From contig CAVYSE010000011.1 in assembly GCA_963771075.1 (NCBI GenBank), positions 141,508-205,507 of the forward strand: a DNA stretch of 64,000 bases. The letters are read 5' to 3'. Source of the DNA: a candidate division FCPU426 bacterium (GTDB lineage: Bacteria; Oederibacteriota; Muellerivitia; Muellerivitales; Muellerivitaceae). Shown one piece after another: positions 1-64,000 of the stretch (position 1 is the first letter of the stretch; each line of letters opens with the position of its first letter). The notes beneath the pieces were generated by a model. It was not told the origin of the DNA. It worked only from the letters and a program-made list of their open reading frames with translations, and ran no database searches. The translations under genes and the position numbers were made by a program.

Positions 1-1
1 A

Positions 2-424
2 CGGCTTGGGATCGTCCACGTGCAGGCCCATATGGGGCCCGGTGGAAAAATGGACTTCGTGAGGGAACTCCAGTCGCTGGGACTGAAAGTCGCCATGGTC
101 GGGGATGGTTTCAACGACGCGGCGGCCTTGACCGCCTCCGATCTGGGGATCGCCATGGGAACGGGCACGGATGTGGCGAAAGAGTCCGGTGACATGGTTC
201 TGGTGAAAAGCGACCTGCGGAAGGTGGTGGAAGCGATCCAAATTTCCAGGGCCACCTTCCGGGTGATCCGACAAAACCTAATCTGGGCCTTTGGCTATAA
301 CCTGCTGGCCCTTCCCTTGGCGGTATTCGGTTCCGTCCCCCCCTCCTGGGCGGCGCTGGCCATGTCCTTCTCCTCCCTTTCGGTGGTGCTGAACGCCATG
401 AGGCTTTACCGGAAGAAGTTCTAA
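2..424 (+). CDS. P-type cation/heavy-metal translocating ATPase, C-terminal fragment (5' end lies outside the window)
   Basis: The translation contains the hinge motif VGDGFNDAAAL and the terminal TM helices typical of P1B-type ATPases. The ORF is open to the window edge. Confidence 0.8.
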   Translation, partial: RLGIVHVQAHMGPGGKMDFVRELQSLGLKVAMVGDGFNDAAALTASDLGIAMGTGTDVAKESGDMVLVKSDLRKVVEAIQISRATFRVIRQNLIWAFGYNLLALPLAVFGSVPPSWAALAMSFSSLSVVLNAMRLYRKKF

Positions 425-590
425 TCAATAAGCTTTTAGCCGTTAGCGGGTTGCTCTTGGCTAAAAGCTAAAATCCAAAAGTCGAAAACTGGACACGAAC
501 CGAGATGATTCCACCCCTTTTTCGCATTCTTGACGACCCCAGGCATCTTGCCTATCCTACAGCGCAATTCATGTCCGGAAGGAGTTGTCC

Positions 591-1718
591 ATGCGCCGTC
601 TATCCCTTCTTTTGTTGCTGCCTCTTCTTTTGACCCTTTCCTGCGGTCCCAAGTTGAACCCCAACGAGATCCGCATCGGCGAATTCGCCTCCCTGACCGG
701 ATCCCAGGCCACCTTCGGCCAATCCAACCATGAGGGACTGTTGCTGGCTGTTTCCGAGATCAACGCCGCCGGCGGGATCAACGGCAAGAAGCTGGTGGTG
801 ACCACCGTGGATGACCAGGGAAAACCCGAGGAAGCGGCGGTGGCAGTCACCAAACTCGTGAACCAGGATTCTTCCCAGGTCATTGTCGGTGAAGTGGCCA
901 GCTCCCTTTCCCTGGCGGCGGCGCCCATCTGCCAGAACAATAAGATCCCCATGATCTCCCCCTCCTCCACCAATCCCAAGGTGACCCAGGTCGGTGACTA
1001 TATTTTCCGGGTTTGCTTCATCGACCCCTTCCAGGGCCAGGTAATGGCCGATTTCGCCTTCGACAAGCTCAAGGCCAAAACGGCCGCGGTATTCCGCGAC
1101 CAAAAGAGCGATTACAGCATGGGATTGGCGGATTTCTTTATCGCCCGCTTCAAGGCCAAGGGCGGAACCATCGTGACGGACCAGAGCTACGTGCAGGGTG
1201 ACATCGATTTTAAATCCCAGCTCACCGGAATCCGTTCCGCCCAACCGGACGTGATCTTCGTCCCCGGCTATTACACCGAGGTGGGCCTGATCGCCCGGCA
1301 GGCCCGGGAATTGGGACTCAAACAACCGCTTTTGGGGGGCGACGGGTGGGACTCCCCCAAGCTTTTCGAGATCGGCGGGGCCGCGCTGGACGGCTGCTAC
1401 CACTCGGACCATTTCACGGCCCAATCGAACGACCCCATGGTGCAGGCCTACGTCAACAAATACAAAACCGCTTATGGTCACGTGCCGGACGCCCTGGCCA
1501 CCCTGGCCTATGACGCGGCGGGGGTTTTGGCCCAGGCTTTGAAGAATACCAAGAGCCTGAAGGGCGAAGACATCCGCGACGCCATTGTTTCCGTGAAAAA
1601 CTACCAAGGCGTGACCGGGTCCATCAGCCTCGGCGCCGACCGCAACGCGGTCAAACCCGCCGTGGTTTTGGAGATCGCGGGCGGCAAGGAAGTTTACGTG
1701 GCGACGGTGAATCCCTAA
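591..1718 (+). CDS. Branched-chain amino-acid ABC transporter substrate-binding lipoprotein (LivK/LivJ family)
   Basis: Signal peptide with lipobox LTLSCG. Periplasmic binding protein type I motifs are present (SLTGSQATFG, VDDQGKPEEA). RBS GGAAGGAG lies 5 nt before ATG 591; the TTG at 585 is in frame just upstream. Confidence 0.8.
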   Translation: MRRLSLLLLLPLLLTLSCGPKLNPNEIRIGEFASLTGSQATFGQSNHEGLLLAVSEINAAGGINGKKLVVTTVDDQGKPEEAAVAVTKLVNQDSSQVIVGEVASSLSLAAAPICQNNKIPMISPSSTNPKVTQVGDYIFRVCFIDPFQGQVMADFAFDKLKAKTAAVFRDQKSDYSMGLADFFIARFKAKGGTIVTDQSYVQGDIDFKSQLTGIRSAQPDVIFVPGYYTEVGLIARQARELGLKQPLLGGDGWDSPKLFEIGGAALDGCYHSDHFTAQSNDPMVQAYVNKYKTAYGHVPDALATLAYDAAGVLAQALKNTKSLKGEDIRDAIVSVKNYQGVTGSISLGADRNAVKPAVVLEIAGGKEVYVATVNP

Positions 1719-1939
1719 ACCTGTCATGGATCATCTTCGGGAATAAAGAACTGACAAAAACCGGGCCATTTTTATTTTTGGGCCGAATCGGAGGACCGGG
1801 CGCGGGAATATCGGAAAGAGATTGTGCAGTTTAGAATAATTTACATAGTATTCAACTCAACCGATTGCTTGTTTCCCCATTCCAAGGTTAACTTAATCTT
1901 CCCCCTCCACTTTTCAACTTTTGGGGAAGGAGTTTTCTC

Positions 1940-3214
1940 ATGGGATCAACCCTCGCCAGCAAGGCCGAACCCGCGAATTTCGATTTAAAGGAAATCTTGG
2001 CGGGTGAAAGGGTGGAAGCCCACTTCCAGCCCTTGGTTTCCCTGAAGCGCCAGTGCGTGGTGGGCCTGGAGGGCCTTTCCCGGGGGATCTTGCCCGGGAG
2101 CCGGGCCCTGATCCCCCCCTACGAGCTTTTCCGCCAGGCCGCCCTCCAGAATTTGGAAATCGAGCTCGACCTGCTTTGCCGCAAAAAAATCCTGGATTCC
2201 TTCCGGAACTTGCACGCCCAGCACCCCGATTACATACTTTCCCTTAACCTGGACGAGTCCGTCCTGGAAATGGGGTTGATCGGATCGGGCCAGCTGAGGC
2301 AGGAAGTTTCCGAAATGGGGTTGAAGCCCTCCAACGTCGCCATCGAGATCGTGGAATACCGGGTGGAGGATCTCAAGGAGCTCCAGCATTTCGTCGAAAA
2401 ACTCAGGGATTTTGGCTTCCTGATCGCCCTGGACGACGTGGGAGCGGGGCATTCCAACCTCAACCGCATCCCCCTCATCAAGCCCGATATCCTGAAGATC
2501 GACCGTTACCTGGTGGAAAACCTCCAGGACGATTTTTATAAAAAGGAGATCATCAAATCCATGGTTCGCATGGGACGCCGCCTTGGGACGGTCATCATCG
2601 CCGAGGGGGTGGAAACCGCCGAGGAAGCCCAAGTGCTCATGGAAATGGACGTGGATATGATCCAGGGCTTTTATTTTTCCAGGCCCCAAAGGCCCGCCGA
2701 CCTGAACGAGTCAGGGACCCTGGATAAAGTGAAGGAGGTCGTGCGGGACCATAAAACGCGGTCCCTGGAGCATATGGGGGTCAAACGGCGCAACATGAGC
2801 CGGTTCCACTCGATCCTCCTGGAAATCCAGGTGGAGCTTTCCGGCCTGGGGGAGGATCGGTTCGGCCCCAAGCTCCAGGAAATGGCGCACCGTTTTCCCC
2901 AGGTGGAGTGTTTTTATGTCCTGGATCACGCGGGCTTCCAGCTCACCGAAAGCGTCCTCAACATGATTCCGGGGGAAAAACGCAATCCCCGGTTATTCCA
3001 TCCCTCCCCCCGGGGAACGGATCATACCGCCCGGGATTACTGCTATTACCTGACGGAGGCGGGAACGAACAAGACCAGCTTCCTCACGGAGCCCTACCTT
3101 TCCATGACCTCGGGCAACAGCTGCGTCACCCTTTCCTCCCTTTTCAAGACGGGGGAGGGGACGCCCTTCATCCTTTGCTTGGATATCGATACCCAGGCGC
3201 TTCGGCAGTCCTGA
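1940..3214 (+). CDS. EAL-domain c-di-GMP phosphodiesterase with a C-terminal cytoplasmic Cache/PAS-like sensor domain
   Basis: EAL signatures are present: EGLSR (EAL-loop variant), DDVGAGHSNL, KIDRYLV, EGVET, QGFYFSRP. The C-terminal ~170 aa show the Cache-type motif DHTARDYCYY...TEPYLSMTSGNSCVTLS. No TM helices are apparent. Confidence 0.8.
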   Translation: MGSTLASKAEPANFDLKEILAGERVEAHFQPLVSLKRQCVVGLEGLSRGILPGSRALIPPYELFRQAALQNLEIELDLLCRKKILDSFRNLHAQHPDYILSLNLDESVLEMGLIGSGQLRQEVSEMGLKPSNVAIEIVEYRVEDLKELQHFVEKLRDFGFLIALDDVGAGHSNLNRIPLIKPDILKIDRYLVENLQDDFYKKEIIKSMVRMGRRLGTVIIAEGVETAEEAQVLMEMDVDMIQGFYFSRPQRPADLNESGTLDKVKEVVRDHKTRSLEHMGVKRRNMSRFHSILLEIQVELSGLGEDRFGPKLQEMAHRFPQVECFYVLDHAGFQLTESVLNMIPGEKRNPRLFHPSPRGTDHTARDYCYYLTEAGTNKTSFLTEPYLSMTSGNSCVTLSSLFKTGEGTPFILCLDIDTQALRQS

Positions 3215-3225
3215 AAATTCGGTGG

Positions 3226-4491
3226 TCAGGTTTCCGGTACCAGCTCAATCAGGGTGATCTCCGGGGAAAGGCCGAAACGCACGGGCATTCCCCAATAGCC
3301 CGTGCCCGTGGAAACGTAAAGCTGGCTTGGGCCCTGCCGGAACAAACCCATGTCGTATTTCAAAAAAAGCTTGGCCAAGGACCATTTCAGGAACTTGAAA
3401 CCCAACTGGCCCCCGTGGGTGTGGCCGCTTAAGGTCAATTCCACCCTCCGCCGGACCGATTCCTTGAATAGTTGGGGATTGTGGGCCAGAAGCACCGTGG
3501 GGATGCCGGGGGGTTTATTCCCCAGGGCCTTTTCGAAATCGGGGGCGAACTCACCGATCATTCCCATCCTTCGGCCGCCCGGGTCGCCAATCCCCGCCAA
3601 CCAGAAACTTTCCCCTCCCCGTTTTATTTCCACACCCTCATTTACCAGCATCCGAATCTTGCTGTCCTTCAAGGCCCTCAGGGTCTTCGCAGGGTTGGCG
3701 TAAATGTCATGGTTTCCCAGGATGCCGTATTGGGGCAGGGTTTCGGGAAAAGCGGAGAATCCTTCCAGGAATTTGGGGATATAAAAGGGATCGTCGTCGG
3801 AAATATCCCCGCAAACGGTGAAGAGATCGGGGTTCTCCCGAAGGATGGCTCGGGAGAACCGCCTCAAGCGGGATAAACGGGTAAGGAGTCCGACATGGGT
3901 GTCGGAGACCATGGCGATTTTATAACCCTTAAACACGCTCCCCAAGCCTGGGATAACGACCCGAACCCTTTCAACGCGGACCATGAAAAGGGTTTGGAAG
4001 AAACCGAAAACGGTGATGAACCCGAGGGTTCCCAAAAAAAGGTTGAAGGGGACCTGGGCAAAGGCCCAGAAGGGATGTCCCCCCCAATGGAAAATGAGAA
4101 GCCACAGAATGGCCAGGACCAGCAAGAAGAGGGTAGAAAGCAAACTGAGGAAGGTCCAAAAAATGAAAAAAGGAGCAAGTAAAGTCTTCGCCCATCGGAA
4201 TAAAGGGGAGGAATGGCCCCGCAAGATCAGGGGTAAGAGAAGCCAAAGCAGGTTGCCCAGGATGGCGCCCAGCAAGACGATCAGCCAATGCTTGGGATAA
4301 AGGGTATAACCCGCCAAAATGGCGACCGCATTGAGAAGGAAAAAGACGCTGAGTACCAGGTTCCAGATGAGAACGGTGCGGCGTTTGGCCAAAAGGACCC
4401 TCCGGGAGGTTGAAGAGGCATCATATTCGGGTGGGGGTCGGCCCAAGTCAAGACGGAGAAAACCAACATCCACCACGAAGCCACCCGCCAT
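3226..4491 (-). CDS. Membrane-anchored calcineurin-like metallophosphoesterase (YkuE-like)
   Basis: N-terminal polytopic TM region followed by phosphoesterase motifs GDISDD, GNHD and GHTHGGQ. Convergent with the EAL gene. Confidence 0.8.
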   Translation of the reverse strand: MAGGFVVDVGFLRLDLGRPPPEYDASSTSRRVLLAKRRTVLIWNLVLSVFFLLNAVAILAGYTLYPKHWLIVLLGAILGNLLWLLLPLILRGHSSPLFRWAKTLLAPFFIFWTFLSLLSTLFLLVLAILWLLIFHWGGHPFWAFAQVPFNLFLGTLGFITVFGFFQTLFMVRVERVRVVIPGLGSVFKGYKIAMVSDTHVGLLTRLSRLRRFSRAILRENPDLFTVCGDISDDDPFYIPKFLEGFSAFPETLPQYGILGNHDIYANPAKTLRALKDSKIRMLVNEGVEIKRGGESFWLAGIGDPGGRRMGMIGEFAPDFEKALGNKPPGIPTVLLAHNPQLFKESVRRRVELTLSGHTHGGQLGFKFLKWSLAKLFLKYDMGLFRQGPSQLYVSTGTGYWGMPVRFGLSPEITLIELVPET

Positions 4492-4584
4492 AAATGCTTA
4501 ATGGAAGGTGGCATGTGTTGGATGTGTCTTTTCGGCGCCGGGACCATTAAAATTCAAAGCATCCTTGGATAATTTAAGGAAGGT

Positions 4585-5487
4585 ATGGAAAGTTTTTTCC
4601 AGCTTTTATTGAACGGATTGGCCCTGGGTTCGATTTATTCCCTCATCGCCCTGGGTTACACGCTCGTTTATGGAATCCTGCGGCTCATCAATTTCGCCCA
4701 CGGGGATATCGTGATGGTGGGAGCCTATGCCGGGTTGTTTACCGCCACAGCCTTGAACGCCGGGGACCATCCCAGTTTGGTTAAATTTCTTCTCATCCTT
4801 CTCGCGTCCATGATCGTTTCGGGTTTGCTGGGCTATTGGATCGAGCGCCTGGCCTACCGGCCCTTAAGGAACGTGCCAAGATTGAACCTGCTCATCACCG
4901 CCGTGGGGGTCTCCCTCCTTTTGGAAAATCTGGGGCAGGTGATCTTTGGCGCCACGCCGAGGGTTTTCCCCGACATTATGCCGGAAACTTCCATCTTTCA
5001 ATTCGGCCCCATCTCCATCACCAACCACCAAATGACCGTCTTCGGCACGGCCTTAGTTTTAATGATCGTGCTGGAATGGATCGTCCTGAAAACCAAACTG
5101 GGACGGGCCATGAGGGCCGTTTCCCATTCCCACGAGGTAGCCTCATTGGTCGGCATCCCGACGGATAAAATAATATCCTTCACCTTCATCATCGGTTCGG
5201 TCCTGGCGGCGGCGGCCGGCATCCTGGTAGGAGTTTCCTATCCACGGGTGGACCCCCTGATGGGGGTCATGATCGGCATCAAGGCCTTCGTGGCGGCGGT
5301 ATTGGGGGGCATCGGCAGCATCCGAGGTGCGGTCGTGGGAGGGTTCGTGATGGGCGTGGCCGAATCGATGGTAGCGGGTTACGGGGGTTCCACTTACCGG
5401 GATGCCCTGGCATTCGCCATTTTGATTCTCATCCTGGTGTTCAAGCCCGCCGGATTGTTCGGCAAGTACCAGCCGGAGAAAGTGTGA
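4585..5487 (+). CDS. livH: Branched-chain amino-acid ABC transporter permease LivH
   Basis: N-terminus LLNGLALGSIYSLIALGYTLVYGILRLINFAHGD is typical of LivH. About 8 TM helices. Confidence 0.85.
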   Translation: MESFFQLLLNGLALGSIYSLIALGYTLVYGILRLINFAHGDIVMVGAYAGLFTATALNAGDHPSLVKFLLILLASMIVSGLLGYWIERLAYRPLRNVPRLNLLITAVGVSLLLENLGQVIFGATPRVFPDIMPETSIFQFGPISITNHQMTVFGTALVLMIVLEWIVLKTKLGRAMRAVSHSHEVASLVGIPTDKIISFTFIIGSVLAAAAGILVGVSYPRVDPLMGVMIGIKAFVAAVLGGIGSIRGAVVGGFVMGVAESMVAGYGGSTYRDALAFAILILILVFKPAGLFGKYQPEKV

Positions 5488-5499
5488 GAGGAATCGAAC

Positions 5500-5805
5500 A
5501 TGCCCTTTGAAAGATGCGTCGGGCTGGAAATCGGGAACGAGGAACTCTACAAACAATACCGTGAGGCCATAGCCCCTATCCTCGCCCGCTACGGCGGGGC
5601 GTTCCGTTATGACTTTAAGGTGTGCGAGGTTTTGAAATCCGAAACCCCCGCACCCATTAATCGGGTGTTTTTTCTCACCTTCAAGGACCGGGAAACCCAC
5701 GACGGTTTCTTCGCGGACCCGGAGTACAAGCAAATCCGGGAAAAGTTTTTCAAACCATCCGTTCTTAATTCAACTTTACTAGGCGGTTATGAACGAAATG
5801 CTTGA
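5500..5805 (+). CDS. DUF1330 family protein
   Basis: About 100 aa with a DUF1330-like pattern (YREAIAPILARYGG...FKDRETHDGFFADPEYKQ). Inserted between livH and livM. Confidence 0.65.
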   Translation: MPFERCVGLEIGNEELYKQYREAIAPILARYGGAFRYDFKVCEVLKSETPAPINRVFFLTFKDRETHDGFFADPEYKQIREKFFKPSVLNSTLLGGYERNA

Positions 5806-5823
5806 TATACCCAATATCCTCTC

Positions 5824-5921
5824 TCCTTCTCCCCTTGAGGGAGAAGGTTTGGATGAGGGGGATATTTCTCTCGCAAGGCACCCCTCACCCTATCCCTCTC
5901 CCTCAAGGGGCGAGGGAAGCT
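5824..5921. repeat. Pair of GC-rich hairpin-forming repeats (CCTTCTCCC-cttga-GGGAGAAGG and a related CTCCCTC...GAGGGAAG unit)
   Basis: A perfect 9-bp stem lies at 5825-5847. A second imperfect copy lies at about 5894-5919. Both are intergenic between DUF1330 and livM. Confidence 0.4.
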
Positions 5922-5940
5922 GGAAAGAATCAGGCAATAA

Positions 5941-6897
5941 ATGAAATCAAACCTAATGGGGATATTGATCCTTCTATCGGCCGCCGTGGTGGCGCAGGGT
6001 CTGGCCTATTTACTTCCCCCCTATTTCGCCGAACTTTTCATCTTCGCTCTCATTAACGCCATATTGGCGGTTTCCCTGAACCTGGTGAACGGCCTTTCAG
6101 GCCAATTTTCCTTAGGGCACGCAGGCTTCATGGCGGTAGGGGCATACACAGCCGCTTCGGTTAATGTTTTCCTATTAGGCTCGATGCACGGAACATTTGT
6201 GGGGGATCAATTTTCATTGATTCTCTCATTGTTGGCCGCGGCTGTGGCGAGCGCCATGGCGGGCTATTTGGTAGGGTTGCCTTCCTTAAGACTGAGGGGA
6301 GATTACCTGGCCATCGCTACCTTGGGATTCGGGGAAATTATCCGCGTGGTGATCCTGAATATTCAGGCCGTCGGTGGGGCCAGGGGTTTTATCGGCATTC
6401 CCGGAACGACCACCGCATTCTTGACGGCTTTGATTCTGGCCGCCTGCGTGGTGGCCACCCATCGTTTCGTGCTTTCGACCCACGGACGGGCTTTGTTAGC
6501 CATTCGGGAAAATGAGATCGCGGCAGAGGCAATGGGGGTCAATACCACACGCTTTAAAGTCCAGGCTTTTGTGGTTTCCTCGGCGGTGGCGGGTGTGGCA
6601 GGGGGGCTATTCGCCCATTACCTTTCCTTTATCAATCCCAGTTCCTTTGATTTCATGAAATCGGTGGAGATCGTGATCATGGTGGTCTTGGGGGGAATGG
6701 GCTCGGTTTCGGGCTCCATCCTGGCGGCCTTCATCATCACCTTTTTGCCCGAAGCTTTGCGGCCCCTTCAGCAAGTGACAGGAGTGGATTTGAGGATGGT
6801 GATCTATTCGCTCAGCTTGATTTTGATGATGCTTTTACGGCCCAAAGGCATGTTTGGCCGCAAGGAGCTGTGGCAGATGTTTCAAAGAAAGACTTAA
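5941..6897 (+). CDS. livM: Branched-chain amino-acid ABC transporter permease LivM
   Basis: Motifs GQFSLGHAGFMAVGAYTAA and GDYLAIATLGFGEIIR are typical of LivM. Polytopic membrane protein. Confidence 0.85.
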   Translation: MKSNLMGILILLSAAVVAQGLAYLLPPYFAELFIFALINAILAVSLNLVNGLSGQFSLGHAGFMAVGAYTAASVNVFLLGSMHGTFVGDQFSLILSLLAAAVASAMAGYLVGLPSLRLRGDYLAIATLGFGEIIRVVILNIQAVGGARGFIGIPGTTTAFLTALILAACVVATHRFVLSTHGRALLAIRENEIAAEAMGVNTTRFKVQAFVVSSAVAGVAGGLFAHYLSFINPSSFDFMKSVEIVIMVVLGGMGSVSGSILAAFIITFLPEALRPLQQVTGVDLRMVIYSLSLILMMLLRPKGMFGRKELWQMFQRKT

Positions 6898-7092
6898 TCA
6901 AAGGCTTTTATTCCTAGTTTAAAAATTAAGTTGTATCAATCCCTCCGCAAGAAATACCCTTCCATCCAGCCGGGCTATCACATGAACAAGCGGCATTGGA
7001 ATACGGTGGTATTGGATGGGTCCCTGCCCCCTAGCTTGATCCGTAAGATGGTGGAGTTGTCCTATGTGCTTGTATCACCTGAAAAATATTGA
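6898..7092 (+). pseudogene. 5'-truncated remnant of a YjbR/MmcQ-family gene (C-terminal ~60 codons only)
   Basis: The in-frame translation ...LRKKYPSIQPGYHMNKRHWNTVVLDGSLPPSLIRKMVELSYVLV matches the conserved C-terminal PGYHMNKKHW...LDG core of YjbR/MmcQ proteins. The frame is open right up to the livM stop, so the N-terminal half is missing. Confidence 0.5.
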
Positions 7093-7096
7093 AAAT

Positions 7097-7363
7097 TTAT
7101 TCGTAATGAGTCCACATACGGATGACTTTTACGGTTTTGATGTCCTTTAAGACCTGATAAACCAACCGGTGATGGATATTGATCCTTCGGGAATAGGCTC
7201 CTTCAAGGTCGCCAACCAATTTCTCGAAAGGAGGAGGATTCCGGTAGGGATCTTCGGCCAGGATACCCAACAGGTATTCGACTTTATCCCTTAAACCCGA
7301 CGATGAAATCTTTTTGGCATCCTTCAATGACTGCTTCGTATATAGAAGCCGCCAGTTCACCAT
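7097..7363 (-). CDS. yoeB: YoeB/Txe-family toxin (type II TA, mRNA interferase)
   Basis: 88 aa. The sequence ...GAYSRRINIHHRLVYQV... resembles the YoeB RNase fold signature. Overlaps the upstream antitoxin by a few nt. Confidence 0.8.
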   Translation of the reverse strand: MVNWRLLYTKQSLKDAKKISSSGLRDKVEYLLGILAEDPYRNPPPFEKLVGDLEGAYSRRINIHHRLVYQVLKDIKTVKVIRMWTHYE

Positions 7364-7599
7364 TTAATCTTTGGGGAGAGTTTTGAAATAGGTGTTGCTA
7401 ATCCTTTGCGGATGGATTCGCGCATGCCGGGAATGGAAATCAGGTAGAGGGTTTCCTGAATGGCCCGCCAATCCTCCTCGGAAACGAGCACGCCATTCGC
7501 CCTTTTGCCGGTGATTTGAATGGGCACATGGTTTTTCGCCGTCTCGTCCAAAAGCTTGTATAAATTGGCCCGTACCCGGCTGGCAGTCATAGTGGTCAT
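7357..7599 (-). CDS. yefM: YefM/Phd-family antitoxin
   Basis: MTASRVRANLYKLLDETAKNHVPIQITGKRANGVLVSEEDWRAIQETLYL is a typical Phd/YefM. RBS AAGGAGG lies 5 nt upstream of ATG 7599. The longer ORF back to 7644 is probably not used. Confidence 0.8.
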   Translation of the reverse strand: MTTMTASRVRANLYKLLDETAKNHVPIQITGKRANGVLVSEEDWRAIQETLYLISIPGMRESIRKGLATPISKLSPKIKW

Positions 7600-7616
7600 A
7601 GGAACCTCCTTTGATA

Positions 7617-7640
7617 ACGTACCATATTGCGTACGTTTTG
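7617..7640. promoter_or_regulatory. Perfect 7-bp inverted repeat AACGTAC-N8-GTACGTT immediately upstream of yefM; candidate TA operator
   Basis: The palindrome overlaps the likely promoter of the yefM-yoeB operon. YefM-YoeB complexes are known to autorepress via palindromes upstream of the operon. Confidence 0.4.
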
Positions 7641-7660
7641 TCATGTTCCCAAGAATAGGT

Positions 7661-9973
7661 TTATTTGAGATTGATCTTTTTTAAAATTTTCCTCAGTTGT
7701 TCATCCCCGAATTTACCCACCGAGAAACCCCCAATCCGGCTGAGGGGCATCTCATTAATAAAGGCCATCAAGGCTTTGGTGGCCTTCTCAATATCGGCTT
7801 TTTCACGGGCGGAAAGCTTCTTGCTTCTAGAATCCCTCCCAATCGCACCGGCCAAACCGGTCGCCTTCAACAAAAGTTCATAATAGGTTTTACCCTTGGA
7901 ATGCCGGGCCACATCTTTCATCATGGATTCGGTGGTTAAAGTCTGAACAAATGTTTTATTCCCCGTGATCTTTATTGATTTCTTTAGGGGCAGGTCACGG
8001 GAGGAAGACCCCACCAGAATGTCATAAATGCCAGGGTTTACCCTTCGCCGGTGCAGGGTCGAGTCCCAATAACCCAATGAGCTTTCAGGGATGTTGAAGG
8101 CCACCTTTTTGGATTGGGCAGGGTTCAAAAGGACTTTCGAAAAGGCCTTGAGTTCCTTGTTGGGTCTCGCGACCTCGGGATTTTGTTCCCGGGTGTAAAG
8201 CTGGACCACTTCCTTACCCGGCCTTTTTCCGGTGTTCTTGATAGTGGCTTCCACATGAATCATCCGGGCCTTGTATGAAACCCTGAGGCGGGAATAGGTG
8301 AAGGTGGTGTAACAAAGCCCGAATCCGAAGGGGAAGAGGGGCTCGATCTTGCGAATGTCATAGTGACGGTATCCCACAAAGATTCCCTCGCCGTAATTGG
8401 CTTGGCATCCTAAACCCGGGAACTCAGGATAGGCCGGAGTGTCCTCCAGTCTTTGGGGAAAGGTTTCAGCCAGTTTGCCGCAGGGATTTGCCCTTCCAAG
8501 GAGGATGTCGGCGATGGCCCCGCCACCCGCCTGGCCTCCCAACCAAGCTTCCAAAACGGCCTTTGACTTCGAGATCCAGGGCATGGAAACCGCCGAACCA
8601 TTCATCAAAACCACGACTAGATTGGGTTGGGACTTGGCGATTTCCTCGATCAGCTTTTGATGTCCGGGGGGGAGATCGAGAGTTTTCCGGTCAAAACCTT
8701 CTGATTCGTAGCTGTCCGGTAAGCCCACAAAGAGCAGGGCGATATCGCTTTGTTCCGCCATGCGGCGGGCTTGGGAAAGGAGGACAGGCGTAATCTCTCC
8801 CTCTGGTTTGTATCCCGGTGCGAAAGAGAACTCGATCTTGTCTCCGGCCATTTTGACCAACTCCTCATATGCGCAGTCCAATTTCGTGGCGTTCACTTGT
8901 GAACTGCCAGCACCCTGGAAGCGGGGTTCCTGGGCGAAGGCTCCGATGACGGCTATTTTTAAATTTTTGTTTGGATTAAGGGGAAGCAGTCCGCCCTCAT
9001 TCTTGAGCAAGACCATGCTTTCGGCGGCGGCGATCCTGGCCAATTGATGGTGAGAGTTTTTGTTATAGGAAGCGTTCATTTTGCGACCTTCGGAGGCTTT
9101 GAGGACCACGGCCAGCAATTGCGTGGCGGCTTCATTCAATTTTTCGGTTTGGAGGCCGCCCTTTTGAACCGCCCTGATGATCTTGTCCCGGTTGTAGGGC
9201 CCGCTGCCCGGCATTTCCAAGTTCAGCCCGGCCTGGATACCCTTGATTCGGTCTTTCACCGCTCCCCAATCGGAAACCACAAAGCCCTGGAAGCCCCATT
9301 CTTTTCTCAAGACCTGGTTCATCAACCATGCGTCTTCCGAAACCTGGACTTCGTTGAGCCTGTTATAGGAGCACATGACGGCATAGGGCTGAGCTTCCCT
9401 GATGGGAATCTCGAAGGCCCGCAGGTAAATCTCACGCAGGGTCCGCTCGTCGATATTGGAGCTGGAGGTCATGCGTTCGTATTCCTGATTGTTGGCGGCA
9501 TAATGTTTAAGGGTGGCTCCCACCCCTTCGCTTTGGACTCCCCGAACGTGGGCGGCGGCCATCTTGCCGGCCAAGAGCGGGTCCTCGGAAAAATACTCGA
9601 AGTTGCGCCCGCCCAAAGGCGACCTTTTCAGGTTGTTGCCGGGTCCGAGCAAAAGCTGGACATCATTGGCCTGGCACTCCCTCCCTAAGGCCGCGCCCAC
9701 TTGTCCCAGTAGGTCCGGGTCCCAGGAGGAAGCCAGGCAGGAGGCGGTGGGGAAGCAGGTGGCGGGCACGCTGGAGGTGATATCCGCGCCTGTTGCCTTG
9801 CGAAGGCCGTGGGGCCCGTCTGTCATAAAGATGGAGGGAATACCCAACCGATCGAAGGCGCAGGTCTTCCACCAGCCATCGCCGGTGAGGAAGGTGGCTT
9901 TTTCCTTGAGAGTCATCCGTCTTACCCGTTTTTTCGCTTTCGACACGTATGGATTATTTTTGGGAAGGTGCAA
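7661..9973 (-). CDS. Glycoside hydrolase family 3 beta-glucosidase (BglX-like) with an extended C-terminal tail
   Basis: GH3 N- and C-domains are present (GFVVSDWGAV, KHYAANNQE). About 110 extra C-terminal residues are rich in K/E. The start may be TTG 9973 or ATG 9916. Confidence 0.85.
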   Translation of the reverse strand: MHLPKNNPYVSKAKKRVRRMTLKEKATFLTGDGWWKTCAFDRLGIPSIFMTDGPHGLRKATGADITSSVPATCFPTASCLASSWDPDLLGQVGAALGRECQANDVQLLLGPGNNLKRSPLGGRNFEYFSEDPLLAGKMAAAHVRGVQSEGVGATLKHYAANNQEYERMTSSSNIDERTLREIYLRAFEIPIREAQPYAVMCSYNRLNEVQVSEDAWLMNQVLRKEWGFQGFVVSDWGAVKDRIKGIQAGLNLEMPGSGPYNRDKIIRAVQKGGLQTEKLNEAATQLLAVVLKASEGRKMNASYNKNSHHQLARIAAAESMVLLKNEGGLLPLNPNKNLKIAVIGAFAQEPRFQGAGSSQVNATKLDCAYEELVKMAGDKIEFSFAPGYKPEGEITPVLLSQARRMAEQSDIALLFVGLPDSYESEGFDRKTLDLPPGHQKLIEEIAKSQPNLVVVLMNGSAVSMPWISKSKAVLEAWLGGQAGGGAIADILLGRANPCGKLAETFPQRLEDTPAYPEFPGLGCQANYGEGIFVGYRHYDIRKIEPLFPFGFGLCYTTFTYSRLRVSYKARMIHVEATIKNTGKRPGKEVVQLYTREQNPEVARPNKELKAFSKVLLNPAQSKKVAFNIPESSLGYWDSTLHRRRVNPGIYDILVGSSSRDLPLKKSIKITGNKTFVQTLTTESMMKDVARHSKGKTYYELLLKATGLAGAIGRDSRSKKLSAREKADIEKATKALMAFINEMPLSRIGGFSVGKFGDEQLRKILKKINLK

Positions 9974-10086
9974 TTTTTATTCCTTGAGTAAGTTGAGTTG
10001 GGAAATTAAGCCGATATTTTACACGGAAGAGAGGAAGGGGCCAGCCACAACCCAGGATACGGATGCCTTTATTAGGTGGTACGGGG

Positions 10087-11757
10087 TTAATGGATCAATA
10101 TAACTTTTTTGATCTCACGGTCATTGGGAACGGTTAAGTAAATAATGTAAATGCCGCTGGCGCAAGGGTTATTGGCGTAGTTCGTACCGTCCCAAGGGGG
10201 GCCGGGATAGGTGATGGGCTTAGAGGCGATTTGATCGGGAACCAGGGCTTTCACGAACTCTCCGGCGGAGTTGTAAATCTTTAAGGAATAGGGCCCTGGG
10301 AAGAGGCTGTATCCCACGAGGATGGAAAGGGGGCCTTGGGAGGGTTTAAAGACATTTTGGCTCACGTAAAAGCGGTCGGTATAGGGAATGGTCGCGGTGG
10401 GGGACAATGTGATCGTGGGTGTTAGGGTAATAGTCGGGGTCAAGGTGATGGTGGGCGTTAGGGTGATGGTGGGAGTTGAAGTATGGGTCGGGGTTAAGGT
10501 TTGGGTGGGGGTGTAGGTGGGAGTGGAGGTTTGAGTGGGGGTAAAGGTGTAGGTGGGAGTGGGTGTGACCGTAAGGGTAAGGGTGACCGTGGGCGAAAGG
10601 GTGATGGTAGGAGTCGGAGTGACGGTGAAGGTGTAGGTGAGGGTGGGTGTAAAGGTGGGCGTGGGCGTGATCGTCTGGGTGTTGGTTGGAACGCAATTGC
10701 CCGAAACGGGCAGGGCCACGGTGACAGGTGCGGAATTTGAACTGCCCCAACTTACCCCGGCGGCATTGAAGATGGAGCAGGGTGAGCCTTGAACCGTATT
10801 TAAATCGGCCAGGTAGTCCATCACAGTGACGCAAGCGCCATTGCCGCCGAAACCGAGCGGAAATTCGAAATCCATCGAGGATCCAATTTGCTGGGTGGAA
10901 TACATTTGGGAGGGCGGGCTGTAGCTGAGCCATGGCCCTTGGTACCCGCCAGTGGAAGCCAAGTTCTGGTCCCAAACCGTGACGGGGCCGTTGACGGGCG
11001 CTCCGCTGTTGCACACCACGAGGGTATAGGGCTCATTAGGGGTGTCGTTGGATTGGGGATAGGAAGAAAACCCCGGGATCAACTGGACGGAAAAGGTGGG
11101 AGGCGTGTAGGGGACCGGATTTAAATTAAAGGTCCCCAGGTAATAAAGATTTTGAAGGGCATTGGTGGCGGTTCCCGATGAGTTGAGGGAAGAGTCGGGC
11201 TGGATTTGGCCCGTCTCAGGGTTGTACATGGGTTGCAACCATGGGTCGTCCCCTGCGGCCACGGTGACTGGCAGGGTCGTGAAATATTCGGCGCTGACCG
11301 CGGCGGAATAATTGGGTGAATACCAGGGGTTGCCCGACCCATCCAGGGTGGGTGGGGCCGAGGCGGAAACGTCGTTGTACATCATGTAGCCCGGGTCGGT
11401 ATTGGAAAAATAAGCGTGGGAACCGCTGGCGCAGGCGACGTCAATGACCCAGGCGGCCTGTAGTGAAATCAGGGACGTGTTAAGGTTCTCAACGGCGACC
11501 GTATTGGAACCCGTGTTGAAATAACCTGCAGGGATGGGGAAAGTGGGAGGGACCCCGGGAGCGGTGACGAAGGTGACGGGCCCGATCGGGCCGTTCCCAT
11601 TGACCCAAACATCCATGATGTCATCGGCGGAGCCGTAGAGGGTGGCGGCGGAGGGGGAACAGGTTTGTGCCCAAGCGCTTACCGAGAAGCCCAAAAGGGA
11701 CCAAGCGATGAGCAGGATCGGTAAGGCTTTCTTAAGGGAGTTTGAAATCTTGTTCAA
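10087..11757 (-). CDS. Secreted Cys-containing protein with a long Thr-Pro-rich linker and a C-terminal por-secretion-type (TIGR04183/FlgD-Ig-like) sorting domain
   Basis: Signal peptide, then about 100 aa of TPTxT repeats. The C-terminus FYVSQNVFKPSQGPLSILVGYSL...LKIYNSAGEFVKAL...GIYIIYLTV...KKVILI matches the por_Secre_tail pattern. Starts at TTG. Confidence 0.7.
   Translation of the reverse strand: MNKISNSLKKALPILLIAWSLLGFSVSAWAQTCSPSAATLYGSADDIMDVWVNGNGPIGPVTFVTAPGVPPTFPIPAGYFNTGSNTVAVENLNTSLISLQAAWVIDVACASGSHAYFSNTDPGYMMYNDVSASAPPTLDGSGNPWYSPNYSAAVSAEYFTTLPVTVAAGDDPWLQPMYNPETGQIQPDSSLNSSGTATNALQNLYYLGTFNLNPVPYTPPTFSVQLIPGFSSYPQSNDTPNEPYTLVVCNSGAPVNGPVTVWDQNLASTGGYQGPWLSYSPPSQMYSTQQIGSSMDFEFPLGFGGNGACVTVMDYLADLNTVQGSPCSIFNAAGVSWGSSNSAPVTVALPVSGNCVPTNTQTITPTPTFTPTLTYTFTVTPTPTITLSPTVTLTLTVTPTPTYTFTPTQTSTPTYTPTQTLTPTHTSTPTITLTPTITLTPTITLTPTITLSPTATIPYTDRFYVSQNVFKPSQGPLSILVGYSLFPGPYSLKIYNSAGEFVKALVPDQIASKPITYPGPPWDGTNYANNPCASGIYIIYLTVPNDREIKKVILIH
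10395..10700. repeat. Degenerate tandem 9/18-nt repeats (GGT-rich on plus strand) encoding the TPTITL-type linker
   Basis: Repeated GGTGATGGTGGG / GGTGTAGGTGGGAGT units are visible. The alternative-frame His-rich ORF (10346-11014) is an artefact of this repeat. Confidence 0.7.
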
Positions 11758-11925
11758 TCGGGTCTTCCCTTCGACATTGAATGATTCGATCGGCCGGGCG
11801 CTTTGTAAAAATACACCCTTATCCCGAAAGAGTTAAGGGAGATAGGGTATTTTTTAGGGAGGGAAATGAAAGCCCTTTTCTGGGAATGGACCCGGAGTTT
11901 GGCTTGGATTGAGCGGGACTCGGGG

Positions 11926-12388
11926 TTATTCCCTAGGCTTGGCCCAGCCAAGGTGGTTGGCCATGTGAAGGGCGGTCAAGGTGGTCCATTGCTCCTTGTT
12001 CATCTTTCCGAAGAAGGGATGTTCGGCCCAGGGTCCCTTGTGTTTTTCAAACGCGTCGAGGGTTTTTCGTAGGGCCGCCAAGGCCGTCATTTCGTCCCCT
12101 TCGATTTTTTCGGCCTTTAAGCTTTTATCCGACGAACCTACTCTCGGGGGAATAAAACCTTGGCGAAATACTTTTTTTAAACCGATGGGACCGATCAAGC
12201 GGCGCATCCACCAGGCCCCCAAGGAAGGGAAGGAAGTCATGCATGGATTGGGAACCCTTGTTGAGGTGGGTGAGGATTTGGTAATAGGACCAGTTTCCGA
12301 TCGTGACGACTGGCACTTTTTCCAGCCGGTCCAGTTCGGCCCGCGCCTCGTTCAATGTCTTGAACCTCAATTCGCGCCTCACGCCCAT
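11926..12388 (-). pseudogene. DUF1569 family paralog disrupted by a frameshift (two overlapping ORFs, 12125-12388 and 11926-12240)
   Basis: The N-terminal half (MGVRRELRFKTLNEARAELDRLEK...GNWSYYQILTHL) and the C-terminal half (...ALHMANHLGWAKP) each align to the intact neighbour at 12400-12867 but lie in different frames. The shift is near 12230-12250. Confidence 0.6.
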
Positions 12389-12399
12389 GTTGGGTCTCC

Positions 12400-12867
12400 T
12401 TATTTAATTACGGTCGGTTCGGACTGGTTCGTCGGCCTGACCCAACCGAGGTGGTTGGCCATGTGAAAGGAATGGAACAGACACCATTTCTTCTTGTCAA
12501 AGGTGCCTAAGCGGGGGTGGTCACTGAAGGGGCCTTGGTGGTTCTCAAAGTCATCAAGAGCTTTGAGCAATTGGGTCAGGGCGGCCTTTTCATCCCCCTC
12601 CACCCGTTCGATTTTGGGCCCTTGGATCCCCGCCTGGATATAGCCTTTCAATACCGTATCCCAATAACCGATGGGCCCATAAACATGTCTTTTCCACCAT
12701 GGCATTTCCCGTCTGATTCCCTTCATGGATCCCTCGGTCGCCCTCGCCAGGTGATTCAGGATTTGAAAATATGACCAGTTGCCGAAAGTTTCCACCGGGC
12801 CCTTCTCCAGGCGGGATAGTTCGGCCCGGGCGTCATCTATATTTTTAAACCTCAATTCACGCCTCAT
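12400..12867 (-). CDS. DUF1569 family protein (DinB_2-like four-helix bundle)
   Basis: MRRELRFKNIDDARAELSRLEK...GNWSYFQILNHLA...FHMANHLGW is the DUF1569 signature. Overlaps the rsm-like gene end by 11 nt, which is operon-like. Confidence 0.7.
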   Translation of the reverse strand: MRRELRFKNIDDARAELSRLEKGPVETFGNWSYFQILNHLARATEGSMKGIRREMPWWKRHVYGPIGYWDTVLKGYIQAGIQGPKIERVEGDEKAALTQLLKALDDFENHQGPFSDHPRLGTFDKKKWCLFHSFHMANHLGWVRPTNQSEPTVIK

Positions 12868-13876
12868 GGGGACCTTCCTTATTTTGTTTGCCGCCGCTCC
12901 AAGGTTCCGGAGTGGGTATCGAAGCCGTCTTTTTGAGCTTGGCCGCGTAAAATCCTTCCACGTCAGGGGTGGGAAGGATGCGGACGGAATTTACCACCTG
13001 GGGGAAGAATTTCAAATCCCCCCAACCCGGCAATCCTTGGGTATGTAAAGGCAGGGGGTTGGGGATCTTTTCCACTTTCAGCGATTCTCCATAAGTATCC
13101 AAGGCCCATTGAAGGACTCCCTCGTTTTCCTCGGGCGAGAAGGTACAGGTGGAATAGACCAGGGTCCCGCCGACCTTCAGGGAAAGTACCGCCGATTTAA
13201 ATAGCCGCCTTTGGAGTTTGGCCATCTTTCGGTTTGTGTCTTCCTTCCAATAGCCGTAGGTGGAGGGAATGTCAACGCGGAACCGTCCCTCCGAACTGCA
13301 GGGCGCGTCCAACAGAACCCGGTCGTAAGCCTCAAAATGATTTTTCCAAACCAAGCCGCCATCTCCAGGGGGCAGCAGGTCCACGTTCAAGGCGCCCTGT
13401 CGATCCAGGTTGGCCCTTAATTTCTCGAGGCGAATGGGGTTTTCGTCGTTGGCGGTTACGACTCCCTCGTTTTTCATCAGGCATGAGAGCTGGGTGGTTT
13501 TGCTTCCAGGGGCGGCGGCTAAATCGAGGACCTTCTCACCAGGCTGGGGATCGAGTATCAAGGAAGGGATCATGCTTGAAAGGCCCTGGATGTAGATCAT
13601 TCCCTTTTTATAAAGAACGGTTTTTTCCAGGTCTTTTTGGGCCCCTTTACGAAGGATAAAGGCGTCCGGATACCACATGACGTTTTCCACCTTGAAGCCC
13701 TCCGGCTCCAACTGTTCCTTCAGTTCGCGGGAAAAACCTTTGAGGCTATTCACCCGGAAGGTGCAGGGTTTCTCCTGTGAAAAGGTCTTGAGAACCTTAT
13801 CCCAACTGGGGATGGGGACGATTTTCCGCAGTTTCTCAATGAAGAGATCAGGCAATTTGCGGGGAGAGTTGCCCAT
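12857..13876 (-). CDS. RsmB/RsmF (NOL1/NOP2/Sun) family rRNA cytosine-C5 methyltransferase
   Basis: SAM-binding motif VLDLAAAPGSKTTQL, catalytic DAPCSSEG and the TC motif YSTCTFSPEENE are present. Confidence 0.8.
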   Translation of the reverse strand: MGNSPRKLPDLFIEKLRKIVPIPSWDKVLKTFSQEKPCTFRVNSLKGFSRELKEQLEPEGFKVENVMWYPDAFILRKGAQKDLEKTVLYKKGMIYIQGLSSMIPSLILDPQPGEKVLDLAAAPGSKTTQLSCLMKNEGVVTANDENPIRLEKLRANLDRQGALNVDLLPPGDGGLVWKNHFEAYDRVLLDAPCSSEGRFRVDIPSTYGYWKEDTNRKMAKLQRRLFKSAVLSLKVGGTLVYSTCTFSPEENEGVLQWALDTYGESLKVEKIPNPLPLHTQGLPGWGDLKFFPQVVNSVRILPTPDVEGFYAAKLKKTASIPTPEPWSGGKQNKEGPHEA

Positions 13877-13917
13877 TGTTTTCTTAAATTCCGATCAGGG
13901 ATTTGAAACGCAGGCGT

Positions 13918-14622
13918 TTACCAGGGAAGGTTCAAAGCGTCCGAAAGAAAACGCATCAGAGGAGAGGCGGCCACGCAGCTTTCGACGAAATTCTCAAGAA
14001 AATGCGGCGACCCGGCCTGTTTCTCATCGAATTGGGTGAAGAAGGTGAAATCCTTGTATTTCAAATAACTGATCAATTCATGGTTGGGATCATAGCCCTT
14101 GGGTGGGCGTTTAAGCTGCTCGCCTTCAAAATGGCAAAGCTTCTTGAATTTCTTGTCGGCCATCACCGCCTTCCATTTCGAGGGATGGTGGGCGATGGAA
14201 TCGCGGATTTGGCTGAGCACCGGGGCTTCGGGGCGCCAGATGCCGCCGCCGCTGAAGACCTCTCCTGGCTGGAGTTGAATGTAGTATCCGGGAGTATGGA
14301 CGTCCTTGTTCCTTGTGGTTGGGAAATGAGCGGCCGCGTGAGTTTTGTAGGGCGTCTTGTCTTTCGAGAACCGCGTGTCCCGGTAGATCCGGAACATGGA
14401 ACCGCCGGTGGGGCTGTTATCCGCGATGATTCCCGGGCTGATCTTGCGCAGGCTGGGGCCGACATCGCCTATGAAGTCCAACAGGGGATTACGAACCAGG
14501 GTTTCCCAGCGTTCTTTGTTGGCCTGAAACCAGTGTCTTTCGTTGTGGGCCTTGAGATCCCTCAAGAACTTGAAAAAGGAAGGAGGGAAGTAGACGCGGG
14601 GCGCGGGGTTAATGGGTGCCAT
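13918..14622 (-). CDS. DUF2461 (TIGR02453) family protein
   Basis: The conserved block IYRDTRFSKDKTPYKTH is present, and the overall length is about 230 aa. Confidence 0.7.
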   Translation of the reverse strand: MAPINPAPRVYFPPSFFKFLRDLKAHNERHWFQANKERWETLVRNPLLDFIGDVGPSLRKISPGIIADNSPTGGSMFRIYRDTRFSKDKTPYKTHAAAHFPTTRNKDVHTPGYYIQLQPGEVFSGGGIWRPEAPVLSQIRDSIAHHPSKWKAVMADKKFKKLCHFEGEQLKRPPKGYDPNHELISYLKYKDFTFFTQFDEKQAGSPHFLENFVESCVAASPLMRFLSDALNLPW

Positions 14623-14643
14623 AGTTTCTTGAGAAATGTTCGG

Positions 14644-14859
14644 TCAGGGTGATTGCATCATTTTTTTGGGGCGGACCCAGAGGGCGATTTCGTCCACGGC
14701 CCAGATCTCATCCGGCATGTCGTTCTTGATAAAGACCCGGACATATTTTTTGGGATGGGACAAGGAAGAGCCTATTTCCTTAACGTTAAGTACGGTTCCA
14801 ACTTTGCGGGTCAAAAGGTTGAATACCTCGTCATTGGCTTCGAAATCGGTTACGGCCAT
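14644..14859 (-). CDS. Small hypothetical protein (71 aa)
   Basis: RBS AGGAGA lies 4 nt before ATG 14859. The ORF tiles exactly into the gap upstream of DUF2461. No family recognised. Confidence 0.45.
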   Translation of the reverse strand: MAVTDFEANDEVFNLLTRKVGTVLNVKEIGSSLSHPKKYVRVFIKNDMPDEIWAVDEIALWVRPKKMMQSP

Positions 14860-14920
14860 GGCATCTCCTGTTCACTCACCCGCGATTATTGTACAGGGCG
14901 AAGGACGGATGGATGAAAAT

Positions 14921-14965
14921 AAAAAAGGCCGGGGGTTGAGGACCCCGACCTTTCTTTACGATCGT
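14921..14965 (-). terminator. Rho-independent terminator downstream of the yceI-like gene
   Basis: On the minus strand: GGTCGGGG-loop-CCCCCGGCC stem followed by TTTTTTATTTT. Confidence 0.5.
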
Positions 14966-14970
14966 TCCGG

Positions 14971-15612
14971 TTAATTTTTAGGAGCATCCTTGGGCTTGGG
15001 GGCGTTTTTCATCATTTCCGCCGCCTTGGTCTTGTCCAACCCCGTGATGTCCAGTTGGATGGTCACGTCATTACCGACCATGAGGTTACCCCCGGCCGTG
15101 ACCTTGTCCTTGCCCCAAACCAGGCCGAAATCCCGGCGGTCGATCTTGGTGGTCGCGGAGAAAGCCACAATGGGCGTCCCCATCATCTCATCCGAACCCA
15201 GGTAGTCCACGTCCAGGGTGACCGATTTGGTCACGCCGTGGAGGGTCAAATCGCCCACCACTGAATATTTTTGATCTCCGGCGGCGGATACTTTTTTTCC
15301 CACGAAAGTGATCGTTGGATTTTTGGCCACATCGAAAAAGTCGGGGGATTTCAAATGGCCGTCCCTTTTGTCAATTCCCGTATTGATGCTGTCAACCTGG
15401 ATGGTCACGTTGACCTTGGATTTCTCGGGGTTCTTCACGTCAAAAGAGAAACCGCCGTCGTAATCCTTAAATTCCCCAGGAACTTTCCCCAGGATATGGG
15501 AAACGGAGAAACCGACGTGGGAATGGGCCTTATCAAAGATATACTCGGTGGCTCTTAAGGGGGTTAAAGCCAGCAAACTTAGCGTCAGAACGGCTAAAAA
15601 CAGCTTTTTCAT
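14971..15612 (-). CDS. YceI-family periplasmic polyisoprenoid-binding protein
   Basis: Signal peptide followed by YceI-like beta-barrel motifs (HSHVGFSVSH..., INTGIDKRDGHLKSPDFFD). Confidence 0.8.
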   Translation of the reverse strand: MKKLFLAVLTLSLLALTPLRATEYIFDKAHSHVGFSVSHILGKVPGEFKDYDGGFSFDVKNPEKSKVNVTIQVDSINTGIDKRDGHLKSPDFFDVAKNPTITFVGKKVSAAGDQKYSVVGDLTLHGVTKSVTLDVDYLGSDEMMGTPIVAFSATTKIDRRDFGLVWGKDKVTAGGNLMVGNDVTIQLDITGLDKTKAAEMMKNAPKPKDAPKN

Positions 15613-15769
15613 TTTTAATCTCCTTGGTTGATTTGAACTTGAAGTGGTTTTAATATAAGAAAAGCATTACTAAAAGAAAGTAGGTTCCTGACGGAAACTA
15701 AAGGGTTTTTGATTTGTCAGGGCCGATATTTTCATTGTTTTTAATGATAATTTCAAGGGAGGGGGCCCC

Positions 15770-16215
15770 ATGATTCGACATAGAGCCAATAAATCCGGGC
15801 CCGCACCCCAAAGTTGCCCCTTGGAGGCCAGTTTGAAGCTTTTGGCCGGGGCCTGGACCCCTAAAATTCTATGGTATTTAAGGTCCGAACCCCGCCGTTT
15901 CGGGGATTTAAAACGAGATTTGGGGAGTATTTCAGCCAAGGTTTTGACGACTCGGCTCCGTGAATTGGAAAAAAGGGGGGTTTTGACCCGGACGGTCATG
16001 CCTACCTCCCCCCCACCGTGGAATATGCCCTCACCGCATTGGGGCACAAGATGGGCCCAGTATTGGATTCAATCGCGGATGTCGGTAAAGAGATCTCCAA
16101 AGAAAAACCTGTAACCGAAAACGACAAGACTCAAGCGCAAAGGAAAGAAACTTTTATTAAGGTTAGCGATATTGGTTGGGATGTGGCCAAAACCAGGGAA
16201 ATGCCGATCGTTTAA
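15770..16215 (+). pseudogene. HxlR-family transcriptional regulator interrupted by a frameshift at a C7 homopolymer (16005-16011)
   Basis: The N-terminal part (CPLEASLKLLAGAWTPKILWYL...FGDLKRDLGSISAKVLTTRLRELEKRGVLTRTV) is HxlR-like. The expected continuation VEYALTALGHKMGPVLD lies in the +1 frame (ORF 16018-16215). Adding one C in the C7 run restores a single ~147-aa protein. Confidence 0.65.
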
Positions 16216-16235
16216 ATAGTGTTTCAAGCCGTATA

Positions 16236-16268
16236 AGCCGGCATCCTTTAAAGGGTGCCGACTTTTTT
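16236..16268 (+). terminator. Candidate terminator after the hxlR-like gene
   Basis: GGCATCC-tttaaa-GGGTGCC imperfect stem followed by GACTTTTTTTTATG. Confidence 0.4.
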
Positions 16269-17486
16269 TTATGGGTCATGCTGAAAAACGACCGGTTTGG
16301 AGGGTTTGTCGATGACTTGAATGGCCCAAGGCGTAGTAATAACCTGAAAGTGATACGAAGATAATTCTTCGATTTGGTAATGGACGATCAAGCGGTCGGT
16401 TCTGTCCTCCAACTTTAAAAGCCGAATGCGATATGCGCCATTCGGGGTTTGACCGTCTCCTAAAAGCACTACCGCTTGTTTTGAAAAATCTACTGGGGGC
16501 AGATCTTTTCCAGGCTGAAGTTTCATCCAATAATTCTTAAATGTTTCTTCGTCCGATAAAAGGATGGATTCGCCGCTCCCGCCGTCACTACCGCTCCAAC
16601 TTTGGGAAGGGAAGCCACCTGAAGTCGTTAAGGGAGCAAATTCGGATGGGGCGGGAGGGACGCCGGATTGAATCGCGCCGACAATGTTGTTCGCTGGAAC
16701 GGAAGCGGCCATGACCGTTGAAGCAACGCCCTTCTTCATCGCGAGTCTTGATCGGTTTTGATCATTCATTTCGAAAAGAGTTTCATCCGAAAGTGATTGC
16801 GCCGATTCGCGGGAGGGAGATGCCTCTAATCTTGAACCTGCCAGCGAGGAAAGGTCTTGGGTTTTGGAAGTTGCCCCCGTGGATCCGTTTCCCCCAAAGG
16901 GCTTTGCGGCGGGAACATTGGCCTGGGCCAACATTTTATTTGCCCCTAGGTTCATTCCGACCGATTGCTGTTGGATGGGTGTGTTCTGAATCGAGATATC
17001 TTTAGCTGGATTGGATTCGACTTTATACCTATTCGCGGATTTCGTTCCAAGACGGGGTTCCGAAGGGGAGGACTCTATTTTTTTAAAGGCAGCCTGGTCC
17101 GTAGGTTTGTCATAAATAGATGATGAAAAAGAAGTCTTTTCATTTGGCCTCATCACGTCCGGGTATTGAATTAGGAAAAAGAGGGTCAGGCAGGCCGCGA
17201 TTGCCAACCCAATAGCAGGGAATCGCCATTGAGATTTCTTCGCCGTTAAACCGAGGGAATTCTCATGAAGCCGTGTCATGATCCTTTCATGCAAATCCCT
17301 GGGAGGTTGGGGTTCGGGCGGGGAAGACATAGATTTGTGTAATTGATCATAAGCTTCTAGCTCGCCCTGGGCTTCGGCGCAAGTTTTCAGGTGGGTTTCG
17401 ACTTGTTTTTGTTGCGCGGGGGTTAAACCTTTTTCCCGGTAGAGCGCCAAAAGCGGATGAATTTTCCCGCAGTTCTTCATAACCAA
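16269..17486 (-). CDS. Anti-sigma factor (zf-HC2-like N-terminus, single TM, S/P-rich linker, uncharacterised C-terminal domain)
   Basis: The N-terminus CGKIHPLLALY...HLKTCAEAQ resembles zf-HC2 anti-sigma factors. One TM helix (AIGLAIAACLTLFFLI). Its start overlaps the stop of the ECF sigma gene. Confidence 0.6.
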   Translation of the reverse strand: MVMKNCGKIHPLLALYREKGLTPAQQKQVETHLKTCAEAQGELEAYDQLHKSMSSPPEPQPPRDLHERIMTRLHENSLGLTAKKSQWRFPAIGLAIAACLTLFFLIQYPDVMRPNEKTSFSSSIYDKPTDQAAFKKIESSPSEPRLGTKSANRYKVESNPAKDISIQNTPIQQQSVGMNLGANKMLAQANVPAAKPFGGNGSTGATSKTQDLSSLAGSRLEASPSRESAQSLSDETLFEMNDQNRSRLAMKKGVASTVMAASVPANNIVGAIQSGVPPAPSEFAPLTTSGGFPSQSWSGSDGGSGESILLSDEETFKNYWMKLQPGKDLPPVDFSKQAVVLLGDGQTPNGAYRIRLLKLEDRTDRLIVHYQIEELSSYHFQVITTPWAIQVIDKPSKPVVFQHDP

Positions 17487-18175
17487 TCCTTCAGTAGATT
17501 CTTCAGTATGGAGCGGCCCCTGGAAATGCGGGATTTCACCGTGCCAATTCCGATTTTCATGACCTGGGCGATTTGTTCATATTCCAAACCTTCGAAATCC
17601 CTTAGAACGACCGCTTCCTTGTATTCCAAAGGGAGGGTTTGAACTGCTCTTTGAATCGCCCCTTTCAATTCATCGCTTTCAACATTTCGTAATGCCGTGG
17701 GTGATTTCATATCTTCCGCATTTTCTATGGGGTCTCGGCCTTGTTCACCTTTTTCCATGGGCGTGAAGACCTGGAATTTGGAACGGGCGGTTCGGGAACG
17801 CAAAAGATTACGGGATGTATTGGCGGTGATGGCGTAAATCCATGTTTTCAAAGAGCTTTCCCCTCGAAATCGGGGTAGGGCATTGTGTATTTTTAAAAAA
17901 ACTTCCTGGGCGACATCGCTTGCGTCCGCCTCATGGTTTAGAAAGCGATAAGCGACCCGATAAACCATGTTTTCGAAATTTTTCACGAGTTTTTCAAACC
18001 CGTCATCTCCCGACAGGGCGGCTTGAATGAGAGCCAGATCCTCATCGTGGGAAATTCCGTTTGAGGAGCCGGTTGAGGAAAAGAACCATGCATGAAGATA
18101 TCTCAATAGAAGGTTTGACATGGGAAAGGGTGAAAAGTTCCCCAAAAAAGTGGAAAACTGGACTTGGGAAAACAT
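17477..18175 (-). CDS. ECF-subfamily RNA polymerase sigma-70 factor
   Basis: Region 2 (FEKLVKNFENMVYRVAYRFL...DASDVAQEVFLKI) and region 4 (LEYEQIAQVMKIGIGTVKSRISRGR) are present. The true start may lie internal, at about 18121. Confidence 0.8.
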   Translation of the reverse strand: MFSQVQFSTFLGNFSPFPMSNLLLRYLHAWFFSSTGSSNGISHDEDLALIQAALSGDDGFEKLVKNFENMVYRVAYRFLNHEADASDVAQEVFLKIHNALPRFRGESSLKTWIYAITANTSRNLLRSRTARSKFQVFTPMEKGEQGRDPIENAEDMKSPTALRNVESDELKGAIQRAVQTLPLEYKEAVVLRDFEGLEYEQIAQVMKIGIGTVKSRISRGRSILKNLLKDWL

Positions 18176-18428
18176 AATTTAGTTTAACATATGAAATAAT
18201 AAAGCTTGGATGGTTAGAGGAGTGACACTTTGAATAGGTTAGGAACAATGAAGGGGCCTTCAAAGGAGTCCACCTTTTAGTTCTTTTTTCATTTCCAAAG
18301 GGATTTCTAAGACCTTCGAAATAAAAATCTTGAAAAAAAGGAAATTAAACCTGAGATAAGTCATAGGACGTCTATATCGCTAAAGCTACATTCAAAGTCA
18401 TATAATGAAGGTCGTAAGGAGAGAATCC

Positions 18429-18608
18429 ATGCCAAGGAAAAAAGCCACAGAAGAGACCGTGAAGAAGCCGCGTTCATCCCAAAAGAAGGTGACCAAGGAA
18501 GAAATTGAAACCTTGGCCTATTATAAGTGGTTGGAAAGGGGATGCCCTCAAGATGATCCGAATATTGATTGGCTCGCCGCAGAAAAAGAATTGAATTCCA
18601 AATCTTGA
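18429..18608 (+). CDS. DUF2934 family small protein
   Basis: The C-terminal EEIETLAYYKWLERGCPQDDPNIDWLAAEKEL matches the DUF2934 consensus (EEIAxRAYELWexRG...DWLeAErEL). RBS AAGGAGAG precedes ATG 18429. Confidence 0.6.
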   Translation: MPRKKATEETVKKPRSSQKKVTKEEIETLAYYKWLERGCPQDDPNIDWLAAEKELNSKS

Positions 18609-18895
18609 TGGCAAAAAAGAATTGAGTTTGATTTTCAACGCTTGCGACAAAATCATTGTATGTTTTTAAGGCAATAAATTTTTTTAACTGATTTAAATCA
18701 TATTCCGAAGCAACTTAGAGTCGTATATTCACACTCGGTAGGTGGTTCTTGAAATGGCACCAATGAGGTGCCAACGGGGTCAAACCCGGCGTGGTAAGAA
18801 AAGAACCTCCTCCAAGACCCTGGGTGGCTCCCCTACCTGGGGTTTTTTATTTTCCGGGACTTTTTACGTTGGCTAGGTGCGAAATTAAAATGGAA

Positions 18896-19996
18896 TCAGG
18901 CGGGCTGGTAAGCGCAAAAGGGGTCCGCTCCCATGATGTCGCCCGTTAATGCATAGGCTCTTGCTCTCGACCCGCCGCAATGGTACCGGTATTCACACCG
19001 GCCGCATTTCCCTTTCAAAGAATCCGAATCTCTCAAGGTTTTAAACATCTCGTTTTCTTGGTAGATCTTGGAGAGGGGTTCAGTTTTGACGTTCCCTCCG
19101 GGTATCGGAAGAAATCCGCTTGGGCAAATCTCGCCAATATGGGAGATAAACACGAAGCCGCGGCCATCATTTACGCCCAAGGCAGCCCGGATCAGCCCAG
19201 GGCTTGTTCCGGCTTTCATTGCCTTTTCGAGTTCCTCCGGTTTCACCCCGGACCGTTGCAAAATGATGCGGCGGAAATGATGGGCTTCCGTTGTTTTAAT
19301 ATCAAACCAACCTTCCTTCAAAATGTCATAAAGCTGGTTCAAAACAACCTCGGATTCGCCCGCCGTGAGGGCCTGTTTTTTATCAGCTCGGCCTGTGGGG
19401 ACGAGAAAGAAGACGGACCAACGCTCAATGGCATAATCGCGGATGACCTTGGCGATTTCCCAAATCTGGTCCTGATTATGCCGGGAGACGGTGGTGTTTA
19501 CCTGAAGCTTGATTCCCAAGTCCTTAAGCCAGCCCATGGTTTCAACGCATCGGGCGAAAGTTCCCGGTATTCCGCGGAAGGTGTCGTGGGTGTTAGCGTC
19601 CGACCCGTCAATTGAGATGGAAACCCGGTTCAGGCCGGCTTTCTGCAACTCTTTCAATTTTTCAAGCGTAAGCAAGGGGGTGACCGAAGGTGCCAGCGCG
19701 AAGGTTAACTCCCGTTTCGAGCATTCCTGTATAAGCAAGGGAAGGTCATCCCTTTTTAGTGGGTCCCCGCCCGTGATCACAAAAAGGGGGATTTTCCATT
19801 CGGCGATTTGTCGGATGAGATCGAGGGCTTGGGGGGTGTCCAATTCCCCGGGGTAGGGTTTGGATTCGGCGCTGGCGCGGCAATGGACGCAGGCAAGGTC
19901 GCAGGCCCGGGTGGCCTCCCAAATGGCGATGAATGGTTTTTCCGAGTAACGATGGTTGGGTTTAGGACTAATGCCAACGTTAGGATGGTTATTCAT
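18896..19996 (-). CDS. Radical SAM enzyme with a C-terminal SPASM domain (peptide/cofactor maturase-like)
   Basis: CX3CX2C motif (TRACDLACVHC) near the N-terminus. The C-terminal SPASM-like cysteine cluster is GKCGRCEYRYHCGGSRARAY...FCAYQP. Confidence 0.8.
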   Translation of the reverse strand: MNNHPNVGISPKPNHRYSEKPFIAIWEATRACDLACVHCRASAESKPYPGELDTPQALDLIRQIAEWKIPLFVITGGDPLKRDDLPLLIQECSKRELTFALAPSVTPLLTLEKLKELQKAGLNRVSISIDGSDANTHDTFRGIPGTFARCVETMGWLKDLGIKLQVNTTVSRHNQDQIWEIAKVIRDYAIERWSVFFLVPTGRADKKQALTAGESEVVLNQLYDILKEGWFDIKTTEAHHFRRIILQRSGVKPEELEKAMKAGTSPGLIRAALGVNDGRGFVFISHIGEICPSGFLPIPGGNVKTEPLSKIYQENEMFKTLRDSDSLKGKCGRCEYRYHCGGSRARAYALTGDIMGADPFCAYQPA

Positions 19997-20269
19997 TTTC
20001 TCCCCTTAAAATTGTTCAAGACCAGTTTGGTTGAATTCATCAGGCGAAAAACAAGGAAGACACCTACCAGAATTACTCGACCTTTACGCTATTGTATAGC
20101 CGTAATTGAATAGGGGTTATGACAAGGGCCATCTTTCCTGGCACCTGCACGATAATTCCGTTTATTTTATAACTTCCACACTGGAACTCAATCGATGTTT
20201 GAGGTTATATCTATTCCTGGGTCTCCTTTACTCAAATGAAGTTGTGTTTCAGGTATTGCCGAAATGCGA

Positions 20270-20287
20270 TTATGACACCTCTCATAA
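20270..20287. promoter_or_regulatory. Palindromic motif site TTATGAC-acct-CTCATAA (~85 nt upstream of the hemerythrin gene)
   Basis: One mismatch to the 7-4-7 consensus TTATGAC-N4-GTCATAA. A weaker copy lies at 20117-20134. Confidence 0.45.
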
Positions 20288-20370
20288 CCGGGGTTTGATT
20301 TCTTGAATAATATCAGTCGTGGGCAGGCGGTAGGCCACAAATGGATGGAATTTAAAATCTAAGGGGAAAA

Positions 20371-20781
20371 ATGAGTTTGATCGATTGGAAGGACAATTAC
20401 AGTGTTGAGATCGTTGAAATAGACCATCAACATCAGGGTTTTTTCCGACTGATCAACGGTCTTTATGACGCCCTGATCGAGGAAAAAGAAAAGGATTCTT
20501 TAGGGGCGATCATCCTTGAGTTGGAAGCCTACGCGAAAAATCACTTCAAAACCGAAGAAGACTACTTTATCGAATGGGATTTTCCCGGTGCGGAAAAACA
20601 CCGGTTGGAGCATGAGACCTTTACTCGAAACTTGGCCCGGTTTAAAGCCGGGTTCGAGTCGGGTGTCCAAATCGGCATTTCGGTTCAGTTATTGAGTTTT
20701 CTCAGTGCCTGGTTGAAAAACCATATTTTGGTCAGCGACCATCAATACGCCGATTTTATAAAGCAAAAAGCCGTGAAATAA
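20371..20781 (+). CDS. Bacteriohemerythrin (hemerythrin HHE cation-binding domain)
   Basis: The sequence ...W.DNYSVEIVEIDHQHQGFF...HF..EE..F...DFPGAEKHRLEHE shows the typical His/Glu diiron ligands. Confidence 0.8.
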   Translation: MSLIDWKDNYSVEIVEIDHQHQGFFRLINGLYDALIEEKEKDSLGAIILELEAYAKNHFKTEEDYFIEWDFPGAEKHRLEHETFTRNLARFKAGFESGVQIGISVQLLSFLSAWLKNHILVSDHQYADFIKQKAVK

Positions 20782-20854
20782 ACCGGACCATTTATTTCAC
20801 TGAATTTCCATTGATTCCAGCGCGTAAATCCTCGCCATCGGCTTTAATGTTTTT

Positions 20855-21529
20855 ATGAACAGTCCCTCTGAATCACCCCTTTTGAATGTCCTTTTCGAGA
20901 ATGAGGATCTCATTGCCGTCGATAAACCCGTCGGGCAAACGGTAATCCCGGCGCGGAATCAAAAGGATATCCTTCCTCCCCTTGTGGAAATGGTCTCAAA
21001 AAAAATAGGAAAAAAAGCCAATGTGGTTCACCGGTTGGACCAAGACACCAGCGGAATCGTGGTATTCGGGAAGAACGCCCAAACCCATCGGGAACTCTGC
21101 CTTCTCTGGGAAAAAAGAGAAGTCGTTAAGTTATATAAGGCCCTAGTTTGGGGAAAGGTTTCTTCCGGGGAAGGAATAATCGATCATCCTTTGCGACCTT
21201 TTGGTTCGGGCCGTATGGGGGTCGATCCAAACGGAAAGAAAAGTCAAACCCGATATCGGTTACTTCAAAGGGGGACAGGGTCTTCCTTATTGGAGGTGGA
21301 GCCCTGGACCGGGCGACGACATCAAATAAGGGTCCATTTTTATCACTTAGGGTTCCCTGTGATGGGGGATCCGCTTTACGGTCAGGAAAGGCCGGTGGGA
21401 GGTGTGTCCCGGCTTATGCTTCATGCCTATCAGTTGGTCATCCCCCTTCGGGGCCAGACATTGACGATCAATTGCGAGCCAGGAAAAGATTTTGTCAAAA
21501 TCTTAAATGAAAACACAGAAATGAAATAA
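20855..21529 (+). CDS. RluA-family pseudouridine synthase
   Basis: Catalytic motif VVHRLDQDTSGIVVFGKN and RRHQIRVH are present. Confidence 0.85.
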   Translation: MNSPSESPLLNVLFENEDLIAVDKPVGQTVIPARNQKDILPPLVEMVSKKIGKKANVVHRLDQDTSGIVVFGKNAQTHRELCLLWEKREVVKLYKALVWGKVSSGEGIIDHPLRPFGSGRMGVDPNGKKSQTRYRLLQRGTGSSLLEVEPWTGRRHQIRVHFYHLGFPVMGDPLYGQERPVGGVSRLMLHAYQLVIPLRGQTLTINCEPGKDFVKILNENTEMK

Positions 21530-21619
21530 GCCTCCCCTTTTTATAATCAACCCCTTTGTAATCGAAAACCCTTGGTCAAACATACAAGAAGATCTGCGGA
21601 TGAACTATAAAAAGGGCCG

Positions 21620-21637
21620 TTATGACTTAAGTCATGA
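21620..21637. promoter_or_regulatory. Palindromic motif site TTATGAC-ttaa-GTCATGA (~85 nt upstream of the RIC/ytfE-like gene)
   Basis: The core ATGACTTAAGTCAT is a perfect palindrome. Confidence 0.5.
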
Positions 21638-21722
21638 ATCTTTGTGAGGCGACCCCCTACCCTAAAGTGTGTAAGGATCAGAACCGGACGGTTTGGGAAC
21701 AGTCCCATCCCTAGGAGAATGA

Positions 21723-22460
21723 ATGAAAATCAGTCCCGATTGGACGGTTCGGGAAGTCGCTTCGCAAATCCAAGCTTCCATTCCGCTTTTTGAATCGCTT
21801 CATATTGACTATTGTTGCAATGGCCAACAAACATTGAAAGAGGCCTGTGTTACTTTGGAAATCCCCGTGGAAAAAGTCTTGGATTCGCTAGAGCGCATGG
21901 TGAACAAAACCCCCTCCAATCCAGATGCGCCCAACCCATGGGCTAAAAAAAGTATTCCGGAGCTTATTGACCATATCCTGGAAATCCATCACCCATTCAC
22001 GCGAGTCCAGCTCAATCGATTGATGAAATTGTCCGAAAAGGTTTCGCGCCTACATGCGGTCCGCCATCCCGAATTGATCCAATTGAACGGTTTGTTGGTC
22101 AAAATGGCCGAGGAGTTGGAAAGCCACATGGTGAAGGAAGAAGAAGTGGTTTTCCCCTGCCTCCGGAAACTTTGGGATTCGAGGCGAAAGAGAAAAAAAT
22201 TGGAAAATCCTTTTTTCCAAGGGGGGCAGGAAGATCCGGTCCATGTACTCGTCTGGGAACATGGAATGACAGGGGAGGAATGGCAAGAAATCCACCGTTT
22301 AACCAAAGATTACACCACGCCCGCGGATGCTTGCGTGTCCTATCGGTCCCTGTACCAGGGGTTGAAAGAGCTGGAGGATGATTTGCACCGGCACATTCAC
22401 CTGGAAAATAACATCCTATTTTACCGTCTCCAGCAATTGGGACTTTTGGGCTCCCTTTGA
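21723..22460 (+). CDS. Iron-sulfur cluster repair di-iron protein (RIC / YtfE / ScdA family)
   Basis: N-terminal ScdA_N motif (LHIDYCCNGQQTL) followed by hemerythrin-like His/Glu repeats. Confidence 0.8.
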   Translation: MKISPDWTVREVASQIQASIPLFESLHIDYCCNGQQTLKEACVTLEIPVEKVLDSLERMVNKTPSNPDAPNPWAKKSIPELIDHILEIHHPFTRVQLNRLMKLSEKVSRLHAVRHPELIQLNGLLVKMAEELESHMVKEEEVVFPCLRKLWDSRRKRKKLENPFFQGGQEDPVHVLVWEHGMTGEEWQEIHRLTKDYTTPADACVSYRSLYQGLKELEDDLHRHIHLENNILFYRLQQLGLLGSL

Positions 22461-22500
22461 TTCATCCGAAGCGACAACTCAAGAAAGGCTGCTTTTTCAA

Positions 22501-23280
22501 ATGATGACCATGAATCAAATGGACCTAAGGGGGATTGCCCACGGCTGGGAGCAAAAAATCCTTTCCGCTTTTGATGGTTTGAACGAGGGACAAGCGTTGG
22601 AAATCCTCGTGGATTGGGACCCAACCCCACTACATTTCCTGTTATTGAAGGAAAGAACCAGGCTTTTCCGATGGGAAAACCGGGAAAAAAAACCGGATCA
22701 TTGGAAGATCCGCCTCCTGCGAGTGGCGCATGGATTGGGGGAAGCCCCGGCCTCGGAACCGCCGGTTTTGACTCCCCGGCCTAACATCAGCCCGCGACCC
22801 GCCTGGATTGACGATTTGAACCCTTCCTGTGGACTTTTTTTGGACATTCGACCCCTTACTGAGAAAGGGCTGGACCCCTTTCAAATGATTGTCCAATCGG
22901 CGAAAGAGTTAAAACCCGGCCAACACCTGCACTTGGTCCAAAATGAGCAGCCGGAGTCTTTTATTTGTGCCCTGGGTCGGTTAGGGTATGAGGGGTTTGC
23001 CGAAATGAAAGGCGGGGTTTGGAACGCCTATTTCCGAAAGGGTAAGATTCCGCCCACCGGCCAACCGGTAATGGAACTGGATGTGAGACGGTTGACGCCG
23101 CCCCTTCCACTATTGAAGGTGCTGGAATCCCTTCCCTTGATCTCATCGGAAGGCGTTTTGAAGGTATTCTTCCCAAATCGCCCGGATAGTTTGATCGAGA
23201 AACTCCAGGCGCATGGTTTTGAGGTGAAGTGGGAAGCTTCCGAGGGTGGGGCGTTTGTACTTTGGATATGGAAAAAATAA
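22501..23280 (+). CDS. Protein composed of three tandem DUF2249-like modules
   Basis: Three repeats of the pattern LD[LIV]R.L.P..P...[IV]......L..G..L.[VL].....P: LDLRGIAHGWEQKIL..., LDIRPLTEKGLDPFQMIV..., LDVRRLTPPLPLLKVL.... The ORF in the track extends upstream (22378) in overlap with ytfE. ATG 22501 is the first start after the ytfE stop. Confidence 0.6.
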   Translation: MMTMNQMDLRGIAHGWEQKILSAFDGLNEGQALEILVDWDPTPLHFLLLKERTRLFRWENREKKPDHWKIRLLRVAHGLGEAPASEPPVLTPRPNISPRPAWIDDLNPSCGLFLDIRPLTEKGLDPFQMIVQSAKELKPGQHLHLVQNEQPESFICALGRLGYEGFAEMKGGVWNAYFRKGKIPPTGQPVMELDVRRLTPPLPLLKVLESLPLISSEGVLKVFFPNRPDSLIEKLQAHGFEVKWEASEGGAFVLWIWKK

Positions 23281-23379
23281 TCCAAAACCAGCGAAAGCTG
23301 AGTACCGATGTATGCCGGCGTGAATCGACGGGCCATGAACGGTCCTTGGATTCATGAACAATGTTGATTGGGAGCGACG

Positions 23380-24819
23380 ATGACAGAACCGATGATTATT
23401 CAGGGAGGAATGGGCGCCGGGGTTTCCAATTGGGTCTTGGCCCGCGCGGTTTCCCAGACAGGCCAGATGGGGGTGGTTTCCGGAACCGCTTTGGATTCGA
23501 TTATGGTCCGCCGGTTGCAAACCGGCGATATGGATGGAGCCATGCGACGGGCCCTGGTCGCCTTTCCCGACCCTGCCGTGGCCAAGCGCATTTTGGACCG
23601 TTATTTCATTCCCGGCGGCAAAAAAGATCATGAGCCTTTTCGATTGATCCCCATGTTCACCCTTACTCCGCCGAAAGAACTGGTGGAACTCAATGTGGCC
23701 GCCAATTTCGCGGAAGTTTGGCTCGCGAAGGAAGGGCACTCGGGCAAGGTCGGCATCAATTTCCTTGAAAAGATTCAAATGCCCCTCCTTTCCTGCATCT
23801 ATGGGGCCCTGTTGGCGAACGTGGATTATGTCCTCGTGGGCGCGGGCATTCCCCGGGCCATTCCGGCGATCCTCGATAAGTTGTCCCAGCATGAGGATGC
23901 CTCCATGAAGATCTATGTCCAGGGTGCCTCCGCTGAGGAGGAAAGCATCATGACCTTTCGCCCCCGGGATATCCTGTCGGAGATAGGCGAGGCGCTCAAG
24001 CGGCCCCGGTTTCTGGCCATCATCGCCTCGGAGGTCTTGGCCCTAACGCTTGCCAAGAAGTCCACGGGCAAGGTGGACGGCTTCGTAGTGGAAGGCCCCA
24101 CGGCCGGGGGGCATAACGCCCCGCCTCGCGGGCCCCTCCAGCTCAATGACAGGGGAGAACCGCTTTATGGGGTCAAGGATGAGGTGGACCTGCAGAAGAT
24201 CAAGGCCATCGGCCTTCCCTTTTGGGTGGCGGGTTCCATGGCCGACCCGGCTAAGCTCAACGCGGCTTTGGAAGCCGGTGCGGCGGGCCTGCAGGTGGGG
24301 TCCGTGTTCGCTTATTGCGAGGAATCAGGCCTCGCCGACTGGATCAAAAAAAAGGTGATCGAGGGTTTGCGGGCGGGATGGGTGCATGTTTTTACCGACC
24401 CCAAGGCCTCCCCAACGGGTTTTCCCTTCAAGGTGGTGAATGTCCCTGGGACCAATTCCGAATTAGGGGATTATCAAAAGCGAAAACGTATCTGCGACCT
24501 GGGATACTTGCGGAGCCTTTATAAGCGGAAAGACGGAACTCCGGGTTACCGTTGCGCCAGCGAACCCCACGAAGCCTATCTGCAAAAGCAGGGTGAAATG
24601 GCCAACACGGAGGGTCGCAAATGCCTTTGCAACGGTTTAATGTCCAATATCGACTTGTCCCAATCCCAGAAGGATGGGAGCGTAGAACGGGCGCTCGTTA
24701 CTTCCGGTGACGATGTGGGCAGGATCCTGAATTTCCTCAAGGGCGGCAAGGAATCCTATTCGGCCATCGAGGTGGTCGAGTATCTCCTGGGTTCCCGGAT
24801 TCCCGCGGCGGCGGTTTAA
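23380..24819 (+). CDS. Nitronate monooxygenase / 2-nitropropane dioxygenase (NMO, FabK-like) family FMN oxidoreductase, long form
   Basis: The N-terminal motif MIIQGGMGAGVSNWVLARAVSQTGQMGVVSG is typical of NMO. RBS GGGAG precedes ATG 23380. The overlapping minus ORF 23143-23892 is judged spurious. Confidence 0.75.
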   Translation: MTEPMIIQGGMGAGVSNWVLARAVSQTGQMGVVSGTALDSIMVRRLQTGDMDGAMRRALVAFPDPAVAKRILDRYFIPGGKKDHEPFRLIPMFTLTPPKELVELNVAANFAEVWLAKEGHSGKVGINFLEKIQMPLLSCIYGALLANVDYVLVGAGIPRAIPAILDKLSQHEDASMKIYVQGASAEEESIMTFRPRDILSEIGEALKRPRFLAIIASEVLALTLAKKSTGKVDGFVVEGPTAGGHNAPPRGPLQLNDRGEPLYGVKDEVDLQKIKAIGLPFWVAGSMADPAKLNAALEAGAAGLQVGSVFAYCEESGLADWIKKKVIEGLRAGWVHVFTDPKASPTGFPFKVVNVPGTNSELGDYQKRKRICDLGYLRSLYKRKDGTPGYRCASEPHEAYLQKQGEMANTEGRKCLCNGLMSNIDLSQSQKDGSVERALVTSGDDVGRILNFLKGGKESYSAIEVVEYLLGSRIPAAAV

Positions 24820-24855
24820 TCGGCCTTCTCCATGAGGGACTCAAAAGTGACTTAA

Positions 24856-24873
24856 TTATGACAGGGGTCATGT
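24856..24873. promoter_or_regulatory. Palindromic motif site TTATGAC-aggg-GTCATGT (upstream of the phosphoribosyltransferase gene)
   Basis: Matches the recurring 7-4-7 palindrome. Intergenic between the NMO gene and the PRTase gene. Confidence 0.5.
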
Positions 24874-25002
24874 GGCGCCCCGGTACCGGGGACCATAATC
24901 AAATCCAACTTCGCCGATTGGTTTTTGTAAGTTGAAGTTTTGCCCCGCGTCGAAACAATTTGGGGGGAACCTTTTAAGTCGCGTGTTGGGGATCAAACGA
25001 AC

Positions 25003-25704
25003 ATGAAACTCAAATTAAAATCCAAGTTTCCCTTTCGGGACCGAGACCAAGCCGCCCGGATGCTTTGCGAGAAACTTTTCCATTATCGAGGGCTGAACCC
25101 GCTGGTCCTCGGCCTTTCTCCCGCGTCCGTGCCCATGGCCTGTCTCTTGGCCCGTTACCTGAAGGGTGAGGCGGATATTTTATTGGTCGAGAAGATTTAT
25201 TCTCCCGAAAACCCCCATTTGGCGTTGGGAGTACTGGCGGAAGGCGGCGCTTTTACGCTCGCGCCCGGGGGAGGCCAAATGTGGGTTCCGCCCCATTTTC
25301 TGGAAGAAGAAATGCGCAAACTGTCCCACGGCCTTCAGGAACGCCGGAAATTATATACCCCCCAAAGGGCGCTCCTCTCCTGCGCGAACCGCGTCGTGAT
25401 CCTGATCGACGATCTCGCCAAAACGGGGGTAAGCCTTTGGGCCGCCTATCGGGAGGTGGATGGCCGGCATCCCGCCCAGGTGGTGGTAACGGTCCCGGTG
25501 GCGACTCCCGCGGCCTTGGAACTGTTGCGACGGGAAACGGAAGAAGCCTTTGCCCTCTGGTCCGGCGATCAATGGTCTACCCCGTCGGAGATTTACGAAA
25601 TCAACGTGAAGATCAGCGAAGAGGATGCCGCGGAATTCCTGCATCCCGTCGATCCGGACCTGTTGGTTTCCCGTGGACGAGCCCACTCGATTCCCGCCAA
25701 CTAA
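25003..25704 (+). CDS. Type I phosphoribosyltransferase-fold protein
   Basis: PRPP-binding motif VVILIDDLAKTGVSLWAA. ATG 24940 is an alternative start. Confidence 0.65.
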   Translation: MKLKLKSKFPFRDRDQAARMLCEKLFHYRGLNPLVLGLSPASVPMACLLARYLKGEADILLVEKIYSPENPHLALGVLAEGGAFTLAPGGGQMWVPPHFLEEEMRKLSHGLQERRKLYTPQRALLSCANRVVILIDDLAKTGVSLWAAYREVDGRHPAQVVVTVPVATPAALELLRRETEEAFALWSGDQWSTPSEIYEINVKISEEDAAEFLHPVDPDLLVSRGRAHSIPAN

Positions 25705-25754
25705 ACTCCTTGTGCCTATTTGGAAGCGCGCCCCTATAATGAGCCTTTCTTAAA

Positions 25755-26519
25755 TTGATAGGAGTGGTATCCCTTTTGTCCCCCTTCGTTTGGATGCTCC
25801 TGAGCGTGATCGTGGTAAGCCTCCTATCCCTGATCGGGATATCCCTTTTCGCGCTCAGCCATAAAACTTTCCATGCCCTTGTCTTCGTCCTGGTGGCCTT
25901 GGCCGTGGGGGCCCTCTTTGGGGACGCCTTTATCCATCTTTTGCCCGAGGCCATGAGGGAATCCTCCCAAGCCCTGGACGCCTCCCTGACGGTCATCGGC
26001 GGCATCCTCCTCTTTTTCATTCTCGAGAATTTCCTCCACTGGCGCCATCAGCACTCGGACGAGCATGAGGAAATCCAACCTTACGGTTATTTAAACCTGA
26101 CGGCGGACATGGCCCACAATTTTATCGATGGCCTCTTGATCGGGGGTTCCTACTTGGCGGGCATGAAGCTGGGAATGGCCTCAGCCCTGGCGGTGCTATT
26201 GCACGAGCTACCACACGAATTCAGCAATTTCGGAATCCTGGTGAAATCGGGGTTCTCCAAACAAAAGGCGATCTTTTTGAATTTCCTCACCGCCCTTACG
26301 GCCATCCTGGGCGGGCTGGCGGCCTGGTGGCTTGGGGGATCGGTGGCGGGATTTCTACGGGTCCTTTTGCCCCTGACCGCGGGGAGTTTTATCTATATCG
26401 CAGGAAGTGACCTGGTGCCCCAACTCCACAAGGACGTTAAAAGCGCCCGGGCCCTGGTCCAGTTCGTCGCCATCCTGACGGGCGTGGGGCTGATGCTCCT
26501 TATCAAGTTGTTGGAATAA
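25755..26519 (+). CDS. zupT: ZIP-family divalent metal transporter (ZupT-like)
   Basis: HNFIDGLLIGGSY...HELPHEFSNFGIL is the ZIP signature with conserved His residues in TM4/5. Start codon uncertain (TTG 25755 or ATG 25794). Confidence 0.8.
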   Translation: MIGVVSLLSPFVWMLLSVIVVSLLSLIGISLFALSHKTFHALVFVLVALAVGALFGDAFIHLLPEAMRESSQALDASLTVIGGILLFFILENFLHWRHQHSDEHEEIQPYGYLNLTADMAHNFIDGLLIGGSYLAGMKLGMASALAVLLHELPHEFSNFGILVKSGFSKQKAIFLNFLTALTAILGGLAAWWLGGSVAGFLRVLLPLTAGSFIYIAGSDLVPQLHKDVKSARALVQFVAILTGVGLMLLIKLLE

Positions 26520-26814
26520 ACCTGCCATTCCTCTTAATTTTCCATTCCATTTGGAAGGATCACTTGTGACGAAGTTACAAGTGGATTCAATCAACTCAGG
26601 AGTAAATATTGACTAAATATGTGACCCTGCTTATGGCGTTTGGCGGGGGGCTCTCGGATAATTAATGGAATCAATTCCCGTTCTAAATTCACATGAACGG
26701 GTCTTGGTTGTAGTTGGTTAACCAAAAACAGGTTCACTATTCTGTGAGCCGTTTCAATTTAATTTTCTTATCATGATTGTTTTACAAGGAAGCTATAGGG
26801 AATCTAATATCTCA

Positions 26815-28926
26815 TTAGTGTTTTTTAAGAATCTCGACAGCACAGACTTTAGCGTTTTGGACCTTCGTCTTAAATACGATACGGATATTTCCCAGGCCTT
26901 CGGGACGAATATGATCAAAGGTCTTCTCAATCCCGTGGTTCATAGTCCCTGCTTCCTTGAGGATGTCGAAATCCTTTAATACAATGTTACCGTTGATCTG
27001 GACGTCGAAGATCCTTTCACCCGGCTTTTTCACATAGGCCTCGGCGAATAAAAGGCGCACCTGGTATTCACCCGGCTGAACGGGCAAGACATAGCTGAAA
27101 TCCGATCCCCAGCGTTCGGTCTGGTAAAGCTGGGAGTCTTTGTCGGCCGTCACCTGCGGTTCTGCCTCGACAGTTGTTCCGTCGAAAAAGCCTTGGTCCT
27201 TCGCCCAGTGATTTCCTGACGAATCCGTGAAATCCGTTCCTCCCGCCCGGATTCGCCATACCTCCTGGGCCGGCATGGGCGTGGGGGTGGGTCGGGGCGA
27301 CAAGACGAGGGGAGCCGGAGCTTCGCCCGGTTTCATCTCGAACCATTCGTAATCCGCCCAATTTTGCGATTCTTTTCCGTTCGCGGTTGCATAAAGGCCG
27401 ATAACCGTTCCCGTGAAACCGCCCGCCCTTTCCTTCGTCAGGTCCGCTGAGTCTGAGGCCGCCAAGGTTTCCCAGGTCTTTCCGTCGCTGGACCAAGCGA
27501 ACTGATACTGGCTTTCCTGCCCGGAGATTTCCAGGTACACCTTGCCCCCTGCGAAGGGTTTGCGAATGACTATCGCGCTGTAGGCCTTGACCCTGTTTCT
27601 CACGATGATTTCTGACTCCCCATCCTGGCGACTCACGGCGATCTCGTAATGGTTGTCGTCGTTCGAGCGCACTATCAGGCCCGCTTCCTCCCCATCCTGG
27701 CTTGGCATGAATTCCATCGAACAACGGGCGGTGACCTTGAAATCGGGCTGTCTTTGGCCCGTAAAGGCGGGTTCATTCATTTTGTCGTCGAGGGAGGCTA
27801 TCCCGGCGTGGAGGCTCAAGCAACCCTTGCGGCGGGTAAGGGAAATGTCCCGGGGGTCGATGTTTCGAACGTGTATCCATTCGGGCCCGAGTTTGTCCTT
27901 GACGAACAAGGTCCTTGCCGGAAGTACGGGGAATGGGTGGGGTTTCAGGTTCGGGGCGGGCATCTCCAGCTTCACATGGTGATCGCCGTTCACCACCGGC
28001 CAGCCATCCTTCCAAATGACGGGGGCCAAGAAGGTTTCCCTTCCCAGGACGGAAATACCGGTTTGCGGTCTTACACCCAGGAAAACCGCCCACCAAGATC
28101 CGTCGGACGCTTCCACTAAGTCGGCGTGGCCCGTGCATTGGATGGGGCTAGAGGGCTCGTCCCTTTCGGTCAGAATGGGGTTGTAGGGGCAGGGTTCAAA
28201 GGGGCCCCATGGGGATGAAGACCTTCCGATCATTTCCATATGTTGGTTCCCGGTGCCGCCTTCGGCCAGCATGAGGTAGTACTTGCCTTTGATCTTGTAG
28301 AGGTGGGGGCCTTCGTTCCAGGATTCGGACAGGTCGTTGTAAATTTCCTTTTTGGGCAAGGCCAGCTTGCCGGTTTGGGGATCGAACTCGGACTGCTTGA
28401 TCCCCGCCTTCTCGCCACCGCCTTGCTGGGTGAAATAGGCCTTCCCATCGTCGTCGAAAAACATGGAACCGTCGATATCGTGGTCGTCCATCCAGAGGGG
28501 TTCCGACCAGGGACCGGCTGGGTCCTTGGCCGTAACGATGAAATTGCCGTCCCCGCTCACATTGGTGCAGGCCAGGTAGAAAGTCCCTTTCCAGAAACGG
28601 ATGGTGGGGGCGTAAAGACCACCGTAATCCGTGGCGCCCTTCAGGGGCAATTGGCTGGGGCGGTTAAGGGCATTGCCGATGAGATCCCAATGGACCAAGT
28701 CCCGGCTGTGGTAGATAGGAAGGCCGGGAAAATACTCGAAGGTGGAATTCACAAGGTAGAAGTCTTTGCCGTTCCGGCAGATGCTGGGGTCGGGATGAAA
28801 GCCCGTCAAAACGGGATTGCGATAGTAATCCATTGGTTTCTCCGCGTTGGAAGGTGAGATCCCCGCCCCGAATGTTAGGGCGGCCACGACTAGAATAAGG
28901 CCATAACGAAGAGCGGGTTGGGTCAT
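26815..28926 (-). CDS. Secreted glycoside hydrolase family 43 (beta-xylosidase/arabinofuranosidase-like) with a C-terminal beta-sandwich and a malectin-like (CBM57) module
   Basis: Signal peptide, then GH43 five-bladed propeller motifs (GFHPDPSI..., catalytic D/E positions). The C-terminal LYQTERWGSDFSYVLPVQPGEYQVRLLFAEAYV...GERIFDVQINGNIVLKDFDILKEAG...VCAVEI matches the malectin pattern. Confidence 0.8.
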   Translation of the reverse strand: MTQPALRYGLILVVAALTFGAGISPSNAEKPMDYYRNPVLTGFHPDPSICRNGKDFYLVNSTFEYFPGLPIYHSRDLVHWDLIGNALNRPSQLPLKGATDYGGLYAPTIRFWKGTFYLACTNVSGDGNFIVTAKDPAGPWSEPLWMDDHDIDGSMFFDDDGKAYFTQQGGGEKAGIKQSEFDPQTGKLALPKKEIYNDLSESWNEGPHLYKIKGKYYLMLAEGGTGNQHMEMIGRSSSPWGPFEPCPYNPILTERDEPSSPIQCTGHADLVEASDGSWWAVFLGVRPQTGISVLGRETFLAPVIWKDGWPVVNGDHHVKLEMPAPNLKPHPFPVLPARTLFVKDKLGPEWIHVRNIDPRDISLTRRKGCLSLHAGIASLDDKMNEPAFTGQRQPDFKVTARCSMEFMPSQDGEEAGLIVRSNDDNHYEIAVSRQDGESEIIVRNRVKAYSAIVIRKPFAGGKVYLEISGQESQYQFAWSSDGKTWETLAASDSADLTKERAGGFTGTVIGLYATANGKESQNWADYEWFEMKPGEAPAPLVLSPRPTPTPMPAQEVWRIRAGGTDFTDSSGNHWAKDQGFFDGTTVEAEPQVTADKDSQLYQTERWGSDFSYVLPVQPGEYQVRLLFAEAYVKKPGERIFDVQINGNIVLKDFDILKEAGTMNHGIEKTFDHIRPEGLGNIRIVFKTKVQNAKVCAVEILKKH

Positions 28927-29192
28927 TTATTGCTCCTTTTGGTTCATCATAACAAATAAGGAGAAGACTCGAATCCGCTTTAGCATGACTGAATTTTTCA
29001 TGTCACCTAACAAACCGGTGCAAGGATGATTCCTGCGGATAATACGAAATGAAAAGGTAAAACGGGAAACCGAAAAGACATTGGAAAACTAGAGCAAAAA
29101 AATCACCTGCCGTTAATAATGTCCGGGATAAATTTGGGGAAGTTTTTCAAGCGGGGAGAAAATCCGATATTTTTTCGCACGGGAGATTTTGG

Positions 29193-29741
29193 GTGAGAAA
29201 AACATTTTTGGTTTTGGGCTTATCGGCGCTTTTATTGACACCCCTGCTTTTTGTTAATTCAAGGATTTGCTTAGAAAAGAAGGGGATCAACACGAGTTTT
29301 GCTGACTCCGGCCTCTCATGTGGGTTCACTCCGGTACCCGTGAAACCTTCGCCCGGGTCGCTTCCTTCCTATACGAATCCGGCCAACCAAGCCTTGCTGA
29401 CCTCCGCGACGCCCCAAGCACAATCCGCTTTCAAACCCGGGCCCTTCATGGGAGAAACCCGAGCCTTGCGGACCATCGGAGACTGGCGCCTTTACTATTT
29501 CAATGAAATCCCACCGGTCGATTTTGATAACTACATGGTCCTGCAGGCCTACCTGCCGGTGGCTTGCCCGCCCTCCTTGTCCGTCACGGCCATTTGCGAG
29601 GGTCAGGACACCATTCAAGTTTCGTTGGTCGCAACCCTGCAAAGGGGAAACGATTGTCAGGATATTCGATACGATTGGGTTTCGGAGGCGGTGACGCTTT
29701 CCGACAAACCGGTCACCTGGCAGATCGTGGCGACCCGGTAG
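29193..29741 (+). CDS. Hypothetical secreted protein (signal peptide, several Cys)
   Basis: N-terminal MRKTFLVLGLSALLLTPLLFV signal. No recognisable family. Confidence 0.45.
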   Translation: MRKTFLVLGLSALLLTPLLFVNSRICLEKKGINTSFADSGLSCGFTPVPVKPSPGSLPSYTNPANQALLTSATPQAQSAFKPGPFMGETRALRTIGDWRLYYFNEIPPVDFDNYMVLQAYLPVACPPSLSVTAICEGQDTIQVSLVATLQRGNDCQDIRYDWVSEAVTLSDKPVTWQIVATR

Positions 29742-29765
29742 GTTCTACGATCGGTGGTTTTGAAA

Positions 29766-30809
29766 TCAGGGTTGCCGCTGGTTCTCCGACGATTCCTTCC
29801 ATAATTGCGCCAAGGCGCTGAAAAGACTCTTTCGGGTCGCTAACGGGTATATATTCCCCTCTGGCAATTCCTTCATGAGCTTTCTGTGGGCGGTACCAAG
29901 GTTGTGATAGGGCATGCCGGGGAAAAGATGATGGGTGGCGTGGAAGCGCAGGCCCACCGGGGCCCACAGGGGCGTAGTGAAAAAATTTCCAGGGATGTCA
30001 ATGGAATCCAAAAACTGCTCCGAGAATTTCATTTCGCGATCCGGCTGGTTGCGGTAGCAATGGGCCACCAGGGTGCGCAGACCGTTGGTAAATAGGATAA
30101 AGACCGCCGCCAGGTACCAAAGCAACAAAACTTTCCAGGGCCAAATTCCCGCGATCATGAGCGCCAACCCTGTCGCGGCGTAAGCGAAGGTCATGAATTC
30201 CTGGGCCCACCAGATATATTTTTCTCGGCCCACGGGTGGAGGACGCTTATAACCCAGGTCCACCGCCAGGGAAGAAGCCAGCTCCCAAAGGGGTTTTCGA
30301 AGGGGCTGAATGACATAGGAAAGGGGGGTGAAGATGGAAAAGCGGATTAAGAAGAGCGCCGGGGCCAGGGTCATGGTGAACAAAAAGAGCGGGATTCGGT
30401 AGGGTTTGGAGATGGCGAAGGGGAAGTATTCCTTGTCGTTGCGAGTGCCGTAATAGCTTTGCTTGTGGTGGTCGATATGGACTCCCATATAAAGTTCGGA
30501 AGGCACCATTAGGGGAAAACCGCATAAAAGGTTCCAAACGGTATGAAAAGCCTGGAAGGTCCCTTTCTTAAGGTGGGTTAGCTCGTGAACGAAAATGACC
30601 GCTCGGTAGAGGGAAATTCCCGCCAGTAATAGGGCCCCGATTTGTAGTGGAGAAAAGTTGGGTTGACGCACGGCGAAAATAAAAGATACCCACCCCAAGA
30701 GGTCGTTGAATAGAAAGTCGGTCCAATAGATCACCGGGTTGGCGTCGAATAGGTCCTTACAAATTTTCTTGGCCTCGGCCATCGGAAACTCAGCGTTATA
30801 GGGTTTCAT
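29766..30809 (-). CDS. Membrane fatty-acid desaturase family protein
   Basis: Three His boxes (HELTH, HIDHH, HATHHLFP) and TM helices. RBS AAGAGGTG lies 4 nt before ATG 30809. The track ORF extends to 30896. Confidence 0.8.
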   Translation of the reverse strand: MKPYNAEFPMAEAKKICKDLFDANPVIYWTDFLFNDLLGWVSFIFAVRQPNFSPLQIGALLLAGISLYRAVIFVHELTHLKKGTFQAFHTVWNLLCGFPLMVPSELYMGVHIDHHKQSYYGTRNDKEYFPFAISKPYRIPLFLFTMTLAPALFLIRFSIFTPLSYVIQPLRKPLWELASSLAVDLGYKRPPPVGREKYIWWAQEFMTFAYAATGLALMIAGIWPWKVLLLWYLAAVFILFTNGLRTLVAHCYRNQPDREMKFSEQFLDSIDIPGNFFTTPLWAPVGLRFHATHHLFPGMPYHNLGTAHRKLMKELPEGNIYPLATRKSLFSALAQLWKESSENQRQP

Positions 30810-30943
30810 GAAACACCTCTTTTTGGGGTGACGAATTTTTACATTCCCGGGATTAAAAATCCAATGCGACTGCTCGAATTTTTGAATAGTTTCCAAAAGT
30901 ATCTGGAAGAGCGATTGTCGAGGAAATTATATTTTTTACGCAT

Positions 30944-30970
30944 TGAATTCCCAAGTATGGGTCTATAATC
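30944..30970 (+). promoter_or_regulatory. Candidate sigma-70 promoter for the cox operon (TTGAAT-N15-TATAAT)
   Basis: Consensus-like -35 and -10 hexamers lie 83 nt upstream of coxB. The spacer is short (15-16 nt). Confidence 0.3.
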
Positions 30971-31052
30971 TACAGCCAACTTTACCAGACCGGCGGAAAA
31001 GTCTTTATTTAGGACTTATTTCGCAAGTTATTTAGGGGAGGGCTTCCGCCGT

Positions 31053-31841
31053 ATGGGCTTGTTTCCAAGATTGTTTTTGATTTCTCTCTTCTGTGCCAAT
31101 CGGGTATTTGCCGATACTGCTCCCTGGTTTCCCAAAAACATATCAGCGGATGGGGACCGGATCGACAACCTGGTCATATTCTCCTTTTGGGTGACCGGAA
31201 CCTTCTTTGCCATTGTCGTTCTAGCCTTGATCCTCTTTCCTCTTTTCTACCGGTCCCGTCCCGGGCACAAGGCTTTTTATACCCACGGTACGGGATTGTT
31301 CGAACGGATTGTCACCTTCGCCCTGGCTGCGACCGTTTTCGGCGTGATCGACCTGAACGTGATCCACCGTTCCAACGAGGATTACGACGTTCTTTACGGT
31401 AAGCAATACGACCGGGCACAGGCCTTGCGCGTGGAGGTTCAGGGCCGCCAGTTCGAGTGGCGCATCCGTTATTCCATCGACAACAAAACCTTCGGGACAG
31501 TCCAGGACATCACCACCTTAAACCAACTCCATATCCCGGTAAACCGGCCGGTGTTCGTACAGGTCACGTCCGGAGATGTCATCCATAGCTTTTACCTTCC
31601 GAACCTCCGTATCCGACAAGACGCCATGCCGGGCCTAGTGACCCAGGTGGCCTTTGAGGCCAAGGAAAAAGGCCAGTTCACCCTCGCCTGTTCCGAGCTT
31701 TGCGGCCTGGGCCATTACCGGATGAAGGGTTACTTGACAGTGGAGGATGAGGCGGATTTTGATAAGTTTTTAGCCGATGCCGCCAAGGACCGGGACCCCG
31801 ATCCCGCCAACAATTGGGGTTGGGCATGGGAGGAGAGATAA
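31053..31841 (+). CDS. coxB: Cytochrome c oxidase subunit II (CuA-binding)
   Basis: Two N-terminal TM helices. CuA ligands are present in DVIHSF...CSELCGLGHYRM. Confidence 0.85.
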   Translation: MGLFPRLFLISLFCANRVFADTAPWFPKNISADGDRIDNLVIFSFWVTGTFFAIVVLALILFPLFYRSRPGHKAFYTHGTGLFERIVTFALAATVFGVIDLNVIHRSNEDYDVLYGKQYDRAQALRVEVQGRQFEWRIRYSIDNKTFGTVQDITTLNQLHIPVNRPVFVQVTSGDVIHSFYLPNLRIRQDAMPGLVTQVAFEAKEKGQFTLACSELCGLGHYRMKGYLTVEDEADFDKFLADAAKDRDPDPANNWGWAWEER

Positions 31842-31842
31842 C

Positions 31843-33564
31843 ATGAGCGATCACGCGCATTCCGAACCGACTTCCTTTTGGACGAAGTATATTTTCTCGC
31901 TGGACCACAAGGTCATTGGCCGGCAGTTCCTTTTTTACGGGTTGTTCTTCCTCCTGACCGGCGGCATTATGGCCTACCTGATCCGTTGGCAAGTCGCCAA
32001 CCCCTGGACCCCCGCGCCGGTCTTCGGACCGCTGCTGTTCCCCAACTCGGGCGGGGCGGCTACTCCCGAGATCTACACCACCCTGATCACCCTGCACGGG
32101 ACCATCATGATCTTCTTCGCCATCACTCCGATCGCCATCGGGGCACTGGGCAATTTTCTGATCCCGCTCCAGATCGGGGCGAGGGATATGGCCTTCCCCA
32201 TCCTCAACATGCTTTCCTTTTGGCTGATGCCCATCGCCGGCGTACTTTTGATGATGTCCTACTTCGGTGAACAGACGGCCTCCGCCGGCTGGACGGGCTA
32301 TCCCCCTTTGAGTTCCGCCACCTATACGCCCGGCGCCGGTGAAACCCTCTGGGCCCTGGCGGTGGTGATCCTGGGAACTTCCTCCATCATGGGGGGGATC
32401 AATTACGTCACCACTTGCATTAATTTAAGGGCGAAGGGGATGACGATCTGGAAACTTCCCCTTTCGGTCTGGGGGCTCTTCCTCACCGCCGTCCTTAACC
32501 TGGCCTTCGTACCGGTCATCGCGGTGGGTTTGATCATGTTGATCTTCGACCGTACCTGCGGCACCCACTTTTTCACCGGGGTGGCCATCAATCCGGCCCA
32601 AGCCGGCCAGCCTCTTTTATACCAGCATATTTTCTGGGCCTTCGGGCATCCCGAAGTTTACATCCTGATCCTTCCCATCTGGGGCGTGGTGTCGGACGTT
32701 TTGGCGGTGTTCGCGCGAAAGCCGGCTTTCGGTTACAAGCTAACGGCCCTCTCCATGTTCGTCATCACCTGCCTAAGCACGGTGGTCTGGGGCCATCACA
32801 TGTTCATATCCGGCATGAGCCCGGCCATGGGCAAAGCCTTCCAGTCCCTAACCATGCTGATTTCGATCCCCTCTTCCATTTTCTTCTTCAATTGGCTCGC
32901 GACCCTCTGGCGGGGAAACCTGCAATTCAAAACACCCATGCTTTTCGCGATGGGGGTCATTTTCGTATTCGCAATCGGCGGGTTAACAGGGATCCTTTTG
33001 GCTTCCCGCACCATGGATATTTATTTCCACGGGACCTATTTCGTGGTGGCCCACTTCCACTACACGATGGCCATGTCGGTATTCCTGGGTTCCTTCTGCG
33101 CCATCTATTTCTGGTTCCCGAAAATGTTCGGGAGGATGATGAACGAGATTTTGGGGAAATTGCATTTCTGGATCACTTTTGTTTCGGTCAATGTGGTGTT
33201 CCTGGTTATGTTCCGGGTCGGGATGGCGGGCCTGATGCGACGGGTGGCGGACCCCTATGCCTACGAAGTGTTCAAACCCCTGCAGCCCTTGAACCAGATC
33301 ATCACCTACGGGGTCATGGTGATGGGTACGGCCCAATTGATCTTTATTTTCAATTTCTTTTTCAGCATGTTCTTCGGCAAGAAGGCCGAGGATAACCCCT
33401 GGCATGCCGCCACATTGGAATGGACGGTCCCGTCGCCGCCCCCCCACGCGAATTTCGGGGAGGAACTGCCTGTCGTGATCAATGGACCCCATGAGTACGG
33501 CAACCCAGCCGTGAAAGGAAAGGATTTCCTGCTGCAAACAGAACCCGTGCCCGACGCGGGCTAA
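31843..33564 (+). CDS. coxA: Cytochrome c oxidase subunit I (heme-copper oxidase catalytic subunit)
   Basis: 12-TM heme-copper oxidase with conserved His ligands (WAFGHPEVYILILP, HHMF..., VVAHFHY). RBS GGGAGGAGAG precedes ATG 31843, right after the coxB stop. Confidence 0.9.
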   Translation: MSDHAHSEPTSFWTKYIFSLDHKVIGRQFLFYGLFFLLTGGIMAYLIRWQVANPWTPAPVFGPLLFPNSGGAATPEIYTTLITLHGTIMIFFAITPIAIGALGNFLIPLQIGARDMAFPILNMLSFWLMPIAGVLLMMSYFGEQTASAGWTGYPPLSSATYTPGAGETLWALAVVILGTSSIMGGINYVTTCINLRAKGMTIWKLPLSVWGLFLTAVLNLAFVPVIAVGLIMLIFDRTCGTHFFTGVAINPAQAGQPLLYQHIFWAFGHPEVYILILPIWGVVSDVLAVFARKPAFGYKLTALSMFVITCLSTVVWGHHMFISGMSPAMGKAFQSLTMLISIPSSIFFFNWLATLWRGNLQFKTPMLFAMGVIFVFAIGGLTGILLASRTMDIYFHGTYFVVAHFHYTMAMSVFLGSFCAIYFWFPKMFGRMMNEILGKLHFWITFVSVNVVFLVMFRVGMAGLMRRVADPYAYEVFKPLQPLNQIITYGVMVMGTAQLIFIFNFFFSMFFGKKAEDNPWHAATLEWTVPSPPPHANFGEELPVVINGPHEYGNPAVKGKDFLLQTEPVPDAG

Positions 33565-33579
33565 AGACAAAGGCTTTTT

Positions 33580-33664
33580 CCACGAAGTTCACAACGGGCA
33601 CAAAGTAAAAAAATTATTTTGATAAAGCCAAGCATTTACTTTGTGGTCTTTGTGTACTTCGTGG
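33580..33664. repeat. Long imperfect inverted repeat (30-nt arms, 26/30 complementary, 25-nt loop) between coxA and coxC
   Basis: The left arm CCACGAAGTTCACAACGGGCACAAAGTAAA (33580-33609) is complementary to TTTACTTTGTGGTCTTTGTGTACTTCGTGG (33635-33664). Confidence 0.6.
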
Positions 33665-33690
33665 TGAGAAATGTTTTTTAAGGAGAAACA

Positions 33691-34275
33691 ATGAGTTCTG
33701 AAGCAATAAACGAAGAATCCTACACCGGATTTCCCACCGCCCGCATGGGCATGCTGATCTTTTTGATCTCTGAAAGCATGATGTTCGTAACGCTCATCTC
33801 GGGGTATCTGGTGCTTCGCGCCAGTCAAACCGCTTGGCCTCCTGCCAACCAACCCCATTTGAACGTGCTCTTGACCGGCATCAACACTTTTTTCCTGATC
33901 TCCTCCAGCGTAACCTTCCATTTTGCCGAGGTTTATTTTCGCAAAAGCCAAAAAGGAAAGTTCCTGGCCTGGCTTGGAGCGACCATCCTTCTGGGAACGA
34001 CCTTCCTGACCATCCAGGCCTTCGAGTACAGCCGGCTCATGTTCGGGACTTTGAGCCTTTCTTCCTCTACCTACGGTTCGGTTTTCTTCTCCCTGACGGG
34101 GTTTCACGGGCTTCACGTGTTCGTCGGAATATGCCTCCTCAGCCTTATTTTTTGGCGTTTGTCAGCGAACAAGCTTTCCAAAACGGACCACCACTTGGTG
34201 GATAACATCGGGCTTTACTGGCACTTCGTGGACGGGGTATGGATCGTTCTCTTTTCCGTGCTTTACCTTTGGTGA
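33691..34275 (+). CDS. coxC: Cytochrome c oxidase subunit III
   Basis: Conserved ...GFHGLHVFVGICLL...LYWHFVDGVWIVLF motifs and 5 TM helices. RBS AGGAG lies 5 nt upstream. Confidence 0.85.
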   Translation: MSSEAINEESYTGFPTARMGMLIFLISESMMFVTLISGYLVLRASQTAWPPANQPHLNVLLTGINTFFLISSSVTFHFAEVYFRKSQKGKFLAWLGATILLGTTFLTIQAFEYSRLMFGTLSLSSSTYGSVFFSLTGFHGLHVFVGICLLSLIFWRLSANKLSKTDHHLVDNIGLYWHFVDGVWIVLFSVLYLW

Positions 34276-34309
34276 GAAGCTTTTCCATGGATAGGGTTAT
34301 AATTTAAAG

Positions 34310-34603
34310 ATGATCACCAATCGAAAACATCCGAACCTTTTTTTTGATCATCCTCGAAAACTCAAGGGTTTAATCCTTATTCCATTTTGGGTCTGTTTAG
34401 TCCTGGCTTCGCCGTCGGCCCTTCAAGCTTGTCCTTTTTGCGCGGAAGCGGTCCGAAGGATTAACAACGGCCAACTGTTGGACAGCTATGTGGTGGCGTA
34501 CGTGATATTGGCTTTTATGCCGCTGGTCCTCATCGGCCTCTTTGCTTTGACCCTTTTCCGGTTCCACCGCCGGAAAATCGCAGGACAAACCCCTCGCCAT
34601 TAA
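34310..34603 (+). CDS. Small membrane protein with a CPFC motif (possible oxidase-associated subunit or assembly factor)
   Basis: Signal/TM segment, then ALQACPFCAEAV, then a second TM helix. Lies immediately downstream of coxC. Confidence 0.4.
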   Translation: MITNRKHPNLFFDHPRKLKGLILIPFWVCLVLASPSALQACPFCAEAVRRINNGQLLDSYVVAYVILAFMPLVLIGLFALTLFRFHRRKIAGQTPRH

Positions 34604-35127
34604 TCTTGTGGCGGGTGGAGGGTTCCGTCCTCGACCTCATGGAAATCTTCGAGTGTAAAGGTCAACAACCGGGTAAGTTGTTCCTTTTCTTTTTCACCCA
34701 ACACCCTTTCCACCTCGGGGTAGAAGATTCGGTCTTCCCGGATTGAATGGTGTTCCAAATATTTCTTGAAATGGGCCTCATCGTCAAAGAGAGAAATGAT
34801 TTCCTTCCAATTGGAGTCGCTTCGGCTCAGGCGGGACGCCCGAAGGTTTATCCGGTTAAGCCACTCCGTGATCTTTAAATGTTCCCCCGAGAAAATTTCC
34901 GCGTCTCCACCCCGGATTTGGGCGGCCCTTTGGCGGTAAAGGGGTAGCAAGATCTCATCCTCCTCTTTCATATGTTGCAAGAGTGCTTTTTCAAAAGACA
35001 TCAGCATGCTCCGGGAACGGGTAAAATCTCCCTTCAACATGGCGACTTGGTGCTCGAAAAAGAGCTGGTCCAATTCATGATGAAGCTTGTTCATGTCCTG
35101 GATGGATTTGGCGGGGTGGATTGGCAT
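34600..35127 (-). CDS. Hemerythrin HHE-domain protein
   Basis: His/Glu-rich helical repeats are present (HHELDQLFFEH..., HMKEEDEILLPLY, EHLKITEWL, YLEHHSIREDRIFYPE). ATG 35127 has AAGGA upstream. The track ORF extends to 35217. Confidence 0.6.
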   Translation of the reverse strand: MPIHPAKSIQDMNKLHHELDQLFFEHQVAMLKGDFTRSRSMLMSFEKALLQHMKEEDEILLPLYRQRAAQIRGGDAEIFSGEHLKITEWLNRINLRASRLSRSDSNWKEIISLFDDEAHFKKYLEHHSIREDRIFYPEVERVLGEKEKEQLTRLLTFTLEDFHEVEDGTLHPPQD

Positions 35128-35131
35128 GTAT

Positions 35132-35410
35132 TTAGTCCTTGCGGGTCCGATGACGGGCCTTAATCCCAGTGGCTTTTTGTTTTTTTCTCGGGCTGGCAGC
35201 GGGAACAGCCTTGCCATGTTTTATAGGCCGACTGGAAATTTCTAAGGGCTTGGATTTCTCCAGTAAAACAGACTCGGAGTAAGCGAAGACGACTTTCCCG
35301 CGCAGGATGCATCCCTTCATACCGGGATGGCATGTGGTTTTCACTCTTTGGCATTGGTAATCCCCCGTTTGATGGGGACAGGACCAACCGGACATGAGGA
35401 ATCCTTTCAC
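35132..35410 (-). CDS. Hypothetical small Cys-rich protein (C-x9-C-x6-C-x6-C)
   Basis: The ORF fits exactly between the hemerythrin-like and VIT1 genes on the same strand. No homology recognised. Confidence 0.3.
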   Translation of the reverse strand: MKGFLMSGWSCPHQTGDYQCQRVKTTCHPGMKGCILRGKVVFAYSESVLLEKSKPLEISSRPIKHGKAVPAASPRKKQKATGIKARHRTRKD

Positions 35411-35461
35411 TTTATTCAGGAGAATTGTAGATTTAACTGCGAAAGGGAAGTATGAGCCAGC

Positions 35462-36172
35462 TCAACCCTTGACGAGGTGGGCCAAAGTAAAGGCTGCAAG
35501 GGCGGCCAAAAGACCCGTCAGGGTCACCGTGAAGGCACCCCGTAATGGCGGTTGGCTTGTCAAACGGGCTTTCCAATAACCGAAAAGTAGCAGACAAACC
35601 ACGGTAAGGAGGAAGGAATAGGCGAGCCCCTGGAGGGGGGTCGAGGTAAAAAGATAGGCTGAGAGAGGAACCAATCCGCCCACCGCATAGGAAAGTCCGA
35701 TCCTCAAGGCGCTGGCATAGGCCTGTTTTGGGTCGGGTTTTTCCAGCCCCAATTCGAAGCGCATCATGAAGTCTACCCAAAGGTCCGGATTCTTGGAAAG
35801 GTCCAAGGCCACCTGATCCTGGGTTTCGCGGGTGATGCCGTAGTGACCCAGCAACTGCCTAATTTCCTCTTTTTCTTCCTGAGGAATTTCCCGGATTTCC
35901 ATCTCCTCCCGCTTTAATTCCCCCTCGTAATGCTCGATTTCGGTTTTACCCGCTAAAAACCCTCCCAGTCCCATGGAAATGGTTCCGGCGATGATTTCCA
36001 CGACGCCCGCTAAAAGGATAAGGGAATTATAAGTGGCAAAACCAGATAAGCCCGCGGCCAGGGCGAATGGTACGGTCAAGCCGTCTGACAATCCAACGAC
36101 CAGGTCTCGGAGAGCCTGGCTGGAACCGGAGTGTGTTTCATGATGGCCGTGATGGGGAATGGGTGTGGGCAT
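35462..36172 (-). CDS. VIT1/CCC1-family iron/manganese transporter
   Basis: Conserved DGLTVPFALAAGLSG and the EIEHY.GELKREEMEIRE.P..E..E cytoplasmic metal-binding helix, plus C-terminal TM helices. ATG 36172 (MPTPIPHH...) is preferred over the upstream TTG. Confidence 0.75.
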   Translation of the reverse strand: MPTPIPHHGHHETHSGSSQALRDLVVGLSDGLTVPFALAAGLSGFATYNSLILLAGVVEIIAGTISMGLGGFLAGKTEIEHYEGELKREEMEIREIPQEEKEEIRQLLGHYGITRETQDQVALDLSKNPDLWVDFMMRFELGLEKPDPKQAYASALRIGLSYAVGGLVPLSAYLFTSTPLQGLAYSFLLTVVCLLLFGYWKARLTSQPPLRGAFTVTLTGLLAALAAFTLAHLVKG

Positions 36173-36289
36173 ATGGTTTATTTCGCTGGGTGGGAGTCTA
36201 ATGGGTCGTGCAAAGAGGAGCAAGTCAGGGGATTATTTTTTAGGCTTTTTCCGCCCTTGGCGCTAAACTTTCATGGAAATAGGCGTAAA

Positions 36290-36307
36290 TTATGACAAGT
36301 GTCATAA
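36290..36307. promoter_or_regulatory. Palindromic motif site TTATGAC-aagt-GTCATAA (perfect) with an extra half-site TTGTCATAA at 36316-36324
   Basis: Lies in the divergent region between VIT1 (minus) and the histidine kinase (plus). Confidence 0.55.
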
Positions 36308-36393
36308 CGCGAGAATTGTCATAAGCGTTATACAACTTCAAAGCATTCGACAGATATTAAAACACAATCTAAAAACGGGGAGAACGATTCTTA

Positions 36394-37740
36394 ATGAATA
36401 ATGATTTTTCCGCCCAACGCTTACAGTGGTTCATTCATCTTCGATGGGCGGCGGTTTTCGGGGGAGGGCTGATCGTGGGAGTCGGGACTCGTGTGGGTCC
36501 CCTCCATTTTTCCCTTCTGACTCTGCTGGGCTCTCTCGCTTTTCTGGGTTTGTTGAACGCCGGATATCAATTTCTTTGGAGCCAATGGTGCAAAGATAAC
36601 GCCAACCCGGAAAATCTGGAAAACCGAATCCGCAAGTTATTTCACATTCAAATGGTATTGGATTTCGCCGTTTTGACCTTCATGCTGGCGGTCAGTGGTG
36701 GGATTCAAAATCCTTTTTTTTTATTTTACCTTTTCCATTTGGCCATCAGCACGATCCTTTTTACCGTTTGGGAAAGCTTGGGATACGCGGTCGTAGCGGC
36801 CTTACTGCCCTGGCTCATCTTTTTGATGCAATCTCAATTACCCCAAATGAATTTGGAAGGAAATTCGGGTTTCGGGCTTTCCAGCGGAGGGGAACTTTGG
36901 CCGGTTCTGACCGGGTATACGGTCACCGTCGCTGGCTTGTGGTTTTTCCTCACCCGGCTTGCTTCCGATCTTAGATCGAAGCAGAGATCTTTGGAAGAAA
37001 TGGGCCAAAAGCTGTCCACGGCCAATGAAAATCTCAAAGAAGTGGACGTTTACAAGAATCAATTCCTTCGGCAAGTGGTTTTTCAATTGAAAGGCCCGGC
37101 AATCGATATGGATTTTGATCTTTCCGCGATCGAGCAATCCATGCCGAAGGCGACCGAAAAAACTGAAACGGCGATTAAAACGGCAAAAAAAAGAGTTTGG
37201 TCTTTGCTGGAACTCATTGATGATTTGGTTTGGTTATCGAAAACAAACGTGGAAGAAATGCCGTTCAAGAAAGAAAAAGTGGATGTTTATGAAGTGCTTT
37301 TGAAAAGGGTGCAACATCATGAGGCGGAAGCCCGACAAAAGGGTTTGGAACTCCAACTACATGGAGACCCTCAAATTCACCTAGAAGCGGATCGGGAGGC
37401 TCTGGACCGTGTGGTAGAAAATCTTTTATCCAATTCTCTGAAATATAGCGAGGAAGGGAAAAGCCCTATTTTGGTTGAGTTCAAACGGAATGGAGAATGG
37501 ATGGTCCTGACCGTGGAGGATAAGGGGATCGGGATCCCGGCCAAACAGCAAAAACGCCTGTTCGAGCAATTTTTCCGGGCTACCAACGCTAAAAGCCGGG
37601 AAAAATTTGGCACTGGACTGGGATTGTCCATCGTTCGGGAAATCATTCAATGGCATGGCGGGAAGGTGTCGGTGGAAAGCGAACCCAAGAAGGGAACCCG
37701 CATTGAGACCTGGTGGCCCCTATTGCCGGATAAAAATTAA
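36394..37740 (+). CDS. Membrane sensor histidine kinase (polytopic N-terminus, HisKA, HATPase_c)
   Basis: About 6 TM helices. H-box region LSKTNVEEMP...; N/G boxes NLLSNSLKYS, GTGLGLSIVREI. Confidence 0.8.
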   Translation: MNNDFSAQRLQWFIHLRWAAVFGGGLIVGVGTRVGPLHFSLLTLLGSLAFLGLLNAGYQFLWSQWCKDNANPENLENRIRKLFHIQMVLDFAVLTFMLAVSGGIQNPFFLFYLFHLAISTILFTVWESLGYAVVAALLPWLIFLMQSQLPQMNLEGNSGFGLSSGGELWPVLTGYTVTVAGLWFFLTRLASDLRSKQRSLEEMGQKLSTANENLKEVDVYKNQFLRQVVFQLKGPAIDMDFDLSAIEQSMPKATEKTETAIKTAKKRVWSLLELIDDLVWLSKTNVEEMPFKKEKVDVYEVLLKRVQHHEAEARQKGLELQLHGDPQIHLEADREALDRVVENLLSNSLKYSEEGKSPILVEFKRNGEWMVLTVEDKGIGIPAKQQKRLFEQFFRATNAKSREKFGTGLGLSIVREIIQWHGGKVSVESEPKKGTRIETWWPLLPDKN

Positions 37741-37761
37741 TCCGATCAGGTCGACGGCCCG

Positions 37762-38244
37762 CTAATGTTCGATGGCCTTAACTTCGATAGGTTGGGAAAG
37801 ATGGGCGGTTAAATATCGGGTGGAAATCAAGCCCAATTTTGTCCCGTTCGCACCGAAGGCGAAAAGCTGGCAACGTCCCCCCTTCGCCGGGCTGAATTCC
37901 ACGGTGGCATTGGCCTTGGCAGTCGGAGTCTCACGGGTCGCGAACTGTCCCAACTTCATGTTTTCCAAAATCAACCGGAACCCTTGAAGGTCCTTGAGTG
38001 GATATATTTCCAGATCTTGTTGGGCAAGAAATTGCCGAGCTTCAAGGCAAAAGTTCCTCGAGAAGAGCCAAAGACTGTCCCATTCAGTGACTTTTCCTTC
38101 TTCTTCCAGGGATTGAGAAATGAAGATGTCTTCGATGTCTTCGTGCAAAAGACGCGAGGCCACCGAAAGGATTCCGGTCAATCGTTCCATTCCTTGAAAG
38201 TCTAAACCCATGAATTGCGCATACTCCATAAATGTTTCACGCAT
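37762..38244 (-). CDS. Hypothetical protein (160 aa)
   Basis: RBS GGAAGGAAAG lies upstream of ATG 38244. No confident family; there is a weak resemblance to V4R-type small-molecule binding domains in the C-terminus. Confidence 0.5.
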   Translation of the reverse strand: MRETFMEYAQFMGLDFQGMERLTGILSVASRLLHEDIEDIFISQSLEEEGKVTEWDSLWLFSRNFCLEARQFLAQQDLEIYPLKDLQGFRLILENMKLGQFATRETPTAKANATVEFSPAKGGRCQLFAFGANGTKLGLISTRYLTAHLSQPIEVKAIEH

Positions 38245-38305
38245 ATAACTTTCCTTCCGTGTAAGAACATGGTGAAATCATATAAATCGCCGGAGAAAGG
38301 GGAAG

Positions 38306-38323
38306 GTATGACCCTTGTCATAA
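38306..38323. promoter_or_regulatory. Palindromic motif site GTATGAC-cctt-GTCATAA
   Basis: Lies 62 nt upstream of the 37762-38244 gene and about 320 nt upstream of acs. The core TATGAC/GTCATA is perfect. Confidence 0.5.
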
Positions 38324-38645
38324 CCACTCAAGGGATCTTCTCCACCCCCGAGTGGAGGGTTTCCTGGTAATTTTTTATCTTGCTATTTAAAGGAGAAATA
38401 CCTTTTCCACTGGTTTTGTTGAAAAAGCGTTATTCGAAAATTTGAAGAGAATTGATCCGGAATAGAACCGTTGAACAATGAGGGGTTTAAAAGAGTCGAT
38501 AAGGTTGCAGGCCATTTGTCGTGGCAATCATTTTCCTTTGGCGCATCGTTTGTCGAAGAAAATTTGGATGACCAACGTCATAGACAAAGGATTGGGTAGG
38601 CGACAAACTACCACGAATTTATTTTTTTATTTCCAGGGAGGAAAT

Positions 38646-40628
38646 ATGGCACCCGAAAAGCAATCCATCACTTCTTTGCAGAAGGATTCCGCAGTGACAT
38701 TCCCGCCTCCGGCCTCGGTGGCCTCCAAGGCATTTATCGGATCCTTCCAAAAGTACCAGGAAATGTATGACCGCTCCGTGAAGGATTCCCACAAGTTTTG
38801 GCTTGAACAAGCCACGAATGAACTGGTTTGGTTCAAGAAACCCACGAAAACACTGGAGTGGACTTGGGACACCTCCAAAAGGAAAATTCAGCATTCCTGG
38901 TTTTCGGATGGCGAGTTGAATTTATCGGTGAACTGTTTGGACCGTCACCTAGCCAAGAACGGAAATAAGATCGCTATCCTTTGGCAGGGCGAAAAGGATG
39001 AGGAAGTCCGTAAAATCACCTATTCTCAATTGCATGAGATGGTTTGTCGGTTCGCCAACGTGCTGCTTGCTAAGGGGGTCAAGAAAGGGGATCGGATCTG
39101 TGTTTATATGCCGATGATCCCCGAGGCGGCGGTGGCCTTGCTCGCTTGCGCCCGAATCGGTGCCATCCACTCCTTCGTTTTCGGCGGTTTTAGCGCGGAG
39201 GCGTTGAAAACCCGCATTCAGGATTCCCAAAATGTGTTGGCCATCACCACGGACGTGAGCTACCGATCTGGAAAAGCAATCGGATTGAAGAATATTCTTG
39301 ATGAGGCCCTCAAGGAATGCCCTACCATCAAGAACGTCATTGTCTACAAGAGGGGTGACGGAAAGGTCAACATGCAGGCCGGCCGGGACAGCTGGTGGGA
39401 TGAGGAGACCCAAAAGGCCAGTCCCAAGCATGAGGCCCAGCCGATGAACGCGGAAGACCCGCTTTTTATCCTGTATACCTCTGGATCCACTGGAAAACCG
39501 AAAGGGGTCCTTCACACGACCGGCGGTTATATCTTACACGCCGCCCTGAGCCACCGCCTCATTTTCGACTGCCATCCCGAGGACACCTATTGGTGCACTG
39601 CCGACATCGGTTGGGTCACGGGCCACAGTTACATCGTCTATGGCCCCCTGGCCAACGGCGTCACATCGATCATGTTTGAGGGAGTACCCACCTACCCAGA
39701 TTCTGGTAGGTTCTGGCAAGTGATCGCCAAACATAAAGTCACCATCTTTTATACCGCGCCCACCGCGATCCGTTCCCTGATGCGAGAAGGGGAAGAATGG
39801 CCGAAAAAGCACGACTTGAGCTCCTTGCGCATCCTGGGCTCGGTCGGTGAACCAATCAATCCCGAGGCATGGTTGTGGTATCACAGGAACATTGGCCAAA
39901 GCCGCTGTCCTATCGTCGATACCTGGTGGCAGACGGAAACGGGTGGTATTTTGATCACCCCACTTCCGGGTGCCCATACTTTAAAACCTGGGAGCGCCTC
40001 TCTTCCCTTTTTCGGGGTGGAGCCCATCGTAGTGGATAATGACGGGAAAGAATGCGCCAGAAACGAAGGCGGAAAACTGTGCATTAAGAAGCCCTGGCCG
40101 GGCATGGCCCGCACCATGTGGGGGGATCACGAACGTTTCATCGACACCTATTTCACCGCTTTCCCCAACCTTTATTACACAGGGGACGGTTGCCGCGTCG
40201 ATCAGGACGGAGATTACTGGCTCATGGGCCGGGTGGATGATGTGGTGAACATCTCTGGACACCGTATCGGGACGGCGGAAGTGGAAAGCGCGCTTGTTTC
40301 CCATCCCAAGGTTTCGGAAGCGGCGGTGGTGGGCTATCCCCACGACATCAAAGGATCGGCCCTTTACGCTTACGTGACCGTGAAGGAGGGCGTGACGCCG
40401 TCAGATGAGCTGAAGAAAGAACTGGTTCAGCATGTGCGCAAGGAAATCGGTCCCATTGCCCAACCGGACAAGATCCAGTTCGCGGAGGCGATGCCCAAGA
40501 CCCGCAGCGGCAAAATCATGCGCCGGATCTTGAGGAAAATAGCAGAGAATGAAACGGGTAATCTGGGCGATATTTCCACCCTGGCCGACCCGTCCGTCGT
40601 GGAAAGGCTGATCCAAGGAAAGCAATAA
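38646..40628 (+). CDS. acs: Acetyl-CoA synthetase (AMP-forming)
   Basis: The N-terminus ...[16 protein letters not shown]..., AMP-binding motif [11 protein letters not shown] and C-terminal ...[17 protein letters not shown] (acetylatable Lys motif) are present. RBS GGGAGG precedes ATG 38646. Confidence 0.9.
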
Positions 40629-40654
40629 ACACTATTTAGGAAGTTGTCAGAAAA

Positions 40655-40697
40655 TAAAAAAAGCAGGCTGGTTTAAAAACCAGCCTGCTTTTTTTGA
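40655..40697. terminator. Bidirectional rho-independent terminator between acs and the convergent DRTGG gene
   Basis: Perfect 11-bp stem GCAGGCTGGTT-taaaa-AACCAGCCTGC, flanked by an A-run upstream and a T-run downstream. Confidence 0.85.
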
Positions 40698-40704
40698 CTA
40701 AACC

Positions 40705-41739
40705 CTACTTGAACTTGGCCATGTCCAGATGGGACTGCACAAACTGGGTGATCATCGCGACCTTGCCCGGGTCCTGGTGGGTCAAGAGGGGTTCCAAACC
40801 GTCCAGTTGCTTGGCGGTATGGAAAGTATCGGTGGAAACCAATAAAAGCGGTATATTGCGCTGGTTGGCCAAGGAAAGCACATCCGGCGAGGGAAGGATA
40901 TTGTTCGTTAGGATCACTCCGGAGGTGCCTCCCTCCAGGGCGGCCAGGATCATATCGCTCCGGTCCCCGCTGGTAACGACCAATTTTTTATCCTTATTGA
41001 AGAGGGTAAGCCTCCTGGCGCTGTCCACGGACATGGCTCCAATAATGATGTGGCCCACCTCATTGCCCAATCCTCCTTCTCCGGCGAGGGTTTTCGAGAA
41101 AAGCACCTCGGACAGGTAGGCCATAGTGAAATGGTTCAGTTCGGGTTTCAAAGGCAAGATCCCCAGGATGGGAATACCCAACTGGTTGATCTGGGGCAAA
41201 TAGGTCGTTTTGAAATCCTCCAGGTCGTGCACCTTGTTGAGGATGACGCCCTTAAAACGAACGTCCTGGATCGGCAGGCATTTTTTGATGCAGACCAGGT
41301 CGTCCGCGATGGAACCCTCCGAACCGCTCACCACGAGGATCAACTCCCCGCCGAGGGCTTTGGCGACGGAGACGGCGTCCAGGTGCACGGACATTCCGTA
41401 ATTCAAGTGCATGCCGCCTTCCACGAAAAGTAGTTCCTTCCCGGCCCCGGCGTGGGTGGCCACCTCGCGCAGTTTTTCAGTGGTGGTCGCCGCGTCGTAT
41501 TTGTATTTCAACTTGGCGTGCTCGAAGCCGATGGAGATGTCTTCCGGGTTTTCATGAAGGTTCCAGAGGTGGGTCAGCAGGGCGGAATCGTAGTCCCAAA
41601 GGCGTTTTTTGTGATAGATCAACCGGTCGCCGAAGGGTTTCATGTAACCGGACTGTTGTCCTAGCGCGGCGGCAAGGCCGATGATCACTCCCGTTTTGCC
41701 GGAACTTTTGCTGCTTGATCCAATGACGAGTGTTTTCAT
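40705..41739 (-). CDS. Standalone BioD-like (AAA_26) plus DRTGG domain protein, homologous to the N-terminal regulatory domain of long phosphotransacetylases
   Basis: N-terminal P-loop-like MKTLVIGSSSKSSGKTGVIIGLAAAL. C-terminal DRTGG-type segment VVTSGDRSDMILAALEGGTSGVILTN. No PTA catalytic domain. The stop overlaps the start of the downstream ACD gene. Confidence 0.75.
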   Translation of the reverse strand: MKTLVIGSSSKSSGKTGVIIGLAAALGQQSGYMKPFGDRLIYHKKRLWDYDSALLTHLWNLHENPEDISIGFEHAKLKYKYDAATTTEKLREVATHAGAGKELLFVEGGMHLNYGMSVHLDAVSVAKALGGELILVVSGSEGSIADDLVCIKKCLPIQDVRFKGVILNKVHDLEDFKTTYLPQINQLGIPILGILPLKPELNHFTMAYLSEVLFSKTLAGEGGLGNEVGHIIIGAMSVDSARRLTLFNKDKKLVVTSGDRSDMILAALEGGTSGVILTNNILPSPDVLSLANQRNIPLLLVSTDTFHTAKQLDGLEPLLTHQDPGKVAMITQFVQSHLDMAKFK

Positions 41740-44340
41740 TTCTTTTGGGCCCTTTCCGAGAGCAAAACTCTCACATCCAAAGCTTTAACACCTTTTCCCT
41801 GTTCGTAAACAACCAGGGGATTGATCTCAATGTCGGAAATTTTCTCGCATTTCCGAACCAACGAACCGAGTTTGATGATGGCGTCCACGACGCCATCCAT
41901 GTCTTTTTTGTCCTCTCCCCGAACCCCAAGGAGCAGGGGATAGATCTTGGTTTCTTTGATCATGGCCAGGACATCCGATTTGGAGAAGGGAACGGACCGG
42001 AAGGAAACGTCTTTCATTACCTCGACGTAAACCCCGCCCATGCCGCACATCACGATGGGGCCGAAAGAACGGTCCCGCCGGGCACCCACGATGGTTTCCG
42101 TACCTTTTTTCACCATCTCGTTGACTTCAACGCCTTCGATCACCGCGTTGGGATTGTGTTTTCGGCAGTTAAAGAGGATGGCTTCGTAGGCATCCATCAC
42201 CTCTTGCTGGTTTTCCAGGTCCAAGGCGACGCCGCCGACGTCGCTTTTATGAAGGATATCCCGGGAAACCACCTTCATGACCACCGGGTATCCGATTTTT
42301 TCAGCCGATTTAACCGCTTCTTCCAGGGTGCGGGCAATCGAGTTTTTGGGCATGGGAACCCCGCAAAGTTCCATGATCTTCTGTCCCTCGTGGGCCAATA
42401 AAAAAGACCGGCCGTCCGCGGCCGCCTTGTCCAATACGGCATTGACCGCGTCCACCGGGATGTCGTGCTCCACGGGAAAGCCAGGGGGAGACAGGTTATG
42501 CCGGTACTGGGTCATTAAGGCCCCCAAGCAGGAAACGGCCGAATAGGTATCCTCAAAAACGGGCGCATTATCCTGCCGCAGTGAGAGAATGGCCCGCTCG
42601 GTGGGTTCGCCCCCGAAAAGAGAGAACACGATCGGCTTCCCGCCATCGCGGTAACGGACCGTATTCTCGCGGATCATGGTGGCCAGGTTGTCCACGTCAA
42701 AAACCGCCGTCTCACAATAGAGGGCAATGACAGCGTGGATGTTTTCCAGCCTCAAGGCCGCGGCCAAGGCGCCGTCGTAGTCGGAGGACCGGGCCTGACC
42801 CGTCAGGTCGATGGGATTCTTGATGGACCCAAATTCCGGAACTTCCTTGGCGAAGGCTTTTTTCATCAGTTCCACGTCGTCGTAAAGCGGGACCTGGTAT
42901 TTTTCGCAGGCGTCGGTGGCCATGACCCCGATACCGCCTCCGTTTGTGATGATGACCGTATTCTCGCCCCGGGGCGCGGAACTGGACGTGAAACTTTTGC
43001 ACCAGTTAAAGGCATCCTGGAAATTCTCAGCCCTCAAGACCCCGCATTGCTTGACAATGTTATCGAGGATCTCGTCCGAACCGGCCAGGGCGCCGGTGTG
43101 CGAGGCGGCCGCCATGGCGCCCCTTTTGGAACGTCCGGATTTGATCATGATGACGGGCTTCTTCCGGGTCACCCGGTTAATGGTGGAGATCATCCGCTCC
43201 CCGTCCTTGATGCCCTCGGTATAAAGCATGATGACCTTGGTCTGGGGATCGTCCACCAAATATTCCAAAAGATCGGCCTCGGTGATATCCGCCTTGTTGC
43301 CCACGGAAGACATGGTAGAAAGCCCGATGTGGGCCACCGCCGTCTTGCCGATCATGCCGATACCCAGCGCGCCGCTCTGGGTGATGATGGCCACGTGGCC
43401 TTTCTGGATCTGGGGTCCAAAGGTGGCGTTCAGGTCGGCGTTGGCCGAGTAGATACCGAAGATGTTGGGCCCCATGACCCGCATGCCATGATCCAGGGCG
43501 AAGGACACCAGGGCTTTTTCTTCGGCCACGTTGCCCGTCTCGGAAAAACCGGAGGTGATGACGGGCAGGAACTTGACGCCGTTGGCCGCGCATTCCTTGA
43601 CCGAATCCATGACGAACTTGGCCGGGACCGAGATGCAGGCCAGTCGATGGGCTCCTCTATCTCCGCGAAGGCTTTTCGCCATGGTCAGTCCCAAGCACCT
43701 CCCCGCCCTTGGGGTTGATGGGATACACCTTGCCCTTGATAGCCGCCGGAAAAATATTCTCCACGATCTTGTAACCCACCTTGTCGGGGCTGGCGGAAGC
43801 GCCCACCACGGCCACCGAGCGGGGCTCGAATAGGTATTTGATGTCAGGTCGATTAGGTTGTTCAACGGTTCCTCCGCGGAAGGTCATTTTCAGCTCAACC
43901 ACATTCGTGTTCGTGCGCTTCTGCAAGTCAAATCCTTGATTCTCGAAAAGATGCAGCATGGCGGTGTTTTCCTGAAGGACCTCGGCGGTGAACCCGAAGA
44001 GCCCCTGCTTCTTCGCCAACATGGTCAGGTAGGAAAGAAGCTCCGTTCCGACCCCCTTGTTATGATAATCGTCCTTCACGACGAAGGCGACTTCGGCGGA
44101 ATGCTGGTTTTCCTGGATGCCGTATTGCCCCACCCCGATGATCTCCTCCCGCCCCTGGTCCTCCGCGAAAGCCAGGATGACCATTTCCTTGCTATAGTCG
44201 ATCACGACGAATTCCTGAAGCCTTTCGTGGGGCATGTCCTTACGCACCGACATGAATCGTCGGGACATGCTCTGGTCGGACAGGGAATAGAAAAAATCCT
44301 TAAGGCCGGGTTCGTCATTGATCTTGACGGGGCGCATCAA
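41736..44340 (-). pseudogene. Pat-like protein lysine acetyltransferase (N-terminal GNAT fused to an NDP/ADP-forming acyl-CoA synthetase), reading frame broken near 43690
   Basis: ORF 43657-44340 encodes a GNAT domain (...AEVAFVVKDDYHNKGVGTELL...) followed by the start of the CoA-binding domain (RSVAVVGASASPDKVGYKIVENI...KVYPINPKGGEVLG). ORF 41736-43865 carries the remaining CoA-binding, CoA-ligase and ATP-grasp domains; its first ~55 codons are off-frame. The junction lies in a CCCCAAGGGCGGGGAGG tract. Confidence 0.65.
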
Positions 44341-45739
44341 AAGCCGCAGGCCGGATTCGGTCGTCCGGCGGGTCTCCAGGGACTCCGGGTACTCTCCGCG
44401 TTTTCCAGGGAATAAAGGCCTGGTCCTTGTAAATCAAATGGTTCTTCTTCGCTTCCTCCAGCAACCAGGGCCGGAACTTTGGGTGGGCGATAGAAATGAT
44501 GTCCATTGCCCTTTCTCGCAGGTTCTTTCCGTGAAGATAGGCGATCCCATATTCGGTCACCAGGTAATGAATGTCGCCTCGGGTAAGGGAAATACCGGCC
44601 CCTTCATGGAGGAAAGGCACAATCCTGGAAACCTGTTCGTTATCCGCAGTGGATTGCAGGGTCAGGATGGTTTTCCCTCCTGGCGCGAGCACGGCGCCCC
44701 GCATGAAATCCGCCTGGCCCCCGATTCCACTGAAAAACAAGTGGTCCAGGGATTCGGCGGTAGATTGGCCGGTCAAATCGACCGACAGGGCGCTGTTAAT
44801 GGCGGTCATATTGTGATTGCTCGCGATGATCAGTGGATTGTTGGTGTAATCAATGGGCCGGAATTCGACGGAAGGATTGTCATGGATGAATTCGTAGGTT
44901 TCCTGGGTTCCCATGCAAAAGCTGGCGATGGTCTTGCCGGGGTTAAGGTTTTTCCTGGAGTTGTCGATCACGCCTTCCTTCATCAGTGCCACGATTCCGT
45001 CCGAGAGCAGCTCGGTATGCACTCCCAAGTGCTTTTTATGCCTTAAATTAGCCAAGATGGCGTTGGGGATACTGCCGTAACCCACCTGCAGGGTATCTCC
45101 GTCCTGAACGAAACGGGCGATATATTTCCCGATACGGTTGGCGATCTCGTCGGAAACTTTCGGTTCGTACTCCAGCAGCGGCTCGTCGTGGTGGACAATG
45201 AAATCCACGTCATCGGCGTGAAGGAAGGTGTCGCCATGCACACGAGGCATATGGCTGTTCGCCTGGGCGATCACGATACGGGCGTTGGCTACCGCCGCCT
45301 TAGTGATATCGACGCTGACCCCCAGGCTCATGTAGCCATGCTGGTCCGGCATGCTGGTTTGGATCAGAGCCACATCCACTGGTACCAACTTCCGGTTGAA
45401 TAGATCGGGCACTTGGGAAAGAAACAGGGGCGAATAGTCGGCCAGACCCTGGTTGACCGCCTCCCGGGTGTTATCGCCTATGAAAAAAGAATTGTGGCGG
45501 AAGTTTTGCTTGAATTTCTTGTCGGTGTAGGGTGCGAGGCCTAAGGTCCAGACGTGGATGACTTCGGTGTCAAAAAAGGCCTTGGGATGGTCTTCGATAT
45601 ATTTGATCAGGGCCCCGACCAGGTACTGGGGTTCGCCACAGCCGGTGCCGATATAGATCCGGTCGCCGGGATGGATATGACTGAAAACCTCGTATTCAGT
45701 GGCAAATTTGGAAGGATAATTTTTTCTTAACGATTCCAT
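44315..45739 (-). CDS. Acetyl-CoA hydrolase/transferase family protein (Ach1/ScpC/Cat1-like CoA-transferase)
   Basis: N- and C-terminal AcetylCoA_hydro domains are present (GDRIYIGTGCGEP..., ...VTEYGIAYLHGKNLRERA). ATG 45739 is the probable start. The track ORF extends to 45811. Confidence 0.8.
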   Translation of the reverse strand: MESLRKNYPSKFATEYEVFSHIHPGDRIYIGTGCGEPQYLVGALIKYIEDHPKAFFDTEVIHVWTLGLAPYTDKKFKQNFRHNSFFIGDNTREAVNQGLADYSPLFLSQVPDLFNRKLVPVDVALIQTSMPDQHGYMSLGVSVDITKAAVANARIVIAQANSHMPRVHGDTFLHADDVDFIVHHDEPLLEYEPKVSDEIANRIGKYIARFVQDGDTLQVGYGSIPNAILANLRHKKHLGVHTELLSDGIVALMKEGVIDNSRKNLNPGKTIASFCMGTQETYEFIHDNPSVEFRPIDYTNNPLIIASNHNMTAINSALSVDLTGQSTAESLDHLFFSGIGGQADFMRGAVLAPGGKTILTLQSTADNEQVSRIVPFLHEGAGISLTRGDIHYLVTEYGIAYLHGKNLRERAMDIISIAHPKFRPWLLEEAKKNHLIYKDQAFIPWKTRRVPGVPGDPPDDRIRPAAFDAPRQDQ

Positions 45740-45886
45740 TTGGTTTTCATTCCATTCGCAAAACCGGGCGCTTACCGGGCTTTGGAGAACCATCCGCCGG
45801 CCAAGAATCACCGAAGAGAAAGTAGGGCCGGAGACCGCTTAACCCTTTCAAGGACGCGTTGATTATAAGTTAATGACCCTTTCATG

Positions 45887-45904
45887 CTATGACTCAAGTC
45901 ATAT
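45887..45904. promoter_or_regulatory. Palindromic motif site CTATGAC-tcaa-GTCATAT, with an overlapping degenerate copy at 45871-45888
   Basis: Lies in the divergent region between the CoA-transferase/pat operon (minus) and the deacetylase gene (plus). Confidence 0.5.
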
Positions 45905-46090
45905 CATGAAGGGGCGGGGTTAATTTTTTCCCAAAGGACGAAATTATTAACAACACTCATTTCATTATTGGATAATTGTCCGGACAAAAACAATTGAACT
46001 TGGTGAAATTACCTTAACTTGACTTAGCCAAAGGACAAAATTAACATGCATTATTATTTTCATTTTTTTTAGTTTTTTAAAAGGCCAAGA

Positions 46091-47044
46091 GTGAACGGAT
46101 CCAAGCCTTCCCTCGGAATTGTGTATGACGAGCTTTGCCTGAAGCATCTGCAGGATGCTGACCATCCCGAATCCCCTCGCCGGCTTCTCGCTATTCAAAA
46201 CGCTTTGGATCAAGCGGGACTTTTGAAACGAGCCCTGGCGATTCCATGCCGTAGAGCGACCGATGAAGAATTGAACTTGGTCCACCGGGCTGAATACATT
46301 GAAAAAGTCAAATCGATTTGCAGGAACGCCCCGGCCCAATTGGGTCCGGATGTTTTTATTTCCACCCCCGAAAGCCTGGATGCGGCGCTTCTCTCGGCGG
46401 GCGGCGGGTTTGAGGCGGTCGACGCGATCATGAACCAAAAGGTGACCCGGGTGTTCTGCAATACCCGTCCTCCAGGCCACCATGCCTTGCCCAACCAGGC
46501 CATGGGATTTTGTGTTTTCAATAATATCGCGCTCTGCGCCCGGTATGCCCAAACAAGGCATAAACTCAATAAAATCCTCATTGTCGATTGGGATGTGCAT
46601 CACGGGAACGGAACGCAGGATATTTTTTACGAGGATCCGGACGTATTTTATTTCAGCAGCCACCGGTTCCCCTTTTATCCCGGGACAGGGGCCCGTATCG
46701 AGACGGGAGAGTGGCCAGGGAAGGGCTCGACCCTGAATGTTCCATTTCCGCCGGAGTCGGGGGACGAGGAATATCTGGGGAGTTATAAAAGACTGCTATT
46801 GCCTGCGGCCCTTGAATTTAAACCGGACCTGATCCTGATCAGCTGCGGTTTTGACGCCCATGGCCGTGATCCTTTGGGGGGGATGAACCTCACCGAAAAA
46901 GCATACGCCCACTTGACCGATCTGGTGGTTGGAATCGCTAACCAAACTTGCGGAGGAAAGATCGTTTCCTTCCTCGAGGGCGGTTACGATCTGGAAGCCC
47001 TTGGGTTGTGCGCGGTGGAGCATGTTCGCCAGTTGATGGCGTGA
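46091..47044 (+). CDS. Histone deacetylase-family (class II HDAC / AcuC-like) protein deacetylase
   Basis: Motifs RPPGHHA, DWDVHHGNGTQ and the EGGY loop are present. GTG start at 46091. The overlapping minus ORF 45965-46663 is judged spurious. Confidence 0.8.
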   Translation: MNGSKPSLGIVYDELCLKHLQDADHPESPRRLLAIQNALDQAGLLKRALAIPCRRATDEELNLVHRAEYIEKVKSICRNAPAQLGPDVFISTPESLDAALLSAGGGFEAVDAIMNQKVTRVFCNTRPPGHHALPNQAMGFCVFNNIALCARYAQTRHKLNKILIVDWDVHHGNGTQDIFYEDPDVFYFSSHRFPFYPGTGARIETGEWPGKGSTLNVPFPPESGDEEYLGSYKRLLLPAALEFKPDLILISCGFDAHGRDPLGGMNLTEKAYAHLTDLVVGIANQTCGGKIVSFLEGGYDLEALGLCAVEHVRQLMA

Positions 47045-47186
47045 TTCAATTTTTGGTTTTCACTTTGCAGAAATAGAAGCGCCTTTCTCTTTTCCATGAC
47101 TGTCTCCTAAATTTCCATTTTAAATGTTTTTGTCCTCCTGTTTATTTACGCTGTGACTTTGAATGATTTATTGTCACAAATGTTTA

Positions 47187-47204
47187 ACATGACAACTGTC
47201 ATAA
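47187..47204. promoter_or_regulatory. Palindromic motif site ACATGAC-aact-GTCATAA (~120 nt upstream of the beta-barrel gene)
   Basis: Matches the 7-4-7 consensus with one flank mismatch. Confidence 0.5.
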
Positions 47205-47325
47205 TAACTTCACCCCGCTGGTCCTAAAATCGCTTCTCGTTGATTCTTTTCCCACGACAATCAATTGACCTCCCGGATTTTGTCGGTTCGCGAGAGCGAA
47301 AAAAACTTTCAAGGAGAAAGAAAAT

Positions 47326-48558
47326 ATGAAAAGGTTTTTGTTTTTTTCGATTTTGACTTCCCTGTTTCTGGCGGGATGGGGTACTAAGGTTTTCGCCCAA
47401 GCTACCGAAGTTAAGAATCAGGGAACCCCGGCGGTGACTCCTGAGGCGACGATGGCCGTACCCGCCTCTCCGGTTATAACGGTGGGTGGCTTGGTGGATG
47501 CGTACTATACCTACAACTTCACCAACTCCAGCAAAAACATGAACGGCCACGGAAACGTTGGATACAGCTATGACAACCTTAACGCCGTAGGTTTGAACAA
47601 CGTCGACGATGTTTTCTCCCTGGGCGTGGCGGAATTGATCGTGAAGATGAAGCAGGGCGACGTCAGCGGGATCGTGGCGATATGGACACAGATGGAAGCG
47701 GGCAACTCCGTTATGAACATCTTGGTGGCCAACGCGACCTACTCCCCCGGGCAATTCGCCTTCATGGCCGGCCGTTTCGGTGATTTTATGGGGAACGAGG
47801 CGTTCGATACCAACATGAACTGGAACTACAGCCATTCGCTCATGTACAACGATACCCTGCCCTTGTGGCTTCAGGGTGTTAGCGCCGCCTATATGCCTTC
47901 CGATTCCTTCAAGGTCACGGCTTACGCGACGGAAGGATGGATCAACGACCCGGGTAATATGAACGATTATGGGAAAACCTACGGGTTGGCGATTAACATC
48001 AAACCCGATGAGGTTTGGGGCGTGAAGTTGAACGGAATTGCCGGGCCGAACGAAGGGTATTACTCGAGCGTCACGAATCCGGGGGACTCCCTTTACGTGG
48101 GCGAACTCATCCTCAAGTGCACGGCGACCCAAGACTTTTCATGGGCCCTGGATGCCGAGTATGGCGGGTTGGACCCTGTGGCCGAGGATCATTTGGCCAG
48201 CTTGAGCAGTGAGACCTTCTGGGGCGCGGCCCTTTACGGCAGATACAACATCGCGGCGGACTGGAACATTGGACTTCGTCTGGAAGAATTGGAATCGAGC
48301 AATAGCTGGCTTTATAACGGCATGATTCCTTCGGTCACACCTTATGTGGAAACCCGAGAAGCCACTTTGACGCTATCCAACCAAGTCACGAAAAACCTGT
48401 TGCTCCGCCTGGAAGGCCGTTACGACATGGCCTTGACCGGCGGAACGATGGATGCGGCCGAGACCACCTCTCCCACGGGCGGGGTTTACGTTGGGCCTTA
48501 CGCGGGCGGGTCCGGCGATCAATTGACGACCACCGCCAGCGCGGTGTTGAGCTTCTAA
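47326..48558 (+). CDS. Outer-membrane beta-barrel protein (putative porin)
   Basis: Signal peptide, then alternating amphipathic beta-strands rich in Y/N/G and a C-terminal ...AVLSF ending in an aromatic residue, which is an OMP signature. Confidence 0.6.
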   Translation: MKRFLFFSILTSLFLAGWGTKVFAQATEVKNQGTPAVTPEATMAVPASPVITVGGLVDAYYTYNFTNSSKNMNGHGNVGYSYDNLNAVGLNNVDDVFSLGVAELIVKMKQGDVSGIVAIWTQMEAGNSVMNILVANATYSPGQFAFMAGRFGDFMGNEAFDTNMNWNYSHSLMYNDTLPLWLQGVSAAYMPSDSFKVTAYATEGWINDPGNMNDYGKTYGLAINIKPDEVWGVKLNGIAGPNEGYYSSVTNPGDSLYVGELILKCTATQDFSWALDAEYGGLDPVAEDHLASLSSETFWGAALYGRYNIAADWNIGLRLEELESSNSWLYNGMIPSVTPYVETREATLTLSNQVTKNLLLRLEGRYDMALTGGTMDAAETTSPTGGVYVGPYAGGSGDQLTTTASAVLSF

Positions 48559-48582
48559 TCGAGCCTTAAGGGAACATTTTTC

Positions 48583-48650
48583 CAAAGGCTGAAACCTCTA
48601 TTTGACGCCGTGTTTTAATTTCTCTGAGGTTTCAGCCTTTTATTTTTTGA
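48583..48650 (+). terminator. Candidate terminator after the beta-barrel gene (13-bp stem AGGCTGAAACCTC...GAGGTTTCAGCCT with a long loop, then a T-run)
   Basis: Perfect 13-bp inverted repeat followed by TTTTATTTTTTG. Confidence 0.45.
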
Positions 48651-48702
48651 CGGTTGATCGGATGGGCTTGTGCGTATTCATCTAATAAAGGAGGCAGGAA
48701 CA

Positions 48703-49302
48703 ATGACGACTCAAAGTGAACCCATGAAGCTTGCGGACACTACTGCTAATCCGGCACCCTTGGGCTTGTTGGGCTTCGGGATGACGACCGTGTTGTTAAA
48801 CTTCCACAACGCGGGGTTTTATGCTCTGGATTCGATGGTCTTGGCTATGGGCATTTTTTACGGCGGCTTAGCCCAGGTGATCGCAGGGGTCCAAGAATGG
48901 AAAAAGAACAACACCTTCGGCGCCACGGCCTTTACTTCCTACGGGATGTTCTGGCTGACCTTGGTGGCTCTGCTGACCCTGCCCAAGCTGACGTTCCTGG
49001 GTTGGGCTGGCCCGGATGCCAACTCCTTCTCGGTTTACCTGGCTCTCTGGGGTATCTTTACATTGGTTATGTTCGTGGGAACTTTAAAACTCAACCGCGC
49101 TCTACAGGTTGTTTTCGGATCGCTCGTTATTCTTTTCTTCATGCTTTCCGCCGGCAAGGCAATGGGAAGCGAGGATATCATCCACATCGCCGGGTATGAG
49201 GGTATATTCTGCGGGGCATCGGCGATCTATACCGGGCTGGCCCAGGTCCTCAACGAGGTTTACGGAAAAGTGGTTTGGCCGCTGGGACCCGTGAAGAAAT
49301 AG
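48703..49302 (+). CDS. satP: Succinate-acetate/proton symporter (GPR1/FUN34/YaaH family, SatP)
   Basis: Hallmark N-terminal NPAPLGLLGFGMTT and a 6-TM profile. RBS AAGGAGG lies 8 nt before ATG 48703. Confidence 0.85.
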   Translation: MTTQSEPMKLADTTANPAPLGLLGFGMTTVLLNFHNAGFYALDSMVLAMGIFYGGLAQVIAGVQEWKKNNTFGATAFTSYGMFWLTLVALLTLPKLTFLGWAGPDANSFSVYLALWGIFTLVMFVGTLKLNRALQVVFGSLVILFFMLSAGKAMGSEDIIHIAGYEGIFCGASAIYTGLAQVLNEVYGKVVWPLGPVKK

Positions 49303-49361
49303 TCGGACAAAGTTAAACGGCTATTAGGACTCATTTTAAATTATTTTAGTTTTATGTTTAT

Positions 49362-49392
49362 GAAACCCGCCCCAATGGGCGGGTTTTTTGTT
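49362..49392 (+). terminator. Rho-independent terminator after satP
   Basis: CCCGCCC-caat-GGGCGGG stem followed by TTTTTTG. Confidence 0.75.
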
Positions 49393-49597
49393 AATTACCA
49401 TGAAAAGATTATAGAAATAAGCCAAATTTCTTCTTTTTACTCTTTGGAAATCCTCTTTATTTTCATGACTGAAATCATAGAAATAACGGGCTCGATTTTT
49501 GTCGTAATCCATTATGTTTCTTCGGCCCTATACCTTGCCCTTTAGTTGGCATGTCGTTACAATTTATAAAAGGAGTTGAAAAGGGGAGGAATGCGCA

Positions 49598-50296
49598 ATG
49601 CTTCATTCACAAACATCGCCCGGCAAACAACCTAACATGGTTGGCCGCTCCTTTATTTCCTCCCTGGAAGTTTTCAAAAAGATCCCATCTTCCCACCTGC
49701 TTGAACTCGAAAAGAAAATGGTTGAGCGCAAGTATGCCAAGGGTGAATCCCTTTTCCTCGAAGGCGACCCGGCAGAATACGTCTGGTTTGTCAAGGAAGG
49801 CCATGTCAAGGCCGTTATCCATACCGCCAATGGGCGGGATTTGACCCTCTGTATGGTGGGGGCGAATAGTCTTTTCGGGACCTGCTGCTGTTTCGGAGGG
49901 GGAGAATATCCCTGTCACAGCGTGGCGGAAACTGAAACCACAGTCGTGGCCCTTCCCATGCAGGAGTTCATCAATCTTTTGGATAAATACCCGGAAGTTG
50001 GTAAGTCCATCGTTTTCCACCTTTCCAAACGCTTACGCCAGGCCAAAGATATGCAGACCTTTGACCAGGAAAGCGTGGAAAAACGGATTCTTCACCTTCT
50101 CGTGAACCTTGTGGCTGAATTCGGCAACACCATCCCCTTGACCCGGCGTGAGATCGCGGAAATGACTGGAACAACGGTGGAAACTTGTATCCGAACCTTT
50201 TCCAATCTTGAAAAGGAAGGGTTGGTTTCCAGCGCTAGGGGAAAGATTACAGTAAAAAGCGTACAAGATTTGATCGATCGGCAGGAGGAACTTTAA
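49598..50296 (+). CDS. CRP/FNR-family transcriptional regulator with a Cys cluster in the sensor domain
   Basis: cNMP-binding-like beta-roll (KGESLFLEGDPAEYVWFVKEGHVK), then the HTH REIAEMTGTTVETCIRTFSNLEKEGLV, whose recognition helix is FNR-like (E..R conserved). Unusual TCCCFGGGEYPC cysteine cluster. Confidence 0.8.
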   Translation: MLHSQTSPGKQPNMVGRSFISSLEVFKKIPSSHLLELEKKMVERKYAKGESLFLEGDPAEYVWFVKEGHVKAVIHTANGRDLTLCMVGANSLFGTCCCFGGGEYPCHSVAETETTVVALPMQEFINLLDKYPEVGKSIVFHLSKRLRQAKDMQTFDQESVEKRILHLLVNLVAEFGNTIPLTRREIAEMTGTTVETCIRTFSNLEKEGLVSSARGKITVKSVQDLIDRQEEL

Positions 50297-50330
50297 AAAT
50301 ATTGTATTGAAGCAATATTCCTTAAAAAAA

Positions 50331-50357
50331 ACCGCCCCTGAAGGAGCGGTTTTTTTG
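50331..50357 (+). terminator. Terminator after the CRP/FNR-family gene
   Basis: ACCGCCCC-tgaa-GGAGCGGT stem followed by TTTTTTT. Confidence 0.6.
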
Positions 50358-50385
50358 TTTTTGAACGATTTTGAGCTTAGAACAA

Positions 50386-50727
50386 CTACCGATTGGAAGT
50401 TGCTTTCATCGAATCGGTTTTGCGTGAAAGAATTAGCAAATGGATTTCGTGGTCTCGGGTTCCCTCCAGAATGACCTGAACCGATTCCATTGAGGACCAA
50501 GGGGCGAAATAAAGCTTGTTTTCACCTTCCTTATCCCGCGGAATTTCCCTTAACGAGATCGTATCTACCTTTTCCAGAAAAAAACGGCCCCAAAGCCAGA
50601 GACCGGTATCGTCTTTCTGAGAAACCTGGCCGCGAAAAATGGTGTTCTCCGACTTATTTCCGGTTTTGGTGAATGCGTCTTTCCACAAAATCCGAACATG
50701 ATGACCGGCGAGTTGATATTCATCCAT
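50386..50727 (-). CDS. Hypothetical protein (113 aa)
   Basis: ORF with a weak RBS. No family recognised. Confidence 0.35.
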   Translation of the reverse strand: MDEYQLAGHHVRILWKDAFTKTGNKSENTIFRGQVSQKDDTGLWLWGRFFLEKVDTISLREIPRDKEGENKLYFAPWSSMESVQVILEGTRDHEIHLLILSRKTDSMKATSNR

Positions 50728-50931
50728 GGTGTTGTTTCATCCGGTTATTAGTTGATTTAGACCCGAGTCCAAACGGTCTATGGGTAAATTATGCCACGAG
50801 GTTAGGTTTTTGGGCCGATGTTTCTTTTGAAATTGTTGAATGGTAGTGAGGCGCGAATAGTTGACGAATTTCTATTTGATGTAACGCTCAAACTTGAAAA
50901 CCCCAGCCCTTAACGAAACAATGTAACCGTT

Positions 50932-51783
50932 TCAACTTAATTTCCCAGTCTGGTAGTCCATGAAAGCCTGCTTCAGTTCCCCCATTGTGTTCATGACGAA
51001 GGGCCCCCCACGGACGATTGGTTCTTCGATCTTCTGCGCGCTGGCGAAGAGGAAATGAACTGCATTCTTGGTGGCGGATTGAACTTGCACCCAGGTTCCC
51101 GGCCCGAAAATTCCAAGATGGGCTTTTGGAACGGACTGGTTGTTTTTTTGACCGCCCGTTTGTGCCTGACCCTCAATGACGTATAAAAAGGCATTTTGAT
51201 TTTCGGGAATTGGAAGGGAAAAGACCGAACCTGGCTCCAGTTTGATATCCAAATAAGTAAAAGGGATGAAGGATTGGGCTGGACTTTTAAACCCGCCGTA
51301 TTCACCGGCCAAGACCTTGACCCTTACCCCATTTCCGTCAACCATCGGCAATAACTCTTTACCGATGTCCTGGTAGCGCGGGTTTGTCATTTTCTGTTTG
51401 GCGGGAAGGTTCAGCCACAACTGAAATCCCCAAGCCAAACCATCGGTTTGTTCAGGCATTTCGCTATGAATTAGGCCGCGGCCGGCGGTCATCCATTGGA
51501 TAGAACCGGCGGTTAAATGGCCTTCGTGCCCCTTGGAGTCGCGGTGCGTGAAGGCCCCCGCCATCATATAGGTGACGGTCTCGAACCCACGGTGGGGGTG
51601 GTTGGGAAATCCAGCTCTGTAATCATCCGGATTGTCATTCTTGAATTCATCCAGCAAGAGAAAAGGGTCCAAATGGTCCAATTCTCGGGTGCCGATGATG
51701 CGCTTTAGCTTGACCCCGGCGCCATCCGAGGTGGGGATTCCTGCGTGGATTTGAACAATGTCTCGAATTAGAGTTTCTTTCAT
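50932..51783 (-). CDS. Pirin-family cupin protein
   Basis: Pirin N-terminal motif FPNHPHRGFETVTYMMAG...H.DS.G is present, followed by a C-terminal cupin domain. Confidence 0.85.
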   Translation of the reverse strand: MKETLIRDIVQIHAGIPTSDGAGVKLKRIIGTRELDHLDPFLLLDEFKNDNPDDYRAGFPNHPHRGFETVTYMMAGAFTHRDSKGHEGHLTAGSIQWMTAGRGLIHSEMPEQTDGLAWGFQLWLNLPAKQKMTNPRYQDIGKELLPMVDGNGVRVKVLAGEYGGFKSPAQSFIPFTYLDIKLEPGSVFSLPIPENQNAFLYVIEGQAQTGGQKNNQSVPKAHLGIFGPGTWVQVQSATKNAVHFLFASAQKIEEPIVRGGPFVMNTMGELKQAFMDYQTGKLS

Positions 51784-51972
51784 TCGTTAGCTCCCTTGGA
51801 CCACAACATTAGGAAAAGAAAATAAATAAAGCCAGTAGTTACCGGTTGACCACTTGTTCGAAGGAGGGAAAGGGTAAATAGTACCCAATGGATTTATAAG
51901 ACCCGGTATGAAACCCAAATTTGAAGCTGTGGATCCATATTTCCTTCTTATTTTAGGGCATATGGGATTGGC

Positions 51973-53790
51973 ATGGCGGTTGCTGTGGTAATGGATATGA
52001 ACAGCGGTGCCCTTATTGCCCATCCTAAGCCGCTCCTAGAACACTTCGCGTGGTTGCGGTATTTCCGTTTGCCTTCTTTAAATTCCAAAAACACCAAAAA
52101 GGACGCCTTGGTCAGTTTGAGGGCCCTCTTTTTATTAGTGATGCTGGTCCTGCTGTTCTTTAGCCCGAACCCGAGGTTAGGTTCAAACGAACTCGCTTTA
52201 GAAATCTATCTCGGTCTTTTTGGTTTATCGGTATTTGGAATGTTTTTTGTCAAAAAAGAATGGCTGGAACTTAAATTCACCCTTCCCGCCATTTTTTTGA
52301 TGGATACCTTTTTTATAACAATCGGGTTGTATTTGGTGGGGTTGGCCGATAGCGACCTATTTTTGGTCTTTTTCACCACTGTTTTCATCTCAGCCCTCTC
52401 CCAGGATGTGAAAAGCGTTTGCTTGGTGGCCGGTGTTTCCTGCCTGCTTTATGGTTTCCTTGAGTTCCGTGAAACGGGTAATTTTTGGATCAGCGACACG
52501 AATTTCCTGGTTCGTTTTCCTTTTTTGATCGTGGCGGCGACGATGAGCGGTTTTTTGGCCATGGATACCAAGCGCCATAAGGAAGAAACTTCCCGTCTCC
52601 AAGTCATGAACCGGTTTCTCGCGGAACAGGCGGATGTTTCCACCCTGAAACTCTTTGAGACGAACCAAAAGATGAAAAGTTTGCTCGAGTATCACCATTG
52701 TGTACTCTTCTCAATTAAGACGGGGATTATCGTGGTCCAGAAAGATGGGAGGGTGCGAACCTTTAATTCGGGGGCCCGCCAGATCACGGGATGCGTTGAG
52801 GCCGAAATGGCCGATATTTGTCTGGACCAATTTCCTGAGAATTTGAAGCCGGTTTCCCGAGCCCTTCAAAGAACCTTGATCGAAGAAAAGTCGTTTGTCA
52901 TGGAAAACCTGGATCTCAAAAGTACCCGGTCCGAAATCGTGCCCGTGAACCTGGAGACCTCGCTTCTGCGGGATGGGACGGGTCAAATTATAGGCGCCAT
53001 CGCGACCCTCAAGGATATATCCCTTCTGAACCAACTGGAAAGGCAGTTGGTTCGAAGCGAACGGTTTTCGGCATTGGGTGAGATGGCGGCGGGCATGGCC
53101 CATGAGATCAAAAACCCCCTTAATTCAGTCCAGGGTTTTTCAAAACGCCTCTCCGCCAAGATCTCCGATCCCAGTCTGAAGAAATACGCGGATATCATCG
53201 CGGAAGAAGTGGGCCGGATGGACAACATCGTAAACGAAATATTGGATTTCAGCCGCACCGATACGCTTCACCGATCCTGGGTGGATTTACATCAGATGAT
53301 GCGCGAAACGGTGGCGTTTTTAGGGGAAAAAATCGAAAAGGCCAATGTGGTCGTCAAAGAGGAATTTCTTCAAGACCTACCCCAGGTGGAAGCGGACCTG
53401 CCCAAAATCAGGCAAGTGGTCTTGAATTTGATCCTGAACGCCGTTCAAGCCATGCCCCAAGGCGGAACCCTGACCTTAAAAACGAAATTTTTGGATGGGT
53501 TCATTCCCAAAGGCGAGGTGAAAGTGAGTAAAGATTTGGCTTATCAACAGTTGTTTTTACAGGAAAAAATGGTGGTTCTAACGGTCCAAGACACGGGTTG
53601 CGGCATACCCGCTGAGAATTTAGCCAAAGTTTTCCAACCCTTTTTTACCACCAAGATCACGGGTACCGGATTGGGATTGAGCGTGTGCCATAAGCTTGTC
53701 GCGGCGCATGGAGGGACGTTGGACGTAGAAAGCACGGTAGGGGTGGGGACGTCGTTTTCAATTTATTTGCCGGTTCATCAGGAGGAGTAA
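51973..53790 (+). CDS. Sensor histidine kinase with multi-TM N-terminus, PAS domain, HisKA and HATPase_c
   Basis: About 6 TM helices. H-box HEIKNPLNSV, N-box LNLILNAVQAM and G-boxes DTGCGI, GTGLGLSVCHKLV are present. Confidence 0.8.
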   Translation: MAVAVVMDMNSGALIAHPKPLLEHFAWLRYFRLPSLNSKNTKKDALVSLRALFLLVMLVLLFFSPNPRLGSNELALEIYLGLFGLSVFGMFFVKKEWLELKFTLPAIFLMDTFFITIGLYLVGLADSDLFLVFFTTVFISALSQDVKSVCLVAGVSCLLYGFLEFRETGNFWISDTNFLVRFPFLIVAATMSGFLAMDTKRHKEETSRLQVMNRFLAEQADVSTLKLFETNQKMKSLLEYHHCVLFSIKTGIIVVQKDGRVRTFNSGARQITGCVEAEMADICLDQFPENLKPVSRALQRTLIEEKSFVMENLDLKSTRSEIVPVNLETSLLRDGTGQIIGAIATLKDISLLNQLERQLVRSERFSALGEMAAGMAHEIKNPLNSVQGFSKRLSAKISDPSLKKYADIIAEEVGRMDNIVNEILDFSRTDTLHRSWVDLHQMMRETVAFLGEKIEKANVVVKEEFLQDLPQVEADLPKIRQVVLNLILNAVQAMPQGGTLTLKTKFLDGFIPKGEVKVSKDLAYQQLFLQEKMVVLTVQDTGCGIPAENLAKVFQPFFTTKITGTGLGLSVCHKLVAAHGGTLDVESTVGVGTSFSIYLPVHQEE

Positions 53791-53793
53791 GCC

Positions 53794-54186
53794 ATGGATA
53801 AAAGACAAATATCAATATTGGTGGCCGAGGATGAAGACAACGCCCGTTTGCTTTATTTTGACGAACTCTCGGATGAGGGATACCGCGTCTACCCCGCCAT
53901 GAATGGCCTTCAAGCCTTGGGCCTGCTGGAAGATAACAAGATCGATTTGGTCGTCACCGATATCAAAATGCCGGACATGCATGCCTTGGAGATGATCCCC
54001 TGGATCCGGGCTGAATACCCCGGATTGCCGGTCATCGTGGTTTCGGCTTTCAAGGGCATGGAAAATGACTTCAATTTGAAAGAAAATTTCATCGATGGCT
54101 TTTTCGCAAAACCAGTGAATATGGAAGCGCTGAAAAGGAAAATAGAAGAAATCTTGACCAGCCGTTTGGCGCACCATGCCGCGTAA
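53794..54186 (+). CDS. Single-domain response regulator (CheY-like receiver)
   Basis: The sequence ILVAEDEDNARL...DLVVTDIKMPDM...VIVVSAF contains the phospho-acceptor Asp. RBS GGAGGAG precedes the start, 4 nt after the kinase stop. Confidence 0.8.
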   Translation: MDKRQISILVAEDEDNARLLYFDELSDEGYRVYPAMNGLQALGLLEDNKIDLVVTDIKMPDMHALEMIPWIRAEYPGLPVIVVSAFKGMENDFNLKENFIDGFFAKPVNMEALKRKIEEILTSRLAHHAA

Positions 54187-54467
54187 ATGAACCTTCATAA
54201 ATGGTTTCAACCTGGGTTGGGGCATGATTGCATGAGTTCTGTTTTATTGATGTCCTCCATCATCTGAAATTGTGCGGCAGTCCTTCCATTTTGTGGTCCT
54301 ACTCAAAGATGTTTTTTCCATTTGAGAATTATTTACACAGCTCCTCCGAACCTTTTTAATAGGATCAACACATTTTCTTTTGCAGCCAAAGGGAGTGTTA
54401 GAATAGGAAAACCCAATACGCTCCGATTGGGACCGGCGACCCAGCGGCTCAAGAAAAGGCGTATACG

Positions 54468-57400
54468 ATGAAACCCGTCCCTGGCGACTCCAACCCAGAT
54501 TCCGAAGAGAAACGATTGCTTCTCATTTGCCATGAGGATCTAATCGCCTCGCGTATCCTTAAAATCCTTGAAAAGATTTCTGTGGAGCCATACGCCGTTG
54601 AGCGAGCGATGATTTTCGGACAGGTTTTCAAGGCGGTGGCAAACCCAAGTTTCCACATTTGTTTGATCGTGGAAAGCACCGACCCGAATCAAGCCCTTAG
54701 TTTTTTGCATACCTCCCTGTTGAAACAACGCGACATTCCAATAATCCTCCTGAGCCATATGGACCCGGACGCGGGGACGGTGGAAGCGTTCCGACTCGGG
54801 GCCGCCGATTTCATTTCGTTGAATCAATTAGACGCGACGGTTTTGGAGCGCTCCCTCCGCTACGCCCTCGAACGCAAAAGGGCGAGAGATGCCGTCCGTG
54901 AGAGTGAGGATTTTTTTCGCGTCGTCATCGAGAATAATCAAGACGGCATCTCGGTCATCGACCCGAATGGAAAAGTCCGCTATACCAGTTCTTCCTTGTC
55001 GAGGATATTGGGTTATAGCCCCGAGGAAAGGATCGGTAAATATACGTTCGATGTTTTGCACCCCGATGACATGAATTGGATCCAAGAAGCGTTCAAGGGG
55101 TTGTTGCAAAATCCGGGAAGTGTTCAAAAGGGACAAGTTCGCGCGCGACACAAAGACGGCGCTTGGCGTTATTTGGACTTGGCCGCGAAAAGCCATTATT
55201 TTTCCCAGTATTCCTCCCTCGCCGTGGTTTTGAATTACCGGGATGTGACCGACCGGGTCAAAGCCCAACAGGTCACGGAACGGCTGGCCTCTATTGTCGA
55301 TTCCTCCCATGACGCCATTTATACCCTTTCCCGGGAAGGCGTCATATTCAGCTGGAATCCGAGGGCCCGGGAAATCTATGGATTTCCGCCCGAGGAAATC
55401 AGCGGCCGGCATTTTTCGCTCATCATGGATCAGGATGAAAGCAACCGTTTTCAAACAACGCTGGAAGAAGTTTTTGAAGGCCGGGGACCGAATTCTTTTC
55501 AAACAACCCACCGCTCAAAGGTCGGGAAACTCATTTCTGTTTCCTTGGTCCTTTCCCCGATTAGGGATTCCAAGGGACAAATTAACCGGGTTTCAGTTAT
55601 CGCACGGGATATTTCACCCGAATACAAGTTAATGGAAATCGGGAAACGGCTTTCCAGCCTTCTCGAGAACGCGCCCACCGCCATTTACAGCGGGGACAAA
55701 GAAGGCGTTATCACGATGTGGAGCCGGGGAGCGGAGAAAATATTCGGTTATAAAGCGGAGGAAATGATCGGCCAAAAAACCGATATTTTGGAAGTGCCCG
55801 AAAATCCGGGCGAGATTGCGAAGTTACGAAAAGAAGTGAACGATGGAAAGGCTCATATCCATTATGAGACCGTACGCCGTCGTAAAGACGGAAGCCGGGT
55901 CAACATGATATTCCAGATATTCCCGGCTTTGGATGCCAATGGAAAAAATGTCGGAGTAACCGCGATTGGGGAGGACGTTACTTCCCGAATGATAGCGGAA
56001 CGGGCTTTAAATGAAAGCGAGGCCCGTCTTCGTGATATTTTTGAAAAGAGCCCCTTGGGAATGGCCTTGACGACCACCAGCGGTCTATTGAGGATCGTCA
56101 ACCCGAAGTTTTGCCAGATGCTTGGATATGAACCTTCCGAATTGATCGATCGGCCCATTATGGAGATCAGTTACCCCCAAGACCTGCCGAGAGAAGTGGA
56201 GGGGATGAGAAATTTAATCCAAGGAAAAATCGGTTACTTGGAATTGGATAAAAGATACCTCCATAAAAGGGGGCATTGGATATGGACCCATCTGGTCGCT
56301 TCCATGTTAACCCCCGAAAAAAGCGAGGATAACCTGGTATTGGGAATGGTGGAGGATATCACGGACCGGGTCTTCGCGAAGAGGGCTTTGGAGGAAAGCG
56401 AGGCCCGATTCAAGCAGATATTTCATGAAAGCCCCATTGGTATGGGTTTGGTGCGGCAGGACGGCATCGTTTTGATGATCAATCCGAAGTTCTGCCAGCT
56501 TCTGGGATATAACGAGTCCGAATTGATCGGCCGAAATTATTTTGAGTTCATTTCGCCGGACGAACTAAAAGAAGCCAAGGATAACCTGGCGGCCATGTAC
56601 CGGGGAGACCGGCATTCCTATTCGGTTGAACGGCGGTACCGCCGCAGGGATGGCCAATGGTTTTGGGGCCATATGGAAGTGACCAGGATGAAAACAGCCG
56701 AAGGCGCCCCGCTTTTGGCTTTCGGAATGTTGGAAGACATCAGCGAACGCAAGAAATCGCAGGAAACAAGGGAGTTCCTGGTCAATGTACTCGAAAACAC
56801 CGGGGAAGCCGTCATCACCGCCGACTTGAACGGGACCTTGCTTAGCTGGAACAAGGCAGCGGAAACCCTTTACGGATTCACGGCGGCGGAGGCGATAGGC
56901 AAAAAAGCCCGGGATCTCATGCCGGAAGGAAAAGCGCGGGAAATTCAAGCGTTAATGGATCGGTTCATTCAGGGGGAGAAAATTAAGAACCATGAAATGA
57001 TCCGCTTAAAGAATAACGGGGAGCCTTTTTACGCCTCCATCACCTTTTCATTGTTAAAGGACGAAAGGGGCGCCAAAAAGGGCATTACCATGGTCATCCG
57101 GGACGTCAGTGAAATGAAAAAGGCCCGTAAGTCCCAAGACCGATTGGCGAACATCCTTGAACATTCCTATGACGCCATCCTTGGCATCGATATGGAAGGC
57201 GTGATCACCCATTGGAATATAGGCGCCGAGACAATGTTCGGATACACCGCCTCGGAAGCGCACGGCCAAAACATCCAATTGCTGGTCCCGGAGGAATATC
57301 GGTCGGAAACACGTTATTTGATGGAAAAAGCGGTCAAGGGGGAGTCGGTCGGAAATTTCGAGACCGTGCGGAGAAGAAAAAACGGTTCCCTGATCGACGT

Positions 57401-59018
57401 GTCCCTCAATGTCTCGCCTTTCAAAGATGACTCAGGGAAGGTCACGGCGGTTTCGGCGATATTACGGGACATCACGGAAACGAAAAAGGCGCGGGAAACG
57501 CGGGAGCGTTTGGCGGATATTTTGGAAAACAGCCCCATTGCCATCACCACGACCAATCTGGAAAGGAAGTTCATTCAATTCAACCATGCGGCTGAAAACC
57601 TTTATGGGTATAAAGCGGAGGAGATGTTGGGGAAAACCCATCGGACCCTGGTGCCGGAGGATCATTGGCAGCAACATTTAGAGGTCCGGGAAAATGTGCT
57701 CCAAGGGCAATCCGTCGTTCATTTTGAGTCGGTCCGGCGGAGAAAGGACGGGCAACCGATCGCGGTTTCAAGCACCCTTATTCCCTACCGGGATAGTGAA
57801 GGGAAAATCATGGGAGTCACGGCGATGTCGGTCGACATCACGGAACAAAAAAAAGCCGCGGAGACGCTGAATCGAAAGGAAGAGCAGATCAAACTGGCCC
57901 AGAAAATGGAAGCCATCGGCCGATTGGCGGGGGGAGTCGCCCATGACTTCAACAACCTATTGAGCATTATCGGGGGTAACGCCAACTTTGTCCTGGATGA
58001 CCCTGCCTTTGAAGGACCCCACCGGGAAGAATTGGAAGAAATCAAGAAAGCCGTCCAGCAGGGGTCCGATTTAACCCGCCAACTGCTCTTGTTGGGGCAA
58101 AAGCAAATCTCCCAGGCCCAACCTATCCAACTCAACGATCTTTGCCGGGAAATGATGAAAATGTCCAAGCGGTTAGTGGACGCGTCCATCGAAATCACAC
58201 TCGACCTGGAAAAGGACCTGCACCCCATCTTCGCGGACCTGATCCAGATCCAGCAGGTGATCCTAAACCTGGTGTTGAACGCCCGGGACGCCATGCCGCG
58301 GGGCGGGAACCTGAGGATCCAAACCCGAAACGAGGTTTCGGAAGGCCAGCCATTTCTTTCGGAATACGCCTCCTGGGTCAAGTTGACCGTCACGGACACG
58401 GGAGTCGGGATGGATGCCCAGGTTCAAAAACATATCTTTGAACCCTTTTATACCACGAAGGGTGCGAAAGGAACCGGGTTGGGATTGACGACTGTTTATG
58501 GAATCGTGAAGCAATGGAAGGGACAGGTTCAAATCGAAAGCGCGGTGGGCCAGGGAACTTCTTTTTTCATATATTTCCCGGCTCATGAATCCGTGGAGAA
58601 ACAACCGGGTTTATCCCGACAGGTTTCCCTGATACCGAATGGTTCCGAAACCATCCTGGTGGTCGAGGACGAGCCCTCGGTCCGTCAGATCGTGGTCAAG
58701 AGTCTTCGAAAATGGGGATATAAGGTTCTGGAAGCGGAAAATGGGGTGGACGCAGTTCGGGAAAGTTGGAATTATAAAGGGGAAATCCACCTGCTTTTAA
58801 CCGATACCGTCATGCCTAAAATGGACGGGTTTCAGCTCGCGGAAGAATTAAGAAACACCAGGCCGCGGATGAAGGTGCTTTTCATGTCGGGATACCCGCG
58901 GGATATCCTTTCCAGCAAAGGGATATTGAACCCGGACATCTTTTTAGTGAGAAAACCATTCGCGAAAGATGAGCTTGCCCAACAAATACGGCAATTGTTG
59001 GACCAAAAGAAAAAATAA
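54468..59018 (+). CDS. Giant hybrid sensor histidine kinase (N-terminal receiver-like domain, about 8 PAS/PAC domains, HisKA, HATPase_c, C-terminal receiver)
   Basis: Repeated PAS cores are present (e.g. ...NPKFCQMLGYEPSELIDRP..., ...NPKFCQLLGYNESELIGRN...). H-box LAGGVAHDFNNLL; G-box GTGLGLTTVYGIV; C-terminal REC (LVVEDEPSVRQ...LLLTDTVMPKMDG). Confidence 0.85.
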   Translation: MKPVPGDSNPDSEEKRLLLICHEDLIASRILKILEKISVEPYAVERAMIFGQVFKAVANPSFHICLIVESTDPNQALSFLHTSLLKQRDIPIILLSHMDPDAGTVEAFRLGAADFISLNQLDATVLERSLRYALERKRARDAVRESEDFFRVVIENNQDGISVIDPNGKVRYTSSSLSRILGYSPEERIGKYTFDVLHPDDMNWIQEAFKGLLQNPGSVQKGQVRARHKDGAWRYLDLAAKSHYFSQYSSLAVVLNYRDVTDRVKAQQVTERLASIVDSSHDAIYTLSREGVIFSWNPRAREIYGFPPEEISGRHFSLIMDQDESNRFQTTLEEVFEGRGPNSFQTTHRSKVGKLISVSLVLSPIRDSKGQINRVSVIARDISPEYKLMEIGKRLSSLLENAPTAIYSGDKEGVITMWSRGAEKIFGYKAEEMIGQKTDILEVPENPGEIAKLRKEVNDGKAHIHYETVRRRKDGSRVNMIFQIFPALDANGKNVGVTAIGEDVTSRMIAERALNESEARLRDIFEKSPLGMALTTTSGLLRIVNPKFCQMLGYEPSELIDRPIMEISYPQDLPREVEGMRNLIQGKIGYLELDKRYLHKRGHWIWTHLVASMLTPEKSEDNLVLGMVEDITDRVFAKRALEESEARFKQIFHESPIGMGLVRQDGIVLMINPKFCQLLGYNESELIGRNYFEFISPDELKEAKDNLAAMYRGDRHSYSVERRYRRRDGQWFWGHMEVTRMKTAEGAPLLAFGMLEDISERKKSQETREFLVNVLENTGEAVITADLNGTLLSWNKAAETLYGFTAAEAIGKKARDLMPEGKAREIQALMDRFIQGEKIKNHEMIRLKNNGEPFYASITFSLLKDERGAKKGITMVIRDVSEMKKARKSQDRLANILEHSYDAILGIDMEGVITHWNIGAETMFGYTASEAHGQNIQLLVPEEYRSETRYLMEKAVKGESVGNFETVRRRKNGSLIDVSLNVSPFKDDSGKVTAVSAILRDITETKKARETRERLADILENSPIAITTTNLERKFIQFNHAAENLYGYKAEEMLGKTHRTLVPEDHWQQHLEVRENVLQGQSVVHFESVRRRKDGQPIAVSSTLIPYRDSEGKIMGVTAMSVDITEQKKAAETLNRKEEQIKLAQKMEAIGRLAGGVAHDFNNLLSIIGGNANFVLDDPAFEGPHREELEEIKKAVQQGSDLTRQLLLLGQKQISQAQPIQLNDLCREMMKMSKRLVDASIEITLDLEKDLHPIFADLIQIQQVILNLVLNARDAMPRGGNLRIQTRNEVSEGQPFLSEYASWVKLTVTDTGVGMDAQVQKHIFEPFYTTKGAKGTGLGLTTVYGIVKQWKGQVQIESAVGQGTSFFIYFPAHESVEKQPGLSRQVSLIPNGSETILVVEDEPSVRQIVVKSLRKWGYKVLEAENGVDAVRESWNYKGEIHLLLTDTVMPKMDGFQLAEELRNTRPRMKVLFMSGYPRDILSSKGILNPDIFLVRKPFAKDELAQQIRQLLDQKKK

Positions 59019-59043
59019 ATAAAGCTCCCGAATTCCCTGTGAA

Positions 59044-60396
59044 TTAAACCTGGTCTTTCTTCAAACCGTAACGTTTCAACTGGTTAAAGAGGGTTTTACG
59101 GGTAATGCCCAGTAAATCGGCGGCCTTGGATTTATTCCCCTTGGTCATGGTCAGGGCCCGTTGAATATTCAAAATATCCGATTCCTTCTGTTTCAACACG
59201 GGTTTATCCAAGGAGGGGAAGGGTTTTACCTCCCGAACTTCTTTCGGCAAGTCTCTCAGGGTCAAGCCGCCTCCCTTGGCCATTACCACCATGCGTTCAA
59301 TCAGGTGTTTGAGTTCACGAACGTTTCCGGGCCAGGAATAGGCTTGCAGGGCCGAAAGGATATCCTTGTTTAGGAGGCTTAGGTTTTTATTGAAGGCCCG
59401 GCAGGCCTCCTGGTGGAAAAATTGAGCCAATTGGGCGATATCTTCCGACCGGTTGCGCAGCGGGGGGATTTCCAAGGGAACCACATTCAAGCGATAAAAC
59501 AAATCGGCCCGGAACCGGCCTTCTTTGACCTCGTTCTCCAGGTTGCGGTGGGTCGCGGTAATGATGCGGACGTCAAAGGGGATTTCTTTCACGCCGCCTA
59601 GCCTGCGGGAGGTCTTTTGCTCCAATACCTTCAGTAATTTGGTCTGAACCGCCTGGGTGAGCTCACCAATTTCATCCAGGAAAAGACTGCCCCCGTTGGC
59701 GATCTCGAACAAACCCTGTTTCTGCCTGCGGGCATCGGTGAAAGCACCCTGCTCATAACCGAAAAGCTCGGATTCCAGAATCGTTTCCGGCAAGGCTCCG
59801 CAATGGATTTCCACAAAGGGCCTGGAGGCGCGGGAAGAAAAGGAATGGACCAACCGGGCCACATGCTCCTTTCCCGTTCCCGTCTCCCCCAGGATCAAAA
59901 CCGTAATTTGGTCCTGCTGGGCGACCTGCGTTATGGAGGTATAAAGTTTTTGCATTTCCGGGTTGGAGAGGAAAAGGTAATCCTTGCGGTACATTTCCAA
60001 CTGGTTTTTCTTGAGTCCCTCGATTTGGGTGATCAGGCCCCGCTTCTCGGCGATGTGTTTCGTGATGAGTTTGAGTTTTTGGTGATCGATGGGTTTCTCG
60101 AGATAATCCTCCGCGCCAAGCTTCATGGCCTGAACGGCCGAGTCCACCGTACCCCCTCCGGTGATGATGACGACGGAGCAAGCGCTATAGGCCTGGTTCA
60201 GCTTTTCCAACACTTCCATGCCGTTGACGTCGGGCAGGTGAATGTCCAAAAGAAGCATGTCAGGCTGGATGATCTTATGCTTTTCGATCCCCTCGGACGC
60301 GGTATAGGCGGGATAAACCTCGTGGCCTTCTTGGGTCAATATTTTGGAAAGGATTTTGACGAGGGATTCTTCATCGTCCAAGATCAGAATTTTCAA
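59044..60396 (-). CDS. NtrC-family sigma-54-dependent response regulator (REC, AAA+ sigma-54 activation domain, Fis-type HTH)
   Basis: REC (ILILDDEES...LLLDIHLPDVNG), Walker A GETGTGKE, GAFTDA motif, ESELFGYEQGAFT and C-terminal HTH. Confidence 0.85.
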   Translation of the reverse strand: MKILILDDEESLVKILSKILTQEGHEVYPAYTASEGIEKHKIIQPDMLLLDIHLPDVNGMEVLEKLNQAYSACSVVIITGGGTVDSAVQAMKLGAEDYLEKPIDHQKLKLITKHIAEKRGLITQIEGLKKNQLEMYRKDYLFLSNPEMQKLYTSITQVAQQDQITVLILGETGTGKEHVARLVHSFSSRASRPFVEIHCGALPETILESELFGYEQGAFTDARRQKQGLFEIANGGSLFLDEIGELTQAVQTKLLKVLEQKTSRRLGGVKEIPFDVRIITATHRNLENEVKEGRFRADLFYRLNVVPLEIPPLRNRSEDIAQLAQFFHQEACRAFNKNLSLLNKDILSALQAYSWPGNVRELKHLIERMVVMAKGGGLTLRDLPKEVREVKPFPSLDKPVLKQKESDILNIQRALTMTKGNKSKAADLLGITRKTLFNQLKRYGLKKDQV

Positions 60397-60592
60397 GGTT
60401 GAGCCTGCTTGTGTGAAATTGTGTTTATAGCTTATGCATAGTTTAACGTTGGATTATTTAGCAATAGATGAAAAATTTTAATTCGCGATTCGAGTGTCAT
60501 GGTCAATTGGGTAATAAATACTCACTCGGAAAAGGAATACCCTCCAATAAATCGGGTAGTGAAGAAATACCCTTTGAAACGGGGCCATCTAT

Positions 60593-60608
60593 TGGCATGC
60601 CCCATGCT
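60593..60608 (+). promoter_or_regulatory. Candidate sigma-54 (-24/-12) promoter TGGCAT-N5-ATGCT upstream of the 60677 gene
   Basis: The GG and GC dinucleotides are spaced as in the TGGCAC-N5-TTGCW consensus. It lies about 70 nt upstream of the ORF start, divergent from the NtrC-family activator. Confidence 0.45.
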
Positions 60609-60676
60609 TTATCTATGACGAAGGGTGGGAAACGGGACTCGCAGGAAAGGCGTTTCGCACGGCAAAGGGGGCTGAC

Positions 60677-61807
60677 ATGAAGAAAACGCGAAAATTAATT
60701 GAAGTGACCATCCTGATTCTCGTTTCGGCGATGGTTTCGGGAGCCCGTGCGGGCCAACCCCAATCCGGCGAGGAGTTCAAGGGACTCCTGCCCGCCAAAG
60801 CCATCCTGCTTACCCAAGCTTCTTATGACCTTCGCCAAACCGGGTCGGCGGACCACCTGGTCTATTACTTGGCCGGGAAAACCTGGGGAATGGCGGTCAT
60901 CAGCCGAGAGAATACACTCCTTTTTAAATATGAAAAAACCAATGTGGACCATTTGTATTTTCAGGGCAAACAGAATCCGGGAGTGGTTTTCCTGGACGAG
61001 GTCAGCAAGAAGCCATTTCTGGTCTATAACAATTACTCGGATGCCATCCACTCCGAATACCACATCTTTCGATGGGCGGGATCTTCCTTTGAGGAAGTGA
61101 ACCATCCACGGTGGGGGGACAATCCCCAAATCCAGGAGTTGGATAATCAAGTCGTGGTCGTCACCGATAATTTTGGAAATGGCGTACCCTCGGTTTACCA
61201 ATACCGGCAGGGAGGGGTCGTCGAGGCCAACCGGGATTTTCCGTTCTTTTTCGAAGCCGCAGTGAAAGAGGCTTGGAAGGCCCTGGAAGATCCGGTCCTG
61301 GGCATCTTGCCGGGAGCCATGGCGGCGAAAGCGGCCTATTTGCCCGCTTTCCTTTACTCGGGGAAAGAGTCGGACGGGCTCAGATACGCCGACCGGCTCC
61401 TTCAATCGGGGCCTTCCGAGTTGACCGCGTCGGTATTGGCCGGAATCCACATGGGCAAAGGGAACCTATGGATGGCGATGGGGAAGGAAGAAGAGGGGAT
61501 GAACGAATTCCAATTGGCGGACCGGTTGGAACATGGCGCTAAAAGCGCGGATGGCGCCGGAGCCTTTATCAAGATGGCCCTCTTTTTTGAATCCCAAGGC
61601 GATCTTCATCGCGAAGCGCTGGCCTATGAAAAGGCATTGAACCGTTTGGGCCAAAGGGATCGGGCGCAAGCGGAGCAATTAAGGGAAAAGGTGTCACGGT
61701 TGTTGGAAATAATGGACGCAAAAGGAGTGAAAGAAAGCCAAGGGACCCAGATTGATCTGGGCCACCCCTTGACGGTGACGACCTCCCGCAGGGGAGGAAT
61801 CCAATAG
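60677..61807 (+). CDS. Hypothetical secreted protein with C-terminal TPR-like helical repeats
   Basis: Signal peptide MKKTRKLIEVTILILVSAMVSGARA. The C-terminal alpha-helical repeat region is ...LFFESQGDLHREALAYEKAL.... Confidence 0.5.
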   Translation: MKKTRKLIEVTILILVSAMVSGARAGQPQSGEEFKGLLPAKAILLTQASYDLRQTGSADHLVYYLAGKTWGMAVISRENTLLFKYEKTNVDHLYFQGKQNPGVVFLDEVSKKPFLVYNNYSDAIHSEYHIFRWAGSSFEEVNHPRWGDNPQIQELDNQVVVVTDNFGNGVPSVYQYRQGGVVEANRDFPFFFEAAVKEAWKALEDPVLGILPGAMAAKAAYLPAFLYSGKESDGLRYADRLLQSGPSELTASVLAGIHMGKGNLWMAMGKEEEGMNEFQLADRLEHGAKSADGAGAFIKMALFFESQGDLHREALAYEKALNRLGQRDRAQAEQLREKVSRLLEIMDAKGVKESQGTQIDLGHPLTVTTSRRGGIQ

Positions 61808-61920
61808 ATCGATGGATTTAAAATTTCAGGAAGGGTAGAAGGAGGCGGGACGAAATCCCCCTCCTTTTTTATGTGGGTAGAAACATGGCGCGGGGGGAAG
61901 TTCAACCCGGTTTATCCTCT

Positions 61921-62268
61921 TTAAAGGATTTCCCTCAAACGGTCCGCGGGGCGGGCCAGGATGGCCTTCGCTCCCTTTTCCACAATGGGTCGTTGGATCA
62001 ATTCCGGATGTTTCTCCATGAGGTCCAGGTAATCCTCCTCGGAAAGTTCTTTTTTGGAAAGACCGAGGGTTTTGTAAATTTCCTCCTTCGTCCGAAGAAG
62101 CTCCCGGGCCGGTATTTCCATTTTTCTCAGAAGTTCCTTCAACTTGGTTTTGGGGATAGGCTCCAGGAAATAATTCACCGAATCGAAATCCACGCCGCTT
62201 TCCTGAAGTGCGTTATAGACCTGGCGGCAGGTGGTGCAGGTGGGTTTTTGATAAATCGTGATTTTCAT
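61921..62268 (-). CDS. ArsC/Spx-family protein (CxxC thioredoxin-like fold)
   Basis: The N-terminus MKITIYQKPTCTTCRQ is comparable to Spx/YusI LYTSPSCTSCRKA. About 115 aa. Confidence 0.75.
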   Translation of the reverse strand: MKITIYQKPTCTTCRQVYNALQESGVDFDSVNYFLEPIPKTKLKELLRKMEIPARELLRTKEEIYKTLGLSKKELSEEDYLDLMEKHPELIQRPIVEKGAKAILARPADRLREIL

Positions 62269-62314
62269 GGTTCCTTCCGGGTTCGGTGGATGGGCAAGGC
62301 CCTACAACGGGAGT

Positions 62315-63169
62315 TTAACGGGCCCAGCAAAACCAAATCAAGGAGGCAAGGGCTAGGCAGTAGATGCCGAAATAACTCCACTTTCCCTTTTCCAGCCAGC
62401 TGGAAAGCCAGCGGAGGGCCAAAAGCCCGGCTCCGAAACTGAAGATCAATCCCAAAACGTCCTGGGCCAGCAGATGGGATAGGCTTTCCGTTCCCGGGCC
62501 GGAAAGGGCGTGCGATTTAATGAGGCGCCATAACTCTTTCCCCAAGGCGAAGGGCGTGATGGCTACCGCCAGGGCGAAGCTGTACTCCTCGGCCTTGCGC
62601 CGGTTCAAGCCCAGCATGAACCCGGTGGAAATGGTGGCGCCGGAACGGGACAGGCCCCGGAAGGGCAGGCAGAGCCCCTGCACCAGGCCGATCCAAATCG
62701 ACTCCTTCGGACCCAGTTTTCCCCCTTCGCCCTCGGGCGGTACCCGCAGGGAAGCCGCGAGGATGAGAAGGCCCGCCGAGGCCAGCGCGGCGGAAACCAG
62801 CTTCAGGTTCCCGAAAAGCATTTCAATCTCGGCGCTTGGCGTGGACCGAAGCATCCACTTTTCAATGACCTTCATCAGGATAAAGCCCAGGACCAGGGTG
62901 ACACCCGTGGCGAGGAGAACCTGTTTGAAGAAGGCCGTTCTTTTTTCAGGGGAAAGGAAATAATGGATCCGCCAATCCTTCCAGAAATAAACCAGCACCG
63001 CGAACATGGTTCCCGTATGAAGCATGACCAGCAAAAGGGTCATGGCGGGACGGGCGGGGTCCAGGCCCAACAGCTTTTCCGCCAAAATGACATGGGCGGA
63101 GGAGGAAACGGGTAAAAGCTCCGTCAGGCCCTGGACAATGGCCAAGACGATGATCGCCAAAAAACTCAC
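62315..63169 (-). CDS. uppP: Undecaprenyl-diphosphate phosphatase
   Basis: BacA/UppP motifs ...GLTELLPVSSSAHVIL... and ...GLSRSGATISTG.... GTG start with RBS AAGGAG. Confidence 0.85.
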   Translation of the reverse strand: MSFLAIIVLAIVQGLTELLPVSSSAHVILAEKLLGLDPARPAMTLLLVMLHTGTMFAVLVYFWKDWRIHYFLSPEKRTAFFKQVLLATGVTLVLGFILMKVIEKWMLRSTPSAEIEMLFGNLKLVSAALASAGLLILAASLRVPPEGEGGKLGPKESIWIGLVQGLCLPFRGLSRSGATISTGFMLGLNRRKAEEYSFALAVAITPFALGKELWRLIKSHALSGPGTESLSHLLAQDVLGLIFSFGAGLLALRWLSSWLEKGKWSYFGIYCLALASLIWFCWAR

Positions 63170-63205
63170 GGAAAGACTCCTTTGTCCTGGAAAATGGGGC
63201 GGCTT

Positions 63206-63694
63206 TTACCGGGTGGGGGTCAACAAGGCTTCCTGTCGCCGCTGGGCGGTGGTATGGGGGAAGAGGGTGCCGGGAACGTTGTAACGGTCCAGGATCATGT
63301 AAGCGTCGTAAATTTTACCGGAACCATTTTGATTAAAGCATTGGATGGTGTATTGAATGCCGGGAATATAGTTGGGATCGTTCGGAGCCACCCCGCCTTG
63401 CGGGGGTTGGGTGCCCGTACTCTTGTTCGCCACCTTGGTGACTGAGAAATAACGGTAGGTGTGGCCATAACAAATTTCAGCGGCCCGGTAAAGCGCCGCG
63501 AATTTGACGAAATCCATCTGCCGCGATTGGGCCACAAAGACCACCTCGAAAACCCCGCCGCCCAAATCCTTATCCGAGTATCCGCCTCCGTAAATATTGG
63601 CCTTTTCATAATTGGTCATGGGAGCGACGCAGCCTGAAACCATCAGGACACCCAACAGGATAGAGAAGGGGTGGCGGATAATTTTGAAATTCAT
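63206..63694 (-). CDS. Hypothetical lipoprotein
   Basis: Lipobox LMVSGC after a signal peptide. RBS AAGGAG lies 6 nt before ATG 63694. Confidence 0.55.
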   Translation of the reverse strand: MNFKIIRHPFSILLGVLMVSGCVAPMTNYEKANIYGGGYSDKDLGGGVFEVVFVAQSRQMDFVKFAALYRAAEICYGHTYRYFSVTKVANKSTGTQPPQGGVAPNDPNYIPGIQYTIQCFNQNGSGKIYDAYMILDRYNVPGTLFPHTTAQRRQEALLTPTR

Positions 63695-64000
63695 GATTTT
63701 CTCCTTAAATAAAAGGGTAAGCATAAAGCCGAGTGTTGAAAAGGTTGGCCAAACGGGGCCTTTTCAAAAAAGGGGTTGGGACCCGCCAGGGATTATAAGG
63801 GGTTTCGATCTTTTTGGAATCAGGGGAAAGGGCTCTCCGTTGTTTTTCCAACCCTATTCCTCCTTATATTTCCAAAGGCGCAGTGAAACAATAAGACTTA
63901 CAATCCAATCCGTTTCTTGCGCTGGTTCGTCTAAACTCACATGCGGATGGTCAGGAGGGCGCTTTGAATCATGGGACTAAAATTTTCGCGCTTTTGTTTT

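Follow-up and report, generated by a model that had tools for sequence, protein, structure and literature searches.

Single-module proteins account for most of the DUF2249 family (about 2,500 of 3,500 in a 2018 count; PMC6282519). Closest to the protein considered here is the DrpA/DrpB pair of Thermus thermophilus, encoded by a drpAB operon that lies downstream of nar (Chahlafi et al. 2018, PMC6282519), in which DrpA was reported to be periplasmic and DrpB membrane associated. DrpA consists of one canonical module (A), and DrpB of a DUF1858 domain followed by two divergent modules (C-B). On the regulatory side, the closest described sites are the HcpR-type boxes, with the consensus wyTTGACnnnnGTCAArw and a correlation between CRP positions 180/181 and the bases contacted (Rodionov et al. 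2005, PMC1274295).

Here we analyzed a 64-kb stretch of DNA (the window) from a candidate division FCPU426 bacterium. Its + strand carries, in order, genes for a bacteriohemerythrin, an RluA pseudouridine synthase, RIC/YtfE, a three-module DUF2249 protein (ACB), an NMO-like flavoprotein, a phosphoribosyltransferase (PRT), and a ZIP transporter. An earlier note on this DNA had named the hemerythrin, RIC/YtfE, DUF2249, and NMO-like genes, and all four are present, each on the + strand. The features are as follows.

18896 to 19996, − strand: radical SAM/SPASM protein, TIGR04053 family (AhbD/NirJ-like), the cluster's conserved neighbor (NCBIfam TIGR04053 447.2 bits, cutoff 395)
20371 to 20781, + strand: bacteriohemerythrin, single domain, 136 aa (PF01814 53.3 bits; NF033749 126.9 bits, cutoff 84)
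20855 to 21529, + strand: RluA-family pseudouridine synthase, 224 aa (PF00849 98.3 bits)
21723 to 22460, + strand: RIC/YtfE di-iron protein (ScdA_N plus hemerythrin-like domain), 245 aa (TIGR03652 224 bits, cutoff 204.7; Pfam ScdA_N and Hemerythrin)
22501 to 23280, + strand: three-module DUF2249 protein (A-C-B), 259 aa plus stop (PF10006 89.7 bits in three stretches)
23380 to 24819, + strand: NMO-like FMN oxidoreductase, 479 aa, alternative TTG start at 23368 (PF03060 59.7 bits)
25003 to 25704, + strand: PRT-domain protein, 233 aa by gene caller (coordinates taken from L001), mechanical ORF from 24940 (PF00156 33.5 bits)
25776 to 26519, + strand: ZIP-family metal transporter, 247 aa by gene caller, mechanical ORF from 25755 (PF02535 147.4 bits)

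The hemerythrin translation shows the ligand motifs H..HxxxE..HxxxH..HxxxxD. RIC is a full member of its family (E. coli YtfE, S. aureus ScdA, DnrN/NorA) and passes the equivalog cutoff. It matches E. coli YtfE (5FNN) at an E value of 5.5e-31, and the alignment shows its di-iron ligands (His/Glu) and Cys pair (DYCC motif). RluA, PRT, and ZIP lie within the same interval and were left out of the earlier note; PRT and ZIP occupy the 3′ third of the cluster.

The mechanical ORF for ACB (22378 to 23280) overlaps ytfE, and an ATG just after the ytfE stop had been proposed as the true start. We place the start at this ATG (22501) because M-T-x-x-Q-x-D-L-R opens all eight close homologues. It lies 40 nt past the ytfE stop; E. 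coli ytfE, by comparison, stands alone. The encoded protein comprises three modules.

22513 to 22725, + strand: module A (aa 5 to 75), canonical DUF2249/DrpA type (PF10006 49.3 bits; 32% identity to a Thermus DrpA-like protein)
22828 to 23043, + strand: module C (aa 110 to 181), the type of DrpB's first DUF2249 module (PF10006 18.2 bits alone; subtype profile 123 bits; aligns to DrpB-like residues 81 to 180)
23068 to 23277, + strand: module B (aa 190 to 259), TusA-like DUF2249 type, DrpB's second module (PF10006 31.8 bits, TusA 23.7 bits)

The whole protein passes the gathering score of DUF2249 (PF10006, TusA-like clan), 29.5 bits. The segments do score against DUF2249, as the earlier note proposed; the middle module is, when taken alone, below the Pfam threshold. 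The like modules implied by the term “triple-DUF2249” did not materialize; judged by sequence, these are three different subtypes, A, C, and B, and not three copies of one. An AlphaFold2 model of ACB contains three beta-alpha-beta-alpha-beta-beta modules (mean pLDDT 83) whose mutual arrangement is uncertain (pTM 0.41). Foldseek found a TusA-like fold for each module, and module B matched SirA/TusA/YeeD-like structures with a probability of 1.0. Unlike DrpA, module A lacks both of the histidines that at least 80% of A modules share (canonical “RH” and “DHDP” have become W-E and D-W-D-P), and any ligand site that they form has probably been lost from ACB. Two features stand ahead of module C: a P-x-W motif, conserved in the linker, and C110, which is invariant in the eight close homologues.

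ACB thus corresponds to the two genes of a DrpA/DrpB-type DUF2249 pair joined into one chain. In BLASTP comparisons, aa 6 to 72 matched a 72-aa DUF2249 protein of Thermus JL-18 (32% identity, E value of 1e-11), encoded downstream of narGHJI-K, and aa 85 to 239 matched residues 81 to 252 of the adjacent 273-aa protein (31% identity, E value of 2e-15); the gene pair fits drpAB as published (PMC6282519). The order of A before C-B, the P-x-W linker ahead of C-B, and a promoter region controlled by the Crp/Fnr family are likewise shared. In Agrobacterium, ACB is collinear with two adjacent genes, A then CB, in the order norCBQD, A, CB, nnrS-nirK-Crp/Fnr, and the direct succession of an A and then a CB gene recurs in at least 18 metagenomic loci. 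This is the usual setting elsewhere, a small A gene and then a C-B gene near heme-copper-oxidase-like, nor, nirK, nos, or nar genes and Crp/Fnr regulators. A census of neighbors in 21 loci (137 ORFs) counted 29 COX1-family and 11 Crp/Fnr genes, together with NosD/NosZ/NosL, multicopper nitrite-reductase-like, Rrf2, and NorB genes. Ralstonia has A-norB divergent from nirK, and S. meliloti pSymA has A, a 452-aa hypothetical, CB, and a metal-sulfur cluster assembly factor, with nnrS and nirK nearby. The tie of DUF2249 to nitrogen-oxide metabolism is thus strong by association.

ACB departs from the Thermus pair in several respects. It is one polypeptide instead of two, and the published periplasmic and membrane locations are impossible for a fused, soluble protein in whose sequence no signal peptide is visible. 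In contrast to the drpAB locus, its neighbors are RIC, the NMO-like flavoprotein, PRT, and ZIP, with no nar, nor, or heme-copper-oxidase-like genes among them; the heme-copper-oxidase-like membrane proteins, the usual partners, are absent from the window altogether. ACB also lacks the DUF1858 domain of DrpB. By sequence comparison, however, the ScdA_N domain of the RIC protein encoded upstream is homologous to DUF1858 (hhalign of ScdA_N from RICs against the N terminus of DrpB-like proteins, probability of 90.5% and E value of 1.3e-6). Because RIC supplies this domain, RIC and ACB together carry every domain of the DrpA/DrpB pair and a di-iron hemerythrin domain besides. Natural fusions of RIC to two to five A-type DUF2249 modules exist in other lineages, in agreement with the link between DUF2249 and hemerythrin or RIC drawn in the earlier note.

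The fused architecture is uncommon, as had been supposed, but not unique. Among the 150 best representative clusters, 8 have the A-C-B form and 30 have three or more modules, and the architectures of 227 fetched relatives included 101 CB, 46 A, 20 AC, and 16 ACB. Public databases contain three-, four-, and five-module proteins, with both A-C-B and C-B-A fusions, under the generic DUF2249 name. In contrast to most members of the family, ACB joins three modules of three subtypes; it is a variant of a poorly understood family and not another kind of system.

Both candidate division FCPU426 and a deeper relative keep RIC-ACB-NMO-PRT-ZIP and the palindrome described below. Synteny persists at approximately 60% identity (L003 to L009), and in L100, where ACB is 45% identical, a Crp/Fnr gene is divergent from RIC-ACB-NMO-RIC-PRT-PilZ-ZIP. 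The RluA gene separates hemerythrin from RIC in the window, a position that is kept in L003 to L005 and L008. PRT is kept in L003 and L100 (44% identity for the L100 copy), and ZIP is 72% identical to its L100 copy. The radical SAM gene has the same position in L003 to L005, L008, and L100; its product is 70% identical to the L100 counterpart and 65% identical to that of an L017 radical SAM gene adjoining an NMO-like gene. Hemerythrin, which the earlier note had counted within the unit, is present here and in L008 but missing from L003 and L009, and it is not a constant member of the cluster. RIC is absent beside ACB in L008 and therefore cannot be an obligate partner of ACB.

The palindrome has the form TTATGAC-N4-GTCATAA. 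With up to two mismatches, TTATGAN6TCATAA occurs 10 times in the window against 1.67 expected, and none of 100 shuffles reached 10. Three copies precede cluster genes, and another lies ahead of the only Crp/Fnr ORF in the window.

20270 to 20287: palindrome TTATGACACCTCTCATAA, approximately 92 nt (center to ATG) 5′ of the hemerythrin gene
21620 to 21637: palindrome TTATGACTTAAGTCATGA, approximately 94 nt (center to ATG) 5′ of RIC
24856 to 24873: palindrome TTATGACAGGGGTCATGT, 5′ of the PRT-ZIP genes
49463 to 49480: palindrome TCATGACTGAAATCATAG, 118 nt 5′ of the Crp/Fnr gene
49598 to 50296, + strand: Crp/Fnr-family regulator (cNMP_binding plus HTH_Crp_2)

Orthologous sites confirm the genes as a conserved unit with a common, phylogenetically conserved palindrome. 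The identical 18-mer stands at the orthologous place upstream of RIC in L003 and L009, with TTATGACTTAGGTCATCA in L008 and TTATGACTTAAATCATCA in L100; the site ahead of PRT is TTATGACAGGGGTCATGC in L003 and L009; and that ahead of hemerythrin has an L008 orthologue at 6420, and a further copy lies there at 6290. The TGACTTAAGTCA core found in the palindrome also lies 5′ of the A genes in 12 of 14 A+CB loci. The 5-4-5 geometry and TGAC/GTCA core match the HcpR-type consensus (PMC1274295), although the outer base here is A and not T (aTGAC). The Crp/Fnr regulator is a candidate binder of the palindrome. Its recognition helix is TVETCIR, and CRP positions 180 and 181 are occupied by Val (not Arg) and Glu, as in the HcpR type, but the FNR cysteine motif is described as missing from HcpR, DNR, and NnrR, whereas this protein has a Cys-rich sensor domain (Cys in LCMVG..GTCCCFGGGEYPCH). 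Other palindrome-preceded genes in the window are acs, acetyl-CoA hydrolase/transferase, HDAC-like, porin, satP, and VIT1, and neither hcp nor nor is among its annotated palindrome-adjacent genes. Since acetate-utilization, iron-transport, and porin genes also follow copies, the palindrome is not a marker of an NO-specific regulon; unlike the HcpR regulon, this one includes acetate and metal-transport genes and looks global.

Gene identities, ACB architecture, synteny, and palindrome conservation are direct observations, and a role for the cluster in nitric-oxide/oxygen and iron-center handling is plausible by association; from this we infer something close to the “NO or O2 buffering and Fe-S repair” of the earlier note. 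RIC, ACB, and the NMO-like gene appear to share one operon, headed by a Crp/Fnr-type palindrome (TGAC-N4-GTCA class), with hemerythrin(-RluA) and PRT-ZIP as two further units, each behind its own copy. ACB may be a cytoplasmic, noncatalytic docking or carrier protein of TusA-like fold that uses no cysteine. Its partners would be the di-iron proteins, namely RIC or, in the absence of RIC, hemerythrin, and it would act when iron centers are threatened by O2 or NO. It might pass on a small ligand or metal; alternatively, it might signal to a Crp/Fnr regulator what state the di-iron site is in, an option modeled on the modulation of DnrS/DnrT by DrpA/DrpB in Thermus. Reducing equivalents would come from the NMO-like flavoprotein, and ZIP would adjust metal supply. 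We regard this explanation as a whole as about as likely as not.

ACB could instead be mainly a DrpB-like switch that restrains a Crp/Fnr activator until a signal arrives and so tunes all genes under the palindrome, those for acetate and metals among them. Thermus strains that have lost DrpA or DrpB express more DnrS/DnrT and nitrate reductase (PMC6282519), and DnrT is the master regulator driving drp expression there; Crp/Fnr genes are the second commonest neighbors of A+CB loci and adjoin ACB in the P0159 contig and L100, and ACB follows a Crp/Fnr-type site in every relative, even L008. We nevertheless consider this unlikely: ACB has no DNA-binding or known signaling domain, the window regulator lies 26 kb off and is 29% identical to the adjacent one of L100, the Thermus model is itself tentative and leaves some mutant phenotypes unexplained, and the fusions of A modules to RIC suggest that ACB and the di-iron protein are direct physical partners. 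A similarly low probability attaches to ACB as a maturation or iron-trafficking chaperone, inserting di-iron, heme-copper, or Fe-S cofactors without any sensing. The nitrate reductase protein that DrpA/DrpB mutants produce has little activity, metal-sulfur cluster assembly factor (PF01883) genes adjoin A/CB in Thermus, S. meliloti, and the P0024 and P0159 contigs, and in Haloferax a DUF2249 domain and a P-loop Fe-S carrier protein are joined in one chain (PMC11218638); moreover, RIC is by family assignment an iron-center repair protein, and the palindrome is common to the ZIP and VIT1 metal transporters. Against this, DUF2249 proteins are without a solved structure or metal-binding data, and ACB has no conserved Cys/His cluster, only one invariant Cys remaining beside the lost A-module histidines.

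That the genes are mere neighbors with no common task, the palindrome marking a global carbon/redox regulon and the NO/O2 reading coming from gene names alone, seems to us improbable. The breadth of the palindrome-preceded genes, the lack of an established NO link for RluA, PRT, and the NMO-like protein, and the dispensability of hemerythrin and RIC in some relatives speak for it. Yet the RIC-ACB-NMO-PRT-ZIP order persists even where ACB identity has fallen to 45%, RIC and NMO-like genes are adjacent again in L019, RIC-DUF2249 fusions are known, and the relatives of ACB stand overwhelmingly in nor/nir/nos/nar surroundings. A TusA-type sulfur carrier is contradicted by the sequence and very improbable indeed. 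Module B reaches 30.1 bits with Pfam TusA in the whole-protein scan (gathering 28.6), it shares the N-terminal L-D-x-x-G/R-L motif of the TusA/SirA/YedF/YeeD family (PF01206), and every module resembles TusA, SirA, or YeeD in fold. On the module B segment itself, however, DUF2249 outscores TusA, and the persulfide cysteine of the TusA “CPxP” is a proline (LDVRRLTPPLP aligned to YedF LDMVGEPCPYP); since proline replaces the catalytic cysteine, persulfide transfer is not expected, and none of the modules has a cysteine at that position.

Returning to the proposed docking or carrier role of ACB, the flavoprotein assigned to supply its reducing equivalents belongs to the nitronate monooxygenase/FabK superfamily (PF03060). 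The earlier label “NMO” stands at this level only; there is no NCBIfam equivalog match. Its best PDB matches are nitronate monooxygenases (E value of 1e-5), which align with the FMN half alone, the FMN-binding TIM-barrel segment, and the protein is approximately 130 residues longer than these solved enzymes. The gene adjoins RIC genes in L019 and L100 too. Homologues number in the thousands at 60 to 68% identity, and this very widespread family often occurs without a RIC or DUF2249 neighbor.

The sizeable genes between positions 20371 and 26519 all lie on the plus strand, and a radical SAM gene on the minus strand flanks them:

18896-19996, minus strand, radical SAM/SPASM protein of the TIGR04053 family, flanking the cluster
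20371-20781, plus strand, single-domain bacteriohemerythrin (PF01814; NF033749, 126.9 bits against a cutoff of 84)
20855-21529, plus strand, RluA-family pseudouridine synthase
21723-22460, plus strand, RIC/YtfE-type di-iron protein with ScdA_N and hemerythrin domains (TIGR03652, 224 bits against a cutoff of 204.7)
from 22501, plus strand, three-module DUF2249 protein of 259 residues (mechanical ORF start at 22378, overlapping ytfE)
23380-24819, plus strand, 479-aa FMN oxidoreductase of the nitronate monooxygenase superfamily (NMO-like), with a weak PF03060 match
25003-25704, plus strand, phosphoribosyltransferase (PRT)-domain protein (PF00156)
25776-26519, plus strand, ZIP metal transporter (Pfam match)

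This analysis confirmed the gene cluster and the three-module protein described in an earlier note, which made no mention of the RluA-family gene. The translated bacteriohemerythrin carries the ligand motifs H, HxxxE, HxxxH and HxxxxD and passes the NF033749 cutoff. The RIC protein passes the TIGR03652 equivalog score and aligns with E. coli YtfE (5FNN; E 5.5e-31) over the di-iron ligands (H/H/H-E/H/H-E) and the Cys pair of the DYCC motif in its ScdA_N domain. The eight nearest homologues of the DUF2249 protein share the N-terminus M-T-x-x-Q-x-D-L-R, and we therefore place its start at the ATG at 22501, 40 nt past the ytfE stop, exactly where the earlier note had proposed it. Intrinsic-terminator and generic sigma-70 promoter scans of 20000-26700 returned fewer matches than shuffled sequences, and are therefore uninformative on operon boundaries; an Rfam scan of the whole window gave no match. 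The position of the RluA gene between hemerythrin and RIC is kept in four relative loci (L003-L005 and L008), without an obvious link to the other genes.

We refer to the DUF2249 protein as ACB, after the subtypes of its modules in chain order. The whole protein matches PF10006 in three stretches (89.7 bits; gathering score, 29.5), and when the segments were scored separately, A (49.3 bits) and B (31.8 bits) passed alone and only C (18.2 bits) did not; segment B also matches TusA. Subtype profiles were made from the alignment and used to classify the modules in all 227 fetched proteins. Subtype A is the canonical DUF2249, in which "RH" and "DHDP" are conserved; subtype C is of the "LDVRP..G.DPF..I" type; and subtype B, of the "ELDVRgLEPPePM" type, is the most TusA-like. 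By these profiles the architecture of ACB is A-C-B, and judged on sequence the modules are not equivalent, representing three distinct subtypes.

We modelled ACB with AlphaFold2 from 11 sequences (mean pLDDT, 83). The model comprises three beta-alpha-beta-alpha-beta-beta units, with disordered linkers between them at residues 85-95 and 183-187, and its pTM of 0.41 leaves the relative placing of the modules uncertain. In Foldseek, single modules match SirA/TusA/YeeD-like structures with a probability of 1.0 (e.g., 3HZ7, TM 0.76 on the target). Searching PDB sequences with the family profile turned up only marginal TusA-family matches (E 0.2-0.6) and no DUF2249 protein of solved structure. The best Foldseek matches to the whole of ACB are EPSP synthase and MurA (E 3e-4); at a TM of 0.23 and an rmsd of ~12 Å we do not read them as evidence of common descent. 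The matches arise because both are built of repeated beta-alpha-beta-alpha-beta-beta units. The EPSP synthase/MurA domains consist of three such units, and a comparable pseudo-threefold packing is conceivable for the modules in the ACB model.

Of 153 A-type modules, at least 80% keep the "RH" and "DHDP" histidines. In module A of ACB, W-E stands for R-H and D-W-D-P for D-H-D-P, so that both canonical histidines are gone, and these columns vary among the eight close homologues. We know of no biochemical function for DUF2249. The kinship with TusA raises the possibility of a sulfur carrier, which we reject because the persulfide cysteine is missing: no ACB module has a Cys at the TusA CPxP column, and the L-T-P-P-L-P of module B aligns to E-P-C-P-Y-P of YedF, placing a proline at the persulfide-Cys position.

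We searched 1.84 billion representative proteins exhaustively by profile and obtained 813 matches at E <= 1e-3. The 227 fetched proteins include the following architectures.

Subtype architectures among the 227 fetched DUF2249 proteins
CB: 101 proteins, 62 of them with an N-terminal extension of ~100 aa, which is DUF1858 in four of four tested
A alone: 46 proteins, mostly with a long N-terminal extension, mostly a hemerythrin domain (precomputed Pfam annotation)
AC: 20 proteins
ACB: 16 proteins, of which 8 are the close family
CBA: 6 proteins
AAA to AAAAA: 13 proteins

Among the 150 best representatives (50%-identity clusters), a ranking that leans toward multi-module proteins because the query itself has three modules, 30 contain at least three modules, and the order is A-C-B in 8. 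Pfam confirms that proteins with three, four and five DUF2249 domains are real. The A-C-B representatives are all metagenomic, are named as generic DUF2249 only and fall in very small clusters. Thus, the earlier description of a fused triple-DUF2249 protein as uncommon holds for the A-C-B architecture, which is neither unique nor missing from databases.

A tblastn search of plasmids with ACB returned a collinear match to two adjacent genes. On plasmid pTTJL1801 of Thermus thermophilus JL-18, narGHJI and a transporter gene are followed by genes for 72-aa and 273-aa DUF2249 proteins, a pair that fits the published drpAB operon, in which DrpA has one DUF2249 and DrpB a DUF1858 plus two DUF2249 (PMC6282519). 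By BLASTP, ACB residues 6-72 are 32% identical to the 72-aa protein (E 1e-11), and residues 85-239 are collinear with, and 31% identical to, residues 81-252 of the 273-aa protein (E 2e-15), in an alignment that includes the P-x-W motif ahead of module C; on the two Thermus proteins the subtype profiles score 100 (A), 63 (C) and 59 (B) bits. ACB therefore has a DrpA-like module and then the two divergent DrpB modules in the same order, but, unlike DrpB, it lacks the N-terminal DUF1858 and begins with module A. Mutations in Thermus drpA/drpB alter the expression of DnrS/DnrT and the expression and activity of nitrate reductase (PMC6282519); control of DnrS/DnrT and of nitrate-dependent nar expression by DrpA/DrpB is a genetic phenotype reported for Thermus only.

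DUF2249 recurs in denitrification and NO-stress clusters of Thermus, rhizobia and haloarchaea. Agrobacterium has norCBQD followed by genes for A (101 aa) and C-B (177 aa) and then nnrS, nirK and a Crp/Fnr gene; in Ralstonia, an A gene lies between nirK and norB; and pSymA of S. meliloti carries A, a 452-aa hypothetical protein, C-B and a metal-sulfur cluster assembly factor, with nnrS and nirK nearby. In at least 18 of 80 metagenome loci, an A gene lies directly 5' of a C-B gene. A Pfam census of 137 neighbour ORFs from 21 loci placed the COX1 family first (29) and Crp/Fnr next (11), and also found NosD/NosZ/NosL, multicopper nitrite-reductase-like proteins, Rrf2 and NorB. The distant A-C-B fusions P0024 and P0159 adjoin a 451-454-aa COX1-family gene and a FeS_assembly_P gene, and the A-C proteins of Verrucomicrobia adjoin a gene with a weak match to the cytochrome c' family (PF01322). 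Because of this collinearity and these neighbourhoods, we regard ACB as the fused version of a two-gene system linked to loci of nitrogen-oxide respiration and detoxification. Whereas DrpA/DrpB-type systems lie in nitrate/nitrite/NO respiration clusters or beside heme-copper-oxidase-like proteins, ACB is not so placed; a profile search of the window ORFs (64 kb) found no ~420-aa heme-copper-oxidase-like partner, no 151-aa membrane partner and no second DUF2249 gene. What is new in ACB is that it is fused, without DUF1858 and without the histidines, in a new genomic context; the DrpA/DrpB kind of system is known, if barely characterised. In most loci with separate A and C-B genes (L024-L071), a ~420-aa membrane protein (COX1-family by Pfam) and a ~151-aa membrane protein are encoded directly 3' of C-B, and the 383-aa and 144-aa hypothetical proteins encoded 3' of drpB in Thermus look like this pair.

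The closest relatives of the window cluster are in MAGs of candidate division FCPU426, and those with ~60% ACB identity keep the order radical SAM (minus strand), RluA, RIC, ACB, NMO-like, PRT, ZIP. L003 and L009 have no hemerythrin gene; L008 has one and lacks RIC. The deeper relative L100, whose proteins are 45% (ACB), 59% (RIC), 67% (NMO-like), 72% (ZIP) and 70% (radical SAM) identical to those of the window, has the order radical SAM (minus), P-type ATPase, Crp/Fnr (minus), RIC, ACB, NMO-like, second RIC, PRT, PilZ, ZIP. RIC (or hemerythrin), ACB, NMO-like, PRT and ZIP thus form a conserved unit. Between RluA and ACB in L008 (7697-8004), ~250 nt that are apparently non-coding separate a conserved palindrome (7743) from the ACB start.

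The NMO-like family is very large, with 60-68% identity across lineages. The window protein passes PF03060 (59.7 versus 28 bits), its residues ~229-336, the FMN-binding half, are the only part that aligns to solved NMOs (E 1e-5), and no NCBIfam equivalog matched it. For these reasons the name "NMO", as used in the earlier note, is only a superfamily label. In L017, the NMO-like gene is paired with a divergent radical SAM gene (2738-3850) 65% identical to that of the window, with no RIC or DUF2249 nearby; in L016, it has neither RIC/hemerythrin nor radical SAM as a neighbour. The radical SAM and NMO-like genes may form a pairing of their own. The closest named relatives of the TIGR04053 radical SAM protein (117-1217 in L100) are the heme b synthase AhbD and NirJ. 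Another locus, L019 (750-5443), has RIC, two ~260-aa hemerythrin-domain proteins, a second RIC and then an NMO-like gene (63% identical to that of the window); a P-type cation ATPase precedes, as in L100, and the hemerythrin-domain pair stands in the place of ACB.

The palindrome TTATGAC-N4-GTCATAA occurs in the window in 10 copies at <=2 mismatches, against 1.67 expected. Eight good sites precede the hemerythrin, RIC and PRT-ZIP genes, the Crp/Fnr gene and four more genes or gene groups, and the orthologous positions are kept in L003, L008, L009 and L100. With its TGA-N6-TCA inverted repeat, intergenic position, conservation among orthologues and a regulator in the window, the palindrome is a conserved candidate operator of the Crp/Fnr type. 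The core, TGAC/GTCA, agrees with that of wyTTGACnnnnGTCAArw, an HcpR-type consensus reported from the promoters of hcp, frdX and norB (PMC1274295). The shared palindrome of the earlier note is thus borne out, with copies ahead of the hemerythrin, RIC and PRT genes. The regulon that it marks combines genes for di-iron proteins with others for acetate use and metal transport, and because acetate and iron-transport genes are included the palindrome shows no NO-specific control. The copies at 36290, 38306, 45887 and 47187 precede, between them, the genes of a VIT1 iron exporter and a histidine kinase, of acetyl-CoA synthetase, of an acetyl-CoA hydrolase/transferase with an HDAC-like deacetylase, and of a BBP2 porin with the SatP/YaaH acetate channel (satP) next in order.

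Of 14 loci with separate A and C-B genes, 12 (L025, L029, L036-L039, L042, L047, L050, L052, L057 and L071) carry the identical box CTGACTTAAGTCAA 67-86 nt upstream of the A gene; because these loci may be close kin, the 12 sites are not 12 independent observations. L060 has TTGACATAAGTCAA. The 12-mer TGACTTAAGTCA is common to CTGACTTAAGTCAA and the palindrome upstream of RIC in the window.

The only Crp/Fnr gene in the window lies as follows:

49598-50296, plus strand, Crp/Fnr regulator gene, with a palindrome copy at 49463-49480, 118 nt upstream

The upstream copy suggests autoregulation. The sensor domain has five cysteines (LCMVG..GTCCCFGGGEYPCH), which points to possible Fe-S or thiol-based sensing; the Crp/Fnr proteins beside the A and C-B loci are without such cysteines. 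In the recognition helix, TVETCIR, CRP positions 180-181 are Val-Glu and position 185 is Arg, which is consistent with a non-G base where R180 contacts. The Crp/Fnr protein adjacent to RIC in L100 is not obviously an orthologue (29% identity; helix REVVSR versus VETCIR).

A link between DUF2249 and RIC emerged from the N-terminal domains. In a profile-profile comparison, the DrpB-type DUF1858 and the ScdA_N of RIC aligned over 56 columns (hhalign probability, 90.5%; E 1.3e-6), by which measure the two domains are homologous. Since the RIC upstream of ACB has this DUF1858-homologous ScdA_N, RIC and ACB together amount to the domain set of DrpA plus DrpB with a di-iron domain added. C-B is habitually joined to a domain of the DUF1858/ScdA_N type, by fusion or, for ACB, by adjacency. 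There are also natural A(n)-RIC fusions (P0160, P0176, P0179, P0182, P0016, P0022 and P0023) of 405-660 aa, in which two to five A modules precede a complete RIC (ScdA_N with DFCCGG plus the hemerythrin domain). The co-travel of subtype A with C-B, the joining to DUF1858/ScdA_N and the A-RIC fusions lead to the testable hypothesis of a physical partnership between DUF2249 and RIC. If C-B docks on ScdA_N/DUF1858, this would be a first functional handle both on the N-terminal ScdA_N domain of RIC/YtfE, whose part in these proteins is, as far as we know, not settled, and on the DUF2249 fold. The main value of the present findings is this testable link to the ScdA_N/DUF1858 domain of RIC-type proteins. 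A soluble, single-chain A-C-B protein would suit biochemistry and structure work; by itself it reveals no new kind of system.

How might such a unit work? The earlier note saw in it NO or O2 buffering and Fe-S repair; synteny and the palindrome bear out a conserved unit, the role itself we infer, and the note's interpretation is thereby supported in part. We propose that ACB would be a soluble, non-catalytic docking or carrier protein that partners di-iron proteins when NO or O2 causes stress. It might hand on a metal or ligand, or else signal the condition of the di-iron site to a Crp/Fnr regulator. The second option would resemble the Thermus drpA/drpB effect; the NMO-like flavoprotein would be the electron source. 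A competing reading makes ACB a purely regulatory switch, for which the Thermus phenotype is a precedent. Another makes it a chaperone for metal-centre maturation, favoured by the recurrent FeS_assembly_P neighbours and by a DUF2249 that in Haloferax forms part of a fusion with an Fe-S carrier protein. A last alternative, that the cluster genes are merely co-located, is to be set beside the order kept as far as L100. The docking or carrier reading can be extended to a history, which we consider unlikely: a DrpA/DrpB-type module was fused into one soluble protein in FCPU426 and a sister lineage and moved from membrane partners of the heme-copper-oxidase/NO-reductase-like kind to cytoplasmic RIC/hemerythrin and NMO-like partners. 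If C-B also docks on ScdA_N/DUF1858, then RIC, ACB and the flavoprotein would make up a new machine that shields iron centres against NO or O2, controlled by a Cys-rich Crp/Fnr regulator.

Elsewhere in the window, a 556-aa ORF (10087-11757, minus strand) causes a strong local GC skew (0.32 in 10001-12000). Its product has a long Thr-Pro repeat linker (TPTxT units, encoded by tandem repeats of 18-54 nt) and, given a hydrophobic N-terminal stretch, is probably secreted.

Follow-up and report, generated by a model that had tools for sequence, protein, structure and literature searches.

Several described systems come close to the element that we report here. Cyanobacterial STRRs are intergenic, dispersed arrays of tandem 7-nt units, in which the units are lineage-specific and the copy number is variable and often larger than the three discussed below; they are not known to be defined by paired inverted arrays or by fixed CCAC/GTGG ends. 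RNase III stems, such as the intergenic sites of phage T7 and the stalks of rRNA operons, extend over at least two helical turns between cistrons and are conserved at orthologous positions.

REPs, short extragenic repeats mobilized by RAYT (Y1) transposases, are present both singly and as inverted doublets. The REP unit is an imperfect palindrome of 20-40 bp (PMC3733652, PMC3116915) with an unpaired GTAG or CGTC tag (PMC3733652). REP doublets, together with a less conserved spacer, form hairpins in single-stranded DNA or mRNA (PMC3116915). REPs are mostly found between unidirectional genes and downstream of coding regions, where they are plausibly transcribed, and their sequences are specific to a species or genome (PMC3733652). 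Correia inverted repeats (CREE/NEMIS) of Neisseria, when co-transcribed, give a long stem to which RNase III can bind or which it can cleave, and the expression of neighboring genes is altered (PMC2649163, PMC10969869).

The DNA analyzed here (64 kb in total, hereafter the window) comes from a candidate division FCPU426 bacterium and carries a long hairpin in the gap between coxA and coxC. In our reading this hairpin is probably a copy of a dispersed hairpin repeat that was inserted in the coxA-coxC spacer. The features of the region are the following:

31053-31841, + strand: coxB (COX2), with a match to Pfam COX2
31777-33564, + strand: coxA, cytochrome c oxidase subunit I, given as the longest ORF (Pfam COX1, E = 7e-143)
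33565-33579, + strand: left flank of the element, AGACAAAGGCTTTTT
33580-33609, + strand: left arm, a CCAC head and three tandem units with a 9-nt period
33610-33634, + strand: loop AAAATTATTTTGATAAAGCCAAGCA, 25 nt and AT-rich
33635-33664, + strand: right arm, with units CTTTGTG (33639-33645), CTTTGTG (33648-33654), and CTTCGTG (33657-33663) and a closing GTGG
33665-33667, + strand: TGA right after GTGG, the commonest right-hand flank in the repeat family
33674-33690, + strand: native coxC leader, consisting of a T6 run, the Shine-Dalgarno sequence AAGGAG (33680-33685), and the spacer to the ATG
33691-34275, + strand: coxC, cytochrome c oxidase subunit III, 194 aa (Pfam COX3, E = 2.5e-31)

Reading of the sequence and a repeat search agree on an inverted repeat with arms at 33580-33609 (CCACGAAGTTCACAACGGGCACAAAGTAAA) and 33635-33664 (TTTACTTTGTGGTCTTTGTGTACTTCGTGG), each 30 nt long, 87% (26/30) complementary and 25 nt apart, within a coxA-coxC gap of 126 nt (33565-33690). 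The arm length, pairing, loop, and gap size given in a preliminary description are thus all reproduced, as is the position of the hairpin ahead of the coxC ribosome-binding site, with AAGGAG at 33680-33685 and the coxC ATG at 33691. Gene calls on identical contigs (L001) make coxA 573 aa long, placing its start near 31843; its TAA stop occupies 33562-33564. The units of the left arm are CACGAAG (33581-33587), CACAACG (33590-33596), and CACAAAG (33599-33605), the middle one being degenerate, and those of the right arm, read on the - strand (CCACGAAGtaCACAAAGacCACAAAG), are CACGAAG, CACAAAG, and CACAAAG. The hairpin opens with CCAC (33580-33583) and closes with GTGG (33661-33664). On its left, TTT is found where the TCA typical of the family would precede CCAC, and the left flank resembles that of a related contig, L329 (AAAGACTTTTA; a 10-nt similarity, p about 0.003).

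Two small features adjoin the element. The last codons of coxA (33541-33561) form a GC-rich hairpin (CCCGTGCCCGACGCGGG) that ends just before the stop codon. It has a near-perfect 7-bp stem in L006 (CCCGCGCCCGGCGCGGG), is recognizable in L004, L326, L008, and L010, and is weaker in L329; from it to the start of the repeat there are 18 nt in the window, 21 nt in L329, and 32 nt in L010. This coxA-end hairpin could reflect a coding constraint or could be part of the site's appeal for insertion. Directly after coxC lies a 97-aa ORF (34310-34603) with no Pfam match, and in L006/L007, L011, and L014, too, coxC is followed by a small ORF (73-84 aa). The 97-aa ORF may be a small fourth oxidase subunit.

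RNA folding, which the preliminary description had recommended as a check, gave -40.4 kcal/mol for the spacer (z = -5.5), a value equaled by none of 200 shuffles. For a 136-nt region the two strands gave z-scores of -4.5 (+) and -4.2 (-). The stem itself, with one G.U pair, reaches -40.9 kcal/mol on the sense strand and -33 kcal/mol on the other, a modest advantage for the former. Only one inverted repeat of comparable length occurs elsewhere in the 64 kb, and neither arm recurs there within 3 mismatches; the check for multiple copies therefore finds the element to be single-copy within the window.

The window contains further hairpins of other kinds. The second long one, at 5824-5917, has 37-nt arms that are 84% complementary around a 20-nt loop (TCCTTCTCCCCTTGAGGGAGAAGG...CCCTCTCCCTCAAGGGGCGAGGGA) and is intergenic, preceding an ORF at 5941. 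Its 17-mer CCCTCTCCCTCAAGGGG recurs at 42 loci of viral contigs, in several cases as inverted pairs lying close together, and because of this recurrence the hairpin probably represents another dispersed hairpin repeat family. A palindrome that is perfect over 19 nt and tailed by an A-run and a T-run (AAAAAAAGCAGGCTGGTTT/AAACCAGCCTGCTTTTTTT) occupies 40656-40695, where the ORFs 38478-40628 (+) and 40705-41739 (-) converge; its appearance is that of a bidirectional intrinsic terminator.

The design of the coxA-coxC hairpin is shared by a large set of repeats, the three-unit CAC-NN-AG family. Its members consist of two inverted arms, each with three tandem 7-nt CAC-NN-AG units spaced 8-10 nt apart; the ends are CCAC...GTGG, usually tcaCCAC...GTGGtga, and the enclosed loop varies in length and sequence. 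Viral contigs were scanned with a generic pattern, CCACVRAGN{1,3}CACVRAGN{1,3}CACVRAG, and with a pattern for the flavor of the window, CCACRAAGNNCACRANGNNCACRAAG. The generic pattern was found at at least 120 loci and the window-flavor pattern likewise at at least 120. At uniform base composition, the per-position probability of the latter is about 2e-12, so that at most about one match would be expected by chance in the viral collection, the size of which was assumed.

All numbers given for the family depend on the search patterns that defined the sample. Among the matches listed, exactly three units were present in 349 of 368 arms, and the variable dinucleotide was internally uniform in 236 of these 368 (about 32 expected). 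A single flavor extended across all arms in 24 of the 43 loci with at least three arms, a figure that is again conditioned by the search patterns. Many of the matches listed form inverted pairs 5-250 nt apart, with the ends tcaCCAC...GTGGtga or ttgaaCCAC...GTGGttcaa; the flanks of 64 paired arms among them show TCA on the left in 30 and TGA on the right in 27. Within 300 nt, a strict partner is present for about 116 arms and missing for about 268 (about two thirds), which means that singlets and doublets coexist. By a crude ORF call, 53% of the copies are intergenic, against about 16% of non-coding sequence, and 19 of 23 lie between co-directional ORFs; a minority of the pattern matches are coding tandem repeats. 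Portal, capsid, and Mu-F proteins mark some of the carrier contigs as genuine phages. A microsatellite-like slippage array was considered and ruled out, as 95% of the arms have exactly three units.

Does the window element belong here? An nhmmer profile trained solely on 236 viral arms was run on the 64-kb window. Its best match was the right arm (33668-33638, - strand; E = 2.5e-6, 23.5 bits), its second-best the left arm (33576-33606; E = 0.022, 11 bits), and nothing significant was found in the rest of the window, where the next match had E = 0.17. With its three-unit arms, its CCAC/GTGG ends, and its recognition by the profile, the window hairpin is, on sequence grounds, a member of the family. 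Multi-copy status rests on relatives and phage contigs, as the source genome was covered through the 64-kb window only: L010, for instance, carries 2 copies in 1.1 kb, and L143, L147, and L162 have 5-6 flavor-pattern arms each.

These results also settle the fate of the simplest alternative, a chance palindrome without history or function. Being single-copy in the window is what would speak for it. Against it stand the shuffles, none of which folds equally well, and the three-unit periodicity and CCAC/GTGG+TGA ends, which match a profile built from unrelated contigs at the E-value given above. Together with the family pattern matches, that profile refutes the chance reading, to which we assign practically no probability. 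The preliminary description had proposed that a hairpin both unconserved and single-copy would be a chance palindrome. This rule misleads: the hairpin turned out to be single-copy within the window and unconserved in sequence, and yet it is clearly no such thing.

Further arrangements of the arms were seen in phage contigs. Single arms often fill a short co-directional spacer (L033 7588-7613 and 11880-11905; L019, L022, L028, and L032), where the order is stop codon, CCAC, three units, and start codon. Ordinary genes, for example a capsid gene (L234 1421-3793), are enclosed by two single arms in inverted orientation, 0.3-3 kb from each other. In some hairpins (L147 13456-13540, L185 8184-8242, and L065 12016-12084) the two arms differ in flavor and each is internally uniform, as with CACAAAG x3 opposite CTTCGTG x3. 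Since each arm of these mixed-flavor hairpins is uniform, the three units of one arm must change together, and point mutation and drift do not explain such an arm-wide change. A sister design has CACAGAT/CACGGAT (or CGCAGAT) units with period 10 and the same CCAC/GTGG ends as the CACNNAG family. This sister design fills a further variable spacer in the cox cluster (L339 2311-2450 and L011 3815-3990) and is also nested in the loops of some viral CACNNAG hairpins (L070 1404-1583 and L132 229-406).

The family is apparently undescribed, being absent from Rfam, from the open-access literature searched, and from plasmid and cultured-phage collections. At the gathering threshold, Rfam gave no match in the window; in E-value mode, the window copy and eight other members matched eukaryotic miRNA-precursor models only, well under the threshold (28.5 bits against 95). 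BLAST searches with a clean family member returned no match in PLSDB (72,556 plasmids) and no real match in INPHARED (50,697 cultured-phage records). A full-text search of the open-access literature (8 million papers) for the repeat strings gave nothing relevant, and a class with tandem-unit arms is not described in the REP/REPIN/MITE reviews consulted.

The orthologous spacers of relatives are the key to the history of the site. The CoxC protein (P0001) occurs in identical form in public assemblies, and L001-L003 equal the window across the compared coxA-coxC region. Among 5.8 billion proteins only six further close relatives of CoxC were found, four of them 87-90% and two about 65% identical; the nearest representative in the genome collection is L246, a MAG labeled candidate division FCPU426. 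Empty spacers are those of L004/L326 plus nine further contigs (33 nt), of L006/L246 (23 nt), and of L008/L009 (32 nt); in L013 the spacer measures 61 nt and contains a small unrelated hairpin only. A long hairpin is present in the spacers of L010 (171 nt), L329 (145 nt), L011/L340 (191 nt), and L339 (194 nt). The comparison with orthologues called for earlier thus reveals four related lineages with compact 23-61-nt spacers and without the hairpin, which is therefore not conserved in cox operons.

In a neighbor-joining tree of coxC, which rests on 585 nt and is short and weakly resolved, each apparent sister pair consists of one occupied and one empty lineage. Because occupied and empty spacers alternate among relatives, the window hairpin does not count as a conserved part of the operon, nor is it a conserved cox control element. 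The spacer of the window is about 90-100 nt longer than those of the nearest hairpin-less relatives, and a TTTT(T)AAGGAG block is common to relatives with and without hairpin. Judged against the empty sites, the window hairpin has the appearance of a piece inserted ahead of a TTTTTTAAGGAG leader that stayed intact. Among the options that the preliminary description had offered, that of a miniature inverted-repeat or REP-like insertion is the one backed by the data, namely, by the absence from four orthologous spacers and by the abundant dispersed family.

The T-rich leader has to be weighed in another respect, as it could belong to an intra-operon terminator or attenuator between coxA and coxC. 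The stem is very stable, and a T6 run (33674-33679) begins 9 nt past it, so that the earlier remark that there is no T-run is not literally correct. The run is no terminator tail, however: it is native to the coxC leader, because hairpin-less relatives also carry a T-run before the ribosome-binding site (in L004, TTTTTTTTAAGGAG). In addition, an AT-rich 30-bp stem with a 25-nt loop falls outside the usual geometry of intrinsic terminators, in line with the preliminary description, which had called it far longer than a standard one. Most family members have no T-run after GTGGtga, and a promoter/terminator consensus scan of 33200-34000 found nothing above chance. We consider a terminator highly improbable.

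The occupied spacers have a common design and not a common sequence. The window combines CACGAAG, CACAACG, and CACAAAG with period 9; L010 has CACCAAG with period 8; L329 has CACAGAG with period 8; L011 has CACAGAG and CACGGAG; and L339 has CACCAAG with period 9. The loop of the window copy has no significant similarity to the loops of the other cox-site copies. Family members thus fill the coxA-coxC spacer of five groups, lineages or strains (window, L010, L329, L011/L340, and L339). In L329 the copy in the cox spacer is the only one in 12.7 kb, just as the window copy is the only one in 64 kb. Random insertion does not easily explain the repeated occupancy of one spacer, which is the main unexplained point of the insertion reading; an account of it has to invoke a preference for the site, renewed insertion or conversion where older copies lie, or selection for occupancy.

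The last of these leads to an alternative in which the hairpin is a selected element of the cox mRNA. The stem in the coxBAC transcript would be cut by RNase III or would block 3'-to-5' exonucleases, thereby giving the coxBA and coxC segments unequal stabilities and tuning the stoichiometry of subunits I/II versus III, as the preliminary description had suggested, and the family would be the raw material that was recruited. The occupancy of the spacer in five groups with different flavors fits this idea, as does the fact that the window and L329 copies stand alone in 64 kb and 12.7 kb and that L339 and L340 carry different elements at a site occupied in both. Every cox-site copy folds into a stable RNA stem (-40.4, -47.9, -57.6, and -28.7 kcal/mol), and that of the window is somewhat stabler on the sense strand. 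Precedents are available in the Correia elements bound or cleaved by RNase III (PMC2649163, PMC10969869) and in the ERIC and REP sequences that affect mRNA decay (PMC3184786). However, compact 23-61-nt spacers in presumably functional operons are found in four lineages, and in the weakly resolved 585-nt tree each of these appears as sister to an occupied lineage. Other spacers of the L339 cluster are occupied too, so that occupancy may reflect local element density. Nor is there a preference in the family for G.U over A.C on the sense strand: the L329 stem has two A.C mismatches and no G.U pair on that strand, and in 19 hairpins oriented by crude ORF calls, 15 G.U stood against 22 A.C (p = 0.32, no bias). 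On those 19 hairpins, the test thus gave no signal of RNA-level selection for the family. Since a sense-strand G.U bias is absent, the family behaves, as far as its sequences tell, as a symmetric DNA repeat, and nothing indicates strand-specific maintenance at the RNA level. We regard a selected cox mRNA element as unlikely.

The same symmetry is compatible with an array that acts at the level of DNA, in which three sites per inverted arm would be bound by a putative repressor, nucleoid protein, or recombinase of host or phage and would serve as an operator or roadblock for coxC. The strict three units per arm (349/368), the invariant CAC and AG, the two variable positions that are uniform per arm and often per contig, the single arms that commonly fill short spacers in phage contigs, and the lack of an RNA-strand bias together resemble the logic of recognition sites that co-vary with a genome-specific protein. 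On the other side, a period of 8-10 nt is less than a helical turn and unusual among known operator arrays, and no candidate binding protein has been put forward. The location, the spacer of a housekeeping-oxidase operon that is empty in sister lineages, argues against a dedicated cox regulator. For the window hairpin we consider such a binding array very unlikely.

Returning to the insertion of a dispersed repeat, the relatives give a view of how the site turns over. In L010, two copies flank coxC, with arms that are 93-96% identical and loops that are unrelated. The loop of the L329 copy is similar to that of the L010 copy downstream of coxC (p = 0.0005), and the arm flavors of the two differ. 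The match therefore connects related elements at non-orthologous positions, and it follows that arms and loops have different histories. The idea that the loops are ancestral local spacer was rejected, as the only strongly significant loop similarity joins different positions (L329 and the downstream L010 copy, L010b); loop similarities to the empty L004 spacer (p 0.0075-0.03) miss the cut-off of 0.005.

A second case concerns strains of the same species. L339 and L340 have identical CoxC proteins, and between L339 and L011/L340 the flanking genes are 94-99% identical, whereas the spacers are only about 45% identical and contain different elements. The TTGAACCAC end of the L339 element supplies the coxA stop codon. 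Compared with L011, the last 200 nt of coxA in L339 (1098-1298) have an identity of 0.91, against 0.96-0.99 further upstream. This dip suggests that a recombination tract may have carried the alternative element in, which puts recombinational import of a divergent allele on a par with local transposition. That the elements descended vertically, with compensatory drift, is unlikely, since strains of one species differ in carrying elements unrelated to each other and since the units change all at once.

We looked for the traces of a transposition mechanism as well. No target-site duplication was read beside the window copy, and none was seen by eye in a handful of family flanks (from 23 hairpins and from 40 entries of paired arms, each hairpin giving two); the flanking TCA and TGA prolong the inverted repeat itself. 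As to a mobilizing enzyme, 20 ORFs on repeat-rich contigs were without a transposase domain; those enclosed by arm pairs 0.3-6 kb apart (10 ORFs) were capsid, Mu-F, glycosyltransferase, DUF6527, or unknown ORFs, with no transposase among them. As far as these 10 ORFs tell, the arms are not the ends of a larger transposon, the enclosed ORFs being ordinary phage genes.

From these observations we infer the following course of events. The family would spread in the manner of REPINs or MITEs, as non-autonomous DNA moved in trans. Because no target-site duplications were present on the handful inspected and the hairpin is symmetric, a single-strand (HUH/Y1-type) or recombinational route would fit better than a DDE transposase. 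The window copy, lying within the coxBAC transcription unit, would for that reason be transcribed and form a stem of roughly 30 bp. This stem could serve as an RNase III substrate or as a barrier to 3'-exonucleases and so uncouple coxC from coxBA. Any such effect on the cox mRNA is regarded as a side effect of the insertion and not as the cause of its existence.

A bolder proposal, rather doubtful in our own estimation, goes beyond insertion. Fixed triplets of a 7-nt recognition unit would represent a new class of small mobile or templated DNA elements, with variable bases that are set genome-wise and co-evolve with a putative protein or RNA guide. The FCPU426 coxA-coxC spacer would be a preferred or selected landing site, at which the hairpin would have been put to use as a stem for the processing or stability of the oxidase-operon RNA. 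A co-evolving recognition unit would explain why arms are uniform per genome and why loops are shared across genomes with different arms.

For annotation, the hairpin is to be treated as a polymorphic repeat insertion that lengthens a compact spacer and not as a conserved cox regulator. With very many copies in uncultured bacteria and phages, the family keeps to an unusually strict architecture: three units per arm, fixed ends, and flavors specific to a genome or contig. Such repeats generate spurious ORFs and assembly breaks and mark strain-level variation, and this family may reveal a new mobilization or recognition system. A single operon spacer that is repeatedly occupied by different members offers a tractable case for asking whether hosts recruit hairpins for mRNA processing.

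How, then, does the element compare with the systems introduced at the beginning? It resembles REPs and REPINs in that the window copy is an inverted doublet and that the family comprises singlets and doublets, variable loops, intergenic enrichment, and contig-specific flavors, with no target-site duplication on a handful of flanks. Unlike a REP, a single arm is non-palindromic (dG 0 to -1.8 kcal/mol) and repeats its 7-nt unit directly, three times over; the end that does not vary, CCAC/GTGG, is base-paired in the stem, with neither GTAG nor CGTC. As a further difference, the CAC-NN-AG family is also common in phage contigs, and no RAYT was identified among the ORFs sampled. With STRRs it shares dispersed 7-nt tandem units; it differs in being nearly absent from mostly cyanobacterial genome loci, 1.33 Mb of which held only 1 match.

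In size and position (a stem of about 30 bp with 4 mismatches), the window stem is like an RNase III stem, and the inverted single arms that bracket whole genes in phage contigs are reminiscent of rRNA stalks. Unlike the T7 and rRNA sites, the cox-spacer element is polymorphic, and strand-specific conservation is absent. MITEs and Correia elements measure about 60-200 bp and end in inverted repeats of about 26-30 nt; they are matched by the window arms (30 nt, 26/30), by the intergenic, operon-internal insertion, and by the presence/absence polymorphism between strains. MITEs are, however, defined by target-site duplication and a matching autonomous IS, neither of which was seen here (flanks by eye and 10 ORFs). 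A conserved core that includes an IHF site is typical of Correia elements, whereas the loops of the CAC-NN-AG family are mostly unrelated between copies. In functional terms, the Correia element is the nearest precedent for an operon-internal copy such as this one.

Follow-up and report, generated by a model that had tools for sequence, protein, structure and literature searches.

The window analysed here, a 64,000-nucleotide stretch of DNA from a candidate division FCPU426 bacterium, contains an acetate island, a cluster of genes for making, using and importing acetate. On the plus strand (38646..40628) lies the gene for an AMP-forming acetyl-CoA synthetase (Acs) of 660 residues with ACAS_N, AMP-binding and AMP-binding_C domains, which scores 1015 bits against TIGR02188 (cutoff 725) and 1050 bits against NF001208; contig L002 calls the same 660-aa gene. 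The acetylatable lysine motif of the enzyme, PKTRSGK, can be read directly in the sequence. Divergent from acs is a minus-strand ORF of unknown function (37762..38244, 160 aa), with no Pfam or NCBIfam match and with a 52%-identical homologue at the same position beside acs in the closest relative (L006/L010, 82% identity). Downstream, a bidirectional terminator (40656..40695), a perfect 19-bp inverted repeat between A/T runs, separates acs from a convergent minus-strand gene (40705..41739) encoding AAA_26 and DRTGG domains. The first-pass annotation had named this standalone BioD-like plus DRTGG protein as well as Acs, an acetyl-CoA hydrolase/transferase (window ORF 44315-45811, minus strand), a divergent HDAC-type deacetylase, an outer-membrane beta-barrel and the channel SatP, and we find all of them. 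Its remaining protein, an N-terminal GNAT joined to a C-terminal NDP-forming synthetase, did not survive comparison with intact contigs, in which the CoA-transferase carries the GNAT as its C-terminal domain.

In the window the GNAT lies within ORF 43657-44340, in a frame that differs from those of both neighbours. Two near-identical contigs (L001 and L002), which match the window outside a patch at 43179-43861 bar a handful of scattered single-base differences, both call a 627-aa gene with AcetylCoA_hydro, AcetylCoA_hyd_C and Acetyltransf_1 domains, followed by the synthetase as a separate 708-aa gene and an intact 344-aa DRTGG protein. Relative to these, a 1-nt insertion at ∼44411, not in a homopolymer, separates the CoA-transferase from the GNAT, and a 2-nt insertion at 43858-43859 abolishes the GNAT stop codon, so that the GNAT frame continues into the synthetase. 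Thus frameshifts in the window created the apparent GNAT–synthetase protein, and the gene at this position (43853..45739, minus strand) is a CoA-transferase–GNAT fusion. It is highly improbable that the writer is instead a Pat-like protein of type II, in which a GNAT at the N-terminus is fused to a C-terminal NDP-forming synthetase-like regulatory domain, with the CoA-transferase as a separate enzyme: the GNAT frame is open into the first ∼55 synthetase codons only because of the 2-nt insertion, and this read-through stops at 43657 after more frameshifts; without the 1-nt insertion the GNAT frame runs continuously upstream with the CoA-transferase; two independent assemblies, and every fusion homologue among those listed or with a judgeable locus, have the CoA-transferase–GNAT fusion and a separate ADP-forming synthetase (ACD); no GNAT–ACD or triple fusion occurs among the best 120 homologues of either protein; and the ACD carries both catalytic histidines.

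The CoA-transferase domain of the fusion (∼44412-45739) matches 4-hydroxybutyrate CoA-transferases in the PDB at E-122. Its catalytic Glu243, which aligns to E238 of AbfT, and its GIGGQ motif are invariant in 82 of 82 sequences, and by homology we take it to be a catalytically competent family-I enzyme of the 4-hydroxybutyrate/butyryl-CoA:acetate type. The best PDB matches of the second domain (∼43853-44410) are the GNAT domains of PatZ, S. lividans PatA (slPatA) and M. tuberculosis Pat (MtPat), and its alignment to PatZ residues 706-878 includes the N-terminal extension. The equivalent of the catalytic glutamate of PatZ (E809) and slPatA (E123) is conserved at position 549, being Glu in 80 of the 82 sequences and Asp in the other 2. 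Both catalytic domains therefore look competent, and the candidate writer, judged from its sequence, is a Pat-type GNAT carried as the C-terminal domain of a CoA-transferase rather than a type II Pat. There is a precedent for such coupling, as the GNAT of PatZ is controlled by its fused acetyl-CoA-binding domain (PMC12184503). At least 551 species genomes from phyla of bacteria and archaea carry the fusion, with identities of 67–82%.

The next gene (41736..43865, minus strand) encodes, when intact, an ADP-forming acyl/acetyl-CoA synthetase of fused alpha-beta type (708 aa), identified by its CoA_binding_2, Succ_CoA_lig, Ligase_CoA_2 and ATP-grasp_5 domains and by PDB matches to 8wzu (E 4e-142) and 4xyl. 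Both histidine motifs, SHTGAL and ILHKSD, are present, as they are in 38-39 of 39 cassette ACDs; by these signatures the protein is a genuine ACD that looks enzymatically competent, not a dead regulatory domain. Its stop codon overlaps the start of the DRTGG protein gene as ATGA. This 344-aa protein consists of a P-loop domain of the BioD fold, with its Walker A GKT intact, and then a DRTGG domain. It is a homologue of the regulatory region at the N-terminus of long Pta enzymes but, unlike them, has no PTA catalytic domain; we call it PtaN-like.

We compared 80 species-level loci anchored on the fusion. Wherever an ACD follows the fusion and the locus can be judged, the order is fusion, ACD, PtaN-like (36/36, none without the PtaN-like gene); in 4 further loci the ACD is present and the contig stops before the PtaN-like gene, and in 4 the ACD–PtaN-like pair is divergent. 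Together with the ATGA overlap, this co-occurrence upholds the proposed translational coupling of the DRTGG protein to the synthetase. Ten other loci have an AMP-forming Acs nearby in place of the ACD, and in one (L008) Acs occupies the ACD slot itself, between the fusion and the PtaN-like gene. Only unrelated genes surround the fusion gene in 14 of 69 judgeable loci, and its partners are therefore not needed in cis. On this synteny the conserved unit is CoA-transferase–GNAT, ACD and PtaN-like, with or without Acs.

There are two roles that the PtaN-like protein might play, as a partner of the synthetase or as an adaptor in the acetylation machinery, functionally comparable to AcuB, the Ap4A-responsive inhibitor of AcuC. 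The adaptor role would suit both the position of the protein after an AMP-forming Acs in L008 and its intact Walker A; the GKT does not vary, nor do other BioD motifs. We nonetheless consider it quite unlikely, given that PtaN-like genes nearly always occur without any HDAC nearby, and that the protein overlaps the ACD, co-varies with it (identities to the window, r = 0.89) and is once naturally fused to it in frame, a fusion seen in two independent assemblies. Furthermore, its homologue at the N-terminus of Pta regulates the catalytic domain to which it is fused (Campos-Bermudez 2010, as cited in PMC4481167).

The 5' third of the ACD gene coincides with the divergent, indel-ridden patch at 43179-43861, in which the window differs from L001 and L002 at ∼70 positions, ∼9 of them indels. 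The concentration of 78 window-unique differences, several of them indels, in 700 bp, together with the insertion at ∼44411 outside any homopolymer, could mean that recombination brought in the patch from a diverged allele and that the cluster then decayed into genuine pseudogenes, leaving the core without function here. This is unlikely: the flanks are virtually identical to L001 and L002 over more than 10 kb, the substitutions in the patch mostly look like synonymous allelic variation, several of the indels fall in homopolymers (T5/T6, G2/G3), the pattern that long-read consensus errors would give, and another assembly (L003) fragments the same genes differently. The frameshifts most probably reflect local errors in the consensus of a strain-mixed assembly, though the core operon, frameshifted at several points in the window, may be non-functional in this strain.

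Divergent from the fusion gene, the plus strand encodes a class-II (HDAC6/HDAH-like) zinc deacetylase (46091..47044, 317 aa; Hist_deacetyl 335 bits) with intact active-site motifs (GHHA, DWDVHHGNG, GFDAH, EGGY) and PDB matches to HDAC6 CD2 (E about 1e-70) and bacterial HDAH. Small-molecule amidohydrolases are also found among the class-II HDAC-like enzymes matched in the PDB, which include the polyamine deacetylase HDAC10 and the dimethoate and propanil hydrolases. A BBP2 (OmpL-like) outer-membrane beta-barrel porin follows (47326..48558, plus strand, 410 aa; PF07642 127.7 bits), with a terminator-like hairpin 3' of its gene (48587-48637), and then the SatP/AceTr acetate channel (48703..49302, plus strand, 199 aa; NF038013 274.5 bits against a cutoff of 50), also called as a 199-aa gene in L001 and closed by an intrinsic terminator (49362-49387). 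While the neighbourhood of fusion, ACD and PtaN-like gene, with or without Acs, is kept among relatives, the linkage of these three genes to it is not: in the closest relative HDAC, porin and SatP are unlinked to the other island genes, and an HDAC is nearby in only 2 of the 80 fusion-anchored loci. As none of the three stands near the nearest relative's locus or almost any other, the eraser link may be coincidental, although this linkage does recur sporadically.

The promoters of the island share a palindrome, ATGAC-N4-GTCAT, as had been proposed. The window contains 7 exact sites, all intergenic, and 4 with one mismatch, where about 1 would be expected, and the total of 11 was never reached in 100 shuffles. 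Two exact sites precede acs, one distal (ATGACCCTTGTCAT, 38308..38321) and one ∼65 nt 5' of the ATG (ATGACCAACGTCAT, 38568..38581), and acs is likewise preceded by two in L006. Another (ATGACTCAAGTCAT, 45889..45902) lies in the 351-bp divergent region between the fusion and HDAC genes, with its equivalent in L006 5' of the fusion gene, and a further exact match (ATGACAACTGTCAT, 47189..47202) precedes the porin gene. A one-mismatch site (ATGACTGAAATCAT, 49465..49478) stands 5' of a gene for a Crp/Fnr-family transcription factor (49598..50296, plus strand, 232 aa; cNMP_binding and HTH_Crp_2 domains, no NCBIfam equivalog), making autoregulation probable; L006 has a one-mismatch site at the corresponding place, and an 81%-identical orthologue of the factor is encoded directly downstream of the cassette in L006/L010. 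We infer that this factor is a candidate binder of the palindrome. Three further exact sites lie outside the island, and the palindrome also precedes RIC/hemerythrin (stress) and metal-transport genes. The operator is therefore not island-specific, and co-regulation says little about a dedicated switch.

We give about even weight to a reading in which a Crp/Fnr-type regulator controls this acetate/short-chain-acyl-CoA island and the built-in acetyltransferase of its core three-gene operon takes part in a control circuit. The ACD would interconvert acetate and acetyl-CoA using ATP/ADP, while the CoA-transferase would move CoA between acetyl-CoA/acetate and another short-chain acid. At high acetyl-CoA the GNAT domain, sitting on an acetyl-CoA-binding enzyme, would acetylate a neighbouring acetyl-CoA synthetase, probably Acs at the lysine of PKTRSGK, which would hold down acetate activation or keep ACD and Acs from running a futile cycle. 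AMP-forming Acs is the canonical Pat substrate, and ACD is not known to be one. In this organism the divergent HDAC-like enzyme would remove the mark, acetate would enter through the porin and SatP, and the PtaN-like protein, as a partner of the synthetase, would sense a nucleotide or metabolite. The suggestion that writer, eraser, target and acetate-handling enzymes are clustered holds for a candidate Pat-type GNAT, an HDAC-like enzyme, Acs with its target lysine, enzymes that handle acetate and the channel, and B. subtilis acsA–acuABC is such a system of clustered writer, adaptor, eraser and target (PMC13039410).

Alternatively, the genes may share only a metabolic location, as an acyl-CoA/acetate module of catabolism or anabolism. 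The CoA-transferase would then supply or withdraw acetyl-CoA, the ACD would save or consume ATP, the substrate of the GNAT would be proteins of the cassette itself or a small molecule, and the HDAC-like enzyme would be an unrelated neighbouring amidohydrolase of acetylpolyamines or xenobiotic amides. The competent look of the fusion domains and the ACD is consistent with this, as are the PDB relatives of the HDAC-like enzyme and its rarity near the fusion; in addition, 80 loci anchored on HDAC homologues contained no fusion, true Acs or SatP. Yet the GNAT is specifically Pat-type, N-terminal extension included, the fusion is repeatedly found beside an AMP-forming Acs even without an ACD (the ten loci and L008), and HDAC homologues recur in L155, where the neighbour is a classical Pat, and in L050, within an Acs operon that diverges from the fusion. 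We therefore regard simple co-location as somewhat unlikely, and favour a circuit in which the built-in acetyltransferase probably targets Acs. Whichever holds, the three-gene cassette headed by the CoA-transferase–GNAT fusion is widespread in many bacteria and archaea, and unstudied.

The ORF listing and the Pfam and NCBIfam scans of the window located every gene that the first-pass annotation had placed in an acetate-switch island. The AMP-forming acetyl-CoA synthetase Acs (38646-40628, +) scores 1015 bits against TIGR02188, above the family cutoff of 725, and carries the A10 lysine motif [11 protein letters not shown], which contains PKTRSGK. Beyond a perfect 19-bp inverted repeat (40656-40695), and convergent with acs, lie three minus-strand genes recognised by Pfam: a 344-aa AAA_26 plus DRTGG protein (40705-41739), an ADP-forming acyl-CoA synthetase ORF (41736-43865) and an acetyl-CoA hydrolase/transferase ORF (44315-45811). 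These are followed on the plus strand by a divergent Hist_deacetyl protein (46091-47044; 335 bits), a BBP2 porin (47326-48558; PF07642), the acetate channel SatP/AceTr (48703-49302; NF038013, 274.5 bits, cutoff 50), whose gene sits behind its own terminator, and a Crp/Fnr-family regulator (49598-50296; cNMP_binding plus HTH_Crp_2). A 160-aa ORF without a family match (37762-38244, -) is divergent from acs; in the closest relative, a candidate division FCPU426 genome, it occupies the same position at 52% identity. Searching the complete window against Rfam and for tRNAs gave no match, so no riboswitch accounts for the long acs leader.

The assignment of the acetylation writer did not survive. 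It had been described as a Pat-like protein in which an N-terminal GNAT is joined to the synthetase, yet by Pfam the 709-aa synthetase ORF contains no GNAT domain. The GNAT lies in a separate ORF in another frame (43657-44340), which also holds the first 44 positions of the CoA_binding_2 profile, and when all three frames are translated the GNAT reading frame proves, on its upstream side, to run on from the CoA-transferase C-terminus (…IYKDQAFIP joined to GKRGEYPESL…). Five contigs were retrieved by exact match to the DRTGG protein. Two of them, L001 and L002, encode a 627-aa fusion of AcetylCoA_hydro, AcetylCoA_hyd_C and GNAT, a separate 708-aa synthetase and the 344-aa DRTGG protein. The window is near-identical to both almost throughout (L002 shows a small additional number of isolated single-base changes), except mainly for a patch of ~700 bp (43179-43861) that is ~10% divergent and contains about 70 differences, about 9 of them indels, several of which are changes in homopolymer length. 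This patch is confined to the window, with 78 window-unique differences relative to L001 and to L003, a further contig with the same genes. A 2-nt insertion at 43858-43859 abolishes the GNAT stop codon (CCC TAA becomes CAA CCT AAT) and thereby creates the apparent read-through into the synthetase, while a 1-nt insertion is found at about 44411; it is because of these frameshifts that the writer was mis-assigned.

On the evidence of the reading frames and of L001, L002 and L003, we reject a GNAT–synthetase fusion of the type II Pat kind. Judged from these sequences, the true architecture is a CoA-transferase–GNAT protein (hereafter the fusion) and a standalone ADP-forming synthetase (ACD). Local errors in the consensus most probably explain the window's breaks, genuine pseudogenisation being a possible alternative. 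The divergent patch resembles a strain-mixed consensus or a recombination tract within the ACD gene, and the 2-nt insertion mimics a stop-codon loss of the kind that we tentatively suggest below for the origin of type II Pat.

Both halves of the fusion retain the residues expected of active enzymes of their families. Residues 1-440 match 4-hydroxybutyrate CoA-transferases in the PDB (E about 1e-122), with HTEL aligned to HSEM of 3gk7 at the position of the catalytic glutamate (AbfT E238). This glutamate and GIGGQ, which corresponds to the GXGGQ oxyanion motif, are invariant in 82/82 sequences, as in family I CoA-transferases of the 4-hydroxybutyrate/butyryl-CoA:acetate type; the substrate-specific equivalog TIGR03948 is not reached (270.8 against a cutoff of 674.8). 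Residues 446-618 match the GNATs of E. coli PatZ (9it0/9isq), S. lividans PatA (slPatA; 4nxy/4u5y) and mycobacterial Pat (MtPat), the best PDB matches being 9it0/9isq and 4nxy. The position aligned to PatZ E809 and slPatA E123, a key catalytic residue (PMC12184503), is Glu in 80 of the 82 sequences, and the acetyl-CoA phosphate-binding loop reads G-x-G in 78-80 of them.

The domain partner sets the fusion apart from its relatives. Pat/PatZ (YfiQ) and S. lividans PatA are type I/II protein lysine acetyltransferases that acetylate Acs at Lys609. Their GNATs belong to the same subfamily as that of the fusion, with the catalytic Glu and acetyl-CoA loop common to both; in Pat/PatZ as in the fusion, the GNAT is joined to a large acetyl-CoA-binding domain and the gene is linked to acetyl-CoA synthetases. 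The regulatory domain of Pat/PatZ is, however, ACD-like, whereas the GNAT polypeptide here contains no such domain and is instead fused to AcetylCoA_hydro/AcetylCoA_hyd_C, a family-I CoA-transferase whose catalytic residues are intact; downstream, a gene of its own encodes a real ACD. Known writers have been sorted by their regulatory domains into five types, I-V, among which there is no CoA-transferase-fused type (PMC12184503).

The synthetase resembles the fused alpha-beta ligase of Nitrosopumilus (8wzu, E 4e-142) and Korarchaeum ACD1 (4xyl). It has the CoA-binding, CoA-ligase and ATP-grasp subdomains of an ACD together with the SHTG phosphohistidine and the second, beta-subunit histidine, present as SHTGAL and ILHKSD; across the ACDs that accompany the fusion these motifs are retained in 39/39 and 38/39. 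Since both histidine motifs are kept, the protein is predicted to be an enzyme rather than a dead sensor domain of the Pat type. Its scores stay below the acetate-specificity equivalogs (TIGR02717, 401.9 against a cutoff of 567; NF045493, 504 against 1300). It shares the five subdomains, fused alpha-beta order and both phosphohistidine motifs of ACD1 and the Nitrosopumilus 4-hydroxybutyrate-CoA ligase, but is, at every locus that could be judged, paired with a gene for a DRTGG protein, a pairing that has not been described for characterised ACDs.

This partner, which we call PtaN-like, was correctly recognised at first reading as a standalone DRTGG protein: it consists of AAA_26 and DRTGG only, Pfam finds no PTA_PTB domain in its 344 residues, and its score against NF004167 is 102.8 where the cutoff is 418. 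The translational coupling proposed for it is also borne out, given the ATGA overlap of the synthetase stop and the DRTGG start. The protein has the N-terminal BioD-like (AAA_26) and DRTGG regions of class II Pta, aligns colinearly with E. coli Pta residues 103-370, and is predicted by structure modelling to adopt a BioD plus DRTGG fold, the model giving no mechanistic clue beyond this. The BioD-type motifs Walker A GKT, KP and VEGG are invariant among PtaN-like proteins, while E. coli Pta has GLT in place of the Walker A GKT. Although homologous to the regulatory region of class II Pta, PtaN-like proteins are partnered with ACD or Acs and not with Pta-AckA. A comparable protein is DVU3031, an orphan AAA+DRTGG protein of the D. 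vulgaris luo operon (PMC4481167), which likewise has no PTA_PTB domain and lies beside enzymes that convert acetyl-CoA to acetate with a gain of ATP.

Identities of ACD and PtaN-like to the window proteins co-vary (r = 0.89), with the fusion steady at about 70%. In Candidatus Poribacteria a 1316-aa protein, P0250 (6001-9951 of L171/L172), contains ACD and PtaN-like in frame and is identical in two independent assemblies. It comprises the N-half of the CoA-transferase, ACD from CoA_binding_2 profile position 54, AAA_26 and DRTGG, the GNAT having been lost, and appears to derive by in-frame deletion from the three-gene order fusion > ACD > PtaN-like (hereafter the cassette). A concatenated ACD plus PtaN query found this one fused protein among its best 120 matches, which lends the ACD–PtaN link weak Rosetta-stone support.

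The fusion is widespread. Scanning one genome per species gave at least 551 loci at 67-82% identity; all 8000 scored candidates are beyond E 1e-20, and each of the best 120 homologues has both domains in a length of 616-681 aa. Carriers include bacteria (Spirochaetota, Bipolaricaulota, Nitrospirota, Thermodesulfobacteriota, Planctomycetota, Actinomycetota, Cyanobacteria) and archaea (Thermoplasmatota, Theionarchaea, Methanotrichaceae), the nearest genome being a candidate division FCPU426 MAG. Among them are the cultured cyanobacteria Microseira wollei NIES-4236 and Lyngbya sp. CCY1209, which makes experiments feasible.

Synteny was assessed by tblastn at 80 fusion-anchored loci. The complete cassette is present at 36, and at no locus where the sequence is long enough to judge does fusion > ACD occur without PtaN-like; at another 4 the contig ends after fusion > ACD and before PtaN-like would be reached. 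A divergent ACD–PtaN-like pair occurs at 4 loci, AMP-forming Acs without ACD (often with SatP) at 10 and SatP only at 1; none of the partners is found at 14, and 11 are not judgeable. At 10 "orphan" fusion loci the neighbours are unrelated housekeeping or sensory genes, among which we found no alternative partner. Acs, with its PKTRSGK motif, lies beside the cassette in the window and close to the fusion at 11 or more other loci; in L008 (9001-14032) it replaces ACD in the slot between fusion and PtaN-like. This last locus was deposited as "Methanoperedenaceae archaeon GB50", a label that looks doubtful given its bacterial-type neighbours, including sigma-70/ECF factors and bacterial-type ATP synthase genes. 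Four Spirochaetota loci (L030, L034, L038, L044) have two tandem PtaN-like paralogues after ACD, ~50-55% identical to the window protein. Acetoclastic methanogens rely on Acs for acetate activation; a Methanotrichaceae MAG, assigned to this group, has two fusion paralogues 2.5 kb apart (L078, 4655-10841).

At the locus of the nearest relative the 160-aa ORF, acs, the cassette and the Crp/Fnr gene are kept, while HDAC, porin and SatP were not found. Across the loci compared, the conserved core of the island is thus limited to the cassette, to which Acs and the regulator may or may not be joined; the linkage to HDAC, porin and SatP is not kept, though it recurs sporadically. The island itself is real, the original observation being confirmed in part and its interpretation supported in part.

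The HDAC is a candidate eraser. It is class-IIb-like, with HDAC6 CD2 (E about 1e-70) and bacterial HDAH as top PDB matches, and contains GHHA, DWDVHHGNG, GFDAH and EGGY, that is, the His-His dyad, the Asp/His/Asp zinc ligands and the catalytic Tyr of class II Zn-dependent HDACs. It is near the fusion, however, at only 2 of the 80 fusion-anchored loci (L037, L050), and no fusion, true Acs or SatP is nearby at any of 80 metagenome loci chosen for an HDAC homologue (41-52% identity). On these two scans we reject the idea that the HDAC belongs to the conserved system. There are two telling exceptions to the absence of linkage. In L050 an Acs–HDAC–acyl-CoA-synthetase operon is divergent from the fusion, in the layout of the window. 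In L155 (225-4154) a classical type-I Pat (ACD-like plus C-terminal GNAT, 922 aa) is encoded directly upstream of an HDAC homologue of 44% identity; genes for a writer and an eraser are here paired in a metagenomic lineage that is unrelated.

A similar arrangement is known from B. subtilis acsA–acuABC, in which the GNAT writer AcuA, the adaptor AcuB and the HDAC-like eraser AcuC are encoded divergently from the target acsA (PMC13039410). As in the window, the genes for writer, HDAC-type eraser and Acs target lie together, with transcription running divergently, and a small accessory protein of nucleotide-sensing type is encoded with them. The parts differ: AcuA is a single-domain protein, whereas the candidate writer here is a multidomain Pat-type fusion; the candidate eraser is class-IIb-like rather than AcuC-type; AcuB is composed of CBS and ACT domains, whereas PtaN-like has a BioD-fold and DRTGG and tracks with ACD, not with the deacetylase. 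Furthermore, the HDAC linkage of the window is not conserved.

The palindromic operator said to be common to the island, ATGAC-N4-GTCAT, is indeed there. The window contains 7 exact and 4 one-mismatch sites where about 1 would be expected, and all exact sites are intergenic: two before acs, one in the divergent fusion/HDAC region, one before the porin and three outside the island; a one-mismatch site precedes the Crp/Fnr gene. The relative at 82% identity has sites in equivalent positions, with other N4 spacers: acs is again preceded by two and the fusion gene by one, and crp by a site with one mismatch. The TGA-N6-TCA core is typical of Crp/Fnr sites. This core, the over-representation, the nearby Crp/Fnr gene and the positions kept in the relative mark the palindrome as a Crp/Fnr regulon operator. 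We infer that it pairs with the adjacent regulator, for which NCBIfam and PDB comparison gave neither an equivalog nor an effector clue. The outside sites precede ScdA/RIC-type di-iron protein, DUF2249/TusA and NMO-like genes (21622-21635; genes 21723-24819) and a phosphoribosyltransferase/ZIP transporter pair (24858-24871; genes 24940-26519), or lie between divergent VIT1 and histidine kinase genes (36292-36305; genes 35462-37740), so that the regulon would mix acetate genes with stress and metal genes. In the acetate switch of E. coli, acs is under CRP/FNR control and uptake is by SatP/ActP. The window is alike in having acs behind two Crp/Fnr-type palindromes with the TGA-N6-TCA core and an acetate channel gene nearby, but differs in its half-site (ATGAC/GTCAT), in a regulator without an equivalog, and in operators that also precede RIC/hemerythrin and metal-transport genes.

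Elsewhere, the window has genes for cytochrome oxidase subunit I and for glycoside hydrolases, as would suit a facultative organism that might switch between acetate excretion and assimilation. A 1516-aa hybrid histidine kinase with about eight PAS domains and a receiver domain (54468-59018, +) adjoins a sigma-54 activator (59044-60396, -); counting these and other kinases, the window is unusually rich in sensors. A secreted 556-aa protein without a Pfam match (10087-11757, -) has a long Thr-Pro (TPTxT) repeat linker, which accounts for the GC-skew spike (0.32) at 10-12 kb.

These results are best fitted by a self-contained acetyl-CoA/acetate module. In such a module a synthetase, ADP- or AMP-forming, would be coupled to a CoA-transferase that swaps CoA between acetate and another acid, the Pat-type GNAT on the CoA-transferase would act as a built-in governor, and the P-loop/DRTGG partner would accompany the synthetase. 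The most plausible acetylation target of the GNAT would be Acs, since GNATs of this subfamily have it as their canonical substrate and it recurs as a neighbour where ACD is missing. In the window organism, the divergent HDAC–porin genes and satP could form an opposing arm for acetate uptake and Acs reactivation.

A wider reading, which we put forward tentatively and as a whole, has four parts. The fusion would be a sixth, undescribed type of prokaryotic protein lysine acetyltransferase, in which an active CoA-transferase replaces the ACD-like sensor of Pat; fusion, acetyl-CoA synthetase (ADP- and AMP-forming being interchangeable) and PtaN would make up a horizontally mobile, self-regulating module found in many bacterial and archaeal phyla; PtaN would be a portable nucleotide- or metabolite-sensing subunit of three enzymes, fused in Pta and operonic with ACD or with Acs; and type II Pat could have originated from adjoining GNAT and ACD genes through the loss of a stop codon. 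We think it somewhat doubtful that all four hold together. All parts come from known families. Literature searches on the fusion, on COG0857 and on DRTGG with ACD or Acs returned no description of the cassette, only a remark on DVU3031 and the AcuB paper; none of the literature searched describes the fusion architecture, the obligatory pairing of ACD with PtaN or the ACD/Acs interchange.

Metabolic control by lysine acetylation in bacteria has its textbook case in the reversible acetylation of acetyl-CoA synthetase, and ACD plays a central part in the fermentative ATP synthesis of archaea, syntrophs and many uncultured anaerobes. A CoA-transferase-fused Pat-type GNAT would, if true, be a new type of writer, present in at least 551 species-level genomes of bacteria and archaea, nearly always with an acetyl-CoA synthetase gene beside it, and would link acetylation control directly to CoA-thioester exchange. 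The invariable pairing of ACD with a P-loop protein like the Pta N-domain points to an unrecognised regulatory subunit of ACD, and offers a testable function for standalone AAA+DRTGG proteins such as DVU3031.
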